Shown here: piece by piece, positions 1-64,000 of the stretch
Layout of the letters: every line of letters begins with the position of its first letter
Numbering within the stretch: position 1 is the first letter of the stretch
Source of the DNA: Torpedo marmorata
Taxonomy: Eukaryota
Assembly: GCA_977017645.1 (NCBI GenBank)
Contig: OZ360245.1
Span: 40,486,001 to 40,550,000 of the forward strand
DNA: 64,000 nucleotides
Reading direction: 5' to 3'
The notes under the pieces: generated by a model
Database searches by the model: none
Seen by the model: only the letters and a program-made list of their open reading frames with translations
Told to the model about the DNA's origin: nothing
Made by a program: the position numbers and the translations under genes

Positions 1-3000
1 AGCTGTTGCTTAGTTCATTTAATTAAAAAAAAAAGTCTTGCATGTTTGGAAGACACAAAACATGGGAAAAGCCTGTAGGCAGCACAAACAGAATAACTGA
101 TAAAACCTGTAGGTTGTCTAGAGGTCCAAAAGAAAGTCACAATTGCTGTCACTAAGTCACGAAGTGGCCGTTGGCAGTAGTTTGCAGCTCTACGCACTTC
201 CCTCAGAAAGCGGTATTAGACCATAAGGCTGAGTAGGAAGTCCATGCTACATTTGCAGCAAAGTAGCTAGGAAGTATGTGTAGAGAAGTATTATTTGCAC
301 ACTTTCTTATGCAGAGCAGAAATCTCTGAAGTTATCACTGCAGGTTGGGAAAAGAGGAGGTGGTAAAATAGATTAGGCCGACTATGTTGCTAACAGGGCA
401 TCTGTAGTAAAGGGAGGATGCGTTGACTGTCTGTAAAAAGCCACACATTTATTCTAATCGTCAGTTACTGCTTGACACAGCAGCATTCTAAGCTTCAGTC
501 ATTTCACAATACTTGGCAGGAGTTCAGGATCTTCCTCTGATAAATGGATTGCCAATTTATGACGGGCATAACAATTACAGATAATGTCTGGGATCTCTGA
601 ACTTTACAGCAGAATCCTGTCTGATTTATATTTTGTCTTTGGCATAACAAGTATCCCAATGTATTTCAACATGCTGAGTTCATAATTCACTGTCGTTTGG
701 TTAATGTCACTGAACGTGTGATTCGCCTTTGTGATGTAAATAAATATTGCTCCAACGTAGAGCTCCAGGTCCCTTGTTAGCATTTTCCCAGTCTATCTAC
801 TCATTTAAGTTGTGTACTGGCAAATTAAACGGCAGCACACTTACTAGGTATCGCATAGTCACTTGCATTAAGCTGGGAGATTGTTGCTGCAGGCATTTTT
901 TTTTGCTGAAAGTCCACAATAAATTGTGATCTTGCACTACAGAAAAGTACAACCCCCACTACTTTCCTTTCCCCATTTGTAATGTTTGTTTTCAACAGGA
1001 CATTGTAAAGCTATTTCTGCTGTTACAAAAGGTTAGTGGTATACAGGAGTGTAGAGAGGTCTATCTAATTAAGCAAATTGCATCTGATGACTTGTTAAAA
1101 AAAATCCTCAGATTGAAATCCTTCATGGATCCCTTCCTCCCTATCGCTGCCCTATAACCCTCCACGAATCCATTCCTCCAGGGATCCACTCCTTCCACTC
1201 TGGTCTCTTGCTCTGGCCCTACGCTCTTCATCCTACCATTGCTTTCAGCTCTAACCTAAACATTTCATCCATAAGATATGATTTCTATGCCTCTTTAGCC
1301 CACTCTAATATTGACCTTGTAATCATTGTTATGGTATCACCTTTGGTACAGTCAAATGTTTGTTCAAATTCAATCCTATAACTTCCCTTGTTGCATTCAT
1401 CTCAGCGTAGTTTCCTATCTTGATCTGGATTAGAGTGATGGCATTGAGATTTGTAAAACTGGCACGACGTTCTATGACTTGTTGTTTTCTGAAAGTAAGA
1501 TTCCACTAGCCCTGGCATAGCCTCTCTCATGAAGTGAAGACAAGAAATGCAGATCTCAGGCATCAGCATACGTGCTTGATTCATGAGAAGTTTTGTATCA
1601 ATTCTTATCTGCCAACCTCCTGAGGAAGCAAAGCTACCATTCACTCATCTGCCTAAACTTTGCTTGGCCACAACACATCAAGCCCAAATGAATGTCCCCT
1701 GAGCAGTGCCTCTATGGCAGAAGCTTGCAGCTGGAGAAGACAATAAAATGATGGCTATAGGTCTCTGGAAATGTGGTCTAGAATTACAAAAGAAATCAAG
1801 CAATGGGAACAGTCACAAGGAAGTGACAATATGTCAAAAACCAACATTTCCAAAACTAGCCAGTCCCTATCTTAAGGAAAGCATGCAGAATTTCAAGGCA
1901 ATTTCATTGCAAAACGTACATTTGAAATTAACTCGCAGTACTCAGTTGCAAAAAAAATATACCAAGTTTATTGTGAGACCCATTACCATCTAAATTGGTC
2001 AGAAGTCAAACCCTTTTAGAATCATATTATCCATATTGTGTTCAAACCTAATCTTCTATTGTAAACTCGTATCATTGCCCATGAAGATCTAATCCGAGGT
2101 GTGCTTATCCCTATTTTTAAAGTATTTAATCTGTTGACTTCTCTGATAATTTTGCAGTTATATTAAAGGTATATCTTGTTTGTTCCTGAAGCATTTATAG
2201 CTGATTCACTCACCTACTTTTCTTTATGTACCTTGCTGGATTTGCTTTGTCTTTTAGTCTTATTGATTTACATTTTTAAAAAAGTACTCTTTTATTCAGA
2301 ATCAACTAATTTCTACCATTACCACATTGCTGCCATACATTTAATATCTTCAGGAGTGCCTTGTTAGCCAACAAAGTAAACACTTTATTAATGCATGTTA
2401 TTGGGTAGACATCTTAATCTGCATTTCAGGGTCTCATTGAAGGCTAATTCACATCTACCACCCATGAATACCTCGAGTAAGTGCTCAAATTATGATTTAC
2501 ACCTGTAACAGGCTTGTTGCAGGATTCTACACTTGGATATTTTCATGAATAAACTAGTTTATTTTTTATTTTTTGCAGGGTCCATAGTTTTATGTTTACA
2601 TTTAGTTTCATTCGGAAGATATAAAGTTTAGAATTGACAAACAATATAAATAATTGAAACAAATGAGGGACAATGAAGAGGAGGAATTAAAAGAACTAAT
2701 TGTAAGTTCACAGCCTGTAATTTCAGGCTTTCTGTCCAGTGGAGAGAAGGGTAGAGCACCTACTTCAAACCAGAGATTGGGGTCAACACAGGTTCTCCAA
2801 ATTTGTGTCTTACTAATAATTTTTGAATGGCAGTTGATTGCGAAAATATCAATCAGCTTTAATCAGCATTGCGTGATTCGAAGAGGAGGGTGTATGTCTG
2901 TAGAATTAGTGTTAACAGGTAAAATTTGATAACATGAAGTAAAAAGAGTGCAGAAAAAATGAAATGACAAAAGTGTATTTAAACTGACACTGGACACAAG

Positions 3001-3827
3001 ATTTTCAGTTAAACAGGTGAAAGCAAGAGCAAAGACTTGGTTTAATAATATTGTCTCGGGAGCCTAAAATGTTGGGACAAGGCGTATAGAGAAAGGAGAG
3101 AAGCTGCAAGAGATAGCTGGTGCAATGCCATCTCGCATGAATGTGGCATGTGAGGAGGTCAGAGCATTAGTTGGCATTTGCATTCTCTGTATGTTGTCTG
3201 ATTAAAAGGAGCGTGTGCTTCTAAAAATGTGGGCAGCATTGTCTCCGAGCCTGTTGTGCAGCCAGAACTGGTGGTAGTTATTCTGGGCTGGCCCTGTAAC
3301 AATGACAAGTTATCAACATTAATCATGGATAGGGAAGTATTCTGGATCAAATGATCATAATTCTACTGAAGTATTTGAGGATAATAATGTATATAAAGAG
3401 AGGGATAAATTTGGTGTATTAAGCCCACCCCTTCAATGGCATGACTTTGTACCAAGTTTATCCCCAACAACCTCTATTTCTTTCTTTACCCACAACACAT
3501 ACCAGACCCACCCCCCCAGCAGTAGCATGCTATTTCCTGGGACAGTTGAAAACCAAAACTGCCAACAATTTAAGAAGATCTTGCAAATTTCTTGCTGATT
3601 CTCAAAGACAACTGAGAAAGCTCCTGCAAAACAGAGCTGGACTTGGTTCAGCAAACTTCACAACCAACTGGTAATTTACACCTTGGAAATCAGAATGATC
3701 TCATCTATTAAAAACCTGCCTTGTTTTTTGTTAAAATCATCTTTATGCGTATTATGGAAGAGAAGCCAAAATAGAATATGTTTGAACTCACAAATGGAGA
3801 TTGAGATAATACAGTTTTTAAAATAAA

Positions 3828-4063
3828 TTTAGACATACAGTATGGTAACAGGCCCTTTTGGCCCACGAGCTCGTGCCGCCCAATTACACCCAATTGACCT
3901 ACAATCCCCGGTACGTTTTGAAGGGTGGAAGGAAACCAGAGCACCTGGAGGAAACCCAGGCAGACATGGGGAGAACGTACAAACTCCTTACAGCGCCGGA
4001 TTCGAACCCCGGTTGCTGGCGCTGTTACAGCGTTGCGCTAACCGCTACACTAACTCTGCCACC
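3828..4063 (-). mobile_element. tRNA-derived V-domain SINE (HE1-like) with CR1-type tail
   Basis: Minus strand shows an A box, B box GGTTCGAATCC, V-core tgggtttcctccaggtgctctggtttcc and tail gggcctgtt...ctgtatgtctaaattt. Sister copies at 32127, 36535, 59075 and 62895. Confidence 0.85.
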
Positions 4064-4137
4064 CTTTTTGAGTCAAAATAATGACCATCTGGAGGTCCAA
4101 CTGGAAATAGCCCAGTTTTTGAGGAACTATGTAAGGC

Positions 4138-4475
4138 AGAGCACAGTGATGTCGATAGTGGATCTGCTGCTTCACAGCTGCAATGACCTAAATTTAAAAA
4201 AAAAAACTGATCTTTGATGCGGTCTGTATGGGGTTTGCATGTTCTCCCTCTGACTGTGTGGGTTTCTCCTGGATACTTCTATTTTCTCCCATGTCCTCAA
4301 GGTTAGTTGGCTATTGTAGGTTGCCTGAGTGCATAGGTGAGTTGTAGAAACTGAGGGAAGTTGATGCGAATGTGGGGAAAGTTAAACTAGTGCAGGATTA
4401 GTGTAAATGCATGCTTGATATCTGGAATAGTTCAAGTGGGCTGACGGGCCTGTTTCTGAGGTGTATTTCTTTGAT
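4138..4475 (+). mobile_element. Older degraded HE1/V-SINE
   Basis: Contains gtttgcatgttctccctctgactgtgtgggtttctcctgg core and gggctgacgggcctgtttct tail. Confidence 0.65.
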
Positions 4476-5404
4476 TATGAGAATTCATTGAAATGAATTA
4501 ACCAATATTAAAATAAAGAATTACAAGAGAAGAGTTGAACATGAGTCATTCAAACAGATGGCTTCAATTAAAATCCAAATAAAATGTTCAATGTCAGTTT
4601 TCTCAAGTAAGATTGATTATTTAGTTGTGAAAACAATGGGTGAAAATGTATAGGCCAAGTTCAAATTGATGATGGGAAAAGTAGAATCTGAGGATAAAGA
4701 AATTGTACAGTTTTGAAGAGTACTGTGGGTGTTTTTTTATTTAGCAATTAGCATTATCTTGAATAAGTTTATAATTAGAAAACCTACAAATCTGGAACCA
4801 ATGCCCAAAGGGATTGAGGAATAAATAACAAAGCTCGCATGTTATGTGAGGAATGTAGATCTCTTTGGAATCAAACCTATTGATGTAAAAGCTCTTTGTG
4901 AAATGGCAAAACATAAATACAATGGAGAAAATGGGAGAATTTGCATCAAATCACAGTCCTCCCAGCTGATAACCGAAGGAACAAAGATATCCCTTATTAT
5001 AACAAATACGAAAAACAAAAATTTAAAACTGTGTATCAGAAGAACATAAGAAATATCCCTTGTGTAAGTTAACTCTTCCATTATCGTCCATTGCTCCTTC
5101 ACAACCTTGCTGGAGCCCAGATATTCAGGATGTAAACTGAACCCATTCTCTTGCGCATTAAATCCCCATCAAAGGCATTTCTTGACTACACAAGGTTTCC
5201 ATTTAAAGCCCATATTTTGCACGTAATTCAGGACTTGCTTTGTTTATATTTTTCACATCTATAATCTCTGATTTTCTGGCTGCAGTAGTATTCATCTAAA
5301 TTCATCTTCTTTCAAGAATATTTTAGATTTCTCCATTCTTCCCTGGTGCTTCATTCTCTTGACTTTGTCCTGTCTCTACTATTTTAATTTTGCATTGAGT
5401 GAAA

Positions 5405-5535
5405 CATGAAAGTCTGCAGACACTGTGATTGTAGGAAAAAAACACAGAAACGCTGGAGAAACTCAGTGTGTCTTGCAGCGTCCATAGGAGGCAAAGATGC
5501 ATTACCGACGTTTTGGGCCTGAGCCCTTCTCCTGA
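5405..5535 (-). mobile_element. Penelope-end-derived short repeat
   Basis: gctggagaaactcag...gacgttttgggcctgagccctt is the reverse complement of the terminus attached to the GIY-YIG fragment at 35620-35725. Confidence 0.6.
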
Positions 5536-7310
5536 CTGTTGACCCTATCAGTGCATCTCATGATTTTATACTCCTTCAACAGATCACCTCTCAGCCTCCT
5601 ATGCTCCAGAGAAAACAATCCAAGTTTGTCCAGTTTCTCCCATAGCACACATCCTCCCAACCAGGCAACATGCTGGTCAACCTCATCTGTACCAAAGCCT
5701 TCACATCCTTCCTGTAATGGGGCAACCAGAATTGCACATTCTAAGTGACCGGAACTGCACCCAGTATTCCAAGTGCTGCCTGACCAATGTTTTATACAGC
5801 TGCTATGCGACCTTCTTTTATATTCAATGTTTTATACAGCTGCTATGCGACCTTCTTTTATATTCAATGCCTTCTTTCTCACCGTATCTACTTACGTGGC
5901 CACCATAAATGAGGTATGGACCTGCACCCCCACATCCCTCTGCACATCAATATTTTTAAAGAGCCCTGCCATTAACTGTATACTTTTCCCTTACATTTTG
6001 ATCAACAAAAGTGAAACACCTCACGCTTGTCTGGATTAAACTGCCATTTCTCAGCCCATATCTGTAACTGATGAATATACAGTTGTATTCATCAATAACC
6101 CTCTACACTGTACACAACTCCAGCAATCTTGGTGTCATTTGCAAACTTACTAACCAATCCAAGTCAATTATATGTATCACAAACAACAGGGGTCCCACCA
6201 CTGGTCACATGCCTCCAGCCTGAATAAGTCTTCCACCATAACCCCGTCTTCTATGGGCCAGCCAATTTTGTATCCAAACCATCAACTCACCAGGGATTCC
6301 ATGAATCTGCATCTTCTGAATCAGCCTACCATGAGGGACCTTGTCAAATGCCTTACTAAAGTCCACGAAGGCAACACCCACTGCCCTACTATCGTCAACC
6401 ACCTTTGTTACCTCCTCAAAAAACTGAAATTGGTAAGACATGAGCTACCCCTAACAAAGTTGTGTTGACTATGCCTAATCTGACCATGACTTTCCAAATG
6501 CACATAAATCTATCCCTAAGCATCCCTTCCAATAGTTTCCCTACCACTGATGCAAGGCTTACTGGTTTATAATATCCTGGATTATCCTTTTTTCCTCTTG
6601 AAACAAAGAAACAACATTAGTTACTCTCCAATTTTCTGGGACCTCTCCTGTTGCTAGTGAGGAGGCAAGGATCTTTGTCAAGGCCCTGGCAATCTCTTCA
6701 CTTGCCTCTTTCATTAACCATGGATATATCCCACCAGGCTCAGGGGACTTGTCTACCTTAATGCTCCCCAAAAGACCCAACATCACCTCACTCTTGATCC
6801 GCAAATGTCCGAGTACATGAGCATTCTCCATCTTGTGCTCCTTACCACTATCCCCTTCCTTCTTCTTGGTAAACAATGATGCAATGTACTTATTTAGTAC
6901 CTTGTCAACTTCCTCTGACTCCAAGCATAAATTCCCACCTTTGTCTTTGAATGGCCCTATCCTCTCCCTCGTCATCCACTTGTTTTAATGCAAGTATAAA
7001 ATGCCTTGGGATCTTCTTTAACCTTCTTACCAAGGACAATTCACGGCCCCTTTTGGGCTTCCTATTGTCCTGCTTGAGATATTTCCTGCAATCTTTATAT
7101 TCTTCCAGTGCCCTGTCTGATTACAGCTTCCTGAAACTTACACATGCCTCATTTTTCTTCTTGACTAAGTTCATGACCTCTCTCGTCCTTCAAAGTTCTC
7201 ATATCTAGTCATCCTTAACCTTCCTTTGTACTGGAACATGCCGGTCCTGGATTCTAACTAGTTGGTCCTCAAACATGTTAGTTGCGGACTTGCTTGATAA
7301 CAGCTGATCC
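5536..7310 (-). mobile_element. Degraded CR1 LINE ORF2 fragment with internal deletions
   Basis: ORF pieces IGPFKDKGGNLC..KSPEPGGIYP and [16 protein letters not shown], with many frameshifts. Confidence 0.9.
5785..5869. repeat. Perfect 40-bp tandem duplication inside the CR1 remnant
   Basis: caatgttttatacagctgctatgcgaccttcttttatatt occurs twice, followed by caatg. Confidence 0.9.
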
Positions 7311-7434
7311 CAATGAACCCCCCCCCCCCCACCGCTCCTCTCTAATCGTGTCATAATTTGTCCTCCCCAATTTAGAACTTTTCTGAAATTACCCTGGAGA
7401 GAGTCTGCCTTCCAGATCTTGGATGATCTATATA

Positions 7435-7738
7435 CAGGTAGTCCCTGACTTGCGGCTGATGTGACTTATGACCATCCGTACATACGACCGAAAAAAAACC
7501 TCTATAAATTTAAAAAAAGAAATATATGTAAATATAAAAATTACGCTTTTGGGGTGAAAGTAGGGGCCTATCTATGGAAAATAGTGCCTATGGCAGAGGT
7601 GGACAAACTCTCACGAGAGCTTGCTTGGTGGCCGCCATGTTGTATTTGACGAACGATAAAGCGGATCTGACTTACGTCCATTTCGAGATACGACCCATTG
7701 GTCAGAACCGAACACGGTCGTAAGTCGGGGACTACGTG
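7435..7738. mobile_element. Tc1/mariner-pogo (Tigger-like) MITE
   Basis: TA|caggtagtccctgacttgcg ... cgtaagtcggggactacgtg|TA: imperfect TIRs with TA TSD. Confidence 0.8.
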
Positions 7739-10290
7739 TAATTAATATGAATCTATTGGAGCTAAACAATTTCCTTCTATGCCTACATACTTATGGCAGT
7801 GCTGGTTTTTTTTTTCTAAGCAATGCTTTATTATTTATCAAAACTCCATTTTCTTGTCGCAAACCAGTTCTTTTATCCATTTAGACTGCCTGTTTTATGA
7901 AACTTCAGCATTCATTCTTAAAAAGTTTTGTTTGGAAAACTTTTTTTAGCTACTCTATTCACTCCCTGCAGTGTCACAGCAGGTTTGCAATGAATAATGA
8001 TTCTGTAACTACAAGTCTGGATTTTTCTGATCAACATCAAACAGAATTGGCAGTATTTACCTGTTTAAACACCACCAACTCCAACTTGGAGTCCAGTCTC
8101 TAGATTAAAATTCTTTTCAAAATTTATTTTGGTTTTGTTTATTTTATTTTTTACTATTAAAATGAATTTTAATTGTTTCTGGATAGAGGCATTCAAATAT
8201 TTGGATGATTTTGAGGAACTCATAGCTGTCAAAGCCTCTGGGGCATTTTCTGTTCACAATGTAGGCTCTATTCCTCCCTGAGCCTCATTGCTGGAGACTA
8301 GGAGGCTTCAGGCCAGTGAAATGAGCCCCGAGAATTTGGATCAGGTTTGCATATAAGTATGGGGAAATTGTAGGCCTCAATAGGTGGAGTTCAGGTTGTG
8401 CATTTAAAAAAAAATCCACTTACTGCAACATGCAGAACACCCTTACAACATTTTTGTCACTTTTAGCATTTGGGTACTAGTCTGGATAATCATTGTTGCA
8501 TCTCACTCCCACTTCTAAATATTGAAACCATGTTTGGGGAACTTGCTACCTCATCTTCCTAAAAAAATCCTTTAAAAATCAACCCACTCTCTGGAATATC
8601 TCCTTCAATTTCGGTACATTTTCATTTACCAGGGATTTTGTTGCTCCAGAACACACCATTTACTGACTCTATTTATTAAATGTCCCTCTGGAATTTGTCT
8701 ACATTCCTCTCCTGTGAACACTATTTTGCAAAATCCATTTAACATCCTTACCACTCCTTGAGCATCAGAGATGGCTTCTAATCACCTCTAATGTCACTTG
8801 TTAATCAAAGGAAGTCAAAAAACATGTTGAACTTAGATAGATGTAAACAAATTTTTTTTTTTGGATTTAAAGGACCCCTTTTAGTTTTTGTGAGTTCATT
8901 TTTTTTATACTTTATTAAACTCTAATTTCCTCAGGATGAAGTCAACAGATTCCAGTTTTTATATCACTCCAGACCAGAATAGCTTGATTTGATTTTTGAG
9001 TTCATCTATGGGCAGCATAACTTTATGGCACTTCCTGAAATTGCTAGTTCTCATTCAGTTGCATTTAATATTCTAGATAATTCGGAAGCTAATTCATCTT
9101 CTGATTTTTGGAATGCCTCATTACCCATATCGGCATAACCTTTTTCTCTCTCTCTGCCAAACCCTATACTTCAAGTGAATATATTCTTTGCCCCCATAGG
9201 GTCACAATCAGAGACACATCTTAACCAGATCTTTCCATGCTAGTATGATGTCCAGATACCTTTCCTATGCTCTTGCCATTCATAGTTCTTTTTGTTTTAT
9301 TTACCTACTTTCTACCTTTCTTTTATTTTCCACACATCCTAATGTTACCCATTGAGCCGAGAAACACAGTTTTCTGACCAACTTTTTGTTTTCCTTATCA
9401 TATTTACTGGTCTTTCTAATTTATTTTGGTGTCTTGACATAATTTGAGAATTTTCGTTAATGGCTGACCTCAGCCGCACCTCCCTAAGTTCACATTTTTT
9501 ACATTGATGAATGGTCAAATAAACCTGCCAAAAAGGTTAAAATTCTGAAAGGTCAGAACTCACACAAAAACAATCGGTTTCTATTGCTGCCTGGTTGCTT
9601 ACACTGGTGAGCTCAAGTGAGCAGCTATTAAAGATTAGATTTGGAATGAACTTCACCAAGACCGGATGTCCACAGCCAACTGTCAGCATCTTGGTAATAA
9701 AATATCTGAAGGGAACAAGTGTAGTTTCAATAACAGTTATGCAGATGAGGGATCTCAGTCCTTACTGTACACTACAATATCATGAATTTAATCTCTGTGT
9801 GAATAATGTATGCTGTGCTTAACTGTGCAGATAACACTGCTTTTGTTTGCACATTGCATTTGTCAGCCAGATTATTTCTGATGTTTTTAGATTCAAAAAT
9901 TAAACACATCAACTTCAGTATGATGGTTAAAATGTGGCCTTTCAATGTATCTGGCAGGGGAATTTTTTGTTCAATATTTGCAGTCTCTCCTATGACAAAT
10001 CTGCTCCAATATGTGTCCTAGCTTCTGTTGACGTTGCTCCATTTACAGTTACCTGCCAGATGTTTCCCAGCGAATCAGTTAAGACTGTGAATATCTAAGC
10101 CATAAAGGCAAAGAAAATAGCCACTGGTCTAAGCTGAGTTGGCAGATTTAACTGTTGGTGAAGGAGACATTTCAGCCTTCTTCACCACAACTGGGTAAAT
10201 CAGCTGGCTTTCCTCAACTCATTGCTACTCAATGTGTGACTTTGGTAAGTGCGTGTGAACTGCACTGAAGTGACAATGAAAAGAATAGCA

Positions 10291-12148
10291 TTTATTCAGG
10301 TCTATCCCTCACCAAACTGCAGCGATAACTGTTTTTTTTTATATGGGAAAGTATTTACAAGTAAATATCATGGGGGAAAAAAGGGAGTAAAATAAAAAAG
10401 GGGAGAAACTTTATTTCCACAGTAATGGTGAGAACATGGGAAAGAGGTGGATGATATTGAGTATAAAGTTAATGCAACAGGAATTGAATGGAATATCCAA
10501 AATAGAAAATTAATAAAAATTGGAAAGCAGACATTAGCAATGTGGGACCAAAGGTGATTTGATTAATAATATTTTTGACAGTGCCCTGCGTAGGAAGCCT
10601 TTATGCATCACCACTGCTGGAATAGACAAAAAGCTGGAATTTAAAAAATCCAGTTACATTTTTGTTGATACATAAATTGCATAAATGAAATGTATTTCTT
10701 ACTAAGACTGGAAGAAACTTGGCAACAGAACATTCTGCACCAGATGCAGACTGACATCACTTCAACAACCCAAAGGAGCTGCCAAAGCAGAGTGCAGCTT
10801 GACGAAAACTAGCAAGTCTTGACCAACTGCTCTTTAAAGCCCTTTGATACCTAGTGACACTGGGCTACACATCAGCTGTGCTGGCGAGGACTTGTGTATT
10901 CCTGGCAAAACAGCACAAGTGAATAAACATTGGTAAACCAGCCAGAACAAAAACTCCATGTCACATAAATTTAAAAGAAATTAGAATGCAAAAGCAGGAG
11001 AACTCATTATAGACAAGGTACAAAAATCTCCCAACACAAGCCCTTTGTAGATGTTAAAATGAGAGCTTCTTCTGTTAAGGACATAAAGGAAGCTGCTCCT
11101 CATTGAGGAACCTTTCATCATATTAAAGATTGACATGAAGCCCACACTTTCTAAAGGTTTCTGCTTCCATTCAAAGGCTGGAAGAATTTACTTTTCACCG
11201 GTAGAACAGTTGATGGTTCACCTGCCTAGTTCCTGATTTTTTTTTTTTGTTGTTGTTGTATTAGTCCAGAATAAATAAAAAGTAAGATAACATTTGAATA
11301 GTTCCAACCTCAAAAAAAAAAGAAAAATAGCTGAATCCTTTAAAGATACTCTTCAGATCTTGTCAGCCTTTTCTCTAACATTGCAGGGAGCGATCGCACC
11401 ACTTGAGAGAATCTTCTTCAGCAAGTCTTCTTCGCATGAAGAAATGACAGTGAATAAAAAATATTGTTATTAGTAAAGTAGTAAGGCTGAGATCAAAAGA
11501 GAGACTTCAAAGAATGTCTGTCAGTTCCTCACCCACAGCAGCAAACATCGAGTCCTATACTTAGAGCGGAAATTTCTTGGACCATCTCATTTCGCCATCT
11601 ATTGTAGTGTTATTGTGAAGAAATAGAATTTCCACAGAACACAGGCTGTTGGGATAATGGCTGTTGGCCTTGTCCAGTGGGTACCCTTGTGCTGATGAGA
11701 TGTCGATCACTACATTCTTCCAACCTTGACTAGATTTGAAAGCTTGTACAGACTAATTGAGTTTTTAAAAAAGATATTGCCATTTTGTGATCAGTATCTT
11801 ACAAAATGCCGACTCCAGCCGTTGTGTCTGTTGATGTTTACTGGGCTTTCTTTGGCTTTGGCAGTCAAATGGGTTAAGATCAATCCTTTTAAATGTGAAG
11901 TTTTATTTTCCCAGGGCCAAATTTTCCATGTGTTTATGGCAAACAGCGCATCATTTAAAAAAAAAAAAAAATTTAAAAAATTACCATACCTTAACAGCCA
12001 GAAAGAGCAGGACCAGTAAAGGAATTTTAATGCTAGATAGTCATGCAGAGAAACCTTTCTCAGTGTTACTGAGTGAAAGTCACTTCATCTCACAAAGTGG
12101 CTGAAATGCCCACATCACATTGGTAGATCCTTTCCTATTTTGTGTTTT
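10291..12148 (-). other. stx1a: Probable stx1a 3' UTR with candidate AATAAA signals at 11902-11907, 10410-10415 and 10291-10296
   Basis: Repeat-poor sequence after the stop codon with minus-strand AATAAA hexamers; the two distal ones are followed by U-rich tracts. The true end cannot be fixed from sequence alone. Confidence 0.45.
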
Positions 12149-12229
12149 TCAAAATCCAAATATTCCCCCAACCGTGGAGGCGATGACAACCCCCAGCACC
12201 ACACAGCATATAATGATCATAATCTTCTT
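12149..12229 (-). CDS. stx1a: Syntaxin-1A canonical terminal TM exon ('10b'), KKIMIIICCVVLGVVIASTVGGIFGF*
   Basis: Acceptor ctacag|AAG, classic KKIMIIICC transmembrane segment, TGA stop at 12149-12151. Confidence 0.96.
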   Translation of the reverse strand, partial: KKIMIIICCVVLGVVIASTVGGIFGF

Positions 12230-13974
12230 CTGTAGCCCCCAAATCCAAGCAGCGTGGCAGGAAGAAGAGGAGAAAGTGTTAGTTCTGAGATTTTATTTAC
12301 ATTTAAATAAAGGAATCTTGAAATAAATCAGGGTCTTTACAGAAGGGCAGATGAACAATTCCAACAGATAACCTTCCCTTTACATTATAAAAATGTTCTT
12401 ATTGCTACCAACTGTCCCCGTGTTACAAGCCCCACATTTCAAAAGACCCTCAACCTTTCTGACCCCTTTAAATAAGTCCCTCATACAAACCTCCATTATA
12501 CCACACATCACTTAGAATAAATATGACACCACATATTCCATCATACTTCAAATGTATCACATGAAAATCCATTCTCACAATAGCCAACTGCTCATAACAG
12601 ATGCAACCTTACATTAACAGCACACCCACTTCATGTTTAACGTCTTACATTAATAAGTACCTTGCGTTTTTAAAAGCTCATTCATGACACTTTTCGTATT
12701 TAAGTAACCAGAAGCTGCAGGGATGTCAGGAAGTTCATTGTCATTTTTTTTTAACCTTTAACCACGATGTAAAATGTTTATACACCGTTGAGTTCTAACT
12801 GGCATCTTAGCCAGCTGGTAATGCAAAGACTCGTCTGTTTATTTCTGTCAAGTTTGCATATAATTGAAAAGCTTGGCTTTGAGAATAAGACTGACATTCA
12901 GAATTCAAGTTGGTTCAATTCTGGGTTGGTGTTAACATTTTAAGGAATAATTCCTTTTATGGGTATGAGTGTCCAAATGTGTGCACACGTGTCTACGTGG
13001 GAGTAAAGTGCATGTCTGTACGTAGGAATGTTATTCCCAATCCGACTCCCATCATCAGGCACCATACAGCATTGTGACACAAAATAGATTTACTGTTCTG
13101 TCCGTGAAGATCTAGACAAAAATTAAGGCCTGAACTTCCTTCCATTCCCTGACGCCAATGGCATTATCCAGCGTCTCCAACTTCTGCCAGTCTGTTGGAG
13201 AAGCTCGATGAATTTCTAGAGTAAGTCACCCTTCACCTCGCACACAGGTTGTACAAGTTTTAATAGCACTGCATTTTTAAAAAGCAGCCATATGCACATG
13301 CAAAATTGCGAGCCAATTATTCAGAAACAGATGAACAAGGCGAGAAATGTAATGCAGATGCAGGAAGAAATGGCTAAGATATAGAAAGTTATGTCTCCTG
13401 CATAACAACTGCACTATCCACATATATTAAGTAGTGCTGTAGTTTTACAGCTATAATACTGTTCCAGTAACACATTCATTAAAGTGATGGAAAAAGGAAA
13501 GAGGATCCATGCTGTAACACAATGCATTTTTCCCATGGCTATATATTTTTTTTTAACCTTTGAGAAGAAATGTATTATTTTTATTGCACAGTGAACACAT
13601 TTGTGCTTTTCCACAGAGTCCACTATTGTTTGGGCAGCTTCACTTATTCTGTTATTTGACAGCAGTCCAGTAACTTGTGTCACAGTTGATACTTTGATCG
13701 ATTAATATTTGCATTTTTACGATTTTACCCTGGTCATTATTTTCTTTAAAAACAATTTTCTACATAGTAGTATATATCCATTTAGAAATATTGACAATGT
13801 ATCATTTCCCATTAGAATGGTGTAAAACAAGCAGACGTGATGCAACTACAAACTAATGTGTGAGTTTTATTTTTCGGTTGTAAAATTAATTCTCTTTGAA
13901 CATCTGTGATGATTCAGCATTACCCTGTATTTCTTCACTATGAAATCAAGAAATAAATAATCAAGAAATGCATT

Positions 13975-14135
13975 TGATTAGTCAGGGTGTTTCTTGATTC
14001 ATTAGAGGGTGGCAAAGGTTATGGGGAGAAGGCAGGAGAATGGGGTTGAGAGGAAAAATACATCAGCAATGATTTGATTGGCAAAGCCTACTCGATGGGG
14101 CAAATGGCCTAATTCTGCTCCTACATCTTATGGCC
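13975..14135 (+). mobile_element. CR1 3'-end fragment
   Basis: aaaggttatggggagaaggcaggagaatggggttgag...caaatggcctaattctgctcctacatcttatgg is a typical CR1 terminus. Confidence 0.7.
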
Positions 14136-15119
14136 TTTGCAATATTTTGTCATGTACATAAGCTATTGAAAGGCAGCACAGTATCCTGGATTAGTTGGGG
14201 TGAAAGTATAGTGAAGTGTACCACATCTGATCACTACCCAATAACTCTGTCCTGGTTCATATGAATGAACCAGGGATGTAATAACAGATATTATGCTTCT
14301 TCATACACAAAGAGTCACACAGACTATTAAGGCGGGATACTGGAAGGCAGATGGTTTCCACTGTATTTTAGCCCCAGCAAGGAGGATTTATAATGTGGTA
14401 AAAATACTGGATCTCTAAAATTTCATTAATAATTATAGTCAGAATTATTCTCAAAGCTCCACCAATGCAAATGTTGTGGTTAGAAGCTCTGCAAATGTTA
14501 CTTGCACCTCTAGCATTTTCCATTCTTATTTTGTGGGTTAGATATCAGATTTAATATTAATATTTCCAACCATGAAGGTGACTATTAAGGCTAGTATGGT
14601 GAGCAGATAAATATCAGTTGAAACTTAATGTGTAGAAACAGGAAGAGGTTCACTTCTGTAAGAGGTGTAGAGCAACACAGTCGGATGCACGAATATTTAA
14701 AACTGGAAGGGCCATGCGAAAAAGTAGTAAAAACAAAATGGGTTCAAAAACCAAAGGTAATGCTAAATGTGTGTGAGCGAGTGGTTGCACTGCATTCAAA
14801 ACATGGCCCCCAATTTAGTCAGGACGACTTGGACAAGAACTTAATGGTCAGTGCAAAATAAGTTTATGCTGGGAGTGAGAGGTTTTAGAGGTGATGAGAC
14901 AAGAGCAATTTTTAATTTTACCTGTAATACAAAACTCTAGGGGAACTGTAAGATGAATTTTGATCATATAAGGAGAAGGTAATTTGATTAGTATACTGGA
15001 TTCACAATACTGTATTATAAATTCAAGATCATATGGTAGGTTAGAATATTTTTCATACAGGGACTGTTGGGTTAACCTTTTTCAGATGTATAAATTTGAA
15101 TATACAATTTGAATCTTCT

Positions 15120-16325
15120 TGTTTGCAAATGAAGACATTCCAGTATCAAGTACCTCGTATTTCACCTTGGGAGCCGACAACCCATTGGTATGAGCAATGA
15201 ATTTTGCAATTTCAGGTAACTCTTACCGCCTCTTCCCGTCTCTCCTTCTGGTCAACTTCTGCTCGTCCCATACTTGCGCTCCAGCCCCCCACTCCCACTG
15301 TACACCCTCCCCCATGTTGACCTTTCTGCTCTTCATCTCTTCCCTAATGGTTCTCATTATCACCTTCCTCACTGATCAGATTCCAGTACAGGCATACCCT
15401 GTATAACACGGTTTTGTATAGCGCGGGTTTTGATATAACACGGTTTATAATTTTAATATAATAATAACCAAATATTGTTAAATTTTATTAATATTGCATT
15501 ACCAACAGTGGCACAATAATTTAACAATGCTCGCCGATTTTTTATTTGAAACTTTGGACTGTGACAATGTGAACTTGATGATGAAACTCTCATTGAAATG
15601 GATCAACAATTTTTATATGAAGATGAGCTGCAAAATGAAGATGTTAATGAAGTGCCAATGAAAGAATTCACCTTAGAGAAATTATCAACGTTTATTGGAA
15701 AAATCAACGATGCTTGCGATTACCTTATGGATGTAGAACCAAACATCGAGAGAAGCATTAGAGTTCGGCAAGAATTGCAAAATGCTATTCGATGTTATAA
15801 AGATATGCATGATGAAAAAAAAAACTAAAGAAGTGCAAACTACAATAGACAAATATTTTCTTAAATAAACAATGTTCACTTATTGCCAATAAAGATCTTT
15901 GTCATTTTTCAGTTTTATATATCCCTTTTATATATTTTATGCACATTTGCATAAGAGTTCTAGGTAAAAGAATAAATAATTTTAGGATTGGAACGTATTA
16001 CATTAAAGTGCATTGTAATAATGCTTTGAACAGTGCGGTTTTCCATAACTGAACTTGCTTGGAATGTATTACCCGTTTTATACAAGGTATGCCTGTACTT
16101 GTAGCCTGTGTGTCCTTGCTTTGCACCCTCCTGCCCCTGGCTCCATCTGCCTATTTGTTCCTCAAGGAACAAATATCACACCTGCTTCCGTTTTCCAATT
16201 CCACCCCTCCCTCCACCTGGCTCCTTCTGCCCATCATTCCTCACCCCTCCTTGGTCCACCTATGACCTAACAGCCCCTCTCTCACTGTTTCCCCTCGCCA
16301 CTTCGATATTCCTCCACTCACCCCT
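15120..16325 (+). mobile_element. Degraded Penelope-like 3' region interrupted by a Tigger derivative
   Basis: cctcgtatttcaccttggg...caacccattggtatgagcaatgaatttt..aatttcaggtaa followed by C/T-rich tracts on both sides of 15389-16095. Confidence 0.5.
15389..16095 (+). mobile_element. Internally deleted Tigger/pogo DNA transposon retaining the transposase C-terminus
   Basis: TA|caggcataccctgtataacacgg ... ccgttttatacaaggtatgcctg|TA. ORF 15598-15828 (FTLEKL..DVEPNIERSIRVRQELQNAIRCYKDMHDEKK) continues after a frameshift in the A-run as QTTIDKYFLK*. Confidence 0.88.
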
Positions 16326-16429
16326 CAAAAGATACTGCAGCAATTTATTATTGGTCCCAGCATCCCCACATATTCCTGCATCTGTGTGTTTCATTGTTTC
16401 ACAATTTCCAAGGATCAATAATTTTACTT

Positions 16430-16668
16430 TTTAACATAATGGATCTGACTGGCGAACCTGTGTTCCACTATAAAATTAGGTTACAGTAGTTTTGTTTAGA
16501 GTGACATTCTCCTTACTTTATCTTTTTCTTCCTTCTTTCTTTTTTCGGGAGGGTTAGGGAAGGTGGAGGGAGGGAGGGGAGGGTGAAAATGTATCACATG
16601 TAATCGGATAATTTTGCATTTTAAACTATGATTTAAAATCTTTTAAATAAAATATTTTTTTTTAAAAA
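16430..16668 (+). mobile_element. L1/Tx1-like LINE 3' UTR fragment
   Basis: Same pyrimidine tract, G-rich tract, tatcacatgta and aaataaaat architecture as the 3' ends at 48100, 55830 and 61800. Confidence 0.7.
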
Positions 16669-17689
16669 CCTATATTTTTGGGCTTAATGGCCTGGATTTT
16701 CCAAAGTTCTCATTATTACTGTTGGGAAACTGGGATACTCACGCAACAGGGGAAAGTAATGGAGATGGGCTCATCCACTGTGGAGCTATTTTACAGGTTG
16801 ATCTTAAGGTATTTTCCTGGGGCCAATTTGCTTTGATCTGTGTGTCAGAGAATATCAATTGAACTGTGGCTCTATTTTTAGCAGATCAATGAATTGGTGC
16901 ACATGGCCCATCTGTGAATATTTGCAGTGGATTATGTTAAACAACAGTTGGCCACATCTTCCTAGGTTAAATGCCCTTGCTCACTGATGACTTCGGTGCC
17001 AACTGTGCACTTACTTTTTGCTGATCCTTTAATGTCAACATTCTGTTTTGACCCATCCTGTTCTAGAGAGGCACTGCACAGCCACAGTCACATGATGCAA
17101 TGGTGAATTCTGACAAACTCCGCAAACAAAAACGCTGAGTGAAAAATCTGTCAACTAGTAAAGTTACATCCCAAGCTTTACCAGCTGTCAAGAACTATGA
17201 ATTCTTCTAAATGTCTCTGACATTCAGGAAAATCCAAATTCAATCAAACAACACATTTAAAAATAAAATGTTAAAAATAAAGAAATCACTTAAAACACTT
17301 TAAAATATTTTAAAAACATGAACACAAACTTAATGTATCCAATATTATGTGAATTGCCTTGCTCTTCTCTCTCATACTTGTTTCTCTCTATTCAGGAGTA
17401 AAGGCTAGCGCTTCCTAATGCAGGTTCAGTGGAAAGTTTTCCCAGCGCAATTGCAGGGCGGGGTCTTCTGAAAGTTCACAGATCACTGGTAGAGTCCATA
17501 AGAAACAGTGAGGAAACTGCCAGCAGAATTGGCCGAGGAAGTTGGAGACTCTCACAATTGTGCAGGAATCCCCCAGACTCCTAACACTTGGGAGTTAATG
17601 CTCAGTTTAAGCAATCTCAGACTAGTGTCTGTAGGAGACCTGAGGTCATGCTACATTTTAAATAAATGACCAAATTAGCCATTGGGAAT

Positions 17690-18560
17690 GTCCAAAAGTA
17701 TTGTTTATGTGGACCTCCAGGGATGTTTCAGTAAAAGACAGCTAAATTAGAAACTCATGGAATTGAAGGAGAATTTAGCAGTTTAACATACAGACTGAAC
17801 GGCAGCAAACAAGTGGTAGGGTTAAAGGTGGGTATTTCATGTTGGCAGCATGACTAAAATTGGCATTGAGTTTGCAAAGATTTATTGTACTTCGTGACAA
17901 GATACAAAACAACATATTTAATTTGCCTGACATAAGGACATGCAAAACTGGAAGCATTAGAGATGAGAGCCTTAAATTATAAAGAGCTAATGGATTAAGC
18001 AAATGGGCAAAACAGGATTGACAAGACTCGAGAGAATACATACTGGATGTTGTTAAACCAGAAACAGTGGAGATCCAAAGAGGATTGGATAAATCATTAA
18101 AATGTCACGGACGGGTACAGAAAATAATAAGGCAAATGGAGTACTGGCTTTTACATTGAGCGAACTAGAATGAACGGGGGTTCTCAAATGTTAAGATTAG
18201 GGTTAGACCGCGCCTGGAGTACTGGAAGCAGTGCCTTACACAGATAGTTTTGCCTTGGAAAGAGCAGATTTATCACAATAATACCTGAATTCTGATATGA
18301 AAACCGAATCCCAACAATTACATTGCAAATTGAAATTATTCAAATTGCATTTCATACCATTTGGAAAGTCAAAGGGTTACCTGAAGCAAGCTTTCAAAAT
18401 ATTAAAGGGAAAACACACTAAATAAAGCATTCCCACTTATTTTCTTGTTTAGGATGAAATGGCAGAGTCTAAACATTGAAATCGGGAGTGAACCCAGAAA
18501 ACATTTATACTCATAAGTGACAGTAGAAATCTGTAACTGTTAAATTTAGACATGAGGTTG
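17690..18560 (+). mobile_element. Highly degraded CR1-like LINE remnant
   Basis: Residual motifs tttatgtggac, aaatttagaa..catggaattgaagg-like, aatttgcctga, gttagaccgcgcctggagtactg; no intact frame. Confidence 0.55.
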
Positions 18561-19506
18561 TTAGTTTTTGTTTAAAGCAATGGAATCTTCCCATTAGACA
18601 ATCCCCTGGGATTGACAAAGACTTGCCTCCACTCTGGTTCTGAGGTACCTGGTGAGACCAGTGTGGGACCAATAGCCTGCACCAACCATTGGGCAGGAGG
18701 TTGCTGATGGTGTGGATGGGGACGTAGTATGTGAAGCGTTTGGTTCATTCTACTGATTATGCTGGCATCTGCGTGTTGCCATCTCATGATCTGGAGGTTC
18801 CCAGTGCCCTCCTGATGGTGCCTCTTCAACTTTAGCGGTCAGGGGCTAGGAATTCCTAGGAATTGGTGGCATTTTTTTCCCAAGCAGGTGGGTATATGAG
18901 GTAACAGATCTGCCATGTTCTTGCTGAATGCCAGAGCAGGATCGGGGAACTAAATGGGTGTGTTCCATTACCACATTGATCTTGTAAAATTTGCAGAGAG
19001 AAGGGGTCTGAGAGGGGTGGGAAGAGAGATGAAGGTGGAAGGATAGAGAAATGAGTAAAGTAGCAAGATGGGAAGGAAAGAGAAAGGGTTTGGGAAGTCA
19101 TTGATTTAGAAATTATTATAAAAATCTGTTGACTGCAAAACATCACCTGTATTCACAGTGACTTAATGTTGGTAAAATCATGGATCATAGTCTGTTCAGG
19201 TTCAGACTAATAATGTTTCTTAGTATTGAAATACAAGAGTGTGTAGTTTGAGTCCTGATGTCGCTCTTCAGTTTAGAGAGGTGCCAAAGCAAACAAGGTC
19301 CACACTGGAGAGTAGAACTCAAACCGGAATAATGGTCTTGGTGCCTACAAGCAGGCGCTCCTGGAATGTCCTAGTGTTGGCAAAATGAAATGAAAATGTC
19401 CAGCAATGATGAGCTGTCCTTCCTTTTCACACCAGCTTTCATGGAACAAGAGCCCATCTTTAGTCTCAATCAGGATGGTTCGGTGGGATCATGCAACTTT
19501 GTAGCA

Positions 19507-19584
19507 TTAACTGAGAGACACAGCCAAAGCAATGATGATAACCAACAGTACTATTGCAATGCAAATTCCAATAAAGATCATTTT
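19507..19584 (-). CDS. stx1a: Alternative terminal transmembrane exon ('10a'), KMIFIGICIAIVLLVIIIALAVSLS*
   Basis: Strong acceptor ttttcttcccttcctacag|AAA, phase 0 matching both exon 9 versions. It reads Lys plus 24 uncharged, mostly hydrophobic residues then TAA, which is a typical syntaxin tail anchor. Confidence 0.83.
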   Translation of the reverse strand, partial: KMIFIGICIAIVLLVIIIALAVSLS

Positions 19585-19621
19585 CTGTAGGAAGGGAAGA
19601 AAACAATCAGATGAGGCTCAG

Positions 19622-19627
19622 CATGCA
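19622..19627 (-). promoter_or_regulatory. UGCAUG (RBFOX) motif about 38 nt upstream of the alternative TM exon; a second copy lies at 19490-19495 just after its stop
   Basis: catgca on the + strand at both positions. Upstream or exonic position is the established repressive geometry. Confidence 0.45.
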
Positions 19628-20909
19628 GAAAAAAACAGCAGCAACAAATAAAACATTCAGAATGTGATGCAGAGTCTTGGTTGACCACTGAGCGTCTTTC
19701 ACATATTGGAATAATATGCTCTCAAACTGTGACAGGATGTCAAAATTGTCCTTGCGTGCCAATGACTCAAAGTTGGACAATGTTGGACGACCAATTGAAT
19801 AACCAGATGTAAAATTGTGCCAGTGAGTGTTAAGAACATCTGGTCCCCACAGAGCACTCAGAAATGTCTCAAAATGAGAACCTCCAGATACCATGGACAT
19901 TGACTGCAGAGTGCTTGGGTGTCGGGTCAGGGATATTGCCTTTCAGTTTGGATGGACTCAGCGACCAGCTGTAGACAGGCATCATTAGAAGACTTCACTG
20001 CTTTCCTTACAAGCACTAAGTATCCTTCCCACAGATCAATGCCCAGCACCAATAATGTGGCCAGGCAATATAAAGCTGGTGGTACAACCAAAATAGAAGG
20101 ATGTGCATACTGTCCCTCTCTGCTCTCTCCAGGGCAATGAGGTGACAATCAGGTTCCCCGTTCAGCACACCATCCACCTTGGGGATCAGCTTTACTTAGA
20201 TAGGCACAGAGTTAACCTTAAAAAGCACACAGCAGCAAAACTCTCAGGAAACATTTAGCATTGGATGCAAGCAACAATCACCAAGCCTTAGAATATCTGC
20301 ATTTTAACAACAGTAGAGAGATTGTGGCAAAATGATAACAAATAATCTATGAGTATCTGAAAATGCACCTGTAACTTGCTTTATGCATCGACGCGCAACT
20401 GCTTATCTGTTAGCGTCAGCTTGAGAGATGCCAGCACGCATGTCAATGGTGGCAGTGATTACAACAATCATTGATAAAGTGATATGGGGGTGGGGTAGGG
20501 AAGGGGGAGTGGGATGTTGATCTGCTTGCACTGTGCCATCACTCTAGGTGGTTTCATTGAAAAGGCATTGCAGATCAATCACTTGCCTTTGTCTCCGTTC
20601 TCTGGTGTGAGAGTACAGTATTGGCAGCTAGTGCTACACGCCCAGAGACTAAACTGGTCAGCCTGTCTACCTTCAATTTTCTATCGTCCCAGAAATAAAG
20701 GTGGAGATAAATCCCCAAATGAAAGGCAAAATTATGAAGTAGCAACAAAGGCCATAATGTGTGAGCATCAACAACGACCTGGCGCATACAGTAAATGCAA
20801 TTCCCTTCCAACGCCCAGGACATTAAACATTTAATCCAAAACATTAACTCTGTTTCTCTTTCACAGATGCTGCCTGAATTGCTGTGTATTTCCAGCATTT
20901 ACAATGCAT

Positions 20910-23180
20910 AAACGTGCTGGAGAAACTCAGCAGGTCACGTAACATCCATAGGAAGTCAAAGAAAATCAAAATTTCGGGCCTGAGCCTTTCATCAGGAACG
21001 TTTCTGATGAAGATCAGATTTTGAGAGTGCAAAAGCTTTATGTTCCTGTTAGGTTAAAAGGAGGGGCAAAAGGTTTGAGAGAGCCGTGGTTTTCGAGGAA
21101 TATTGGAAACTTGGTTCGAAAAAAAAGGGAGGCATACATTAAGTATAAGAAGTATGGAATTAAGGAGATGTTTGAAAAATACATTGAATGTAAAAGGAAC
21201 CTTAAGAGAGGAATTAGGAAAGCTAAAAGAAGGTACGAGGAGACTATAGCAAGCAGGGAAGCAGGGTGAAAATTAATCCAAAAGGTTTCTACAAATACGT
21301 TAATGGTAAAAGGAAAGCGAGGGACAAAATTGGTCCCTTAGAGAATCAGAGCGGAAAACTGTGTGTGGAGCCTAGAAAAATGGGGGAGATATTGAACAGT
21401 TTCTTTTCTTCAGTATTCACCAAGGAGAAGGATATTGGGATATGTGAGATAAAAAAAAGCAAATTGGGTAAATATGGAGAATATAGTGATTACGAAGGAT
21501 GTAGTGTTAGGGCTTTTGAGGCATATAAAGGTGGATAAGTCTCCGGGACCCGACGGGATCTTCCCCAGGACCTTGAGAGAAGTAAGTGAGGAAATAGCAG
21601 AGGCTCTGACGGTGATTTTCCAAATGTCATTAGAGATGGGGATAGTGCCGGAGGATTGGTGTATTGCGCATGTGGTTCCGTTATTTAAAAAGGGTTCAAG
21701 GAGGAAGCCTGGCAATTATCGGCCTGTAAGTTTGACGTCTGTGGTAGGTAAATTAATGGAGAAAGTTCTTAGAGATAGTACGGTACTTGTAAATATCTGG
21801 ATAGACAGGGTCTGATCAGGAACACTCAACACGGATTTGTGAGCGGAAGGTCCTGTTTGACCAATCTGATTGAATTTTTTGAAGAGGTGACTAGGAATGT
21901 GGATGAGGGTAGCGCGGTGGATGTTGTCTATATGGACTTCAGTAAGGCCTTCGATAAGGTACCACATGGAAGGTTAGTTAGGAAGGTGCAGTCTTTAGGT
22001 ATAAATTTTGAGATAGTCAAATGGATTGAACATTGGCTGAAAGGGAGAGGCCAGAGAGTGGTAGTGGATAATTGTCTGTCAGGTTGGAGGCCGGTGACCA
22101 GCGGTGTGCCTCAGGGATCTGTATTGGGCCCATTGTTGTTCGTTATATACATTAATGATCTCGATGATGGGGTGGTGAACTGGATTAGTAAATATGCAGA
22201 CGATACTAAGATAGGTGGAATAGTGGATAATGATTGCAGAGGGATTTGGGCTGCTTAGAAAAGTGGGCTGAAAAATGGCAAATAGAGTTTAATGCTGATA
22301 AGTGTGAGGTGCTTCATTTTGGTAAGAAGAATCAGAACAGGACATACGTAGTAAATGGGAGAGCATTGATGAATACAGAAGAGCAGAAAGATTTAGGAGT
22401 AACGGTGCATCGTTCCCTGAAGGTAGAAACTCATGTGAATAGGGTGGTGAAGAAGGCTTTTAGTATGCTGGCCTTTATCAATCATTGCATAGAATATAGG
22501 AGTTGGGAAGTGATGTTGAGATTATATAAGGCATTGGTGCGGCCTAATTTAGAGCTCTGTGTGCAGTTCTGGTCGCCAAATTATAGGAAGGATATCAACA
22601 GAGTGGAGAGAGTGCAGAGAAGATTTACCAGAATGTTACCTGGGTTTAAGCATCTAGAGTACAAGGAGAGATTGAGCAGATTAGGTCTTTATTCTTTGGA
22701 GCGTAGAAGGTTGAGAGGGGATTTGATAGAGGTATTTAAGATTATGAAAGGGATAGACAGAGTGGATGTGGATAGACTATTTCCATTAAGAGTAGGAGAG
22801 ATTGAAACAAGAGGACATGAGTTAAGAGTTAAGGGGCAGAGGTTTAGAGGTAACATGAGGGGGAACTTCTTTACTCAGAGAGTGGTAGCGGTGTGGAATG
22901 AGCTTCCGGGAGAAGTAGTGGCGGCAGAGTCAATTTTATTATTTAAGAAAAAGTTGGACAGGTATATGGATGAGAAGGAGGTGGAGGGTTATGGGCAGGG
23001 TGCAGGTAGGTGGGACTAGAGAGGAGTGTTTGGTTCGGTGCGGACTAGAAGGGCCTAATGGCCTGTTTCCGTGCTGTAATTGTTATATGGTTATATAAGG
23101 GCTCAGGCCTTAAATGTTTATTGCATTTTACTTCCTCTGGGTGCTGCGTGACCTGCAGACTTTCTCCAGCACTTCTGTGT
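20910..23180. mobile_element. Palindromic Penelope-end element (arms about 20910-21000 and 21001-21012 plus 23097-23180) split by a CR1 insertion
   Basis: Removing 21013-23099 restores cctgagcctttcatcaggaacgtttctgatgaagggctcagg, and the two arms are reverse complements. Confidence 0.75.
21013..23096 (+). mobile_element. 5'-truncated CR1 LINE, RT and C-terminal region with a few frameshifts
   Basis: ORFs 21021-23019 contain [40 protein letters not shown] and SLERRRLRGD. Tail gttatatggttatat; possible AAG TSD. Confidence 0.96.
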
Positions 23181-24031
23181 ACTGCACTCGATCCTTGTTT
23201 AACTTTTATTTCCAGCATTTTCTGTTTTTATCCTGGGTGTTTTGTAAGCGGTGATTAAAACTTAGTAAAATAGATGCATGGACAATTATTGAAAGTACAT
23301 TGTCATATTATTGCATCCGTGAATGCAAATTGGCAATATAGATCTTTGTATTATTTCCCATTCTGGCACCATGACCCGCCTGATTATTACATGATAGGTG
23401 GGAGGGAAATCTACACTATCGTAGAACTTGTGCACTGGTAATTAAGGCCCATGTTTACAAATTGTTTATTTACTAACTATTTAGTGATCATATCTTTCAT
23501 TACTATGATACTGTCTACCTCCTCTACTACCATCCTTAGAAATTTGATACAAAGCTCGAGCATCTATTTTTCTCACCCAGAGGGAAAATGTTCTGGTAGG
23601 AACTAAATCCAGGCATCTACCATTATTTTGGGTGCATTAATATTTTTCGATTCAGTTTTAATGAGTACATATTTGTCACTGTTATTCAGACGTTTTGAGC
23701 ATTTCTTTTCACCAACTGTTTTTGCTCTTTTTAATGTTTTTTAAAAGCTTTATTGTATCAATATAAATTAAAGCTTCCCAGACATTTCCTGGACCATTTT
23801 ACTATCATCACTATCCACTTACATTTTCCAAAAAAATGAAAGTAATTTTAAACATGCCTTTCTGACACTTGTAGCATTGACACACTATTAGGAAAATCCA
23901 TTGATTTGCTAATCTAACAGTTTTTAAAAAATCCAGTTGTCTTCAATATCATCATTGCCATTTGCCAGCTTGGGACCACCCTGCTTCACTCCAGGCTTAG
24001 AACTGTGGAAGGGCGCTGGAGAAATTGTTGT

Positions 24032-24555
24032 AAGGAGAAGCGGAGGAGATGACCCACGGGACGGAGACCACGGCAGCAGACCAGTGAGGGGCTCTGAGGC
24101 TGAAGGACCAGTGCATGCGGCGGGCTGCTGGCGACTCGAGGCGAGAAACCCGCGGAGGCTGTGGGGCTGCTGGAGACTGATGTCGGGGGACTCACGACGG
24201 GCTGCGGACTGCTGGAGACTGGCTGGAGGAGTACCAGGTATTGGAACCGGGATGCGAGGGGGTGCCGAGGGCGCCTTGACCGTGTTGGAGGTTCGGATCT
24301 GGAGCTCGGGTTGCCATGGTTTGGACTGGACTCTGTGTGGCTGCAGAGGCTGCGGAAGCGCTGGAGGTGAATCTACGGACACTCGGTGATTCTGGGGGGA
24401 CTCTCTTTTGCTTCTCTTTCTCTGACTGTAAGGAATGTTAGAGGCGCTTAGGCAATTTCTGCCGGTGGCGAATCTGTCTGCCTTGCAGCAGGCAAAAAGT
24501 AATTTCATGGAATATGACACTGTCTTATTACTATGACAATAAATTGAATCTTGAA
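24032..24555 (+). mobile_element. 5'-truncated copy of the GC-rich non-coding retroposon
   Basis: Closely similar to 43560-44086 and 53105-53518; ends tgacaataaattgaatcttga. Confidence 0.85.
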
Positions 24556-24825
24556 ATTTTGTACATTTGAGGTTCTTGAGGATGTTACAGAGGAAACTCT
24601 TGTAGATCAGATGGAAAGGCAGGGGAGCATTAGCAGGTGAAATTTAATTTGAGGTGATGCATTTTGAAAATTCAAACAGGAGTAGGACATGTACAGTAAA
24701 TGGAAGGCCGCAAGAAATGTTGGAGTGGCCTAGGGTCCTAGTTCCCCGAAAATGGCAACACAGGTTGATACGCATAAGACACAAATGCTCTCATTGGTCA
24801 GGGCGTAGAATGTACAAGTTTGGAC

Positions 24826-24955
24826 AAGGGCGGCACGGTTATCGTAGCAGTTAGCACAACACCATTACAGCGCCAGCGACCCAGGTTTGAATTTGGCGCT
24901 GTCTGTATGTCCTCCCTGTGTCTGCGTGGGTTTCCTCCGGGTGCTCGAGTTTCCA
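24826..24955 (+). mobile_element. Partial V-SINE (tRNA head and core) following a degraded CR1 remnant at about 24630-24825
   Basis: gggcggcacggtt..gtagcagttagc...ggtttgaattt and gtgtctgcgtgggtttcctccgggtgctc. Confidence 0.75.
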
Positions 24956-25669
24956 GATTCTGTTGTGTGCTACAAATGTTTAATTTAGATTGATAACCAT
25001 TTGGGGTTTAGATGCAATCAGATAACTGTGCCCAAAATATGCTTTTGTTGGGTTACTTCACAAAGCTATTAAAATTAATCTGCATAAAATAAAATCTTCA
25101 ATGAATCAGACCAATGGGCAATAGAGGAGAATATAATCTTTTGTTCATCAAATCTACCAAGAAATATTTACTGCATTTTTATTAATGGAACTTAAAGTGT
25201 GTTTATCATCAAAAATATTTTTTAACCTGTGTCAATTCTTCCACCACTGAGTAACCCGATATAAAGTCAATAAAAATATACTGTATTACTTCATCAGTGT
25301 GCATGCGATAGTTCTATATTTTTAATAATTTAAAAACAATTTTTAAATTTCCATGAGCTCAAATTGAAAAGCCACCCTTAATTAAGATAATCACTACATC
25401 CTTCTGATATCAACTCTGTGTGCATGTGTGGCAGGGGTAGGACATATATTTATGGGTGGAGCTTTAATGACATTTTTGAACTGATTTGGGGAATTCAACC
25501 CAATTGGGCTGATGTAAATAAGTGGAGAAACGTCCGCTTGATTTTTACAAGCATGTCGGAATTGGTTTCTGGGACACGGTAGGACACAGCAAGCATTTAC
25601 CATTGCAGCCTCGATGATGGAGGTATGAACACGGAGTCATGCAGTATAGAAATAGCACTACAAAAGAGC

Positions 25670-26710
25670 ATCAATAGGAGCAGGAGTAAGGCCATCTTCC
25701 AGCCTGGTCTGACTATGGACTCAGCTCCACACACCCTCAATTCCCCTGTTATCCAGAAATCTGTCTGTGTTTTAAATACATTTAATGAGACAGCTTTGTT
25801 TTGTTTTGTTAGGCAGAAAAATCCACAGATTCACTAATCTTGGGGAGAAGCAGTTCCTCCTTATCTCTGTCCAAAGTCTACTCATCCAAATATTGAGGCT
25901 ACGACACCTGCCAGTGGAAATGACCTCCCTGCTTTTACTACATCAATTTCTCTTATAATAATATTCCTCCCTCCTCCTTCTAAACTCCACTGAATATAGT
26001 CCCTGGCTGCTCAATCTCTCCTCACAGGCTAACCCCCTCATTTCCACAGTCAACCTGGAAAACCTCCTCTGCTCCACCTCCAAAGTCTGCCTATTCTTTC
26101 TCAAGTAAAGAGTTCAGAACCGCACACGTTATTCCAGATGCAGCCTCACCAGTACCCTGTATAGTTGCAGCAGAAACTCCCCGCTGACAAGTTCAATCTC
26201 TTCAGCAAAGGACAACATCCCAATTACCTTCTTGATTAACTGCTGCATCTGCAAACTAACTTTTCCAAATTCGTGCACAAGCATTCTCAGATCTCCCTGC
26301 ACAACAGCATGGTGCAAACTTTCACTGTTCAAATAATGTACAATTTACTATTTCATTCCAAAGTGGATGACCTCAAATTTACCAGCATTGTCTTCCTGTG
26401 GCCAGACCCTTGCCCACTCACTTAACCTATCTATATCTCTTTACAGACTGTCCCCTCTGCACAATTTACTTTTCCACTCAATGTAGTATAATCAGCAAAC
26501 TTAGATATGCTACACCTCATCCTCCCTCAAAATCATTTATGTATATTGTGAACAGTTACGGGCCCAGCTCTGATCTCTGCATCACCCACTATTCACCAAA
26601 TGCCAACTAGAAAAAACACGCATTTATCCCAATTCTCTGTCTCTATCGGTTAACCAATCCCCGATCCATGCCAATGTATTACCTTCAACTCCCTGTATCT
26701 TTATTTTATG
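25670..26710 (-). mobile_element. Degraded CR1 LINE 3' region
   Basis: Minus-strand remnants LQLYRVLVRLHLE and QGDLRMLVHE, plus agcaaactt (KFA) and a CR1-like terminus near 25680. Confidence 0.75.
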
Positions 26711-26944
26711 CAGAACCAGTGTTTTGTAAAATTGCAACATAAATGTAGACATAGAGCTTAGTAACAGGCCCTTCCAGCCCACGAACCCGTCCCTCCCCCC
26801 CCACCTTCAAATACACCAATTAGCCTACAACCCCTGTACGTTTTTGAAGGGTGGGAGGAAATCCAGATTCTGACACAGACACAGATCTCAGCATTTGCAT
26901 TGTATTTGCATGTTACAAATTCTGAAGCATTTCTTTAGCAATGA

Positions 26945-27125
26945 AAACAGAATGCTGGAAGAACTCAGTGAGTCCAGCATCTGTGGAGAAAAATGATGCA
27001 TGTGACTTGATGCAGAGTCTTGCCTCGAAATGTTGTACCTTTTCCCTCCTCAGATGCTGCTTGACCTGCTGAGTTCTTCCTGTTTAGCTTTTTTTGTTCC
27101 AAATTCCAGCATCTGCAGTCTCTTT
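26945..27125. mobile_element. Short palindromic Penelope-end repeat; a partial V-SINE tail lies at 26745-26862
   Basis: tgctggaagaactcag...cagcatctg and cagatgctgc..ctgagttcttcc form inverted arms, ending ttccagcatctgcagtc. Confidence 0.6.
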
Positions 27126-28114
27126 TGACGTCTTCCAGCATTTCTTTAGGTTTCATTCCCGTTCGCCAGACAACGCATGTCACATTGCTTAATGAACAGG
27201 TTTAAGAGCACTCTTACCCTTCAGTGATATTTGGTCTACTTCTCACTCATGTCAATAGAGCTTATTTTAAGTGTGTACATGGATTGCGATTACTGCAATA
27301 AAATACAGCGATATGTAGGTGAATCAGAATTGACTAAGATAAGATAAATTCTGGAGATGTATGGATTATGTTGGAATAGATAAAATCACAGTAAATTAGT
27401 GGCACTAAGTTGATTGTACTACTAACTGTTAAGTCAGGACAAAGCAGGTAGATTTTGCCGTGTGATCTTTAGGTGGGCTGGAGTTAATAACATGTAGCAG
27501 AATGATTTGAGATTGATTACAACAGACAGACTTTAAGAGAAATTATTTAATTGTACTGACTGTTTTTGCTCACAGCTGCAAAATGAATATTTTCTCTCTG
27601 ATGACTGTAAAACATCACCAAAAAGGGCCCAGGCCTACTGGTGCAGTCCAAATCCACACGTAATCGGACAGATTTTTAACTCTCCAATGGCTAATAGAAG
27701 AAATTTTTAAAAAAAACTTGCTGGTACAAGGAAGATGCATATTGATGGATTTGCTGAAAATGTTTGCTAATTACACTAGTCAAGAAAATGGGAAATTAAA
27801 ACAGAATATGACATCTGTGCCTGACCTGTCATGGACAGTTAGGCAAATTGCACTGGAGAGATTTGATTTGAAATTATTCATTTGAGATAGACTATAGCAG
27901 AGTGAATGATATCAGGCTAATATTATTCATAAGGCACTGCAATGGTACTGATTTAACAAGGACATATTCTCTGCTGGGAGGCATCAGGGTATTTGAAATG
28001 CATATACTATTGGACAAACTGTATCATCATAGATCAGGTCACACTTATTGATTTATATTAGAGATAAATTTTAACAGAGACTATATGATGTATTTGAATA
28101 TTAAATATATTCTC

Positions 28115-28412
28115 CTCAGGCTCAAGAACAGTTTCTCAATGGTTATCCCCTTACTACCCTAATCATAAACTACTCTGGTACCACAAAATGACCTCTTTGC
28201 ACGATTGAAACACCACTTCATTTTCCCTTGTGCTACTGTATTTGTGAATACCTATTATTTGTCTTTTATATTTATTAACTCCACAGTAAATGCAGTAATT
28301 TAATGTATAGTGTTGGACTTATTTTTTAATAATAAAGTACCTGTTTGGCTGCAGAAAGCAGGAATTTCAGTGCACATTGTACATGCACGCGTATGACGAT
28401 AAACTCATAATC
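28115..28412 (+). mobile_element. Degraded Rex1/Babar-like LINE 3' end
   Basis: caggctcaagaacagtttct (RxKNSF) and gcaggaatttcagtgca...tgacgataaa resemble the tail of 38671-40010. Confidence 0.5.
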
Positions 28413-28852
28413 ATTATTTAAGCAGGATAAATTGTACGAAGGATATATTTACAGGGAATAAATTGCATTGAGTTAGATACTTTTAGTATTAGTAAATTCT
28501 CAAGATGAATGGTAAGGGGGTGGGGGGAAGTAAGCCTGATTATTTTCCCTTCAGTTCCTCATCACTGAATTATGATGTCACCACATGCAAAGTTGTTATT
28601 TCAAATTCTACCAATCCCTCTGCAAATAGAGATGGCACCATATTATGCATTACTAAGAGTGCATTGGAATACAAACCGTTGGTTGTTTGTGATCAGAGGC
28701 ATGAACGAAAATGGCTTCTCAGAGGATCAAGTAACAGGAATGAACGATCCACAGAATGCAGCAAGTGCATGCATCTCTGCTAGGGATCCACATTGGAAAG
28801 TTTTGCCTTCCCTCTGATCATGTTAACTGATATTCTTTAACATACCTCACAG

Positions 28853-29120
28853 GAGACTGCAGATTCTGGTCTCTGAAGCTAAACACAATCTGCTGGAGGA
28901 ACTCGGCGGGTCAAGCAGCTTCAGTGGGAGAAAAAGAATTGTTGACGTTTCGAGCCGAAATCTTCACCAGGACACCATCAAATAAATGGTAAAGGGAAAG
29001 TGAGACCTGATTTTTTTTTCCCTTCAGTTCCTCATGTCAGTTCCTGATGAAGGGTTTTAGTTCTTTTTCTCCCACTAATGCTGCTTGACCCGCCGAATTC
29101 TTCCAGCAGATTGTGTTAGG
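28853..29120. mobile_element. Inverted pair of Penelope-end repeats with a captured local sequence in the loop
   Basis: aacacaatctgctggaggaactcggcgggtcaagcagc..agtgggagaaaaagaa pairs with ttctttttctcccactaatgctgcttgacccgccgaattcttccagcagattgtgtt. Confidence 0.8.
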
Positions 29121-29122
29121 TG

Positions 29123-29236
29123 TAAAACACAAAATTATGCAGACAATGCTGGAGAAACTCAGCATGTCAAACAGTGTCCTTTATATAGCAAAGATAAAGA
29201 TACATAACCGACGTTTCGGGCTTGAGCCCTTCGTCG
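29123..29236 (-). mobile_element. Penelope terminal repeat fragment, same family as 35620-35725
   Basis: Reverse complement gacgaagggctcaagcccgaaacgtcggttatgtatctttatc matches gacgaagggctcagacctgaaatgttggttatgtatctttatc. Confidence 0.8.
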
Positions 29237-29978
29237 CAGGATCAATCGATGCATCACATACCCCCTCACATGAACTGTGCATCAGAGTGTGTTATGGTGC
29301 TTTGTTGTGAATAAATAGCTTTACTCAGAAAAGTAAACTTACACCATAATCCAAATTTCATGTGTGTTTGGGATGTCAGATTACTTTCTTTTTATTACTT
29401 ACTTTAGTTTTTAGTTCCACTTTTATAAAAAGATGTTCTGTGTTATTACACTGTGTGGCAAATAATCCTTCCTTAACAATAGTATCAACACTGATGAGAG
29501 GAGAAAATGATAGGATAGACCATAATTTACACCACAATTCTTCCTAAATTACAACCATAGCGAGAGGTATAATCCTGCATGAGGCACTGGATCAAATGCT
29601 CCTGTACATATATTTTTTTAATGTGTGCATCTGGAATTATTTTGGTATTGATTGATAAATACTCACATCTTTTAAACATGTGTATAGCTGTCCAGCAGCA
29701 CAAGGTGATGTATGCTCTTCTGAACTGTTGCTAGCAGGTACATTTCTGTCAAAGACTCACATCCCAAAGCCAATTGCATTGTGTGCAGAGCACAACCATA
29801 TTGCGTACCGGATACATAGCCCTTTACAAATAATGTTACAGCATGGGACGGGAGCTGACCAGCTGATGAATGACTGCTGCAGACAGTCACACAATGAGAT
29901 GAATACAGGATTGAGAAACTTTTCTAATATGGACTCTATTGATGGCATTGGGGAAGCACAATGAGGTCGTCCACACCA

Positions 29979-29984
29979 CATGCA
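29979..29984 (-). promoter_or_regulatory. UGCAUG (RBFOX) motif 25 nt downstream of canonical exon 9
   Basis: catgca on the + strand at 29979-29984. A downstream intronic position is the established enhancer geometry for RBFOX. Confidence 0.5.
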
Positions 29985-30008
29985 GGGCTGGTGACGTGCA
30001 CCACTTAC

Positions 30009-30119
30009 CCGTCGCGCTTTACTCTGGTACTTAACCGCCTTTTTCGTGTCGGACACTGCCCGCTCTACGTAGTCAACGGAATGCTCAACGTTGTATTCGA
30101 TCCTGTCTATCATCTCTCC
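30009..30119 (-). CDS. stx1a: Syntaxin-1A canonical exon 9 ('9b'), [37 protein letters not shown]
   Basis: 111 nt, acceptor tctttcctcgatgccag|GGA and donor CGG|gtaagtg, near-identical to syntaxin-1 residues 227-263. Confidence 0.97.
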
Positions 30120-30194
30120 CTGGCATCGAGGAAAGAGCAGAGACGTGTGAAAATAACAGAGGTGTTTCAGGTGCCGTTACCTCCGGTCACTTAC

Positions 30195-30305
30195 CCGTCT
30201 GCTGGTACTCTGAAAATTAACTGCTTTTTTTGTGCTGTCCTTTGCCTGTCCGATGTAATCAGTTGCATTGACAACATTCCTCTCAATACTGTTGGCCACA
30301 TCACC
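30195..30305 (-). CDS. stx1a: Duplicated alternative exon 9 ('9a'), C-terminal half of the SNARE motif, [37 protein letters not shown]
   Basis: 111 nt (same as canonical exon 9), phase 0/0, strong acceptor ttttccctttgtttcag|GGT and donor CGG|gtaagtg, no stop codon, 17/37 aa identical to the canonical exon with heptad layers kept. Not present in the ORF track. Confidence 0.85.
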
Positions 30306-32126
30306 CTGAAACAAAGGGAAAATTATTCACATTCGTGAAAGGGCCCTGATATTGCAAGGAATGACATGACAAGTGTTACCCTTTCCCTCAACTCACTGGA
30401 CAATACCTATCCCTTCTTGCAGCCCATGTGAAGTCTCAAAGGGGCTCCACATTGGAGGTCTGCAGTGACCTGGACCTGTTGCCAAGAGCAACTCCTTTTG
30501 TCTTGTGGGCCCACCAATGGCTTAACTGAAGAGCAATATAATACAAAAGATTTGTTCACTGACAAATATTGAGGCATTTATTCTCCCTTGTACTTGTTCA
30601 TCAGAACATTTAAGTCCACATAGAAATTTTCTGAAATTACCAATGGTATGGATTCTGTTTTGAATCTGAACAGATAACCTTGTTGTTTACTCAATGGAAC
30701 ATTTTCAGACTTTCCCCTTTGCAGCTCAGGGCTTTAAAATTAGAATGAGTTTCCTCTGAGAATTTCTCTGGAAAACGCGGGTCTCTATAAATATTTCCTG
30801 CCTCACCTTAAACTTCTCAGATGCAAAGTTCATGGAAAGGGAACAAAGACCCGTTTTACTGGGTCTCCAGTGGGTGCCATCCTGAATCGTGTGGGATACG
30901 AATGAAGATTCCAAGCTTCCCACCTTTTCAATTTTCTTCCAGTGATCTAAAACTCTCCCTGGCTGGAGCTGACGCACTTCAAACAGTATTTTTCACCTTG
31001 TCCACTGAGCTCAAGGTGTTGGGCAGAACTGAGGTCTTCCAGCTAATGTTCTCTCCTGAGCTAGAGGATCCTACTCCAGGCTACAGGGCTGAATAATTTC
31101 CCTCCCTGCTGGCTCCAGACTCTGCCAAAGGTTTAGGAAATCTCAGCACCTTGTGTGTGGTTCCTGTTCAGTGTTTGGCATAACCCAGAACAACCCACCA
31201 TGATCTTCTGAGGGTGAGGTGGTGTGGCAGGCTCATTTACCCTCAGTTATGCTGCTTATTTCTTATTCATGCACCAACTAAGATTCTTGCTGACTGGTAG
31301 CTTGATAACAAGGTGCTGCATTGAGATTGTTTTCAAAGCCTTGTCCCTGGGCTCACCGTTGGGTGTGGCACTCTGCCACTCCTTAACAGGCAAGCGAGCA
31401 GGGTGGTACAGGGTACCAATGGGCCAAGATGCCAAGCAAACAATCGTGCAATGCCGCATTGTCAGGTGTGTTACCGCGTTTAAAGCATCCATGATCATGC
31501 ACGTGTTTGGAGGGACATGCAATCATGCAAACTGCACTGTTATCTGCATGCTTCAGACACAGGAATGAATTACCTGCAGGTCTCCGCCATCCAGTCCAGG
31601 GTATTAGCAATGGGAGAAAACAGAGGCTGTTACCGCTATAGGAAGAACAGGGTCACGGTCACAGCCTCGCTGCAAAGTTGCGAATGAAGGCTGTGGAGAT
31701 CTCTATTGCAGCTCTTATTTCCTTTCCTTTAGTTGATTTTGATTCAGTTGCCCATACATCACAGTCCCTTCAGTTCACACATCAGAAACCTGGCTTCCAA
31801 TTTTGGGCCAGAAAGTTGGAGAGTTGGGCAAAAGGTGAGGGGAACGAGGGTGGGAGGGTTGAAGCTGGGAGTGAGAGATGGAATGATCAGTACAAATAAC
31901 TGGGTTGGTTGGGCCAGATCCAGCAGTGTCTGGGGCTGCATTAAGAAAAGGCTTCTGCCTGGGCCGTCCTGCCCTTGGCTCAATGGTATCAGGCTTGGTT
32001 CTGTTAGACATGATAGGGCTTCACTGCTCCTCTGCCACAGCTCCTCCAACGATTTGTCAGAAAGGACAGCATCACAAATCACAGACAAGGGGCGTGGAAA
32101 GAGGCACAACTCTGCTCAGGCTCATA

Positions 32127-32355
32127 GGGCGGCACAGTTAGCGTAGCGGGTAGCACAACACTATTACAGCACCAGCGACCTGGGTTCGAATCCGGCGCAG
32201 TCCGTAAGGAGTTTCTACTTTCTCCTCTTGTCTGCGTGGGTTTCCTCCGGGTGCTCCGGTTTCCTCCCACCCATCTGGAGTTGTAGGTTAATTGGGGTAT
32301 TTGGGTGGCATGGGCTGGAAGGGCCTGTTACTGTGCTGTATGCCTAAGTTTAAAA
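32127..32355 (+). mobile_element. tRNA-derived V-SINE
   Basis: A and B boxes (gggttcgaatcc), V core, tail gaagggcctgttactgtgctgtatgcctaa. Confidence 0.88.
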
Positions 32356-33037
32356 CAACAGTACAAAGTGCATCTTTCCATTGTCCATATTTTAGGAGCT
32401 GGGGAAGTCACTGCAAACTTCTTCGGGAAGCAGATGACATCTATTTGACGGAGAGTTGGCAGAGGCATGATGGAATAACTCATTTGCTTTTCAATCTAGT
32501 GTACTGGATCTGTGGTTACCTGGATTGGAGCACCCAAAATCAAGCATAAAATATTTTTCTTCAACAAATTGGCAAATTCTTTTTCCACTGTGTATAAAGT
32601 CAGGCAGACCAAGTGTCCTGAAGTCTTGTCACCCTCCAGTATCGGTAAAACAAAATCCCAGTTGGACTTGGCATTAGTAGCTTGAGAGGGGATGAGTGGT
32701 CACCAGAGAAGTTGAGCAAGAAGATACAGGGAAGTCTGAAAACTAAACATATGGCCAGTGGGTTCCATATTAGCAAATTATATTGAAGGCTAGGTTCCAT
32801 AGATTTTTGGACCTTAAGTGAATCAAGGATTATGGTGTTTGGGAAAGAGAGTGGATTGCCACGATCCTACTGATAATTGGAACAGACTCAAGGTACTGTA
32901 TGAACTACTGTTGCTTCTTTTATGCTCTTACAGTGAGATTAACCTTTCTATTTAATTTCAACATGTAGAACAAACATGAATACTCGTCACTATGCAATGG
33001 CTTCAAAAACAGTGTAAAGTGACAATTCCTTCCCACA

Positions 33038-34212
33038 CATAGAACCACAGAACATTACAGCACAGAAACAGGCCCTTCGGCTCTTCTAGTCTGTGCCGAA
33101 CTATTTTTCTGCCTAGTCCCATGACCAGCACCCAGTCCATCGCCCTACAAACCCCTCCCATCCAGGCACCTGTCCAAATTCTTAAATGTTAAAATCGAGC
33201 ATGCATTCACCACTTCAGCTGGCAGTTCCACACCCCCACCACTTGCTGTGTGAAGAAGTTCCCCCTATTGTTCCCCTCAAAACTTTTCCCCTTTCACCCT
33301 TACCCCATGTCCTATGGTTTGTATCTCACCTACCCTCAGTCGAAAAAGCCTACGTATATTTACTCTGTCTATATCATAATTTAAAAAACCTCTATCAAAT
33401 CTCACCTCATTCTTCTACGCTCCAGGGAAAAAAGTCCCTCCTGTTTAACCTTTCCCTGTAACTCAGTTCCCGAAGTCCGGGCAACATTCCTAGTAAATCT
33501 TCTCTGCACTCTTTCAATCTTATTGATATCTTTCCTGTAGTTAGGTGACCAAAACTGCACACAATACTCCAGATTTGGCCTCACCAATGTCTTATACAAC
33601 TTCACCATAACATCCCAACTATACTCAATACTTCGATTTATGAAGGCCAATATGCCAAAAGCTCTATTTACAACCCTATCTATCTGTGACACCACTTTCA
33701 GGGAACTATGTATCTGTATTCCCAGATCCCTCTGTTCTGCCGCACTCCTCAGTGCCCTACCATTTATCATGCATGTACTTTCTTGGTTTGTCCTTCCAAA
33801 ATGCAACATCTCACACTTGTCTGCATTAAATTCCATCTGCCATTTTTCAGCCCATTTTTTCAGCTGGTTCAGATCCCTCTGCAAGATTTGAAAACCTTCC
33901 TCACTGTCCACAATACCTCCAATCTTTGTGTCATCTGCAAACTTGCTGATCCAATTTACCACATTATCATCCAGATCATTGATATAGATGACAAACAACA
34001 ATGGTCCCAGCACTGAACCCTGAGGCACACCACTAGTCGCAGGCCTCCAGTCTGAGAAGCAATCATCCACCACTACTCTCTGGGTTCTCCCGCATCGCCA
34101 ATGTCGAATCCAGTTTCCTACCTCACAATGAACACTGAGCATCAGAACCTTCCTGACTAACCTCCCATGTGGGACCTTGTCAAAGGCCTTACTAAAGTCC
34201 ATTTAGACAACA
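33038..34212 (-). mobile_element. 5'-truncated CR1 LINE
   Basis: ORF 33402-34202 has [19 protein letters not shown] and FADD; the 3' terminus is retained. Same family as 40108-42570. Confidence 0.95.
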
Positions 34213-34397
34213 TGTGGATATTCACCCTGAAAAGATCTTGTCTGATCAAAGATTTAATGCCATTAACATGGAACTGTACAGTTTGTTTTAATTCCGTCCC
34301 GTTATTGACCAACCTGGACCTTTTCACTATTTACATAGCAGGTAGTATCTGTTGCACAGATTCAAGGTGAGATGTTTTTGTTTAAACCTCATCTTAC

Positions 34398-34535
34398 CTG
34401 GCTTTCCACCAGCATTGCCATGTCCATGAACATGTCGTGCAGCTCACGGATACAGTTCTCCAGTTTGATGATCTCATGGTGTCGTGTTTCAATCTCATTA
34501 AGAGCCTGCTTCGTAATGTTGGAATCCATTATGAT
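34398..34535 (-). CDS. stx1a: Syntaxin-1A exon 8, N-terminal half of the Qa-SNARE motif, [46 protein letters not shown]
   Basis: 138 nt, acceptor tctctcccttcag|ATC and donor CAG|gtaag, ending on the zero-layer Gln. IIMDS and MFMDMA favour STX1A over STX1B (IKMDS/MFVDMA, recalled). Confidence 0.96.
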
Positions 34536-34971
34536 CTGAAGGGAGAGAAAAACAGGCAGAATTAGCTGAGAAAGTGACTTTGTATTCTGCAATCAATGGT
34601 AAGGAAGTCCATTTCTCATGGAGGAAAGGTCAGGGAGGAAGCATCTGAAAATGGCTGGGGTCAGGTCACTTCCTCGAGCAACTATCGCAATGATCTGCTG
34701 GCCATTGATCTGCTGTTTGGGTTCCTGCAACGACAATCGTATTTCTTTACACTAAGGACTCTGAATGGTGGAGATTTTCATCCCAATTCCTATTGATGTA
34801 AATTTTACTAAGTCCCCATTAATGTCGAGGACACCCGCTCTCACCTCATTTCTGGAAGTCAGCTATTTTTTGATTGTTTGGACCGAGGCTGTAATGAGAC
34901 AAAACCCGGTTACTGGTGACAAATGCCATAGAAAGGTACCTATGATGACTACTTCCAGCACTATCACACAG

Positions 34972-35725
34972 GATTCCCCTTGTCCTTACCTACCATCCCA
35001 CCAGACTCCGCATCCAACATATTACCCTCCATAATATCCGGCACCCACAACATGATCCCACCACCAGACACATCTTCCCCTCTCTGCCTTCCGTAGGGAC
35101 TGCTCCCTCTGTGACTCCCTCGTGCACTCATCCCTCCCCACCAACCACCCCACCCACGACACCTACCCCTGTGGCCGCAGGAAGTGCAACAATTGTGCCC
35201 ACACCTCCTCCCTCATCACAGTTTGGGACCCCAAACAGGCCTTTCAAGTGAAGCAATACTTCACGTGTGTATCCGTGGGAGTGATCTACTGCATCCGCTT
35301 CTCTCTATGTGGCCTTCTCTACATCGGAGAGACTGGGCGCAGACTGGGAGATTGTTTCGCTGAGCACCTTCGCTCTGTCCGAATCAGTGACAGGGATCTC
35401 CCAGTGGCCAACCATTTCAATTCTGCGTCCCACTCCCTTTCCCCTTGTCTTCTTTCCATTAGCTCTCCACCCCCTACCCTCTCTATTCACCGAGCCTTCC
35501 CTCCTCCCCCTGCTTGCTGCTGTGCCCTCCCTCCCTTATCCATCTATTACATCCTGCATTTGGGACTGTGCTCCTCCCCCACCTACCATTTTGTTTGGAC
35601 GCCTGCCAACATTTTCCATACCTTGACGAAGGGCTCAGACCTGAAATGTTGGTTATGTATCTTTATCTTTGATATATAAAGTACACTGTTTGACCTGTTG
35701 AGTTTCTGCAGCATTGTGTTTTTAA
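34972..35725 (+). mobile_element. Penelope-like element 3' fragment (GIY-YIG endonuclease) with terminal repeat
   Basis: ORF 35122: PCGRRKCNNC...FTCVSVGVIYCIRFSLCGLLYIGETGRRLGDCFAEHLRSV..PVANHFN, the PLE GIY-YIG signature. Confidence 0.9.
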
Positions 35726-36534
35726 TATGACGACTTACAGATTGACAGGCTGCTAAATGCCCAAACTGGTTTCATCATACTAGGCAATTTTCCACTTTAT
35801 CAAGTAAGTGCCAGTGTTCGAGTTAGAGTTGTGACCAGTTCTAAACCACAAATCTTCAGCACTATAGCCAAGATGATGAAGGGGCCCATGGCTTTTACTG
35901 GGTCCAGAGCACACAGCTATTTACTAATATCATAAGGTGAAGTGAATAGATTAAGACTGACCCTTTCAACTGTGCGGATGTCAGAATAATCATTTACTTG
36001 CCATATTTAATCATTTATTTTCAGAATAATCATTTACTTGCCTTATAAGCCTGGTTTCAAATGCTTCAGTCTGATCTTTTGCAATTACACGCTGGACTTC
36101 AATGCCATTGAGGGCAGGGATGTTCTGGAAGCTTGTTCTCATTAGTTATTTAATTTTCCATGACTCTTTACCTCCACGTGACACAGCACTGGACCATTTT
36201 GATTTAATATGCTGACTGTGGGATCACTTAGTTCTGTCTATAAAATATAGCTTGTGGTGTTCAGCATTCCTGTGTTGTTGTGACGCCATGCTGCTCCCTC
36301 AGTATGGCCTTCGACTCTTTGAATCACTGGTGAGGAATCACTGTTGCAGATGGCTACCAGTGCCTCATAGATGCACCTCATAATTAGGATTCCATTTTTT
36401 CTTAATCAAGACTATTAAGCATGTTATTCAAGGTGGAGGGGGTCCTCAGTATGAAGGTACGACTTGACCTTCCAAATATCCTGGGCAGATCTATTTTAAA
36501 TTAAAATTTTTAAATATAAATTTTTTTAAATTTT

Positions 36535-36786
36535 TAAATTTAGACATGCAGCACGGTAACAGGCCATTTCGGCCCACGAGTCCGTGCCGCCCAATTTACA
36601 CCCAATTAACCTACAACCCCCGGTACGTTTTGAACGATGGGAGGAAACCGGAGCCCCCGGGGAAAACCCACGCAGACACGGGAGAACATACCAACTCCTT
36701 ACAGCCAGCGCGGGATTCAAACCCTGGTCCCGATCGCTGGCGCTGTAAAGGCGTTGTGCTAACCGCTACACCAACCTTGCCGCCCC
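36535..36786 (-). mobile_element. tRNA-derived V-SINE, well preserved
   Basis: Same structure as 3828-4063, with taaattt tail repeats. Confidence 0.9.
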
Positions 36787-38033
36787 TATCTGCAGTGGAG
36801 ACAACTTCTTCAAGATTGTTTACCTTTTGGGGTTCGCTCAGCGCATGGTCTGAGTCCAGAGCTCAGAGGGACTCTAATTCCCACGGTTGATGATAATTGT
36901 TGAAATGCCTCACTCAGAATATATTCCTTTCCCTTCCTATCCTCAGTAGTTCTTCCACTGTTGTTAAATTTCAAGGAGTTCTGAGTTCAACAGCTAAGGC
37001 TCATTAGCACGAGAATTCTTTACTAATATTTGACTTCATGCTATGAGATTTCATGGTGACTAGATTCAATGTTTAGGTCTCCTGGAACCATCCTCTGGAC
37101 TGTATACAACTGTGCCATCACTCTGGTGGCTTTGGTCTGTAGCTGGGGCAAGACTTTCCCAAGACAATATGGAGGAGACTGGAACTTTAGTTGACAAGTC
37201 TAATTCTGCACATATGACTACAGGCATTGTTTGACTATTTTGTGTGCTACTTTTCCTGATTTAGATAAGGTGCCCAAATGCTTCTGAAGACTTCACATGG
37301 GCTCTAAACCAGTGCCCAGATGAGTGGTACATCTGATGTTGTCAGGGTGGATTATAGCAGCTGAGTGCCTTGCAAGCTCATCTGCAGAGTACAGTTGAGG
37401 GTCACATTACTGAAGTTCAGGCCATGGCAGGTAAGGATGGCAGATATATTATTCTACAATATGTAAGTGAAGCATAATTTCAAAATTATAAACCAACTTC
37501 TGCCTAGTCACCATTAATGATATGAACACTGTACATTGTATAAATGCACATTACAATAAACTGACATTGAACATTTTAGACCTCGGTGATGGGGTTACAT
37601 TTTTCTGTTGTTCATCCACACTTGGAGCAGTGAGGTGCCTGTATCTTGTCGTGCAGCATTGATTGGTTCCTGAGATTACATGTTTATCTTGCAAGAGAAG
37701 ATTAAGATTGGCTTGTAATACATGGAGTTCAGAAGAAAGAAAGATATCTCATTGAATCAGGATTTTCACAGGAACTTGAGAGGTGTTCCCTCTTGTTGAA
37801 GATTGCAGAATCTAGGGTATGGTCACTTCAGAAAGGATCAGCCGTTTGGGAATAAATTTTGTTAAGCAGTGGCTTTGGGATTCTCTACCTCAGATCGCAT
37901 AGATAAATAGATTTGTGGATCCCAAAGGAATGAGAGGTTACGGAGATTCGACAGGAACACTCGTGACCTCACTGAATGACAGAACAGGCTCAGAAGTTTG
38001 AATTAAACTCACTTCTGTTTCTTATTTTAAGTA

Positions 38034-38232
38034 CAGTAAAATCCCTGTAATCGAGAATTCAAGCAACCGGCAAAAAAAAAAGTAAAAAATAAATAGGTAA
38101 AAAATACGAAAGTTTAAAATTGGCACCCCCTAGTGGTCAGTTTGCCAATCACGCAATCTCAAGCAACCGGAAAATTCACTTATCCGGCATCACCCAATTC
38201 CCCCTAGGCACTGGATAACGAGGGTTTTACTG
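38034..38232. mobile_element. pogo/Tigger-type MITE
   Basis: TA|cagtaaaatccctgtaatc ... gataacgagggttttactg|TA. Confidence 0.8.
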
Positions 38233-38670
38233 TATATGGCTTCTGGACTATTGACATTACACCCCCCCACCTCTCCCCCATTTATCTTTTTGTATGCCAC
38301 TGGTCTCTTTCTGTTTAAGATTGCTAAACTCAAATTTTTATGTATCGATGGGATGAAATTACCAGAGGTACAATATTACCTGTACATAAAAATTAATGAG
38401 CTAATACTCATTTAGTCTAAATGTTTGGGACCAAGTAAAATAATAAAGAAATGTTTCCGTCCCATCCACCCAAAGTATAACTTGCACTAAGGCGATCTAC
38501 AATATATCACAGGCTTGTTTCATTTGAGTGGTTCTTGCTGATTTCACTTTGAAGCCTCAACCTTGAGACTGGAGAATATCAGATACATCACTGAGTCTGG
38601 AAAAAGTTAAATGGTTGATCATCATTTTCAAAGCAGAGTGGGAGAAAGGGTGGATTATTTACTCCAAAAA

Positions 38671-40010
38671 TCAGATTTCAGATTTATTGTCAAGAGTACA
38701 TACATGACGTCACATACAACCCTGAGATTCTTTTTCCTGCGGGCGCAGCAGAATTAGCACTTATTGGTAGTGCAAAAAGTAAACTGTACACAGCGTAAAC
38801 ATGTAAACAATCAAAAGAACTGCTAACAGGTAACGAATGAAATTGAAAATGAATCTGACTGTGCAATACAGAGAGAGCAAAGAAAAATCAATAAAGTGCA
38901 CAAGAGTCCTTAAATGAGTCTCTGATTTGACTTTGTCGTTGAGGATTCTGATGGTAGATGGGTAGCAGCTGTTCCTAAACCTGGTGGTGCGAGTCTTGTG
39001 GCACCTATACCTCTCTCCTGATGGCAGCAGCGAGAACAGAGCGTGTGCTGGGTGGTGTGGGTCTTTGATGATTGCTGCTGCCCTCCGACAGCAGCGTTCC
39101 CTGTAGATGTACTCAATAGTGGGGAGGGTTTTGCCAGTAATGTCCTGGGCTGTGTCCACTACCTTTTGGAGGGCTTTACGCTCAGGGGTATTGGTGTTCC
39201 CATACCAGACCGTGATGCAGTCGGTCAGCACACTTTCCACCACACATCTATAGAAATTTGCCAGGGTTTCTGATGTCATACCAAACCTCTGCAAACTCCT
39301 GAGGAAGTAAAGGCGCTGATGTGCTTTCTTCACGATGCCATTGGTGTGTTGGGTCCAGGAAAGATCCTCCGAGATAGTGACTCCCAAGAACTTAAATTTC
39401 CTCACCCTCTCCACCTCTGATCCCCCAATGATCACTGGATTGTATACCTCTGGCTTTCCTTTCCTGAAGTCAACAATCAGCTCCTTAGTTTTGGTGACAT
39501 TGAGTGCAAGGTTGTTTTTGGTGCACCATTCAGCCAGGTTTTCAATCTCCATCCTGTATGCTGACTCATCCCCTTCCTTTATACAACCCACTACCGTGGT
39601 ATCGTCGACAAATTTGTAGATGGTGTTATTGTCATACCGAGCTACACAGTCGTAGGTGTAAAGTGAGTAGAGCAGGGGGCTAAGAACACAGCCCTGTGGT
39701 GTTCCTGTACTGATGGAGATTGTGGAGGAGAAGTTCTTACCAATCTTCACTGATTGTGGTCTGGAAGTGAGGAAATCCATGATTCAATTACACAGTGGGG
39801 TGTTAACTCCCAGGTCTTGGAGTTTGCTGATCAGTTTTGAGGGGATGATGGTGTTAAATGCCGAACTGTAGTCGATAAAGAGCATCCTGATGTATACATC
39901 TTTACTGTCCAGGTGTTCCATGGCTTTGTGTAGGGCCAGTGAGATGGCATCCGCCGTAGACCTGTTGCCGCGATAGGCGAACTGGAATGGATCCATGTCA
40001 CCGCTCAGAC
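38671..40010 (-). mobile_element. 5'-truncated Rex1/Babar-like LINE (RT plus C-terminal domain)
   Basis: [60 protein letters not shown]. One in-frame stop at 39784-39786. Tail tgacaataaatctgaaatctga. Confidence 0.92.
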
Positions 40011-40107
40011 AGGGTTAGGAAAATTAATCTTGGTAGGGATGTAATTGTTGGGAATAATGCACTTCTTTTCATACCTAGTGTCAGTATTGAGCAGACTATT
40101 AAATAAA

Positions 40108-42570
40108 AACCATAGAAAACTACAGCACAAAAAGCAGGCCATTCGGCCCTTCTAGTCTGTGCTGAAACATCATTTCGCTAGTCCCACTGACCTGCACCCA
40201 TTCCATAACCCTCCAGACCACTCCCATCCATGTATCTATCCAATTTATTCTTAAAACCTAAGAGTGAGCCCACATTTACCATGTCAGATGGCAGCTCGTT
40301 CCAAACTCCCACCACTCTCTGAGTGAAGAAATTCCATCTAATGTTCCCCCTAAACCTTTCACCTTTCACCCTAAAGCCATGTCCTCTCGTATTTATCTCT
40401 CCCAATCTAAGTGGAAAGAGCCTACTCGCATTTACTCTGTCTATTCCCCTCATAATTTTGTAAACCTCTATCAAATCTCCCCTCATTCGTCTACGCTCTA
40501 AGGAATAAAGTCCCAACCTGTTTAAATCTTTCCCTGTAACTCAACTCCTGAATACCCGGCAACATCCTAGTAAATCTTCTCTGCATTCTTTCGATCTTAC
40601 TGATATCCTTCCTGTAGTTTGGCGACCAGAAATGCACTCAATACTCCAAATTTGGCCTCACCAATGTCTTATACAACCTCACCATAACATCCCAACTCCA
40701 GTACTCAATACTTTGATTTATGAAGGCCAAGATGCCAAATGCTTTCTTTACAACCCTGTCTACATGTGACGCCACTTTCAGGGAATTATGTATCTGTATT
40801 CCCAGATCCCTTTGTTCCTCCGCACTCCTCAGTGCCCTACCATTTACCGTGTATGTCCTACCTTGGTTTGTCCTTCCAAAATGCAACACCTCACACTTGT
40901 CTGCATTAAATTCCATCTACCATTTTCTGGCCCATTTTTCCAGTTGGTCAAGATCTCTCTGCAAGCTTTGAAAGCCTTCCTTGCTGTCCACCACGCCTCC
41001 AATCTTAGTGTCATCAGCAAACTTGCTGATCCAATTTCCCACATTATCATCCAGATCATTGATATAGACAACAAACAAAAATGGTCCCAGCACCGATCCC
41101 TTAGGCACACCACTAATCACAGGCCTCCAGTCTGAGAAGCAATCATCCACTACCACTCTCTGTCTTCTCCCATTCAGCCAATTTCAAATCCATTTTACAA
41201 CCTCTCCATGGATACCTAATGTCTGAACCTTCTGAACTAACCTCCCATGTGGGACCTTGTCAAAGGCCTTACTAAAGTCCACGTAGACAACATCCACTTT
41301 CATCTACTTTCTTGGTAACCTCCTCAAAAAACTCTATAAGATTCGTTAAACACGACCTACCACGCACAAAGCCATGCTGACTATCCTTAATCAGCCCTTG
41401 GCTGTCCAAATACTTGTATATCCTATCTCTCTGAACACCCTCCAATAATTTACCCACTACTGACGTCAGGCTCACCGGCCTGTAATTTCCTGGTTTACTT
41501 TTGGAGCCTTTTTTAAACAACGGAACAACATGAGCTACATTCCAATCCTCCGGCATCTCACCCGTGGCTAAGGACGTTTAAAATATTTCTGCCAGGGCCC
41601 CTGCAATTTCTTCACTAGTCTCCCTCAAGGTCCGAGGGACTATCATGTCAGGCCCGGGGGATTTATCTACCTTTATTCGCTGTAAGGCAGCAAGTTCCTC
41701 CTCCTCTTAAATCTCTATATGTTCCATGCCACTACTGCTTGTTTCCCTTCCTTCCTTATACACTATGCCAGTTTCCTGAGTAAATACTGATGCAAAAAAA
41801 CTGTTTAGTATCTCCCCCATCTCGTTAGACTCCACACATAGACGACCACTCTGATCTTCTGGGTCCCTTACTATCCTTTTACTCTTAACATACTTGTAGA
41901 AACCCTTCAGGTTTACCTTCACATTATCTGCCAAAGCAACCTCGTGTCTTCTTTTTGCCTTCCTGATTTCCTTCTTAAGTATTTTCTTACATTTTCTATA
42001 CTCTTCTAGTTCCTCATTTGCTCCTTGTTGCCTATACCTGCTATACACCTCTCTCTTCCTCTTTACCAGATTGCTAATATCCCTTGAAAACCAAGGTTCC
42101 CTATGCCTATTAACTTTGCCTTTAATCCTGACAGGAACATGCAAACTCTGCACTCTAAAAATTTCTCCTTTGAAGGCTTTCTACTTACTGAACACATCCT
42201 TGCCAGAAAACAACTTATCCCAATCCACTCTTCCTAGATCCTTTCTCATTTCCACAAAATTGGCCTTTCTCCAATTTAGAATCTCAACTCGAGGACCAGA
42301 CCTATCCTTATCCATAATTAACTTGAAACTAATGACATTATGGACACTGGACCCAAAATGTCCGCCTACACATACTTCTGTTAACTGACCTGTCTGGTTC
42401 CCTAATAGGAGATCAAGTATTGCATCCTCTCTCATTGGTACCTTTATATATTGATTTTAAAAACTTTCCTGAACACATTTGACAAACTCCAAGCCATCCA
42501 GCCCTTTTACAGTATGGGAGTCCCAGTCAATATGTGGAAAGTTAAAATCTCCTACTATCACAACTTTCTG
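40108..42570 (-). mobile_element. 5'-truncated CR1 LINE (end of APE endonuclease through RT and 3' tail), disrupted
   Basis: ILDLLLGN..GSSVHNVI, NYRPVSLTS, GVPKGSVLGP, FADD, SLERRRMRGD; several stops and frameshifts. Confidence 0.96.
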
Positions 42571-42699
42571 TGAATCTGTGTAATTCTCTCATAGGGCTCC
42601 ACTCTTCTAAAACTAAATGTCTAAATGCTCAGATTGAGACTTGAATAAACACCTGGAAGTTTCGTGTTTGTAGAAATATAGGGTTGGACCCACAACAAT

Positions 42700-42872
42700 A
42701 CCCAAGTCTTTCTCAAACCATGGGATCTCTAGCCTGTGTGAAAAGACAGAGTCCTTGGTTTTTCATCTCATTGGAAGGATGCGAGGGTAACACTTTGGGG
42801 TATTAGCTGAGAGTCTGAGCTTGAGCCTCCAGTGAGATTTCAACCAACAATCTGGACTATCAACTGAGCCAG
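42700..42872 (-). mobile_element. Degraded ancient SINE, probably Deu-domain type
   Basis: ccatgggatct...ggtttttcatctcattggaagga...caactgagcca resembles the recalled DeuSINE core and tRNA head in reverse. Confidence 0.4.
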
Positions 42873-43055
42873 ACCAATGGCTACGTGCCAGAATTTTGTG
42901 TTTCAGCCCAACATGCTGCTTTTATCCCTCTTTGTCCATGCTTAGTACGTTTTGTTTCTACAATTCATTCTACACAATGGCTTTGTTGGAATGGATCTCA
43001 CCCAACTTAGAGGAAGCACCAGAGTTAGAGAAAACACCGCACACAGTGCACTCAC

Positions 43056-43129
43056 CCCAGATGTGAAGATAGCAGGATTCCCACTCTCCAGCATGTCTTC
43101 CAGCTCTTCATTTGTGGTCGTTCTTCCAG
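43056..43129 (-). CDS. stx1a: Syntaxin-1A internal exon (equivalent to mammalian exon 7), (T)GRTTTNEELEDMLESGNPAIFTSG
   Basis: 74-nt exon, acceptor ttgattccag|CT and donor GGG|gtgag. The translation matches the syntaxin-1 linker including the LE motif (ELEDMLE), and ESGNPAIF is 1A-like. Confidence 0.95.
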
Positions 43130-43245
43130 CTGGAATCAAGCAAATAAATACAGCCTGACAGGGGGAACTAAACACCTTGGATGTTTACAATTCAACACTA
43201 GCATAATGTGATCACAAATTCATATAGTTCTTGTGTTCAGTGCAC

Positions 43246-44086
43246 CGTTATGGCGGCGCTGCCGGAGCCGCTGTAGTGGCAGTGCTGCCGCTGGTGCGGA
43301 CCCGCGGGGAGCGTGGGAGCGGAGATACAGCGCTCCTGCGGGGTCCAGCCGCCCAGTCGACTGCCGTCGGTTCCACACGGGCTTTGAACGGCCCGTTAAA
43401 GGAGCCGACGGTGGTTTTATTTAAGATCCCGTGACCACGGGGTCTGCGCCCAAGATGGCAGCGCCTTTTAACCGGCAGCAGCCACGAGGGGCTGCAGTCT
43501 CCGGGGAAGCGGAGGACTGGAGCAGGGCACCAGAGTACGGGAAGATCACCCCCCCATCTGAGAAGGAAAAGCGGAAGAGACGACCCACGGGACGGTGACC
43601 ACTGAGGCGGACCAGTGAGGGGCTCTGAGGCTGAAGGACCAGTGCATGCGGCGGGCTGCTGGCGACTCGAAGTGAGGAACCCGCGGAGGCTGTGGGGTGC
43701 TGGAGACTGTTGTCGGGGGACTCACGCCGGGCTGCGGACTGCTGGGGCTGTCTCGAACTGGCTGGAGGAGTACCAGGTATCGGAACCGGGATGCGAGGGG
43801 GTGCCGAGGGCGTCCTGACCGTGTTGGAGGTTCGGATCTGGAGCTTGGGTTGCCGATGGTTTGGACTGGACTCTGTGTGGCTGCGGAGGCTGCGGAAGTG
43901 CTGGAGGCGAATCTATGGACACTCGGGGACTCTCTTTTGCTTCTCTTTCTCTGACTGTAAGGAACGTAAGAGGCGCTTAGGCAATTTCTGCCGGTGGCGA
44001 ATCTGTCTGCCTTGCAGCAGGCAAAAAGAAATTTCATGGAATATGACACTGTTTTATTACTATGACAATAAATTGAATCTTGAATC
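43246..44086 (+). mobile_element. Longest copy (about 840 bp) of a GC/CpG-rich non-coding retroposon
   Basis: CpG-rich 5' part with atggcggc and caagatggc (43451-43459); tail tgacaataaattgaatcttgaatc; two 5'-truncated sisters in the window. Confidence 0.85.
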
Positions 44087-45896
44087 ATACACCATCTCTT
44101 GTTTGTCTACCCAAGGCTGCAGTCAACCAATCACAAGTGTTTGTTAAAATGGCTTTATGAAAAATGACTTTTTCATTCACGGGGCATGAACGCCACTTAC
44201 AAAGTAGTTTGTCCCTAATTGCTCATGAACAGAATGGTTTGTTACACCGTTTTAGTGAACATTTAAGAATTTGCTGGGAATCTGGGGTCGCAGGTAGGGA
44301 AGACAAGATAAGGTAATCAGATTTTTTTTCTCTTTAGGATGTAATGAATCTGATGAGTTTCTAGGACAGTCCGAACATATGCTAGGCTTCTTTATTGATA
44401 TCACCTTTTAATTCTAAACTTACTTGAGTGCTTGAATTTCAGTTGTCTAACTGCTTGAGTTAAATATATTCAAATCAGGAGAAAGGCTGCCTGGTTAGGT
44501 TGTGCATTGGTGCTGGCTGCTTGGGGTGTATTTTACGTCTTCTATCAGAAAAGAGGATAAGTTTATCAGAACAGTCAGAGAGAGAACAGGGCCGTAGGTT
44601 AAAGCTGTTCCTCTGTTGCATTCGCCCAAAGTGAAACTTTTTGTCAACTTCCACGATTTTCAAGAAGTTAACATATTTGTGGCATGAAAATGAATAAAAT
44701 TTGTACTGTTATTTAAATAACTATTAAATGATACAATTATTTTGAGAGTTGTGATTTCCCATAACACAGCTTCTACTTAGAAAAATAACTGGATCACTCC
44801 TGCAGAACTCACTCCTGCAGTAAGTACATTTTTAGAAGTTAATATTTGAAAAAATAATAATATTTTAAGAGGTAATATTTATATTTTTCCTCTCTCAATC
44901 ACCTGCATTTCTCTTTCGGTTTATCCTCCATCCTTAAATCTCATTTATGAAGTGCATTTGGTCTTTTAAAAACAAGGTCCCAGATGTCCCAATGATCCCA
45001 CTGCTCCATCATCAGAGCACACTTCCAGCAATTTAAGAGCAAAAGGATATAGAAAATAGAAGTGAGAGTAGGCCATGCAGTCCCCCGAGTCCGCTCCACC
45101 ACTCAGTGTCACGGAAGATCTGATTTTTGCTTTCAAGTCAATATCCCTTCCTGATCTTCACACCCTTGGTTATCCGACAATCCAAAAATCTAATTAGAGC
45201 TGCTCTGGATATACATAATGACTCAGCATTCACAGACCTCTGGGATGCAGAATGCCAGAGCTTCACAACCAAAGGGTCATGCAGTCATAGACAGCATGGA
45301 AACAGGCCCTTTATGTGCATTATCAGCCTATTTACATTAATCCCATTCAATGCACATTTTATCAGATTCTTCCACTCACCAACACACTGGAGGCAATTCA
45401 CAAAGGCCAATTAATCTGTAGATGACCAACTCTATGGAAAATGGGAAGAAATCTTCTCAAAGCAGAAAATCTTCCTTGCCTTGGTACAAACCATTTCCGA
45501 GCAGTGCAGTGAGGAAACAAATCTGTCAAACAGTGCCTGGTGCAAGATGTCCTGCTCCATCAAATTCTGGGCCAGAGTTCCATGCGCTGCTCTGCCATCT
45601 GATATTAGCAGGACAAGCTAGAGGCACACCAAGCAATGCTATCCTGAGCTCCAACGCATGGCCAGGCCTTGGAATCATGCATGGTGATCCAGTAACTTCA
45701 GTTTCAAATCTAGTCTTTGATGCAGGAACCCGACCTATTTTGTACCTATAGTCTGATCACCATCAGTCCTGGCTGTAGCCTTGAGAATCCAGCAGCAATC
45801 TTCTGAAAGCCTCCAACTGTGCTTTCAGAATTCATTGCAGGGCAAGCAGTGTAATGATGTCCTATCTGTGGGAGCAGGAGGAACTTGGATTGATAG

Positions 45897-48731
45897 CACT
45901 GGGCAATAAAGATTTTGCTTCCTGAACACTTTTGGATGTATTTTATGAATTTTGGGCTGCTGGTAACAAAAATCACCATACAATTTTCCTATTTCATACT
46001 GTTTTTTTTATATAGAACCTATTTTTGTGATTTCCTGTCATATTTTAAGTCTACTAGTATATTGCCCACAAAGCAAGCTGTTTTGGTCCGTCCAAGCATG
46101 CCTGGGCATACACTCAGTGCAGGAGCTATGCAAATGTTGTCTTAGGCCGAGGCATGCTTGGTCAGGATAGATGCAGACAGACTATAAAAGCAGCTCACAA
46201 ATGCTGTGCATTACATTGATATAGATTGAACGCATGTTAATGCACATGTTCTTCAGGCAATAGCATAGTGAGTGTACTTAACAATAGCATTTATTCAGAT
46301 CCTAATATAGTAGGGATTAAAGTCGGTATGGAAGAGCATAAGATTAGTTTGTTTGCAGATGATGTACTAATATATATGACAAAATCAGTTTTATCACTTC
46401 AACATTTAGCTATTAAATTAACAGAATATGGTGAAATATCTGGATATAAAATTAATGCGGATAAAAGTGAAATAATGGCTTTATCTCAAGGTGATTATAC
46501 TAGATGTAGAGAAGTTACGGAATTTAAGTGGGCAAAAGAAGGAATTAAATATTTGGGAGTAAAAGTGGATACAAAATTAGAAAATTTATATAAATTAAAT
46601 TATGTACCCTTATTTACGAAAATAAAGAAAGATTTGGAAAATTGGAAAGATTTACCTATAACTTTAATGGGGAGAGTAAATTGTATTAAGATGAATATTT
46701 TTCCAAGAATTCAATATCTTTTTCAATCAATTCCTTTTGGAATTCCAAAAATTTTTTTTAAAGATTTAAGATTTATAGTTAGGAAATTTTTATGGAAAGA
46801 GAAGTTAGCAAGAGTGAGTATGGAGAAGTTAACATGGAATTATGAGATGGGAGGAATGCAACTCCCTAATTTTCAATATTATTATAAAGCAGCTCAATTA
46901 AAATTTGTTAATGAATTTTTTGATTTAGCTAAAACTTCTGCTTGGATTAATATAGAATTAAATAATATAGGAGAAAATTATAAAGAGGATATTATTTATA
47001 AGTGGAATTCTAAATTATTGTTAGTTAAAAAGAAAAATTCACCGATTATTAAACATTTATTGGAAGTTTGGACACAGGTAGATAAAGAAATAGGTGGGAA
47101 AGGAACAATTTCTTTAAATATGCCACTATATCAAAATCCACTTTTATTATTTACTATGAATAATCAGTTATTGAAAACATGGTTTCAAAAAGGTATTAAA
47201 AATTTTAAAGATTGTTTTGAAGCTGGAAGATTTGTTACGTTTCAAAGATTGAAAGAAAAATTTGATATATTAGATAATACATGGTTAGCTTATTATCAGG
47301 TTAAAGCTTTTTTGGTTGAGAAATTAGGAGAAAATTTGATTGCTCCAAGGTATAATGAGTTAGAATTATTAATTACTAAAGCAAATGTTAATAAGTTTAT
47401 TTCTCAAATGTATAAATTATTTCAGAGAAAAATGCCTTAAGTAGGATTACATAAATCAAGATTAAAATGGGAATTAGATTTAAATATTAATATAGCTCAA
47501 AAACATTGGGAAGATTTATGTAAGTTAAGTATGACTAAAGTTATTAATGTTAGGTATAGATTGGTACAATATAATTTTTTTCATCAATTATACTTAACAC
47601 CAAAAAAATTAAAGAAATTTAATCCGACATTGTCGGATTTGTGTTTTAGATGTAAGAATGAAGTAGGTTCTTTTGTTCATTCTACATGGTTATGTCCAAA
47701 GATTCAAGATTTTTGGCTTAAAGTTAAGAATTTTTTAGAGAGAGTTTTTAATGTTAGGTTTCCAATGGATCCTATGTTATTTCTATTTGGAGATATTAGA
47801 AAATTTAGTATTAGGAATAGATTGAATATGTATCAGGTAGAATTTTTGCGTATTGCTTTAGCTGTTTCAAAAAAATGTATTGCTATTACTTGGAAATCAG
47901 ATTTAGATTTAAATTTAGATAGATGGCATGCAGAACTTCGTTCGTGTATTCCTTTGGAAAAAATTACTTATAATTTACGTAATAAATATCATTCTTTTTT
48001 AAAAATTTGGAGCCCATATTTGAGAGTTATGGGTTTAAGGATTTGAAATTTCTGGAAATCAGGTCTATTGGCGAGTTTAACCTCCAGATTAAAATTAGTT
48101 TTTAGATGGTTCTCTCCTCACTATTAATCTCTTTTTTCTTTTTCTCTTTTTTCTTTTTCTATTTTTAGAATAGTGGGGTTGGGGAGGGGTGGGAGGGTGC
48201 GGGGGGAGGAAATTTATATCACTGTATTTTGGAAACTATATATTTTGAATTATGTATTGTGTGATTTAAAAAATTTAAATAAAATAATAAAAAAAATTAA
48301 AAAAAACAATAGCATTTATTGTCTTCAGGAAGATTAAATACAGCAGAAATGTCTCGTCAATGTTGCAACAGCTGTGATACATTCTGTTACATTTGTGGTG
48401 AGTATATGCTTAAGGCTCAAAGATGCAGCATGACTGCACTTACTAAGAAAGCCTATGAACTCTACTTTGGTTGTAAAATTGGTGACCAAGACAAACCCTG
48501 GGCTCCTCACATTTGTTGTGCAACATGTGCAGTCAACCTGAGAGTTTGGCTCAGAGGTACACTATGCAATTAAACATACTAAATTCAATAAAAGTTAATT
48601 TAGTGATTCTCCAACTTCCTACGTGATACAGCAAATCTGAAATTATCATTGTGTTCATCTTGAAGTTGTCTATAATAATCCCCAATTTTTTTTCAGGAAG
48701 CAAACCTTTTGAAAAAAATTGTTGTCCAGTG
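45897..48731 (+). mobile_element. Internally deleted CMC/Chapaev3-like DNA transposon (about 0.8 kb) interrupted by an L1
   Basis: Termini cactgggcaataa..tttgcttcctga and tcaggaagcaaa..ttgttgtccagtg, flanked by tag and taa. N-terminal zinc-finger ORF MSRQCCNSCDTFCYICGE..YFGCKIGDQDKPWAPHICCATC at 48349-48573. Confidence 0.75.
46296..48304 (+). mobile_element. 5'-truncated L1/Tx1-like LINE (RT C-half, CCHC zinc knuckle, 3' UTR, polyA)
   Basis: SLFADDVL, GYKINADKS, IKYLG, CFRC..H..W.CP; one in-frame stop; 16-bp TSD aacaatagcatttatt at 46280-46295 and 48305-48320. Confidence 0.96.
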
Positions 48732-50549
48732 TAATTTATTTTACAATTGGATTGCTCTCCTTCTGCCCAAACTAACACCTTTCTTCCTCATTTTTAACTC
48801 GTACCTTTTCTATTTTAAACCCTTCTCCCCACATTGAACAATGTCCTAATTAGTGTTGACAATTCTCTTCAAAAGAATATGAAAACTTTCATTATGCCAT
48901 TTCAAATCTTCTCCCTTAGGAAAGCAATGGCTTTAGCCGTTCCAAATCACTTGGAATTCTTGGCAACTTTTCGCTTGCTCTACACTTTCCCCAGGGCAAT
49001 ATGATGCTTTCTGCATGTAATCAGGTTACCAGGCACACATTACGTGGAGTTTGGCCAGTAGCAGGCTGATATGATAACATTCATCCAGGATAACCTCTGC
49101 TCTCTCTGCCCACTATGCTCCCTTCAACATGTACTGCAACACACATATTCTCTCCCCCTACCCAGTCCACTTCCTTCTCCTCATCAACTAAACTGGAAGT
49201 GCTGGATTGAACATGAAGTGGAAATTATTTTATTTTCTTGTCTTGGAACCTGTCACATTGATTGAATTAAAATTCAACAGAAGGTACAAGTTGCACATCA
49301 TAATGAAATGAACAAAATATTAGTGATTGGCAGTTGCGAAATTAGAATGAAGCATGAAAACTGCCCTTTTGCAAGTCAGACACTGAAGGGAAAACTAATC
49401 CAGATTTATATTCTCACTCCCAAATGCATCAGTCGTGCAGTGTTCCAGTATTAAAGGGGAAATACTTCAATAATAAAATGAGAGGGCATGATTTAGAAAA
49501 TGGGATCTTCAGGCACTGTGCAATGCAAATAATTTGTACAAAATTAGACCATCTTTGTTTGAGGTCCAGGTAGATGTATGGAACAATAACTCCTGTCAGG
49601 TAGCAATAAGATGGTGTTTCTCCTTGTTGCACAGGACACAAACAGACCTGCAAACTGTCTTTTGCAGCAGAAAATTGGCACCAGTCTTCAATGCATGATT
49701 CAAACTCCTTCCGACCCCCAATGAACCCACACACCCTCCAAATGCACCAACGTCCTTTCTTAATACAGATACTGATATTTGCATATATGCATAAACATAT
49801 ATGCACACCATCAAACACCAACTCACTGATTCACATACTGCCTCATGACACGTTGCATTGTGTAAACTTGGGTTCACAGTAGGAATACCAGACAATACAA
49901 GACAATGGATTTTGTACAAATAAAACCTTAGCAAAGATGGATTTTTGTCAAAATTTCTAATTTTGGTAGATGGTTAGTTAATCTTTTTCCAATAACAGTA
50001 TAGGAGACCACTTGATCCATCACATTAATTCTGTATCCCCAAGCAACCACATAAATGCTATTCCCTTCTCATTTCCTTGTAACTATTCTCTCTGTCTCAT
50101 GTCCATGAACTCCCCACCCACTTACATTACAGTTAATTTACAAAATCCAATTAACCTACAAATCACCATGTCTTTGGATTGTGGAAGGAAACTGAAGCAC
50201 TCAAAGTAAGCTCACATGGTCACAGATACAGATACAATTTACTGTCATGTAATAAAACAATTACAAAGTCCACACTGACAGCCCCAGAGACTGGGATCAA
50301 ACGAGTGATATGGCAGCAGGCCAACCCATGGTGTCATAATTAGTAACAACTGCAAATTTATTGCCTTTAGACAACCTGCTCCAACGCACACCTCCCTGAC
50401 TGGAGATTGTATTTTATCCGGTTTAATTTTTAGTGAAAAATGTTTGTAATCTGCTTTCATGTCAATTCAATTGCCAATACAAATCATGTAAACTAGCAAT
50501 CGGCACAATTATCAAAATGTTTCCTCATCTTTCTTCAGGATGACACACA

Positions 50550-50826
50550 TATACACAAGATAAAATACTGAAAAATCAATCTCTTGCAGTTCAATCTGCA
50601 AGTGGCTAGCAATGACCCAACATAGAGAAGATAATACATAACATGTTAAGTGCTCAGTGAAGACGGGTGGGATTACAGATTGAACCTTAATGGCCTTGAG
50701 GTCCACTGCACCTGTGGTGGATGTTTCTCAACCCAACACAGTACCAGTTAAACCAACAGGTTTATCCAGAAATTGAGTTCTGGGGAATTCTTGAAATCCA
50801 AATTACTGATCACCTCACCTGAATTC
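50550..50826 (+). repeat. About 280-bp segment duplicated downstream (second copy in pieces at 52000-52018, 53651-53766 and 56514-56674)
   Basis: Shared blocks tctgcaagtg, gagaagataatacata, cttgaggtccactgcacctgtggtggatgttt, acacagtaccagttaaaccaacaggtttatcc and tgatcacctcacctgaatt. Confidence 0.9.
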
Positions 50827-51106
50827 ATGAACTCTCCCTGCACATCTTATACCTCAGGCATTTATCCCAAATAAAGGGCAAGATTTGTACCCTACACTTC
50901 AATTCTGTGCAATGGAACTGGTATTCTTAGCTTATTCTAAAAACCAATTACAATATTGGTGGCTTATATTTTTCTTGAAACCCAATTAATACATTACAGC
51001 AGGTGTGTAGCATAAATCTAGAAGCTTAAAGTTCGAGAACAAAATCCACAGATGTTCTCATATCTCTCCACTCTTGAAGTCCGCTGCTCTTCTAAGTACT
51101 TACCAG

Positions 51107-51494
51107 CACTGTTCCCTCTAAGCTGTGTGTGTGCGCGCGCACACGTTTTGCAACCAGCGCACAAAGGAAATTAATGTGCGCACAAAAGGTTAGTTACCTA
51201 AAATAATGTCGTGATTAATAATTATACTTATTGAAAATAATCTCTTAGCCTACCTGTTTCTGTTAACTCGTTAATCGGTTAAACAAGTAGTTAATCATAC
51301 TTGTATTATATTAAAACATGCCAATACAGTTTTATTAGCCATGAGAGATAGGCTGTGCCAAAATGATCTTGAAACAATTTCAAGTTTACATTTGCACAAG
51401 CATTCAGTGTGCACATACTTTTGTCACAGGAAAGAAATTTGCACAACATACGATTTTTGCGCACACTGACTACTAAAATTTAGAAGGAACATTG
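51107..51494. mobile_element. hAT-superfamily MITE (388 bp)
   Basis: TIRs cactgttccctctaa and ttagaaggaacattg; perfect 8-bp TSD cttaccag at 51099-51106 and 51495-51502. Confidence 0.92.
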
Positions 51495-52018
51495 CTTACC
51501 AGGCAAATGTGTTTGGATGGAACCTCTCGTAGTTTCTTCTGGAATCTCAATTATATCTATCTTGTTTAATTTTCTGGGATTCTGGGAACTGTTCAATTCA
51601 GTATCCTGAATATTTCCTTTTTCCACGTCTGTCTTCGTTTTCATACTGAATTGACTCTTGCTAAATCGAGTAAAGAACCAGGAAGCTGACATTTCCAGTG
51701 ATATTTATATGGAGAACTCCTAATAGGATAAGGTCCCTTTAAAGTGTGCCTGGTATCTCTGCCGAGAACCTGGGACTATTTTATTTAGCCAGGTCCTCCT
51801 GAACCAAGAAATGAGAATAGGGCGAGGCCAGATCAGGTTACACTCAGTTTATTAAAATATACTGCAAATGTGCTCAGGTTAAAAACTATCCAATGAAAAC
51901 AAAGAATTAACCTGCCCTTGGAAATAGTTTCCAAGAACGAAAATCCAGAGATTGCACGTGCGCACATACCATCTCTGGACTGCATGCACTCACACTTCGG
52001 ATAAAATACTGAGACATC

Positions 52019-53650
52019 TTTTTGATTTTGGATTTTACAATTTTTATCTTTCAAGTCCTATTTTATCTAATAATTTTTTTCAAACTTCTTTACATTACTT
52101 TGTCTTTCAGGAATGGCACAGAGTGGGTATTCAATGTTTTAAAGATCTTTTTATTGACAACAGCTTTGTATCATTCAAACAACTCTCTGAAAAGTTTAAT
52201 TTACCCAATACTCATTTCTTTAGATATTTGCAAATTAGGCATTTTCTTCAATCTCAGATTTCTGATTTATCTGGAGTTCCCAATGTAAACTTTGTGGATG
52301 TGTTTTTTGGTTTGCAGCCTTCTCGTAAAGTTTAATATCTATTATTTACGATAAGTTACTATGTTTAAGACAGGGCCCGTTATTTAAAATTAAAAATGCC
52401 TGGGAATGGGATTTAAGCCTTTCAATATCAGATGAAGTTTGGGATTTAATTTTTAAGTTGGTCAATAACTCATTGTTATGTGCTCGTCATTGTTTACGAC
52501 AATTTAATATAGGGCGTACATAGGGCGCACATGTCCAAAGCTAAATTATCTTGTTTTTATCCAGATATAAATTCTTGCTGTGATAGATGTAAGAGAGGAG
52601 AGGCTTCTTTAATTCATATGTTCTGGACTTGCCCTAGTCTGGAAAAATATGGGAGAGATGTCTTCCATACTTTTTCTTTAATTCTTGACATAAATTTAGA
52701 GCCGAATCCTTTGGTTGCTCTTTTCAGAACAACGGGAAAGGATGATGTTCTTTTGGCTTCAATTAAATTTTGAACTCTATCCTTTGCATCTCTCGGCTAG
52801 GTGAGCGATATTACTTAGATGGAAGGATGCTGCCCCGCCCACTCATGCTCATTGGCTGAGAGACATTATGTCATGTTTGAACTTAGAAAAGATTTGTTAT
52901 TCAATAGATAATTCAGGTATAAGATTTCAAATGCTGAGGGGGCCATTTATGAGTCATTTTCTTAGTCTTTAATATAATATAATACTTGACCTTTATTTTT
53001 TTTTCTCTGTTTTCATTTTAGTATTAAATATGCTTATTAACATACAATGTGGATAAAGTAGGGATGGGGTTTGGATTTCTCTTTACTTATCGGGATAAAA
53101 TTATCGAGGAACCCGCGGAGGCTGTGGGCTGCTGGAGACTGCTGTCGGGGGACTCACGACGGGCTGCGGACTGCTGGAGGTTGGCTCGAACTGGCTGGAG
53201 GAGTACCAGGTATCGGAACAGGGATGTGAGGGGGTGCCGAGGGCGAACTGACCGTGTTGGAGGTTCGGATCTAGAGCTCGGGATGCCGATCGTTTGGACT
53301 GGACTCTGTGTGGCTGCGGAAGCGCTGGAGGCGAATCTATGGACACTCGGTGACTCTGGGGGGACTCTCTTTTGCTTCTCTTACTCTGACTGTAAGGAAT
53401 GTTAGAGGCGCTTAGGCAATTTCTGCCGATGGCAAATCTGTCTGCCTTGCAGCAGGCAAAAAGAAATTTCGTGGTATATGACACTGTCTTATTACTGTGA
53501 CAATAAATTGAATCTTGATTTCTGTATCTTATTTTTTAATGATTGAATCTGTTATTTACACTTAACACTCCACAATTGCTTTTTGTACTTTTATGTTTTT
53601 TTTCTGCTTTAAAATCAAAATTAATAAAAATATTTTAAAAAGAAAAAAAT
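52019..53650 (+). mobile_element. Older L1-like LINE 3' fragment (different family) containing a nested retroposon
   Basis: FNLPNTHFFRYLQIRHF and CDRC..ASLIHMFWTCPSL; A-rich tail; 13-bp TSD atactgagacatc at 52006-52018 and 53651-53663. Confidence 0.9.
53105..53518 (+). mobile_element. 5'-truncated GC-rich retroposon copy inserted in the L1 3' UTR
   Basis: Matches 43675-44086; ends tgacaataaattgaatcttga. Confidence 0.87.
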
Positions 53651-53766
53651 ATACTGAGACATCAACATATTGCAGTTAAATCTGCAAGTGACCAGCAGTG
53701 ACCCAACTTGGAGAAGATAATACATAGCATGCTGAGTGCTTGGTGAAGTCAAGTAGGATTATGGAG

Positions 53767-56513
53767 TGTTATGGACCATGACTGACCATTTGGACTGCAG
53801 ACGGTCAGCAGGAAGGATGAAGTCTTTTGGAGTACACACTGGGACCAGGTACTGAAAGAGTTAACTTGCCCAGGACTTGGTGTATCCAGAGAGAGAGAGA
53901 GAGAGACAGGCTATGGAAAAGATACTTTGTTGCACTTTTGCAAAAGCAGGTGCAGACCTCTGCAAAAAGCAGGCAGTTTGGCTGGAGAACACAGCAAAAT
54001 CCAGGCTCGTGCATCCCAGAGAAAAAGGCTGGGAGAATAGCACATGGTCTCCTGTCTCAGAAAAATCCTGAGTTAAAGCAACTTTTGTGGAGAACAGGCG
54101 TGAGATCAGCGAGACCAGCTGTGAGATCCAAGTACACGCCTCAATCAGTGGTGTACTAAAATTAATTCAGATAAAAGTGAGATTTTGGCTTTATCTCAAG
54201 GGGATTATACTAGATGTAAAGAAGTTACGGACTTTAAATGGACTACAGAGAGTATTAAATATTTGGGAGTTAGAGTTGATACAAAATTAGAAAATTTGTA
54301 TAAATTAAATTATATACCTTTATTTATGAAAATAAAAAAAGATTTAGAGCTTTGGAAAGATTTACCTATAACTTTGATGGGAAGAGTAAATTGTATCAAA
54401 ATGAATGTTTTTCCAAGAATTCAATATCTTTTTCAATCGATTCCTTATGGTATTCCAAGTAAATTTTTTAAAGATTTAAAATTTGTTGTTAGGAAATTTT
54501 TATGGAAAGGAAAGTTGGCAAGAGTAAGTATAGATAAATTAACATGGAATTATGAGATGGGAGGGTTACAACTTCCCAATTTTCAACATTATTATAAAGT
54601 AGCTCAATTAAAATTTATTAATGAATTTTTTGATTTAAATAAATCTTCTGCTTGGATTAATATAGAATTGAATAATATAGGAGAAACACATAAAGAAGAT
54701 ATTATATATAAATGGAATTCTAAATTATTATTACTTAAAAAGAAAAATACACCAATTATTAAACATCTGTTGGAAATTTGGTCACAAGTAGACAAAGAGA
54801 TAGGTCAAAAGGGATTAATTTCTTTAAATACACCAATATATCAAAATCCGCTTTTACCATTTTCTATGGATAATCAGTTACTTAAGTTATGGTTTTAAAA
54901 GGGAATTAAGATTTTAAAAGATTGTTTTGAAGCAGGTAGATTTATCACTTTCCAGAGGTTAAAAGAAAAATTTAATATATTAGATAATACAATGTTAGTT
55001 TATTTTCAAGTTAAAGCTTTTTTGATTGAGAGATTAGGGAATGAATTAACAGTACCAAGACAAAATGAATTGGAATTATTAATTACTAAAGTCAATGTTA
55101 ATAAATTTATATCACAAATGTATAAACTGTTTCAAAGAAAGATGTCTAAAGTAGGAGTGCATAAGTCTAGATTGAAATGGGAATTGGATTTAAATGTTAA
55201 TATAGATGAAAATCACTGGAGAGATTTATGTAAATTAAGTATGACTAAAGTTATAAATGTGAGATACAGATTAGTACAATATAATTTTTTTCATCAATTA
55301 TATTTGACACCTAAAAAATTGAAGAAATTCAATCCAGCGTTATCAGATATGTGTTTTAGATGTAAAACTGAAATAGGTTCTTTTGTACACTGTACATGGT
55401 CATGTCCAAAAATTCAAGATTTTTGGTTGAAAGTTAAGAATTTTTTAGAAAGAATTTTGAATGTTGAAGTTACAATGGATCCTATGTTATTTTTATTTGG
55501 AGATATTAAAAAATTTAGTATTAGAAATAGATTAAATATGTATCAAGTAGAATTTTTACGAAAATATTAGCAGTTTCGAAAAAGTGTATAGCTATTACTT
55601 GGAAATCGGATGTTGATTTAAATCTAGAGCGATGGCATGCAGAGTTACGGTCATGTATACCATTAGAAAAAATTACTTATAATTTACGAAATAAATATCA
55701 TTCTTTTTTGAAAATTTGGGGCCCATATATGAGGATTATGGGTTTAACATTGTAAATTCTCTGGATATCAGATCCGCCGGCGAAATAACCTCTAAGGTAT
55801 ATTAGTTTTTAAGTTTATTGACTCCTCACTCTATTTTTCTATCTTTTCTTTTCTTTTTCTTTTATTATTTTACTTTAAAATTTAGAATAGGGGGATATAG
55901 GGGCTAGGGAGGGGAGGGAGGGGAGGGTGGGAAGGGGGGGGAGAAAATGTAATCACATGTATTTTTTAAGAATTATATGCAAAATTATTTTATGTAATGT
56001 GTGATTTAAAAATTTAAATAAAATATTTAAAAAAAAAAAAAATCAGTGGTGTACTGATTTGGAGTCGCAATCCTCGCGAATCTCTACCAAAAGGGAAAGT
56101 CATCAGAAAAACAAGCCAAGTATTCGTAAGCATAAACAGTCATTGTCTCTCTCCAACGTTCATTGAAAAGTCCTTCTACCAGCACACAGAGCTGAATTTG
56201 GAACCTGAACTTAGAGAGTGAATTTTTGTGGACTGTATTATTTTTATTTTTTTGACTGACTTGTTTTTATGACTGACCTGGGGTTTTTGGGGAAAGTTTT
56301 TCCATTTTTACATGAGGGTTGGGCACAGACTGTAATGGTCTGGGCTTTATACACACACACACATACCTTTTAGATAAGAATAGTGTTTATAGACGTTTAT
56401 AGTGGGGTTAATTGTTGTGAAATTATACGTTTAATTGTCTTTAATAAATATAAATTTCAATTTTACCCCTTTTGCATTGCGTCTTCTGTCGTTGCTGGTT
56501 CGATTTTGTAACA
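53767..56513 (+). mobile_element. Solo LTR (about 850 bp) interrupted by an L1
   Basis: TGTTA...TAACA termini, 4-bp TSD ggag at 53763-53766 and 56514-56517, AATAAA near 56443. Removing it restores colinearity with 50550-50826. Confidence 0.88.
54158..56040 (+). mobile_element. 5'-truncated L1/Tx1-like LINE
   Basis: ORFs 54185-54898 and 54992-55570 are homologous to 46268-48046; polyA; 15-bp TSD aatcagtggtgtact at 54143-54157 and 56041-56055. Confidence 0.96.
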
Positions 56514-57029
56514 GGAGTAATTCTTTATGGCCTATGTTACTTGAGGTCCACTGCACCTGTGGTGGATGTTTTTCAACCTGACACAGTACCAGTTAAACCA
56601 ACAGGTTTATCCGGAAATTGACAGAGTCTTGAGAAATTCTTGAAATCCAAATTATTGATCACCTCACCTGAATTTCCCATTCAAATATTTGCAAGCCCAG
56701 GTAAGAAAGTACAGTCTGAAGTCAACTTTGAGCAGTGGCATTCAGCTTAACATGAATTGTACCAGCAATGGAAATGGAAAGAGAGTTCTTCTTGAAAGCA
56801 GGTAACAAATAATTTAACTGGTGTTTGTTACTTCTTACCTTGGTCTTGGAAGAGGAGGAATCTCCCTTCCTCATTTTACCCCACTAAAGATTGCTCATAC
56901 TTATTGCTTTGTATCACTGCACCGTCCTAAAGGGGAACAAGTTAAAGCCATCACACAGATGAGTTAGTTCCCAAGTCCAACACTGCCTTCAGCAAGCTGA
57001 TGAAAGGTGTCGATGAATGGGCTATCAGG

Positions 57030-57990
57030 TAGCACAAACCTGTTCACTGATGCCTCGTTCTGGTTTGCCAGGATCACTTGGCTCCACTCCAAATGCGGAC
57101 CGACGCGCTGAATTCCAGAGGCAGTTGAGTGTTAGATACTCCGAGGCAATGTTTGAGTGAATGAGCCATGGCAAAAATGGAAATCAATGGGAAAACATTC
57201 CAATGGTTGGGACCACATATTGCACAAAGGCTGTGGTTGTTGGAGGTCCATCATCTCAGCTTCAGATCATCGTTTCATGAGTTATTCTGGGCCTTCCTAC
57301 TTACAGCTGCTTCAATCAGGTGCTCACTGATGACTGCATTTTGTTCAATTCCATTTGCAATCACCCACCACATGAAGCAGCCCAGGTCTGCTGCTGCTAA
57401 CCCAGGTAACGTTAAGGAATGGGCTGATGTGTGGAATGTAATATTCAAGCCACAAAAGTGCAAGGCATCATCCATCTCCAGTAAGAGAGAGTCTGAACCA
57501 TCTAACCTTGATACTGAATGTTTTTTTCATTGCTGAGGTTCCACCAACATCATGGAATTGATCAGAAATTCATTGGAAGCAATCACATTAATACTCCAGC
57601 TACAGTAGCAGGTTACAAGCTGGGGATCAGGAAGTGAGTGAATCACTTTTGCCATCCCAAAGTCCTTCCACCATCTACAAGGCACAGCAAGAGCAAGATG
57701 GAATACTCTCCACTTTCTGAGATGAGTGCAATACTAAAAGCACTTACGAAGCCTGACACAATCTGGTAGAAAACAGTTCACTTTATTGGCACCTTCCTCT
57801 CCATCCTAATTATTAATTTCCTTCACCACCATAGCACACAACTACAATAAGGGCCATCTGAAAAGGGTAGAGTTACCTGTGTTGGCTGCAATCACCATCC
57901 CTCCAAAACCATCACGAAGGACAGAGCAATGGGAACATCCATCCGGCAAGTCCACTCCAAGTCGCACATCTCTTGATTTGGAAATATATC
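57030..57990 (+). mobile_element. Highly degraded CR1/L2-type LINE remnant
   Basis: Residual EWADVWNVIFKPQKCKASSIS, ccatctacaaggcaca and gatggaatactctccact. Confidence 0.6.
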
Positions 57991-58613
57991 CCCAATCCTA
58001 AACCAGGGATCTAAATCCTGAAACTCCGCACCTCCAGCACAGTTACTGAGGGGTGTAACACTTTCATAAATATGGCTTGCAATCCAATATTCTGATTTTA
58101 TTAGGTATGCAACTTAATTTCGTTAAACTGGAAAGATTTTTTTGATTCGATTCAACTATCAATGTTTCATGATAGAAAACTTCTTTTATTATTCAGATAT
58201 TACAATATTACCAGCTCTGATGCATCCTACATTAAAGCGATACTATCTGCTTAATTGAATTTAATCAATTTCAAAGCTCACAAAGCTTTGCATCAAACTT
58301 AAAAATATTGCAGACATCCTGCTCCATATCTTTCTCAAAAATTATCAACAAGAGAGATTCTGGTGAAATCCCAGTAGAGCTTCACTACATGCATTTTTTT
58401 CCTGAAGCAAAATGCTTTTTACTGATCAAACTCTGACCACGGTAACAAAGTTAATTCTGAATTCCTGCAGACAACCTGTCAATTATTCCACGAGCCTTAA
58501 GCTTCTTTACTAGTCTTGCATGAAGAGCATTGTCAAATGTCTTTTGAAAATCCAAGCAAACTACATATATTAGATTTCACTAGCTGCTCCAACATAGATG
58601 CCTGCAGACTTGT

Positions 58614-58850
58614 AAAGGTTCCATTATTGTCACGTAATACTACATATAGAATGTAACATACATGAAATTCTTTAATTTTTGTCTACCGTAAGGCAGACTG
58701 AGAGTCGCTACTTTGTCCAGCGCCCCTCACAGAAACCTCCAGCATCTGGTGTTCCTTGGCGGTCTCCCCTCCAAGTACTGACCAGTCCTGTGCTTGCTTA
58801 GCTTCCGAGATCGGACAATCCCAGTCGTATTCAGGCTATTGGTGTGAGGC
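58614..58850 (-). mobile_element. 5S rRNA-derived SINE (SINE3 type) with LINE-like tail
   Basis: Minus 58850-58733 reads gcctcacacca..cctgaatacg..ccgatctcggaagctaagcaag..ctggtcagtacttggaggggagaccgcc..ggaacaccagatgctggaggttt, a full-length 5S-like head with A and C boxes, followed by a tail of about 120 nt ending tgacaataatggaacc. Confidence 0.9.
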
Positions 58851-59074
58851 GTGACCTATTGCTTCAAAACATGTTGATGACTGCCAAAGGATCTATGCTG
58901 TTTAAAAATTTATTTATTGCATGTTGCAGAATCCCTTCAACAATTTTACTGCCACAGACTAACTGGCCTGTAATCACCATATTTTTACTCATTTTGAATA
59001 TGGCAATCATAACCCATGGGGATTTCTTGTATTGCAAAACCCTCAAGAATATCAACTGAACCATCATTAATTGG

Positions 59075-59300
59075 AACGGTTAACATAGCAGTTAGTGCGA
59101 TGCTATTTCAATGCCAGTGACCCGGGTTCGAATCCGGCACTGTCTGAGGAGTTTGTATGTTCTCTCTGTGACCTGCATGGGTTTTCCCAGGGTGCTCTGG
59201 TTTCCTCCCACTCTCTAAAACATACAGGGTTGTAGGTAAATTGGGTGAAATTGGGCTGCACGGGTTTCAATGGCCGGGATCGGCTTCTACTGTGTTGTCA
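59075..59300 (+). mobile_element. tRNA-derived V-SINE
   Basis: B box gggttcgaatcc, V core and tail as in the sister copies. Confidence 0.8.
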
Positions 59301-59819
59301 AAAAAAAATCTTCCTCCAATTTTTTGAGAATTTTTAACTATGTAGTCTGGCTCCTTGTTTTTGAAATACACATTCTTTGTTAACTATTTTGTTAAGGGGT
59401 TATTTCACCTCATTTACCAATATTAGAAAATGCTCGGATTGTCTTTAAAAATGATGTATGGAATCCATTCAACACATATTTCATGTCCTAATCATCTAGA
59501 CTTGGCTTACTTATTTCATTATACATTCCTTTAACCTCTTTCTTATAACATATTCATAAGCCCACTTTTAGTAGGTTGCCATTTGCTCCACCTGTGGCCC
59601 ATTTCCGACTGTACTATTTATGTTAGTTATTGTCACACTAGTTCCAGAATTTGCATTCCCCAATACATGCCCTTCCACATTAAAGCCAAGTCTGTAACTT
59701 GCACAACAGTTAGTAAATCCAGGAGTTCACCAATGGACCTTCTGTGCTGTTCGGTAGCTAACCAGCTGTGTTAGATCAGCTCAGCTCATGAGGGAAACAA
59801 CTGCACTGCTGTAGCCTTA

Positions 59820-60200
59820 GGAGGAGAGGCTGGGCAGACTTGGCTTATACCCACTGGTGTTCAGAAGAGTTGGGGGACTTGAATAAAACATAAAAGATCC
59901 TGAGGGGTCTGAACAAGAGGATATTTCTTCCTTTTGGAAAATCTAGAATTAGAGACAAAAGGTTGCCCATTCAAGACAGAGGAAGACAATTTTTATTTCT
60001 CTCTGGGCCTTGTGAGTCTTTGGAGCTCTCTTCCACAAAGAGGGGAGGAAGCAGTTTGAATATGTTTAAAGTAGAGGTAGATTGATTCAATATAAGCAAG
60101 AGAGTGAAAGGTTACTGCAGGTAGACGAATGCAAAGTTGAGGTTACCATCTGATCCGCCATGATCTTATTAAATGACAGAGGTTAAACTCAAGAGGTCAA
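59820..60200 (+). mobile_element. Degraded CR1 3' end, target of the following L1
   Basis: gaggctgggcagacttggcttata, gtctttggagctctcttccacaaag and gccatgatcttattaaatg. Confidence 0.6.
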
Positions 60201-60207
60201 GTGGATA

Positions 60208-62020
60208 AAGAAGCAATTAAATATTTGGGAGTTAAAGTAGATACAAAATTGGAAAATGTATATAAATTAAATTATATACCTCTATTTCAGAAAATAAAGA
60301 AAGATTTGGAAAATTGGAAAGATTTACCTATAACCCTAATGGGAAGAGTGAATTGTATTAAAATGAATATCTTTCCAAGAGTTCAATACCTTTTTCAATC
60401 TATACCTTTTGGAATTCCTCAAAAATTTTTTAAAGATTTAAAAATCATTGTTAGAAAATTTTTATGGAAAGGAAAATTAGCAAGGGTAAGTATGGATAAA
60501 TTAACTTGGGAATATGAGATGGGTGGATTACAACTCCCCAATTTTCAATATTATTATAAGGCAGCACAATTAAAGTTTATTAATGAATTTTTTGATTTAA
60601 CTAAATCTACTGCTTGGATTAATATAGAATTGAATAATATAGGGGAAAGATATAAGGAAGATATTATTTATAAATGGAATTCTAAATTATTATTAGTTAA
60701 AAAGAAAAAATCACCGATTATTAAACATTTACTGGAAATCTGGACTCAGTTAGACAATGAGATAGGACGAAAAGGGTAATTATCTTTGAATATGCCATTG
60801 TATCAGAATTTATTGTTACCTTTTTCTATTGATAATCAATTTTTAAAACTATGGTTTCAAAAAGGAATTAAGAAGATTAAAGATTGTTTTGAGGCTGGAA
60901 GATTTGTTACATTCTCTAGGTTGAAAGAAAAATTTGGAATAATGGATAATACGATTTTGGCTTATTATCAGGTTAAAGGATTTTTAGTTGAGAAATTGGG
61001 GAATCAATTAATAACTCCTAGACAGGATGGATTAGAATTATTAATTACTAATGGAAATGTTAACAAGTTTATATCACAAATATATAGATTACTTCAGAGA
61101 AAGATGCCTAAGGTAGGATTGCATAAATCAAGATTAAATTGGGAATCAGATTTAAATATTAGTATAGATGAAAAACATTGGAAAGAATTATGTAAATTGA
61201 GTATGACCAAAATTATTAATGTTAGATATAGATTAGTACAATATAATTTTTTTCATCAATTATATTTAACACCTAAAAAATTAAAGAAATTTAATCCGGC
61301 ACTATCAGATATGTGTTTTAGATGTAGGGATGAAATAGGTTCTTTTGTACACTGTACATGGTCATGTTTAAAAATTCAAAATTTTTGGTCTAAAGTTAAG
61401 GATTTTTTGGATAGAATTTTTAATATTACGGTTCCAATGGACCCTATGTTATTTTTATTTGGAGATATTAAAAAATTTAGTATTAGAAATAGATTGAATA
61501 TGTATCAAATAGAATTTTTACGAATTGTTTTAGCGGTTTCAAAAAAATGTATCGCTGTTACTTGGAAATCAGATTTAGATTTGAGTTTAGATAGATTACA
61601 TGCAGAATTACGTTCTTGTATACCATTGGAAAAAATTACATATAATTTACGTGATAAATATCATTTCTTTTTGAAAATTTGGAGCCCATATATGAGAATT
61701 ATGGGTATGAATTAATTCTCTAGAAGTTGGTATCGCTGGCAAAAATAACCTCCAATATATAAATAGAATTAGCTTGTAATTTGTTTTCTCCTCACTTTAA
61801 CTCTTTAATTCTTTATTATTCAACTCTTTTCTTTTTTTTTTCTTTATAACTAACATTCTTTTTTTTTTCTTCTTTTTTTTTTAGAATAGTGCTGGGGGGG
61901 TTGGGGAGGGGAGGGTGGGGGGGGGGAGGTAATATATCACATGTATTTTAAATGATATACTATTTTTGATTAATGTATTTTGTGATTTTAAAATTTAAAT
62001 AAAATTATAAAAAAAAAAAA
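60208..62020 (+). mobile_element. 5'-truncated L1/Tx1-like LINE
   Basis: ORFs 60201-60779 and 60786-61715; polyA; 17-bp TSD aagaggtcaagtggata at 60191-60207 and 62021-62037. Confidence 0.96.
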
Positions 62021-62894
62021 AAGAGGTCAAGTGGATATTTTAGCAGGTATTTGTTTTTACTTCCTCAAAAACTGTCTCTGCTTCATCCATTTAACTTGCG
62101 TGTTCAAGCCCTTGTAATTATGAATTTACTATTTTCCAGAGCCTGCCTTTTCTGACAAAATTGTTTTTTTTTATCCAGCTGCTAACCTTGTACTGCTGGT
62201 CTGTAGTGGTTACATGTAATACTTGGCTTCCTATGATCCCTTTAAAGCTGTTCTTGTACCATTTCACCCTCATCCCCTTTTGGTGCCATATCTATTATTC
62301 CGATGCTGTTATATTAGGCCATTTTACCCTCTTATCCCGAGTCCTTCTGGAAGACATGTATCAATACCACATCATTTCATATCCTTCTCGTAACTATACC
62401 CACGATTTCTATGGTTGTTACATTACTGATAATAACCTTCTGTACCAATGCCCACCCTTTTGGAAGTTGCTTTGCCATTTTGTCTGGGCTTCAGTTAGGA
62501 TGCAATTATAGTATTGTGATTTCAAGTTTGCACAAGAGGTTTGCATATACTTTCTTGGATAATCTTTATATTAAGATTTCCTGTGCTTTCAGAGTTTGAC
62601 ACAAACGTTCCCGTGGTTCTATATCAATGGGAGATTTTGGAATATCAGGCTTTGAACAATATACCAAAAGAGATTTTTCTGGTCATTTATCTCATGGCTG
62701 TTGAGGGATGTGGCTATGTTTAAATTGACTATTGCATTGCTCTACTTTACAAAAGTGGCTTCTTTTTAAAAGGGCATAACCATCAATAATGTAACTTTAA
62801 ACATCCTGAAATCAAGTAAAACACAAACACAGTTGTAAGCTTGCTTTCCTTTTCTCCTTATTTTCATTCTGGCAGGGACACATTTCATTTTTAA

Positions 62895-63132
62895 AATTTA
62901 GATGTACAGCACGGAAACAGGCCTTTCCGGTCCACGAGCCCATGCCACCCAAATACCCCAATTAACCTACACGCCCGTACATTTTGAAGGGTGGGAGGAA
63001 ACCGGAGCATCCGGAAGAAACACTGGCAGAAACGGGGAGAACGTACAAACTCCTAACAGACAGCGGCGGATACAAACTCTGGTCGCTAACGCTGTAATAG
63101 CGTAGTGCTGACCGCTACGCTAATTATGCCGC
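62895..63132 (-). mobile_element. tRNA-derived V-SINE
   Basis: Homologous to 3828-4063 and 36535-36786. Confidence 0.85.
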
Positions 63133-64000
63133 ATCCTATATCTTGCACATCATTAGTCCTCATGAGCCAAGAACCCTCAACTAATACCCTCCCTCTGTGC
63201 CACCACTGCTGCTATGCATTTATATATCTAATCAATTGCTCTTCTTCACATCTGGAACATTGCTCCATGTACGAGGTAATTAATTTAAAACTTACTTCTC
63301 TCAGTACCTGCTGCCAAATTTCCACCCTGATTTTCCAATGTTGTTGTCAATGCGGATGCAAATGATCTCATTTGTTTTAACAAACCTCAAATTTGTCCAC
63401 TTCTACCCTCCTCCACATATTAATGTGTTTTAAATTGCAAATTAATCATGACACTCCTTTGAATTTTTTCCAAAACTTGAGTACCAACATATAATTTTAT
63501 CCAAATTTGGAGAATAATGCCCAACTAATATCTTGCTCAAAGACAAAATAGTACATTAATATGTAGTATATTAGTGCAAAATAGTAATACACCTAGGGAA
63601 CCACAAAATGGAAAAAGAAATGAGGTGTAATAAAAGTGTACATTCAATCTGTACAACTGAGGAAAGCAGGAAGCAATGCCTCTAAGCATGCATTGTAGTG
63701 GTGAAATTCAAAGGTTGGAGAGGCCCTACATAATTTATTGTCAGAGATGGGTAAATGTCTTAGAGCTGCCCAGATGTCCAGCTCTTCAAACACTGCAACA
63801 TTTTAAAAAAACCTGGCAGTCATTCAGCGGCAGAGTCTCTTCCAAAAATTCTCCCTACTCTTTCCCGTGTGGCGCATGTTGCTGCAGTAATAGCTATGAC
63901 ATGTCTAATTGTATGAGATGATGAAAAGCCTGACATCTGAAGATTGAGATGCCAAAAGATCAATTCATGTTAGCATGGATTTTCAAATTGGCACCTTTCA

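What the first reader, a model, noticed from the sequence alone, without database searches (positions are those of the whole stretch)
12149..30305. 9a-9b-10a-10b layout may be the ancestral two-cassette syntaxin later partitioned among STX1 and STX2
Against human STX2 as I recall it ([37 protein letters not shown]), exon 9a matches 22/37, including IERNV.NATDY and AK..TKKA. That is more than the 17/37 it shares with its own neighbour 9b. Exon 10a resembles the recalled STX2 alternative tail KLMFIIICVIVLLVILGIILATTLS, while 9b and 10b are the neuronal STX1/STX3B type. Inference: the exon duplication predates the vertebrate STX1/2/3 gene duplications, and this lineage kept both cassettes in stx1a while mammalian STX1A and STX2 each kept one. 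Coupled splicing (9a+10a versus 9b+10b) is predicted.
Basis: inference. Interest (0 to 1): 0.85.

Follow-up and report, generated by a model that had tools for sequence, protein, structure and literature searches.

The report
Fish syntaxin-1A keeps ancient alternative exons
A ray's main nerve-fusion gene, syntaxin-1A, carries two alternative versions of its last two coding exons, an arrangement shared with other fishes and with human syntaxin-3 and apparently lost from this gene in land vertebrates, which suggests that the syntaxin family partly arose by sharing out the splice forms of one ancestral gene.

Summary
This minus-strand stx1a gene of a ray-like genome has exons 9a and 9b (111 nt each, 75 nt apart) and terminal exons 10a and 10b. 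One related-species contig splices 9a straight to 10a. The layout is not peculiar to this lineage: 9a occurs in stx1a models from sharks, coelacanth and ray-finned fish, but in 0 of 70 tetrapod STX1A proteins seen. Human STX3 has the same published order, 9A-9B-10A-10B. In an exon tree 9a groups with STX2, STX3A and STX4, and a 9a+9b clade is rejected (p-AU 0.009; 37 columns). Duplication before the STX1 versus STX2/3/4 split is therefore the best reading. Corrections: STX3 kept both cassettes, STX2 kept two transmembrane exons, and 10a is not of the STX3A class, which points to three ancestral transmembrane exons. Strict coupling is not shown, because fish gene models contain all four pairings. 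Exclusion probably rests on branch points close to the 9a donor, with RBFOX-type motifs favouring 9b+10b (inferred). The 9a form resembles a published STX1A/STX2 chimera that unclamps spontaneous release.

The parts
43056..43129 (-). stx1a exon 7 (74 nt, shared)
   Evidence: tblastn with fish STX1A; AG/GT ends read
34398..34535 (-). [quoted passage not shown]
   Evidence: its 46 residues are identical to Narcine STX1A-like P0001
31496..31552 (-). cluster of four GCAUG (three UGCAUG) in intron 8, about 1.2 kb upstream of 9a; candidate RBFOX element
   Evidence: 4 in 60 nt; 0 of 200 simulated sequences of the same dinucleotide make-up reached 4. Function inferred.
30195..30305 (-). [quoted passage not shown]
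   Evidence: spliced to 10a in contig 27 of run X3
30120..30194 (-). 75-nt intron between 9a and 9b; no AG from nt 15 to 73; all branch-point-like adenosines lie 47 nt or less from the 9a donor
   Evidence: steric reading inferred from the ~50-nt threshold in PMC7969005 and bioRxiv 133215
30009..30119 (-). exon 9b, neuronal STX1-type half of the SNARE motif (111 nt)
   Evidence: (37/37 to bird STX1A and mammal STX1B)
29979..29984 (-). UGCAUG 25 nt downstream of the 9b donor; candidate RBFOX enhancer of 9b
   Evidence: a Cys-Met dipeptide (TGY ATG) at about the same place in 2 of 3 fish read-through models
19622..19627 (-). UGCAUG 43 nt upstream of the 10a acceptor; candidate RBFOX silencer of 10a
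   Evidence: function inferred
19507..19584 (-). exon 10a coding part: transmembrane tail of the STX2B-like (beta) class
   Evidence: joined to 9a in run X3
17886..19506 (-). probable 3' UTR of exon 10a, with poly(A)-signal hexamers at 17922 and 17886
   Evidence: hexamers; X3 contig 27 and X16 contigs lie on 17836-18174 and 19174-19584. The end is not mapped.
12149..12229 (-). exon 10b coding part: neuronal STX1/STX3B (gamma) transmembrane tail with the double cysteine

Best explanation
This is stx1a with a tandemly duplicated exon 9 and two alternative last exons. [quoted passage not shown] History (inferred): exon 9 was duplicated once, before the gene duplication that separated STX1A/1B from STX2/3/4. 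Copies were then lost differentially. Fish STX1A and all STX3 kept 9a and 9b; STX1B and tetrapod STX1A kept 9b; STX2 and STX4 kept the a-type. The transmembrane exons fall into three classes whose order is consistent wherever it can be read (alpha, beta, gamma): STX2 has alpha+beta, STX3 alpha+gamma, fish STX1A beta+gamma. The ancestor therefore probably had three. Splicing mechanism (inferred, about 0.5): both exon-9 copies are in frame, so decay of a frameshifted message cannot enforce the choice. Branch points 47 nt or less from the 9a donor hinder joining 9a to 9b. RBFOX-type sites downstream of 9b and upstream of 10a and 9a bias RBFOX-rich cells such as neurons to 9b+10b, which gives preferential rather than absolute coupling. 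Function (inferred): 9b+10b is the clamped neuronal syntaxin. 9a+10a is a still fusion-competent, STX2-like form, probably for non-neuronal or less tightly clamped secretion.
For: Shown: exon anatomy. A spliced 9a-10a junction in contig 27 of run X3: record 26-139 lies on 30308-30195 and 140-497 on 19584-19231. An a-type exon 9 is present in 51 of 153 classified STX1A-type proteins, all from fishes, and in 0 of the 70 named as tetrapod. Human STX3 has the same order with a 119-nt intron between 9A and 9B (supplement of PMC8373072). Exon-9 tree: the a-type group (fish 1A-9a, STX2, STX3A, STX4/hagfish) has support 95/87 with all 65 rows (2 long invertebrate rows fall inside) and 93/91 after dropping 11 long rows; vertebrate b-type has 95/80; a forced stx1 9a+9b+1B clade is rejected, p-AU 0.0086. 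Position 232 is Asn/Ser in 30 of 30 a-type rows, Arg/Lys in 14 of 14 vertebrate b-type rows, and Arg in 17 of 21 invertebrate rows. The tree of exons 1-8 puts 1A/1B apart from STX2/3/4 (96/89), so the layout occurs on both sides of that split. Three transmembrane classes: STX2B scores z 4.4 and 12.1/25 identity against fish 10a, versus 7.9 against gamma and 6.0 against alpha; window 10a scores z 0.8 against alpha. 9a keeps small or hydrophobic residues at all 8 core layers (layer numbering recalled). It carries N231, R235, V238 and K248 plus S232 and D249, at the six surface positions tested in PMC10957171, where the STX2-type changes raised spontaneous release and D231N/R232N shrank the releasable pool (sections 7 and 10).
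Against: The exon tree has only 37 columns, and a-type exons evolve faster, so attraction between long branches cannot be excluded. A 3A+3B clade is not rejected (p-AU 0.19). No lamprey or amphioxus STX1 was obtained; the only cyclostome row is one hagfish protein labelled syntaxin 4, whose position in the exons 1-8 tree is unresolved. The transmembrane tree is short and its bootstrap had not settled; the trout STX3 alternative tail and the STX4 tails do not sort cleanly. This genome's own stx2 shows one exon 9 and one alpha-type tail only, with no beta tail in the 78 kb scanned. Nine fish models join 9a and 9b in tandem, and a turtle STX3 model joins 9A and 9B, so steric exclusion is leaky or the models are wrong. 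Introns near 75 nt are normally spliceable (recalled). The ray stx2 exon 9, which has no partner, also has a UGCAUG at +15. Run X3 is flagged by the tool as probably DNA and comes from another organism, so its junction could be a processed copy. No 9b-10b junction was listed in any of the 4 runs.
Confidence: 0.72

Rival explanations
1. Exon 9 was duplicated independently in STX1A and in STX3. In each gene the upstream copy drifted or converged towards the STX2-like, non-neuronal state.
For: Arthropod Syx1 shows that this exon duplicates repeatedly: dragonfly, isopod and shrimp models carry two or more copies, and these sit with arthropod sequences in the tree (84/76). A 3A+3B clade is not rejected (p-AU 0.19). 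The alignment is short.
Against: A 9a+9b clade for stx1 is rejected (p-AU 0.0086). The same order and a similarly short intron occur in both genes. Derived residues are shared on both sides: Asn/Ser232 in all a-types, Val248 in 13 of 14 vertebrate b-types but 2 of 21 invertebrate rows.
Confidence: 0.13
2. The duplication is much older (bilaterian), and the arthropod second copies are orthologous to vertebrate 9a, as implied by the 'Bilateria' date given for the STX2 and STX3 events in PMC8373072.
For: That paper reports equivalent exons in Daphnia (passage; supplement rows). Holding arthropod second copies with the a-type is not rejected (p-AU 0.165).
Against: In the free tree the arthropod extra copies group with arthropod first copies. 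They keep Arg232 and the arthropod His236, and the divergent copy lies downstream of the conserved one, the reverse of the vertebrate order.
Confidence: 0.08
3. The a-type cassette evolved in the STX2/3/4 lineage and reached fish stx1a later by gene conversion or unequal exchange between paralogues; STX3B arose by the reverse transfer.
For: Fish 9a rows are not monophyletic in the free tree but interleave with STX2 rows, although their monophyly is not rejected (p-AU 0.35).
Against: It needs two transfers into matching positions, plus transfer of a distant terminal exon (10a lies 10.4 kb from 9b). stx1a and stx2 lie on different contigs here (C59 and C11).
Confidence: 0.05
4. 9a and 10a are decaying, rarely used relics.
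For: 9a evolves fast, strongly so in percomorph fish (Toxotes branch 0.76), and several shark models run from 9a into the intron and stop.
Against: The frame is open and the splice sites are intact. 9a is 30-33 of 37 identical across rays and sharks and has been kept from sharks to teleosts. The core layers are preserved in the ray, and a spliced contig exists.
Confidence: 0.02

Closest known systems
Human/mouse STX3A and STX3B (exons 9A/9B, 10A/10B)
   Same: Same order 9a-9b-10a-10b, both exon-9 copies 111 nt, short intron between them (119 vs 75 nt); 9a in the 9A class, 9b and 10b in the 9B/10B classes. STX3B is the retinal form and STX3A the epithelial one (passages of PMC8263458).
   Different: The host gene is STX1A, not STX3. 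10a is of the STX2B-like class, not the STX3A class. Tissue split and coupling are not shown here.
STX2A / STX2B (two alternative transmembrane exons)
   Same: An a-type exon 9 (22/37) and a downstream tail resembling 10a (12/25).
   Different: STX2 has a single exon 9 and no gamma tail; its upstream tail (2A) has no counterpart in this window.
SNAP25 exons 5a/5b and other tandem duplicated exon substitutions (OGDH 4a/4b, TPM1)
   Same: Homologous same-length exons that swap part of a SNARE helix (SNAP25; search listing and abstract start). RBFOX2 binds downstream of the second Snap25 exon and promotes it (passages). Branch points close to the donor enforce exclusion in OGDH and TPM1 (passages).
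   Different: A different gene. Here the internal pair is followed by a pair of alternative last exons, and neither mechanism has been measured.
Engineered STX1A-2(Cter) chimera (PMC10957171)
   Same: STX1A backbone with an STX2-type C-terminal SNARE half; the swapped stretch Q226-255 lies within exon 9 plus the last residue of exon 8.
   Different: The fish form is natural, also changes the juxtamembrane segment (2 Lys/Arg in 256-263 vs 4) and usually the anchor, and is untested.

Membership tests
STX1A orthologue (Qa plasma-membrane syntaxin) | SNARE domain with Habc region and transmembrane tail | tested here: met
   Pfam SNARE on 9a and 9b; exons of the N-terminal part lie upstream on C59; tails
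STX1A orthologue (Qa plasma-membrane syntaxin) | Shared exons group with STX1A, not STX1B/2/3/4 | tested here: met
   Window exon 8 is identical to Narcine P0001, which is 96% identical to coelacanth STX1A over exons 1-8. The window's own exons 1-6 were not put in the tree, and 1A is not resolved as one clade against 1B (52% of bootstrap trees).
STX1A orthologue (Qa plasma-membrane syntaxin) | Conserved neighbours (BUD23 next to STX1A; recalled for human, suggested for medaka by fused model P0092) | tested here: inconclusive
   The BUD23-like hit is on C11, not C59; no Pfam hit of note in the 62 of 105 plus-strand frames tested downstream
Tandem duplicated, mutually exclusive exons | Adjacent, homologous, same length and phase | tested here: met
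   111 nt each, phase 0, 17/37 residues
Tandem duplicated, mutually exclusive exons | Each copy is spliced alone and not together with the other | tested here: inconclusive
   9a without 9b seen in one contig; no 9b junction listed; 9 of 153 models join both copies
Steric (close branch point) exclusion | Branch point under about 50 nt from the upstream donor | tested here: inconclusive
   All motif-like candidates lie at nt 8-47; the real branch point is not mapped
STX3A/3B-type two-cassette syntaxin | Order 9a-9b-10a-10b with a short intron between the exon-9 copies | tested here: met
STX3A/3B-type two-cassette syntaxin | 9a of the 9A class; 9b and 10b of the 9B/10B classes | tested here: met
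STX3A/3B-type two-cassette syntaxin | 10a orthologous to STX3 exon 10A | tested here: not met
   10a scores z 0.8 against the STX2A/STX3A class and sits with STX2B
STX3A/3B-type two-cassette syntaxin | Coupled use (9A+10A, 9B+10B) with a tissue split | tested here: inconclusive
   One 9a-10a junction; mixed pairings in 10 automated models; tissues of the runs unknown

The most novel reading that the evidence does not exclude
The vertebrate STX1A/1B/2/3/4 family descends from one gene with two exon-9 copies and three transmembrane exons (alpha, beta, gamma), and each paralogue is a different subset: STX1B 9b+gamma; STX2 9a+alpha/beta; STX4 9a plus one tail; STX3 9a/9b+alpha/gamma; fish STX1A 9a/9b+beta/gamma. 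Fish use an RBFOX-governed switch in stx1a to make a natural STX2-like, weakly clamped syntaxin-1A, and tetrapods deleted it.
Probability: 0.4. Interest if true: 0.68.

Novelty: new variant of a known kind. Interest (0 to 1): 0.52.

Why it matters
If true, it is a clean case of splice forms being shared out among gene duplicates in the core fusion machinery. It would explain why STX3B looks like STX1 and why STX2 and STX3A look alike in their C-terminal halves. It also means zebrafish and other fish stx1a is not equivalent to mammalian STX1A: it can make an STX2-like form. That matters for fish knock-out and rescue work, and it offers a natural test of the residues that mouse chimeras tie to clamping of spontaneous release. 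The pieces are partly known: STX3A/B and STX2A/B are published and the fish isoforms sit in automated annotation. What I did not find in print is the fish STX1A cassette or the partition across paralogues (searches; open-access library only).

Tried and rejected
Lineage-specific duplication: rejected. Using raw identity as proof: rejected, because STX2 exon 9 is closer to 9b than to 9a. A third (alpha) tail in the window below 9b: none among 537 acceptor-anchored candidates. A second exon 9 or second tail in this genome's stx2: none in 100 kb fetched; 1887 candidates scanned below exon 9. stx1b, stx3 and stx4 in this genome: not found with four protein queries; the search gives lower bounds, so this is not evidence of absence. 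Region search with coelacanth 9a+10a to reach lungfish, amphibian or lamprey forms: 3 hits among 8 candidates (itself and two fish STX4-like proteins), uninformative. Sequencing runs: no RNA holder listed on record; 18 runs listed, 4 laid, all contigs. The joint table was filled by repeats (987 rows not shown), so junction counts could not be read and missing 9b or 10b junctions mean nothing. BUD23 synteny: not confirmed. Downstream plus-strand gene: not identified. Curtis 2008 (mouse Stx3 gene structure) is not held. PMC9741552 and the main text of bioRxiv 133215 do not mention syntaxins; the supplements of the preprint were not seen and may list STX genes. Earlier findings of this scan: nothing in 3 look-ups. 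Mammalian intron 8 could not be read as DNA. The short upstream extensions in mammalian models show no evident likeness to 9a by eye; this was not tested statistically.


Full report
1. What is in the sequence. The window is G000:C59:40486001-40550000 of a 6.2-Gb genome. A syntaxin gene runs on the minus strand: exon 7 at 43129-43056, exon 8 at 34535-34398, 9a at 30305-30195, 9b at 30119-30009, 10a at 19584-19507 and 10b at 12229-12149. Both exon-9 copies are 111 nt, phase 0 and open, with a 75-nt intron between them; they share 17 of 37 residues and 66 of 111 nt. The closest protein is a Narcine 'syntaxin-1A-like isoform X4', which carries 9a+10a. Exon 8 is identical to it, and its shared exons are 96% identical to coelacanth STX1A. 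The gene is stx1a of a ray-like fish.

2. Is it used? Four of 18 listed runs were laid, all as contigs. Contig 27 of run X3 (another organism, depth 8.5) lies with letters 26-139 on 30308-30195 and letters 140-497 on 19584-19231. That is the exact 9a-to-10a junction, skipping 9b and 10.6 kb, and the contig continues into the 10a 3' UTR. The tool flags X3 as probably DNA, so a processed copy is possible. A contig of X16 covers 10a and has 30 more letters; the depth in the exon-9 bin equals those 30 letters, but which copy they lie on is not shown. No 9b junction was listed. The joint table was swamped by repeats, so this silence is not evidence.

3. How widespread. Of 153 STX1A-type proteins that could be classified (from; tally), 28 have 9a+10a, 11 have 9a with another end, 3 have 9a+10b, 9 have 9a and 9b in tandem, 66 have 9b+10b, 7 have 9b+10a, 14 have 9b with another end and 15 have an irregular exon 9. 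Three of the 28 have a hybrid 9a/9b exon. All 51 with an a-type exon are from fishes: rays, sharks, coelacanth, sturgeons, eels, tarpon, bonytongues, catfish, carps, herring and percomorphs. None of the 70 named as frog, reptile, bird or mammal has one. In-frame read-through models put intron 8 at 108 nt in two finches and 114 and 144 nt in two lizards, too short to hold a 111-nt exon with its introns, so 9a looks deleted rather than decayed there. These are automated models, not read counts. Lungfish and salamander stx1a were not sampled.

4. What is known. Human STX3 has exons 9A/9B and 10A/10B, with 9A/10A and 9B/10B junctions measured in retina (passages of PMC8263458). The supplement of PMC8373072 gives 9A at chr11:59795372-482, 9B at 59795602-712, 10A at 59797283 and 10B at 59803218: the same order as here, with a 119-nt intron. 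The same table gives human STX2 one exon 9 and two tails, 2A at chr12:130796043-120 and 2B at 130791903-977. STX2 lies on the minus strand (recalled), so 2A comes first, and a grouper STX2 model runs the two tails together in that order. That paper dates the STX2 and STX3 events to Bilateria through Daphnia and lists no STX1A event.

5. Exon 9 tree. I took 65 exon-9 rows from the 274 proteins then held, the window and this genome's stx2 (one intended row failed extraction). Fish 9a, STX2, STX3A and STX4/hagfish form one group at 95/87, with two long invertebrate rows inside. After dropping 11 long rows the a-type group has 93/91 and the vertebrate b-type group (1A-9b, 1B, 3B) 95/80. Forcing 9a with 9b and 1B costs 33.5 log-likelihood units (p-AU 0.0086). 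Forcing 3A with 3B is not rejected (p-AU 0.19). Position 232 is Asn/Ser in 30 of 30 a-type rows, Arg/Lys in 14 of 14 vertebrate b-type rows and Arg in 17 of 21 invertebrate rows; position 248 is Val in 13 of 14 b-type rows and 2 of 21 invertebrate rows. A tree of exons 1-8 (33 rows, 201 columns) separates STX1A/1B from STX2/3/4 (96/89), with STX4 joining STX2 (98/94, long branch). The two-copy layout thus occurs on both sides of the deepest split, and one duplication followed by losses is the simplest account. Arthropod Syx1 models also show two or more exon-9 copies. They group with arthropod sequences and have the reverse order, so an independent origin is favoured, but orthology with 9a is not rejected (p-AU 0.165).

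6. Transmembrane exons. Thirty-six tails sort into three classes: alpha (STX2A, STX3A, this genome's stx2), beta (fish stx1a 10a, STX2B, the second grouper STX2 tail, more weakly hagfish and goby STX4) and gamma (STX1A/1B, STX3B, insect). STX2B averages 12.1 identities to fish 10a (shuffle z 4.4), 7.9 to gamma and 6.0 to alpha. Window 10a scores z 0.8 against alpha. The pairs alpha-beta (STX2), alpha-gamma (STX3) and beta-gamma (stx1a) are all consistent with one order, which suggests three ancestral tails. This rests on 25 hydrophobic columns and an unsettled bootstrap; the trout STX3 alternative tail and Mobula STX4 are ambiguous. No alpha tail was found in the window, and no beta tail in 78 kb below this genome's stx2 tail.

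7. How the choice is probably made (inferred). Co-inclusion of 9a and 9b would stay in frame, so another barrier is needed. The 75-nt intron has no AG between nt 15 and 73, and its branch-point-like motifs start at nt 6, 16, 25, 39 and 44, with adenosines at or before nt 47. That is under the roughly 50-nt steric threshold cited in PMC7969005 and bioRxiv 133215 (passages), though only narrowly for the most canonical site, and 9 tandem models argue for leakiness. UGCAUG lies 25 nt after the 9b donor and 43 nt before the 10a acceptor (each about 0.02 by chance per 50 nt at the window's rate), and four GCAUG cluster within 60 nt in intron 8 (0 of 200 simulations). RBFOX2 binding is enriched downstream of included and upstream of skipped exons (passages of PMC10676425), so all three placements favour 9b+10b where RBFOX is high. 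A Cys-Met dipeptide, which requires TGY ATG, appears at codons 10-11 after 9b in 2 of 3 fish read-through models and at codon 26 in the third. Against specificity: the unpaired stx2 exon 9 also has a UGCAUG at +15.

8. What the swap would do (inferred). Exon 9 spans rat STX1A residues 227-263. 9a keeps small or hydrophobic residues at all eight core layers (layer positions recalled), so it should still zip into a SNARE bundle. At the six surface sites tested in PMC10957171 (D231N, R232N, Y235R, E238V, V248K, S249E; section 10) the ray 9a has N, S, R, V, K and D. In that study the STX2 C-terminal half placed in STX1A cut the releasable pool from 0.5 to 0.2 nC and raised the spontaneous release rate 8-fold (section 7). 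9a also has 2 instead of 4 basic residues in 256-263, and 10a has one cysteine where 10b has two. The 9a+10a protein is best read as an STX2-like, less tightly clamped syntaxin on an STX1A backbone.

9. Verdict. It needs three corrections: STX3 is the published intact example, STX2 kept two tails, and coupling is at most preferential on present evidence. It is a new variant of a known kind. The fish isoforms already exist in automated annotation, but I found no paper on them or on the family-wide partition in seven searches of an open-access library. Papers seen: passages only for PMC8263458, PMC9741552, PMC11119284, PMC7969005, PMC10676425 and bioRxiv 133215; passages and supplement rows for PMC8373072; abstract and sections 7 and 10 for PMC10957171; search listings for the rest.

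Noticed in passing
window 10495-14119 (runs X1, X2): Contigs cover this stretch unspliced across the 10b acceptor (X2 record 19, depth 28, 14119-12130) while little or nothing is laid on 10a or exon 9. It may be an overlapping opposite-strand 3' UTR or a retained intron. A plus-strand acceptor-like site with a nearby poly(A)-signal hexamer lies at about 11388-11460.
   Followed up: partly
proteins P0011, P0050, P0083 (eel, two mormyrids): Models with a hybrid exon 9: the first 26 codons of 9a joined to the last 11 of 9b at the stretch the copies share. It could be a non-canonical splice or an annotation artefact.
   Followed up: no
proteins P0294, P0296 (Stegostoma); window about 19450-19380: Shark models splice 9a or 9b to a site inside the 10a 3' UTR, giving tail-less proteins; the ray has the homologous stretch. 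This recalls the soluble STX3S form.
   Followed up: no
proteins P0258, P0203, P0201, P0190, P0184: Arthropod Syx1 models (dragonfly, isopod and shrimp named; two unnamed) carry two or more exon-9 copies, apparently a separate duplication of the same exon.
   Followed up: partly
proteins P0262, P0276, P0224: On exons 1-8 alone STX4 nests with STX2. The hagfish protein labelled syntaxin 4 does not join STX4 but has an a-type exon 9.
   Followed up: partly
proteins P0103, P0104, P0111 (carps): One cyprinid stx1a copy has a diverged 9b (26 of 37 to the ray 9b in Labeo), where 9b is otherwise nearly invariant.
   Followed up: no
G000:C11:253428028-253437664 (L002, L006, L011): This genome's stx2 has a single exon 9 and one tail that mixes alpha and beta features; no second tail was found.
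   Followed up: yes
G000:C47:103291205-103292068, C11:117257641-117258486, C43:75055229-75056134, C39:24772204-24772527: Four apparently intronless syntaxin-like frames (STX11/STX19-like by recall); the C47 one ends in a cysteine-rich tail.
   Followed up: no
window 21000-23100, 33100-34200, 46241-47437: LINE-type retrotransposon remnants in the stx1a introns, recognised from translated frames and very high repeat depth.
   Followed up: no

Follow-up and report, generated by a model that had tools for sequence, protein, structure and literature searches.

Duplicated exons 9 and 10 at the stx1a locus

The window, i.e. the whole 64,000-nucleotide stretch of DNA that was analysed, contains the 3' portion of a syntaxin gene located on the minus strand, to which all the features given below belong. 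Two shared exons, exon 7 (43056..43129) and exon 8 (34398..34535), the latter ending at Q226, the layer-0 Gln within the SNARE motif, are followed by two tandem exons 9 of equal length and by two terminal exons that both encode a membrane anchor followed by a stop codon, in the order 9a, 9b, 10a, 10b (exon numbering after the STX3 papers); the exons upstream of exon 7 are found further along the contig (C59). Exon 8 is identical to that carried by Narcine and Carcharodon proteins and matches that of RefSeq-named 1A proteins, unlike 1B-like rows, and the best matches among solved structures were to syntaxin-1A. Judged from its sequence, the gene is the stx1a of a cartilaginous fish, 1A and not 1B.

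Exons 9a (30195..30305) and 9b (30009..30119) are both 111 nt long and in phase 0, with 66 of 111 nucleotides and 17 of 37 residues identical. The former is of the A type (33/37 residues identical to Narcine and 22/37 to human STX2), and the latter is the canonical B-type exon, joined to 10b in contigs from runs X2 and X5. Inclusion of both would keep the reading frame, so that decay cannot enforce their exclusion. The intron between them has 75 nt (30120..30194), and the five branch-point-like words predicted by a simple pattern match are all 8-47 nt from the 9a donor, within the limit of <50 nt from donor to branch point used for steric exclusion (PMC5740500). Exons 9a and 9b may therefore be mutually exclusive through steric interference across this short intron. 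Reading on from 9a into the intron (30180-30194) leads to a stop after 5 codons, which would yield a soluble syntaxin, and several shark RefSeq models end in this way; reading on from 9b (below 30009) leaves the frame open for at least 63 codons.

The coding part of exon 10b (12149..12229) provides the canonical B-type anchor with its CC pair. Within the 9b-10b intron of 17,779 nt lies the coding part of exon 10a (19507..19584), an alternative terminal exon that encodes a 25-residue A-type tail anchor and a stop: the minus strand from 19584 to 19507 reads KMIFIGICIAIVLLVIIIALAVSLS and then TAA, directly preceded by the acceptor ttttcttcccttcctacag (3' splice site at 19585..19606, with 17/19 pyrimidines and CAG). 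The tail has an apolar C-terminal helix of about 20 residues, as expected of a tail-anchored Qa-SNARE, with a Kyte-Doolittle value of 3.48, and its single Cys is in register with C271 of STX1A. The start of the 10a 3' UTR (19266..19506) is alike in another species (X5 record 25), and the first candidate polyadenylation signals after 10a (17881..17922; ATTAAA at 17922 and AATAAA at 17886, both putative) are found about 1.6 kb past the stop.

Across the 9b-10b intron, 10a was the sole candidate combining acceptor and anchor at a loose cut (at least 14/19 pyrimidines and a Kyte-Doolittle value of at least 2.3). Among 400 locally matched Markov introns, 14 contained a candidate at this cut and none at the observed strength, the strict cut (17/19, 3.4) having been taken from the observation itself. 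When the window's 2,786 six-frame peptides were ranked with a profile of 10 teleost STX1A tails, 10a came first (E 7.3e-8, with a high hydrophobic bias of 13.3 bits; runner-up, E 2.6). A profile of six B tails rendered 10b (E 5.5e-14), with 10a not among its best five matches. A two-sequence STX2 tail profile matched 10a at just E 0.052, and 10a was not among the best five matches to an STX2/STX3A long-tail profile. A search of the own genome indicated that the 10a DNA is single-copy.

The preliminary description had proposed a second transmembrane terminal exon in the last stx1a intron, some 7.3 kb upstream of the canonical one, in the correct phase, and with one Cys instead of CC and one Lys instead of KK. 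The frame, the acceptor, the simulation (0/400) and a Narcine tail identical in 24 of 25 residues bear out this exon; 10b starts at 12229, a distance of 7,355 nt, both exons 9 end in phase 0 while 10a begins in phase 0, and the two residue differences are seen in 10a. Exon 10a is confirmed as a real, conserved alternative transmembrane terminal exon of stx1a.

As a minor observation, the 10b acceptor (12229-12275) is weak, with 9/19 pyrimidines, a G run before CAG and a pyrimidine tract set further back. That of 10a is strong, and 10a may have to be actively repressed for the canonical form to be made. The 10b 3' UTR (10576-12229) is long and shows conservation: more than 1.4 kb of it aligns with contigs of two other species. 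No Rfam match was found in the window. Long frames are present in introns (22234-23016, 33405-34202, 38764-39783, 46241-48043, 54125-55567 and 60177-61712), which by eye resemble fragments of retroelement reverse transcriptases, three AT-rich copies being mutually related.

Transcript contigs and candidate splice regulation

Assembled contigs from 4 of 24 runs (X1, X2, X5 and X19) were examined, of which X2, X5 and X19 come from other species and whose RNA status is a guess. In X2 and in X5, contigs connect 30009 with 12229 over a GT-AG intron, indicating that both runs contain spliced 9b-10b. The X2 contig over 10a (19415-19675) runs through the acceptor unspliced, and a contig of X19, a further species, spans 9b and runs through the short intron into 9a. 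X1, the closest run in sequence, had no cover over 9a, 9b or 10a.

Record 25 of X5 aligns to 19266-19584 (47 differences, 4 gaps), stops exactly at the 10a acceptor, and has 139 further letters past 19584; record 24 also has 139 letters before the 9b-10b joint. This length equals the 111 bases of an exon 9 plus 28 of exon 8, and 28 plus the first two bases common to 9a and 9b makes 30, which we take to be the overlap expected at a fork of a 31-mer graph (k = 31). Moreover, the X5 depth left in the 9a/9b bin amounts to 111-118 nt at the depth of record 25. The arithmetic, from one run of another species and with no 9a-10a joint among those listed, points to 8-9a-10a splicing in X5.

Three TGCATG words, candidate RBFOX sites, are found 25 nt past the 9b donor (29979..29984), 43 nt before the 10a acceptor (19622..19627) and 12 nt past the 10a stop (19490..19495), a count that is not significant alone (3 in 1,575 nt versus about 1.1 expected). 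We take TGCATG to be the word recognised by RBFOX and assume the RBFOX position rule, by which these sites would favour 9b and repress 10a in neurons; the choices of 9b and 10a would then be coupled through a shared RBFOX-type switch. The own stx2 gene has a TGCATG 15 nt past its exon 9. Cys-Met (TGY ATG) is present at codons 10-13 in all four teleost read-through models that carry 9A, and at codon 9 in the window, although such protein rows conceal the Cys codon and the other frames. Within 20 codons it occurs in 0/14 other read-through rows (three of them STX1A-like without 9A upstream, one short, and some not true read-throughs) and in 16/885 of the background. Exon 10a itself would be chosen by earlier polyadenylation. 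No convincing long-range RNA pairing was found around 9a/9b or 10a/10b (best E 0.77), only short inverted repeats.

The A module in other fishes and its ancestry

RefSeq models of the electric ray Narcine bancroftii join 8-9a-10a, with 33/37 (9a) and 24/25 (tail) residues identical to the window. The product of 9a and 10a with a TSRRK linker, anticipated in the preliminary description, is found letter for letter in two of its proteins (XP_069766522.1 and XP_069766519.1), and the hydrophobic frame, whose absence from other chondrichthyans would have counted against the exon, is conserved in Narcine, in a Scyliorhinus model and also in teleosts. Exon 9a is present in models of Carcharodon, two Chiloscyllium, Stegostoma, Cetorhinus and Scyliorhinus. 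The six cluster members with 9a from the first five of these sharks all end without a 10a tail, and the Scyliorhinus model combines 9a, 9b and a 10a-like tail.

A search among representatives rendered a tiger barb STX1A carrying the A module, and a search with this barb module gave 43 matches from 59 candidates, in cypriniforms, herrings, eels and Prochilodus, with weak matches in Poecilia. They comprise 22 with 9A and an A tail (including one 9A/9B hybrid model and two ORFs from Logan contigs of 1.1-1.6 kb, P0182 and P0190), 5 with 9A then 9B in tandem, 5 with 9B and an A tail, and 11 with 9A and another end; gene models of this kind may combine exons without read support. The open frame, the length, Gly6 and Cys8 are kept in 27 of the 27 teleost A tails. 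The models examined show the A module to be conserved in rays, in sharks (as 9a) and in teleosts. Several cyprinid proteins (P0185, P0194, P0198-P0200, P0202 and P0204) have an unusually diverged 9B and N-terminus, with 9B paired to an A tail, and in one of the cyprinid stx1a copies usage may be shifting to A alone.

A reading of 10a as a silent remnant, or as a hydrophobic frame that arose by chance and was picked up by annotation pipelines, would suit the X2 contig that runs unspliced through its acceptor. This we regard as scarcely credible, given the features kept in all 27 teleost A tails, the 24/25 identity in Narcine, the lack of any equally strong candidate in 400 simulated introns, and the X5 contig ending at the acceptor. 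It can also be the case that 10a is real and the choices of exon 9 and exon 10 are independent, in which case as many as four isoforms with a membrane anchor would be made, besides soluble ones from read-through. The 5 of 43 teleost matches in which 9B is mixed with an A tail, the Scyliorhinus model, and the shark models that end by intron read-through after 9a (as would happen in the window after 5 codons) agree with independent choice; among gene models, where tandem 9A+9B forms occur too, coupling is not strict. Coupling of 9A to 10A and of 9B to 10B is, on the other hand, suggested by the arithmetic in the one X5 run, where the contigs fork in exon 8 and each proceeds unbroken to its own terminal exon, by the presence of 9A in 22 of the 27 A-tail models, and by human STX3, analysed as coupled 8/9A-9A/10A and 8/9B-9B/10B junctions (PMC8263458), so that independent choice appears unlikely.

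Of the rows among 150 representatives whose 1A exon 8 is mammal/reptile-like, the 11 in which an exon 9 could be recognised are all of B type and 7 have other ends; 1B-like rows are 30 B and 5 other. No tetrapod STX1A came up in the searches, those with 9a and the barb module among them, which were word-limited or made on sets clustered at 50%; this absence suggests that the A module may have been lost from tetrapod STX1A.

A module tree was constructed from exon 9 plus the tail with 29 hand-picked rows, 12 of them labelled by likeness, and 64 columns, the trees overall using 37-64 columns. Its starred branch (99/98) splits STX1A-A, STX2 and STX3A from STX1A-B, STX1B, STX3B and two invertebrate rows, and shark/ray and teleost STX1A-A rows group together with one further row (95/90). 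An exon-9-only tree gave the same A/B split (94/95, unstarred). The AU test, with groups defined after the free tree was known, rejected a clade of STX1 alone (p 3.0e-5) and likewise one of STX3 alone (p 2.4e-4). In a tree of exons 2-8, the A-carrying Narcine and Carcharodon proteins fall within STX1 and not STX2/3 (SH-aLRT 87), 1A not being resolved as one clade. Since B-type sequences are highly conserved, constraint or gene conversion could in part underlie the B group.

Other features of the modules can be compared between genes. In a turtle STX3 model (P0080) 9A precedes 9B, the same order as in STX1A. The 10a tail is identical to the human STX2 tail in 11 of 25 residues, and one STX2 tail (human XP_016874469.1, and in bird) has, like 10a, 25 residues with Cys at position 8. 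The stx2-like gene of the own genome has one A-type exon 9 and one tail in the 60 kb examined, and no B-type exon 9 was found at that locus. In the records examined, both modules are present in STX3 and fish STX1A; STX2 has A alone, and STX1B has B alone. The simplest account would be that the A/B tandem duplication predates the split of STX1, STX2 and STX3, and the distribution suggests that the genes for vertebrate syntaxins came to differ according to which end they retained, A, B or both together.

A separate origin of the module within STX1A, either by a tandem duplication of its own plus convergence or by conversion from STX2, would make the likeness to STX3A/3B something other than shared ancestry. 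The alignments are short, the exon-9-only tree does not unite the 9A rows of sharks and teleosts in a single supported group, and the arthropod-like proteins P0089 and P0101 have tandem exon-9-like copies, so that such duplication can recur. Nevertheless, the AU rejections of STX1-only and STX3-only clades, the A-then-B order common to STX1A and STX3, and the 25-residue, Cys8 tail found also in one human and bird STX2 tail make a separate origin very unlikely compared with a duplication shared by these genes. As a side observation, tandem or alternative exon-9-like segments occur in four arthropod-like syntaxin-1 models (the two mentioned, P0059 and P0081), and P0119 has an A-like module; the exon-9 duplication may be older than vertebrates or recurrent.

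Predicted properties of the A form and relation to other syntaxins

With the SNARE layer numbering and positions that we assume for 9a and 9b, layers +1 to +8 read AIVAIATA in 9a versus IIVSVATA in 9b, the hydrophobic positions being retained. At surface positions 231, 232, 235, 238, 248 and 249, 9a has N, S, R, V, K and D, and 9b has D, R, Y, E, V and S. The substitutions D231N, R232N, Y235R, E238V, V248K and S249E have been tested in mouse neurons (PMC10957171), and N231, R235, V238 and K248 of 9a are four of these six STX2-type changes, to which S232 and D249 are added; on this ground the A isoform would be a natural STX1A/STX2 chimera. In the STX1A-2(Cter) chimera of that study, bearing the STX2 segment 226-255, mEPSC frequency (spontaneous release) was raised about 3-fold, the RRP decreased (0.5 nC to 0.2 nC), and the probability of release increased by 42% (PMC10957171).

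The linker of the A form is less basic (3 versus 5 basic residues over 260-265), lacking K260 and K265, and its anchor lacks C272. The palmitoylation of STX1A C271/C272 and the binding of KARRKK to PIP2, stated in the preliminary description, agree with PMC9183232, in which palmitoylation and spontaneous release were both reduced by K260E and C272V, K264/K265 were most important for PIP2, and rescue with STX3A restored just about 15% of evoked current. Weaker PIP2 clustering and different membrane targeting are predicted for the TSRRK linker. The effects expected on spontaneous release are mixed, since loss of K260 and C272 would lower it and the SNARE-half swap would raise release; the safe prediction is therefore a small primed pool and poor synchronous release, which would suit non-synaptic secretion. 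The A isoform is probably a chimera of this natural kind, poor at clamped synaptic release.

The two-module design is known from STX3, where exons 1-8 are common to STX3A and STX3B, differences lie in the SNARE motif's C-terminal half and in the anchor, and STX3B is nearer to STX1A (PMC11476516 and PMC8263458). As in stx1a, the switch between 9A/10A and 9B/10B is located at layer 0 and provides an alternative C-half SNARE, linker and anchor (also PMC9183232), and in the tree the window's a exons fall with the STX3 A module and its b exons with the B module. In contrast to STX3, the gene found here is STX1A and its canonical neuronal form uses the B module, and the A tail of stx1a has 25 residues and one Cys, whereas that of STX3A is longer and Cys-free. 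STX2 resembles the stx1a A module in its single A-type exon 9 and in one tail of the length and Cys position of 10a, but no B-type exon 9 was found at its own-genome locus, and identity is modest (22/37 and 11/25). Alternative tails are also seen in C. elegans unc-64, a syntaxin-1 in which the anchor varies (A/B/C tails; PMC1914072, in agreement with the preliminary description), and in STX2, with two tails in protein records. SNAP-25 offers another pair of duplicated alternative exons in a neuronal SNARE (5a/5b), in that case one internal pair (PMC2581893). Whereas the STX1A-2(Cter) chimera replaces Q226-255 (PMC10957171), the natural 9a spans 227-263, and the A form also alters linker and anchor.

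The STX1A A isoform is already in databases, as automatic models: RefSeq/UniRef 'syntaxin-1A isoform X' entries of Narcine, cyprinids, herrings and eels include the A module, near-identical in Narcine, and are numbered automatically, with no isoform name or interpretation in the records. No earlier description of it was found among the papers searched, and subscription journals may hold a mention.

The reading that we favour, with a probability of about 0.8, is that fish stx1a has two C-terminal modules, 9a-10a and 9b-10b, derived from an ancient A/B duplication, and that the A form serves non-synaptic or slower exocytosis. The shared exons 1-8 reach as far as the SNARE motif's layer-0 Gln. 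Splicing 8-9b-10b gives canonical syntaxin-1A, and splicing 8-9a-10a would join the STX1A Habc and N-half SNARE to an STX2/STX3A-type C-half SNARE, the less basic linker and a one-cysteine anchor. Joint use of 9a and 9b would be sterically prevented by the 75-nt intron, earlier polyadenylation would select 10a, and an RBFOX-type switch would favour 9b and repress 10a in neurons. The duplication would have preceded the STX1/2/3 split, with STX3 and fish STX1A retaining both modules. The A form would be able to zipper SNARE complexes but would clamp and prime vesicles poorly, so that it is most likely to act in non-synaptic or slower exocytosis.

A bolder proposal, to which we give somewhat less than even odds, is that the plasma-membrane syntaxins of vertebrates go back to a single gene that could be spliced to either of two fusion ends, B being clamped and synaptic and A looser, under one RBFOX-type switch. 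The specialisation of STX1 and STX2, as well as the likeness of retinal STX3B to STX1, would have resulted from reciprocal exon loss after genome duplication, and an STX1A so far unrecognised, whose splicing alters the mode of release, would persist in sharks, rays and many teleosts. The difference between synaptic syntaxin-1 and syntaxin-2/3A would have a simple origin as two modules of one ancestral gene sorted by exon loss, an account that would cover the retina-specific STX3B resembling STX1. The A isoform would also provide a natural counterpart of a chimera until now built by hand for priming and clamping studies, and fish stx1a knock-outs, probes and antibodies may hit two functionally different proteins. 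The idea is open to test in Danio-like fish.

No multi-exon stx3 or stx1b locus came up when the own genome was searched with STX3 and STX1B-like proteins. A small contig bears a separate exon 2 like that of STX1, perhaps an stx1b fragment (L026, G000:C3539:548-634), and the searches of the assembly turned up no other exons of stx1b or stx3, so the absence of both loci probably reflects assembly gaps, and the possibility that the A form replaces a lost STX3 was not upheld. Intron-poor, distant syntaxins with 24-37% identity to the queries were also detected (G000:C11:117257641-117258435, C43:75055502-75056134, C47:103291319-103292038 and C39:24772210-24772527).

What the first reader, a model, noticed from the sequence alone, without database searches (positions are those of the whole stretch)
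30009..30305. Tandem-duplicated, probably mutually exclusive exon 9 in stx1a gives two alternative SNARE C-terminal halves
Seen: 75 nt upstream of canonical exon 9 lies a second 111-nt, phase-0 exon with a strong polypyrimidine acceptor and the same gacgg|gtaagtg donor, encoding [37 protein letters not shown]. Identity to the canonical exon is only 17/37, yet length, frame and core layers are kept (I233, V237, A240, I244, A247, T251, A254 in STX1A numbering; +1 becomes Ala). That pattern suggests old purifying selection rather than a decaying copy. Established: exon 8 ends at zero-layer Q226, so this exon encodes layers +1 to +8 and the juxtamembrane linker. STX3A/3B swap this same region by splicing, and I know of no such switch described for mammalian STX1A. 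Inference: one gene makes two Qa-SNAREs with different zippering properties.
Basis: partly seen in the sequence, partly recalled or inferred. Interest (0 to 1): 0.92.

Follow-up and report, generated by a model that had tools for sequence, protein, structure and literature searches.

The report
Ancient two-way syntaxin-1A tail switch
The gene for the nerve-cell fusion protein syntaxin-1A in this cartilaginous fish keeps two old alternative versions of its working end, one nerve-type and one resembling the general-purpose syntaxin-2, an arrangement known from syntaxin-3 and already present in automatic annotations of many fishes.

Summary
In detail: exon 9A (30195-30305) is an intact 111-nt, phase-0 homologue of canonical exon 9B, 75 nt upstream of it. 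The order 9A-9B-10A-10B is that of human STX3. 9A orthologues occur in stx1a gene models of sharks, rays, sturgeons, coelacanth and many teleosts, and in two short assembled contigs, but in 0 of 55 tetrapod STX1A entries listed. Trees group 9A with STX2, STX3A and hagfish STX4, and reject a stx1a-only duplication (p-AU 7e-5). Best reading: an ancestral A/B cassette kept whole by fish stx1a and by STX3, reduced to A-type exon 9 in STX2 and B-type in STX1B, and probably lost from tetrapod STX1A. The 9A product resembles the engineered STX1A-2(Cter) chimera, which unclamps spontaneous release in mouse neurons. Inferred, not shown: splicing in this species, mostly exclusive use, and an Rbfox-driven neuronal choice of 9B+10B. 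It is a new member of a known kind and already auto-annotated; my ten paper searches found no study of it.

The parts
43056..43129 (-). stx1a exon 7 (linker before the SNARE motif)
34398..34535 (-). [quoted passage not shown]
30195..30305 (-). [quoted passage not shown]
30120..30194 (-). 75-nt intron between 9A and 9B; best branch-point-like site has its A 47 nt after the donor and 29 nt before the acceptor; in-frame stop at codon 6 if retained
   Evidence: branch point inferred from consensus only
30009..30119 (-). exon 9B: canonical STX1-type exon 9
29979..29984 (-). TGCATG (Rbfox motif) about 25 nt downstream of the 9B donor; candidate enhancer of 9B
   Evidence: function inferred
19622..19627 (-). 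TGCATG about 40 nt upstream of the 10A acceptor; candidate silencer of 10A
   Evidence: function inferred
19507..19584 (-). exon 10A coding part: alternative STX2-like transmembrane anchor (25 aa + stop), strong acceptor (17 of 20 pyrimidines)
   Evidence: (92% to the Narcine isoform)
17881..17886 (-). first AATAAA after exon 10A (candidate poly(A) signal)
   Evidence: use not shown
12149..12229 (-). exon 10B coding part: canonical STX1A transmembrane anchor (26 aa + stop), weak acceptor (10 of 20 pyrimidines) with a tandem AG at 12226

Best explanation
The window holds the 3' half of an elasmobranch stx1a gene with a four-exon cassette, 9A-9B-10A-10B, inherited from the ancestor of STX1A, STX1B, STX2 and STX3. 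A transcript normally takes one exon 9 and one terminal exon 10. 9B+10B gives canonical neuronal syntaxin-1A; 9A+10A gives a protein with the STX1A Habc domain and N-terminal SNARE half but an STX2-like C-terminal half, a less basic linker and an STX2-like anchor: a fusion-competent, weakly clamped Qa-SNARE, most likely for non-neuronal or constitutive secretion. SHOWN here: the anatomy, conservation across jawed fishes, the A/B grouping across paralogues, identical exon order with human STX3. INFERRED: splicing in this species (about 0.93, from orthologue models and two assembled contigs of other fish); mostly exclusive use, helped by the short donor-to-branch distance (0.75); 9A enriched outside neurons (0.6, by analogy with STX3A); Rbfox selecting 9B and silencing 10A (0.45); loss of 9A in tetrapods (0.7).
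For: Narcine RefSeq isoforms X1/X4 read exon 8-9A-10A. Stegostoma X1 and X2 differ only in exon 9. Of 133 STX1A proteins classified (146 examined, 13 set aside as other genes or fragments), 46 use 9A alone, 69 use 9B, 10 carry both, 5 a third cyprinid variant, 3 other. Two Logan proteins, P0032 and P0034, carry exon 8-9A-10A on contigs of 1,199 and 1,604 nt, which fits spliced transcripts of another fish. Of 294 fetched proteins sorted by motif, STX1B-type ones with an exon 9 are B in 31 of 31, STX2-type are A in 18 of 18, STX3-type are 10 A, 8 B, 1 both. Tree of exon 9+10 slices: A types form one side of a branch at 96/95; a stx1a-only clade is rejected, p-AU 6.7e-5, and 1.5e-4 on exon 9 alone. 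9A is 59% identical to this genome's stx2 exon 9 against 46% to its own 9B. Human STX3 has 9A, 9B (119 nt apart), 10A, 10B in this order (supplement of PMC8373072). Layer columns vary less than other columns across 43 distinct 9A sequences (entropy 0.56 vs 1.21, permutation p 0.02). At the six surface positions mutated in PMC10957171, 9A has the tested STX2 residue at four (231, 235, 238, 248) and differs from STX1A in the same direction at the other two. TGCATG lies downstream of 9B and upstream of 10A; 3.4% of 60-nt intronic windows hold one, and 4 of 5 STX1A-type read-through models past the 9B donor with an intron-type tail show an in-frame Cys-Met compatible with the motif.
Against: Gene models are predictions, and their read support was not seen. 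Exclusion is not enforced by frame (both exons 111 nt), and 10 models include both exons, 2 of them RefSeq isoforms (sturgeon P0023, arapaima P0019). Coupling to 10A is loose: 9B+10A occurs in 8 models and 9A+10B in 2. Six shark 9A models end without an anchor. 9A evolves much faster than 9B (elasmobranch stem 0.39), the catshark copy lacks the terminal basic residues, and this species has Ala at layer +1. The trees have only 37-62 columns; A rows are all longer than B rows, so attraction or convergence could contribute, and exon 9 alone gives 93/83, unstarred. No unusual structure around the pair (z 0.28). The Rbfox pattern was noticed after looking; Cys-Met is only indirect. Tetrapod absence rests on 120 of 1,473 hits (54 birds, 1 frog) and on clusters that can hide isoforms (cluster 8 mixes A and B).
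Confidence: 0.72

Rival explanations
1. 9A is a neuronal or neuroendocrine tuning exon: some fish neurons, sensory cells or developmental stages use it to lower the clamp on spontaneous release and shrink the primed pool, as SNAP-25a/b tune release.
For: The STX1A-2(Cter) chimera supports evoked release with a smaller pool, about threefold higher mini frequency and 42% higher release probability (PMC10957171 section 7). Mixed 9A+10B models exist (2). The gene is stx1a, with Habc and exon 8 unchanged.
Against: In STX3 the A form is the non-neuronal one (PMC11476516, PMC8263458). Rbfox motif placement favours 9B and 10B where Rbfox is present. 9A pairs mostly with 10A (33 of 46 models).
Confidence: 0.15
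2. 9A is spliced but in elasmobranchs mainly yields anchorless or degraded products (read-through into the 75-nt intron, or a downstream acceptor in the 10A 3' region), a soluble or regulatory form like STX3S.
For: Six shark 9A models lack an anchor; four end a few residues into the intron, and the retained intron has a stop at codon 6 here. The Stegostoma alternative tail maps to 19197-19416 of this window.
Against: Those six come from one cluster, a biased sample. Narcine and 33 models overall join 9A to an intact 10A; 10A is 92% identical between this species and Narcine; the 9A donor is a full consensus.
Confidence: 0.07
3. 9A arose by a local duplication in stx1a, or by conversion from stx2, and only converged on STX2; or it is a decaying relic in this lineage.
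For: Fast rate, catshark tail change, Ala at +1; short alignments. At third codon positions 9A matches 9B at 17 of 37 and stx2 at 13 of 37.
Against: AU tests; same four-exon order in human STX3; 29-33 of 37 identity between this species and six other sharks and rays with frame intact; low third-position identity argues against recent conversion.
Confidence: 0.06

Closest known systems
STX3A/STX3B (exons 9A/9B and 10A/10B of STX3; PMC11476516, PMC8263458, PMC8373072)
   Same: Same break at the zero-layer Gln, two 111-nt exons 9 close together, two terminal anchor exons, same order, A type with A type and B with B in trees.
   Different: Different paralogue; 75-nt instead of 119-nt intron; here B is the canonical, near-invariant STX1 exon; tissue pattern untested; annotated coupling of 9 and 10 looser.
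Automatically annotated syntaxin-1A isoforms of fishes (e.g. XP_069766522.1 Narcine, XP_048413012.1 Stegostoma, XP_005986912.1 Latimeria)
   Same: Direct orthologues of 9A, and of 10A in Narcine and Latimeria.
   Different: Predictions without a study that my searches could find.
STX2 and the engineered STX1A-2(Cter) chimera (PMC10957171)
   Same: STX1A backbone with an STX2-type C-terminal SNARE half; same surface residues at four of six tested positions.
   Different: The chimera swaps Q226-255 only; the natural form also changes the linker and usually the anchor, and is 22 of 37 identical to a mammal-like STX2 exon 9.
STX2 and C. elegans unc-64 alternative anchor exons (PMC8373072, PMC4946901); SNAP-25a/b (PMC2581893)
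   Same: Tandem homologous exons giving alternative SNARE isoforms, with neuron-biased choice in unc-64.
   Different: STX2 and unc-64 swap the anchor only; SNAP-25 swaps exon 5 of a different SNARE class.

Membership tests
STX1A orthologue | Exons 7-8, 9B and 10B match STX1A rather than STX1B/2/3 | tested here: met
   Exon 8 identical to annotated shark and ray STX1A, 9B 37/37 to bird STX1A; separate stx2 locus on C11
STX3A/B-type cassette | Two homologous 111-nt phase-0 exons starting after the zero-layer Gln | tested here: met
STX3A/B-type cassette | Two alternative terminal anchor exons, order 9A-9B-10A-10B | tested here: met
   against human coordinates
STX3A/B-type cassette | A exons homologous to STX3A, B exons to STX3B | tested here: met
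   short alignments, long-branch caveat
STX3A/B-type cassette | B in neurons, A in other tissues; 9A coupled to 10A | not testable with these tools
   Only gene-model combinations were available, which show all four pairings
Mutually exclusive tandem exons | Homologous, same length and phase, adjacent | tested here: met
Mutually exclusive tandem exons | Exactly one included per transcript | tested here: inconclusive
   46 models with 9A alone and 69 with 9B, but 10 with both, 2 of them RefSeq isoforms
Mutually exclusive tandem exons | An enforcing mechanism (steric, frame/NMD, U2/U12, RNA pairing) | tested here: inconclusive
   Frame/NMD excluded (both 111 nt); both donors GT U2-type; no pairing seen; candidate branch A at +47 fits steric hindrance (the ~50-nt threshold is recalled)
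Qa-SNARE C-terminal half | Hydrophobic layers +1 to +8 kept | tested here: met
   Pfam PF05739 E 6.4e-6, 0.3 bits under the cut-off for the isolated exon
Qa-SNARE C-terminal half | Forms a SNARE complex and drives fusion | not tested
   No complex prediction or experiment run

The most novel reading that the evidence does not exclude
Jawed fishes switch, by splicing one synaptic gene, between a clamped and an unclamped syntaxin-1A inside neurons or sensory cells; STX1B and STX2 are the two frozen halves of this ancestral switch, and tetrapod STX1A lost it. The fish isoform would then be the natural form of the STX1A-2(Cter) chimera, testable in zebrafish-type models.
Probability: 0.22. Interest if true: 0.75.

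Novelty: new member of a known kind. Interest (0 to 1): 0.45.

Why it matters
It recasts the neuronal versus general plasma-membrane syntaxin split (STX1 vs STX2/3A/4) as an exon choice older than the paralogues, later divided among them. It supplies dozens of natural STX1A variants whose C-terminal SNARE half differs at the residues shown to control clamping and priming, so that question can be tested in vivo in fish by isoform-specific knockout. It also warns that fish stx1a is not one protein. The kind of event is known from STX3 and the isoforms are already in automatic annotation, which caps the surprise.

Tried and rejected
RNA runs: no RNA holder listed for the 9A exon (8 sampled words); none was listed, so no reads were laid. 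dN/dS was not computed because no orthologous DNA was obtained. Docking/selector RNA pairing: only short chance-level repeats in 29400-33000, fold z 0.28; no Rfam match in 12000-44000. A second exon 9 in this genome's stx2: none in 40 kb scanned, one anchor exon found. stx1b and stx3 were not found in this assembly; these searches score only the best candidates, so this does not show absence. A third exon 9 or third anchor exon in the window: none by tblastn with 11 queries or hydrophobicity scan (one weak hit at 25695 with a poor acceptor was dropped). Homology of the mammalian STX1C-like tail (P0160) to the window: no hit better than E 0.2. Literature: searches found no paper on a duplicated exon 9 in fish stx1a; the supplement of PMC8373072 has 0 occurrences of STX1A (a human catalogue); PMC9741552 main text has none of STX; supplements of PMC4494069 and PMC4417111 had none, but file 1 of each was not searchable. 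A SNARE-evolution paper recalled from memory (Kloepper et al. 2008) is not held and may cover this; most subscription journals were not searched. Earlier scan notes held nothing on this locus. Structure and complex predictions were not run, since likeness to solved SNARE complexes would decide them.

Full report
Observation. On the minus strand, 30195-30305 is a 111-nt, stop-free, phase-0 exon candidate (9A) with an AG acceptor and an ACGG|gtaagtg donor, 75 nt upstream of canonical exon 9 (9B, 30009-30119). The two are 17/37 identical. Exon 8 (34398-34535) ends on the zero-layer Gln.

A scan for hydrophobic terminal exons found two: 10A at 19507-19584, with a strong acceptor, and canonical 10B at 12149-12229, with a weak one. 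The gene therefore ends 8-9A-9B-10A-10B. The supplementary table of PMC8373072 (rows seen) gives human STX3 exons 9A, 9B, 10A, 10B in the same order, both exons 9 being 111 nt and 119 nt apart.

Conservation. The 9A peptide retrieved a RefSeq model from the ray Narcine bancroftii that reads exon 8-9A-10A. Further searches gave 9A in models from Carcharodon, Cetorhinus, two Chiloscyllium, Stegostoma and Scyliorhinus, and from sturgeons, coelacanth and many teleosts. Identity to the window's 9A is 26-33 of 37 in elasmobranchs, 23 in coelacanth and 18 in sturgeon. Of 146 proteins examined, 133 were STX1A: 46 with 9A alone (33 scored as followed by 10A, 2 by 10B, 11 other), 69 with 9B (59 10B, 8 10A, 2 other), 10 with both, 5 with a third cyprinid variant, 3 other (regex classes, a few misassigned, e.g. 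P0288 is 9A+10A). Two Logan proteins encode exon 8-9A-10A on 1.2 and 1.6 kb contigs, most simply spliced transcripts of another fish. All 55 tetrapod STX1A entries listed (54 birds, 1 frog) use 9B+10B; only 120 of 1,473 hits were listed and clusters can hide isoforms, so tetrapod loss is likely but not shown. The window is from an elasmobranch, probably a ray, judged by these identities.

Origin. 9A is closer to this genome's stx2 exon 9 (59%) than to 9B (46%). In a 62-column tree of 36 natural exon 9+10 slices, stx1a-A, STX2, STX3A and hagfish STX4 lie on one side of a 96/95 branch, and stx1a-B, STX1B and STX3B on the other with invertebrate rows; forcing stx1a A and B together is rejected (p-AU 6.7e-5). 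Exon 9 alone, with the window's exons, gives 93/83 and p-AU 1.5e-4. Rows were hand-picked from the fetched proteins, many paralogue labels are mine from motifs, and A rows are long, so this is good but not final. Across 294 proteins, STX1B types carry only B (31 of 31 with an exon 9), STX2 types only A (18 of 18), STX3 types both. PMC8373072 (passages) dates the STX2 and STX3 tandem-exon events to Bilateria; in my trees invertebrate rows did not join the A group, so the date of the A/B split is open.

How it probably works. Exon choice: both exons keep frame, so NMD cannot enforce exclusion; the 75-nt intron has a branch-like A 47 nt from the 9A donor, which fits steric interference (mechanism described in PMC4165533, passages; the threshold of about 50 nt is recalled). 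Ten models with both exons, eight of them submitter predictions, leave leakage open. TGCATG sits just downstream of 9B and just upstream of 10A; by the position rule quoted in PMC5840707 (passages) Rbfox would promote 9B and silence 10A, giving 9B+10B where Rbfox is expressed and 9A+10A by default. This is inference from motifs seen after the fact. Protein: the layers are kept, while surface positions 231, 232, 235, 248 and 249 carry STX2-like residues in most of 43 distinct 9A sequences (Asn231 in 40, no Arg232, no Tyr235, Lys248 in 39, acidic 249 in 40; the set includes three hybrid models). PMC10957171 (abstract, passages and section 7) shows that placing the STX2 C-terminal half in STX1A cuts the primed pool from 0.5 to 0.2 nC and raises the spontaneous release rate eightfold. 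The linker also changes: three basic residues in the Narcine isoform against five in STX1A, a region where one charge matters (PMC11476516, passages). So the likely difference is regulation and targeting, not the core zipper. By analogy with STX3A (PMC8263458, passages) the A form is probably non-neuronal; that was not tested.

Against. No transcript of this species was examined. 9A evolves fast, six shark models lack an anchor, the catshark copy has lost its basic end, and layer +1 Ala is unique to this species.

Comparison and novelty. It works like, and by anatomy and ancestry belongs to, the STX3A/B cassette; tissue pattern and strict exclusion are untested. Related cases: STX2 and unc-64 anchor exons (PMC4946901, passages) and SNAP-25a/b (PMC2581893, passages). 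PMC11119284 (passages) describes STX3 isoforms and no such STX1A form in the passages shown. Ten searches found no study of fish stx1a 9A; the library lacks most subscription journals, and two supplement files could not be searched. Verdict: real, old, already auto-annotated, apparently unstudied; a new member of a known kind, interest 0.45.

Noticed in passing
window 31496-31635, minus strand (intron 8): Four GCATG motifs within 51 nt (uniform-placement p 0.00035) in single-copy sequence, directly after a possible 62-nt exon (31574-31635, AG...GT) whose second codon in phase 0 is a stop: a candidate Rbfox-regulated poison exon or a distal regulator of 9A/9B.
   Followed up: partly
window 19197-19416, minus strand: The 3' region after exon 10A is conserved with the alternative anchorless tail of Stegostoma STX1A models X1/X2 (tblastn E 1.4e-6), recalling soluble STX3S made through exon 11A.
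   Followed up: partly
P0055, P0060, P0066, P0068, P0079: Cyprinid stx1a models carry a third, B-derived exon 9 variant joined to 10A.
   Followed up: no
P0025, P0050, P0064: Eel and mormyrid models join the start of 9A to the end of 9B within one 37-residue unit; artefact or internal splice sites.
   Followed up: no
P0173, P0195, P0203, P0206, P0215: Invertebrate-type syntaxin-1 models also show two or more exon-9 units, of B-like type; relation to the vertebrate A/B pair unresolved.
   Followed up: partly
window 12226-12229: Tandem AG acceptor at exon 10B could drop one lysine from the polybasic linker.
   Followed up: no
   Followed up: partly
window 21227-23096, 33039-34213, 38764-42456: Fragments of LINE-type reverse-transcriptase elements in the introns (family assignment from recall).
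   Followed up: no
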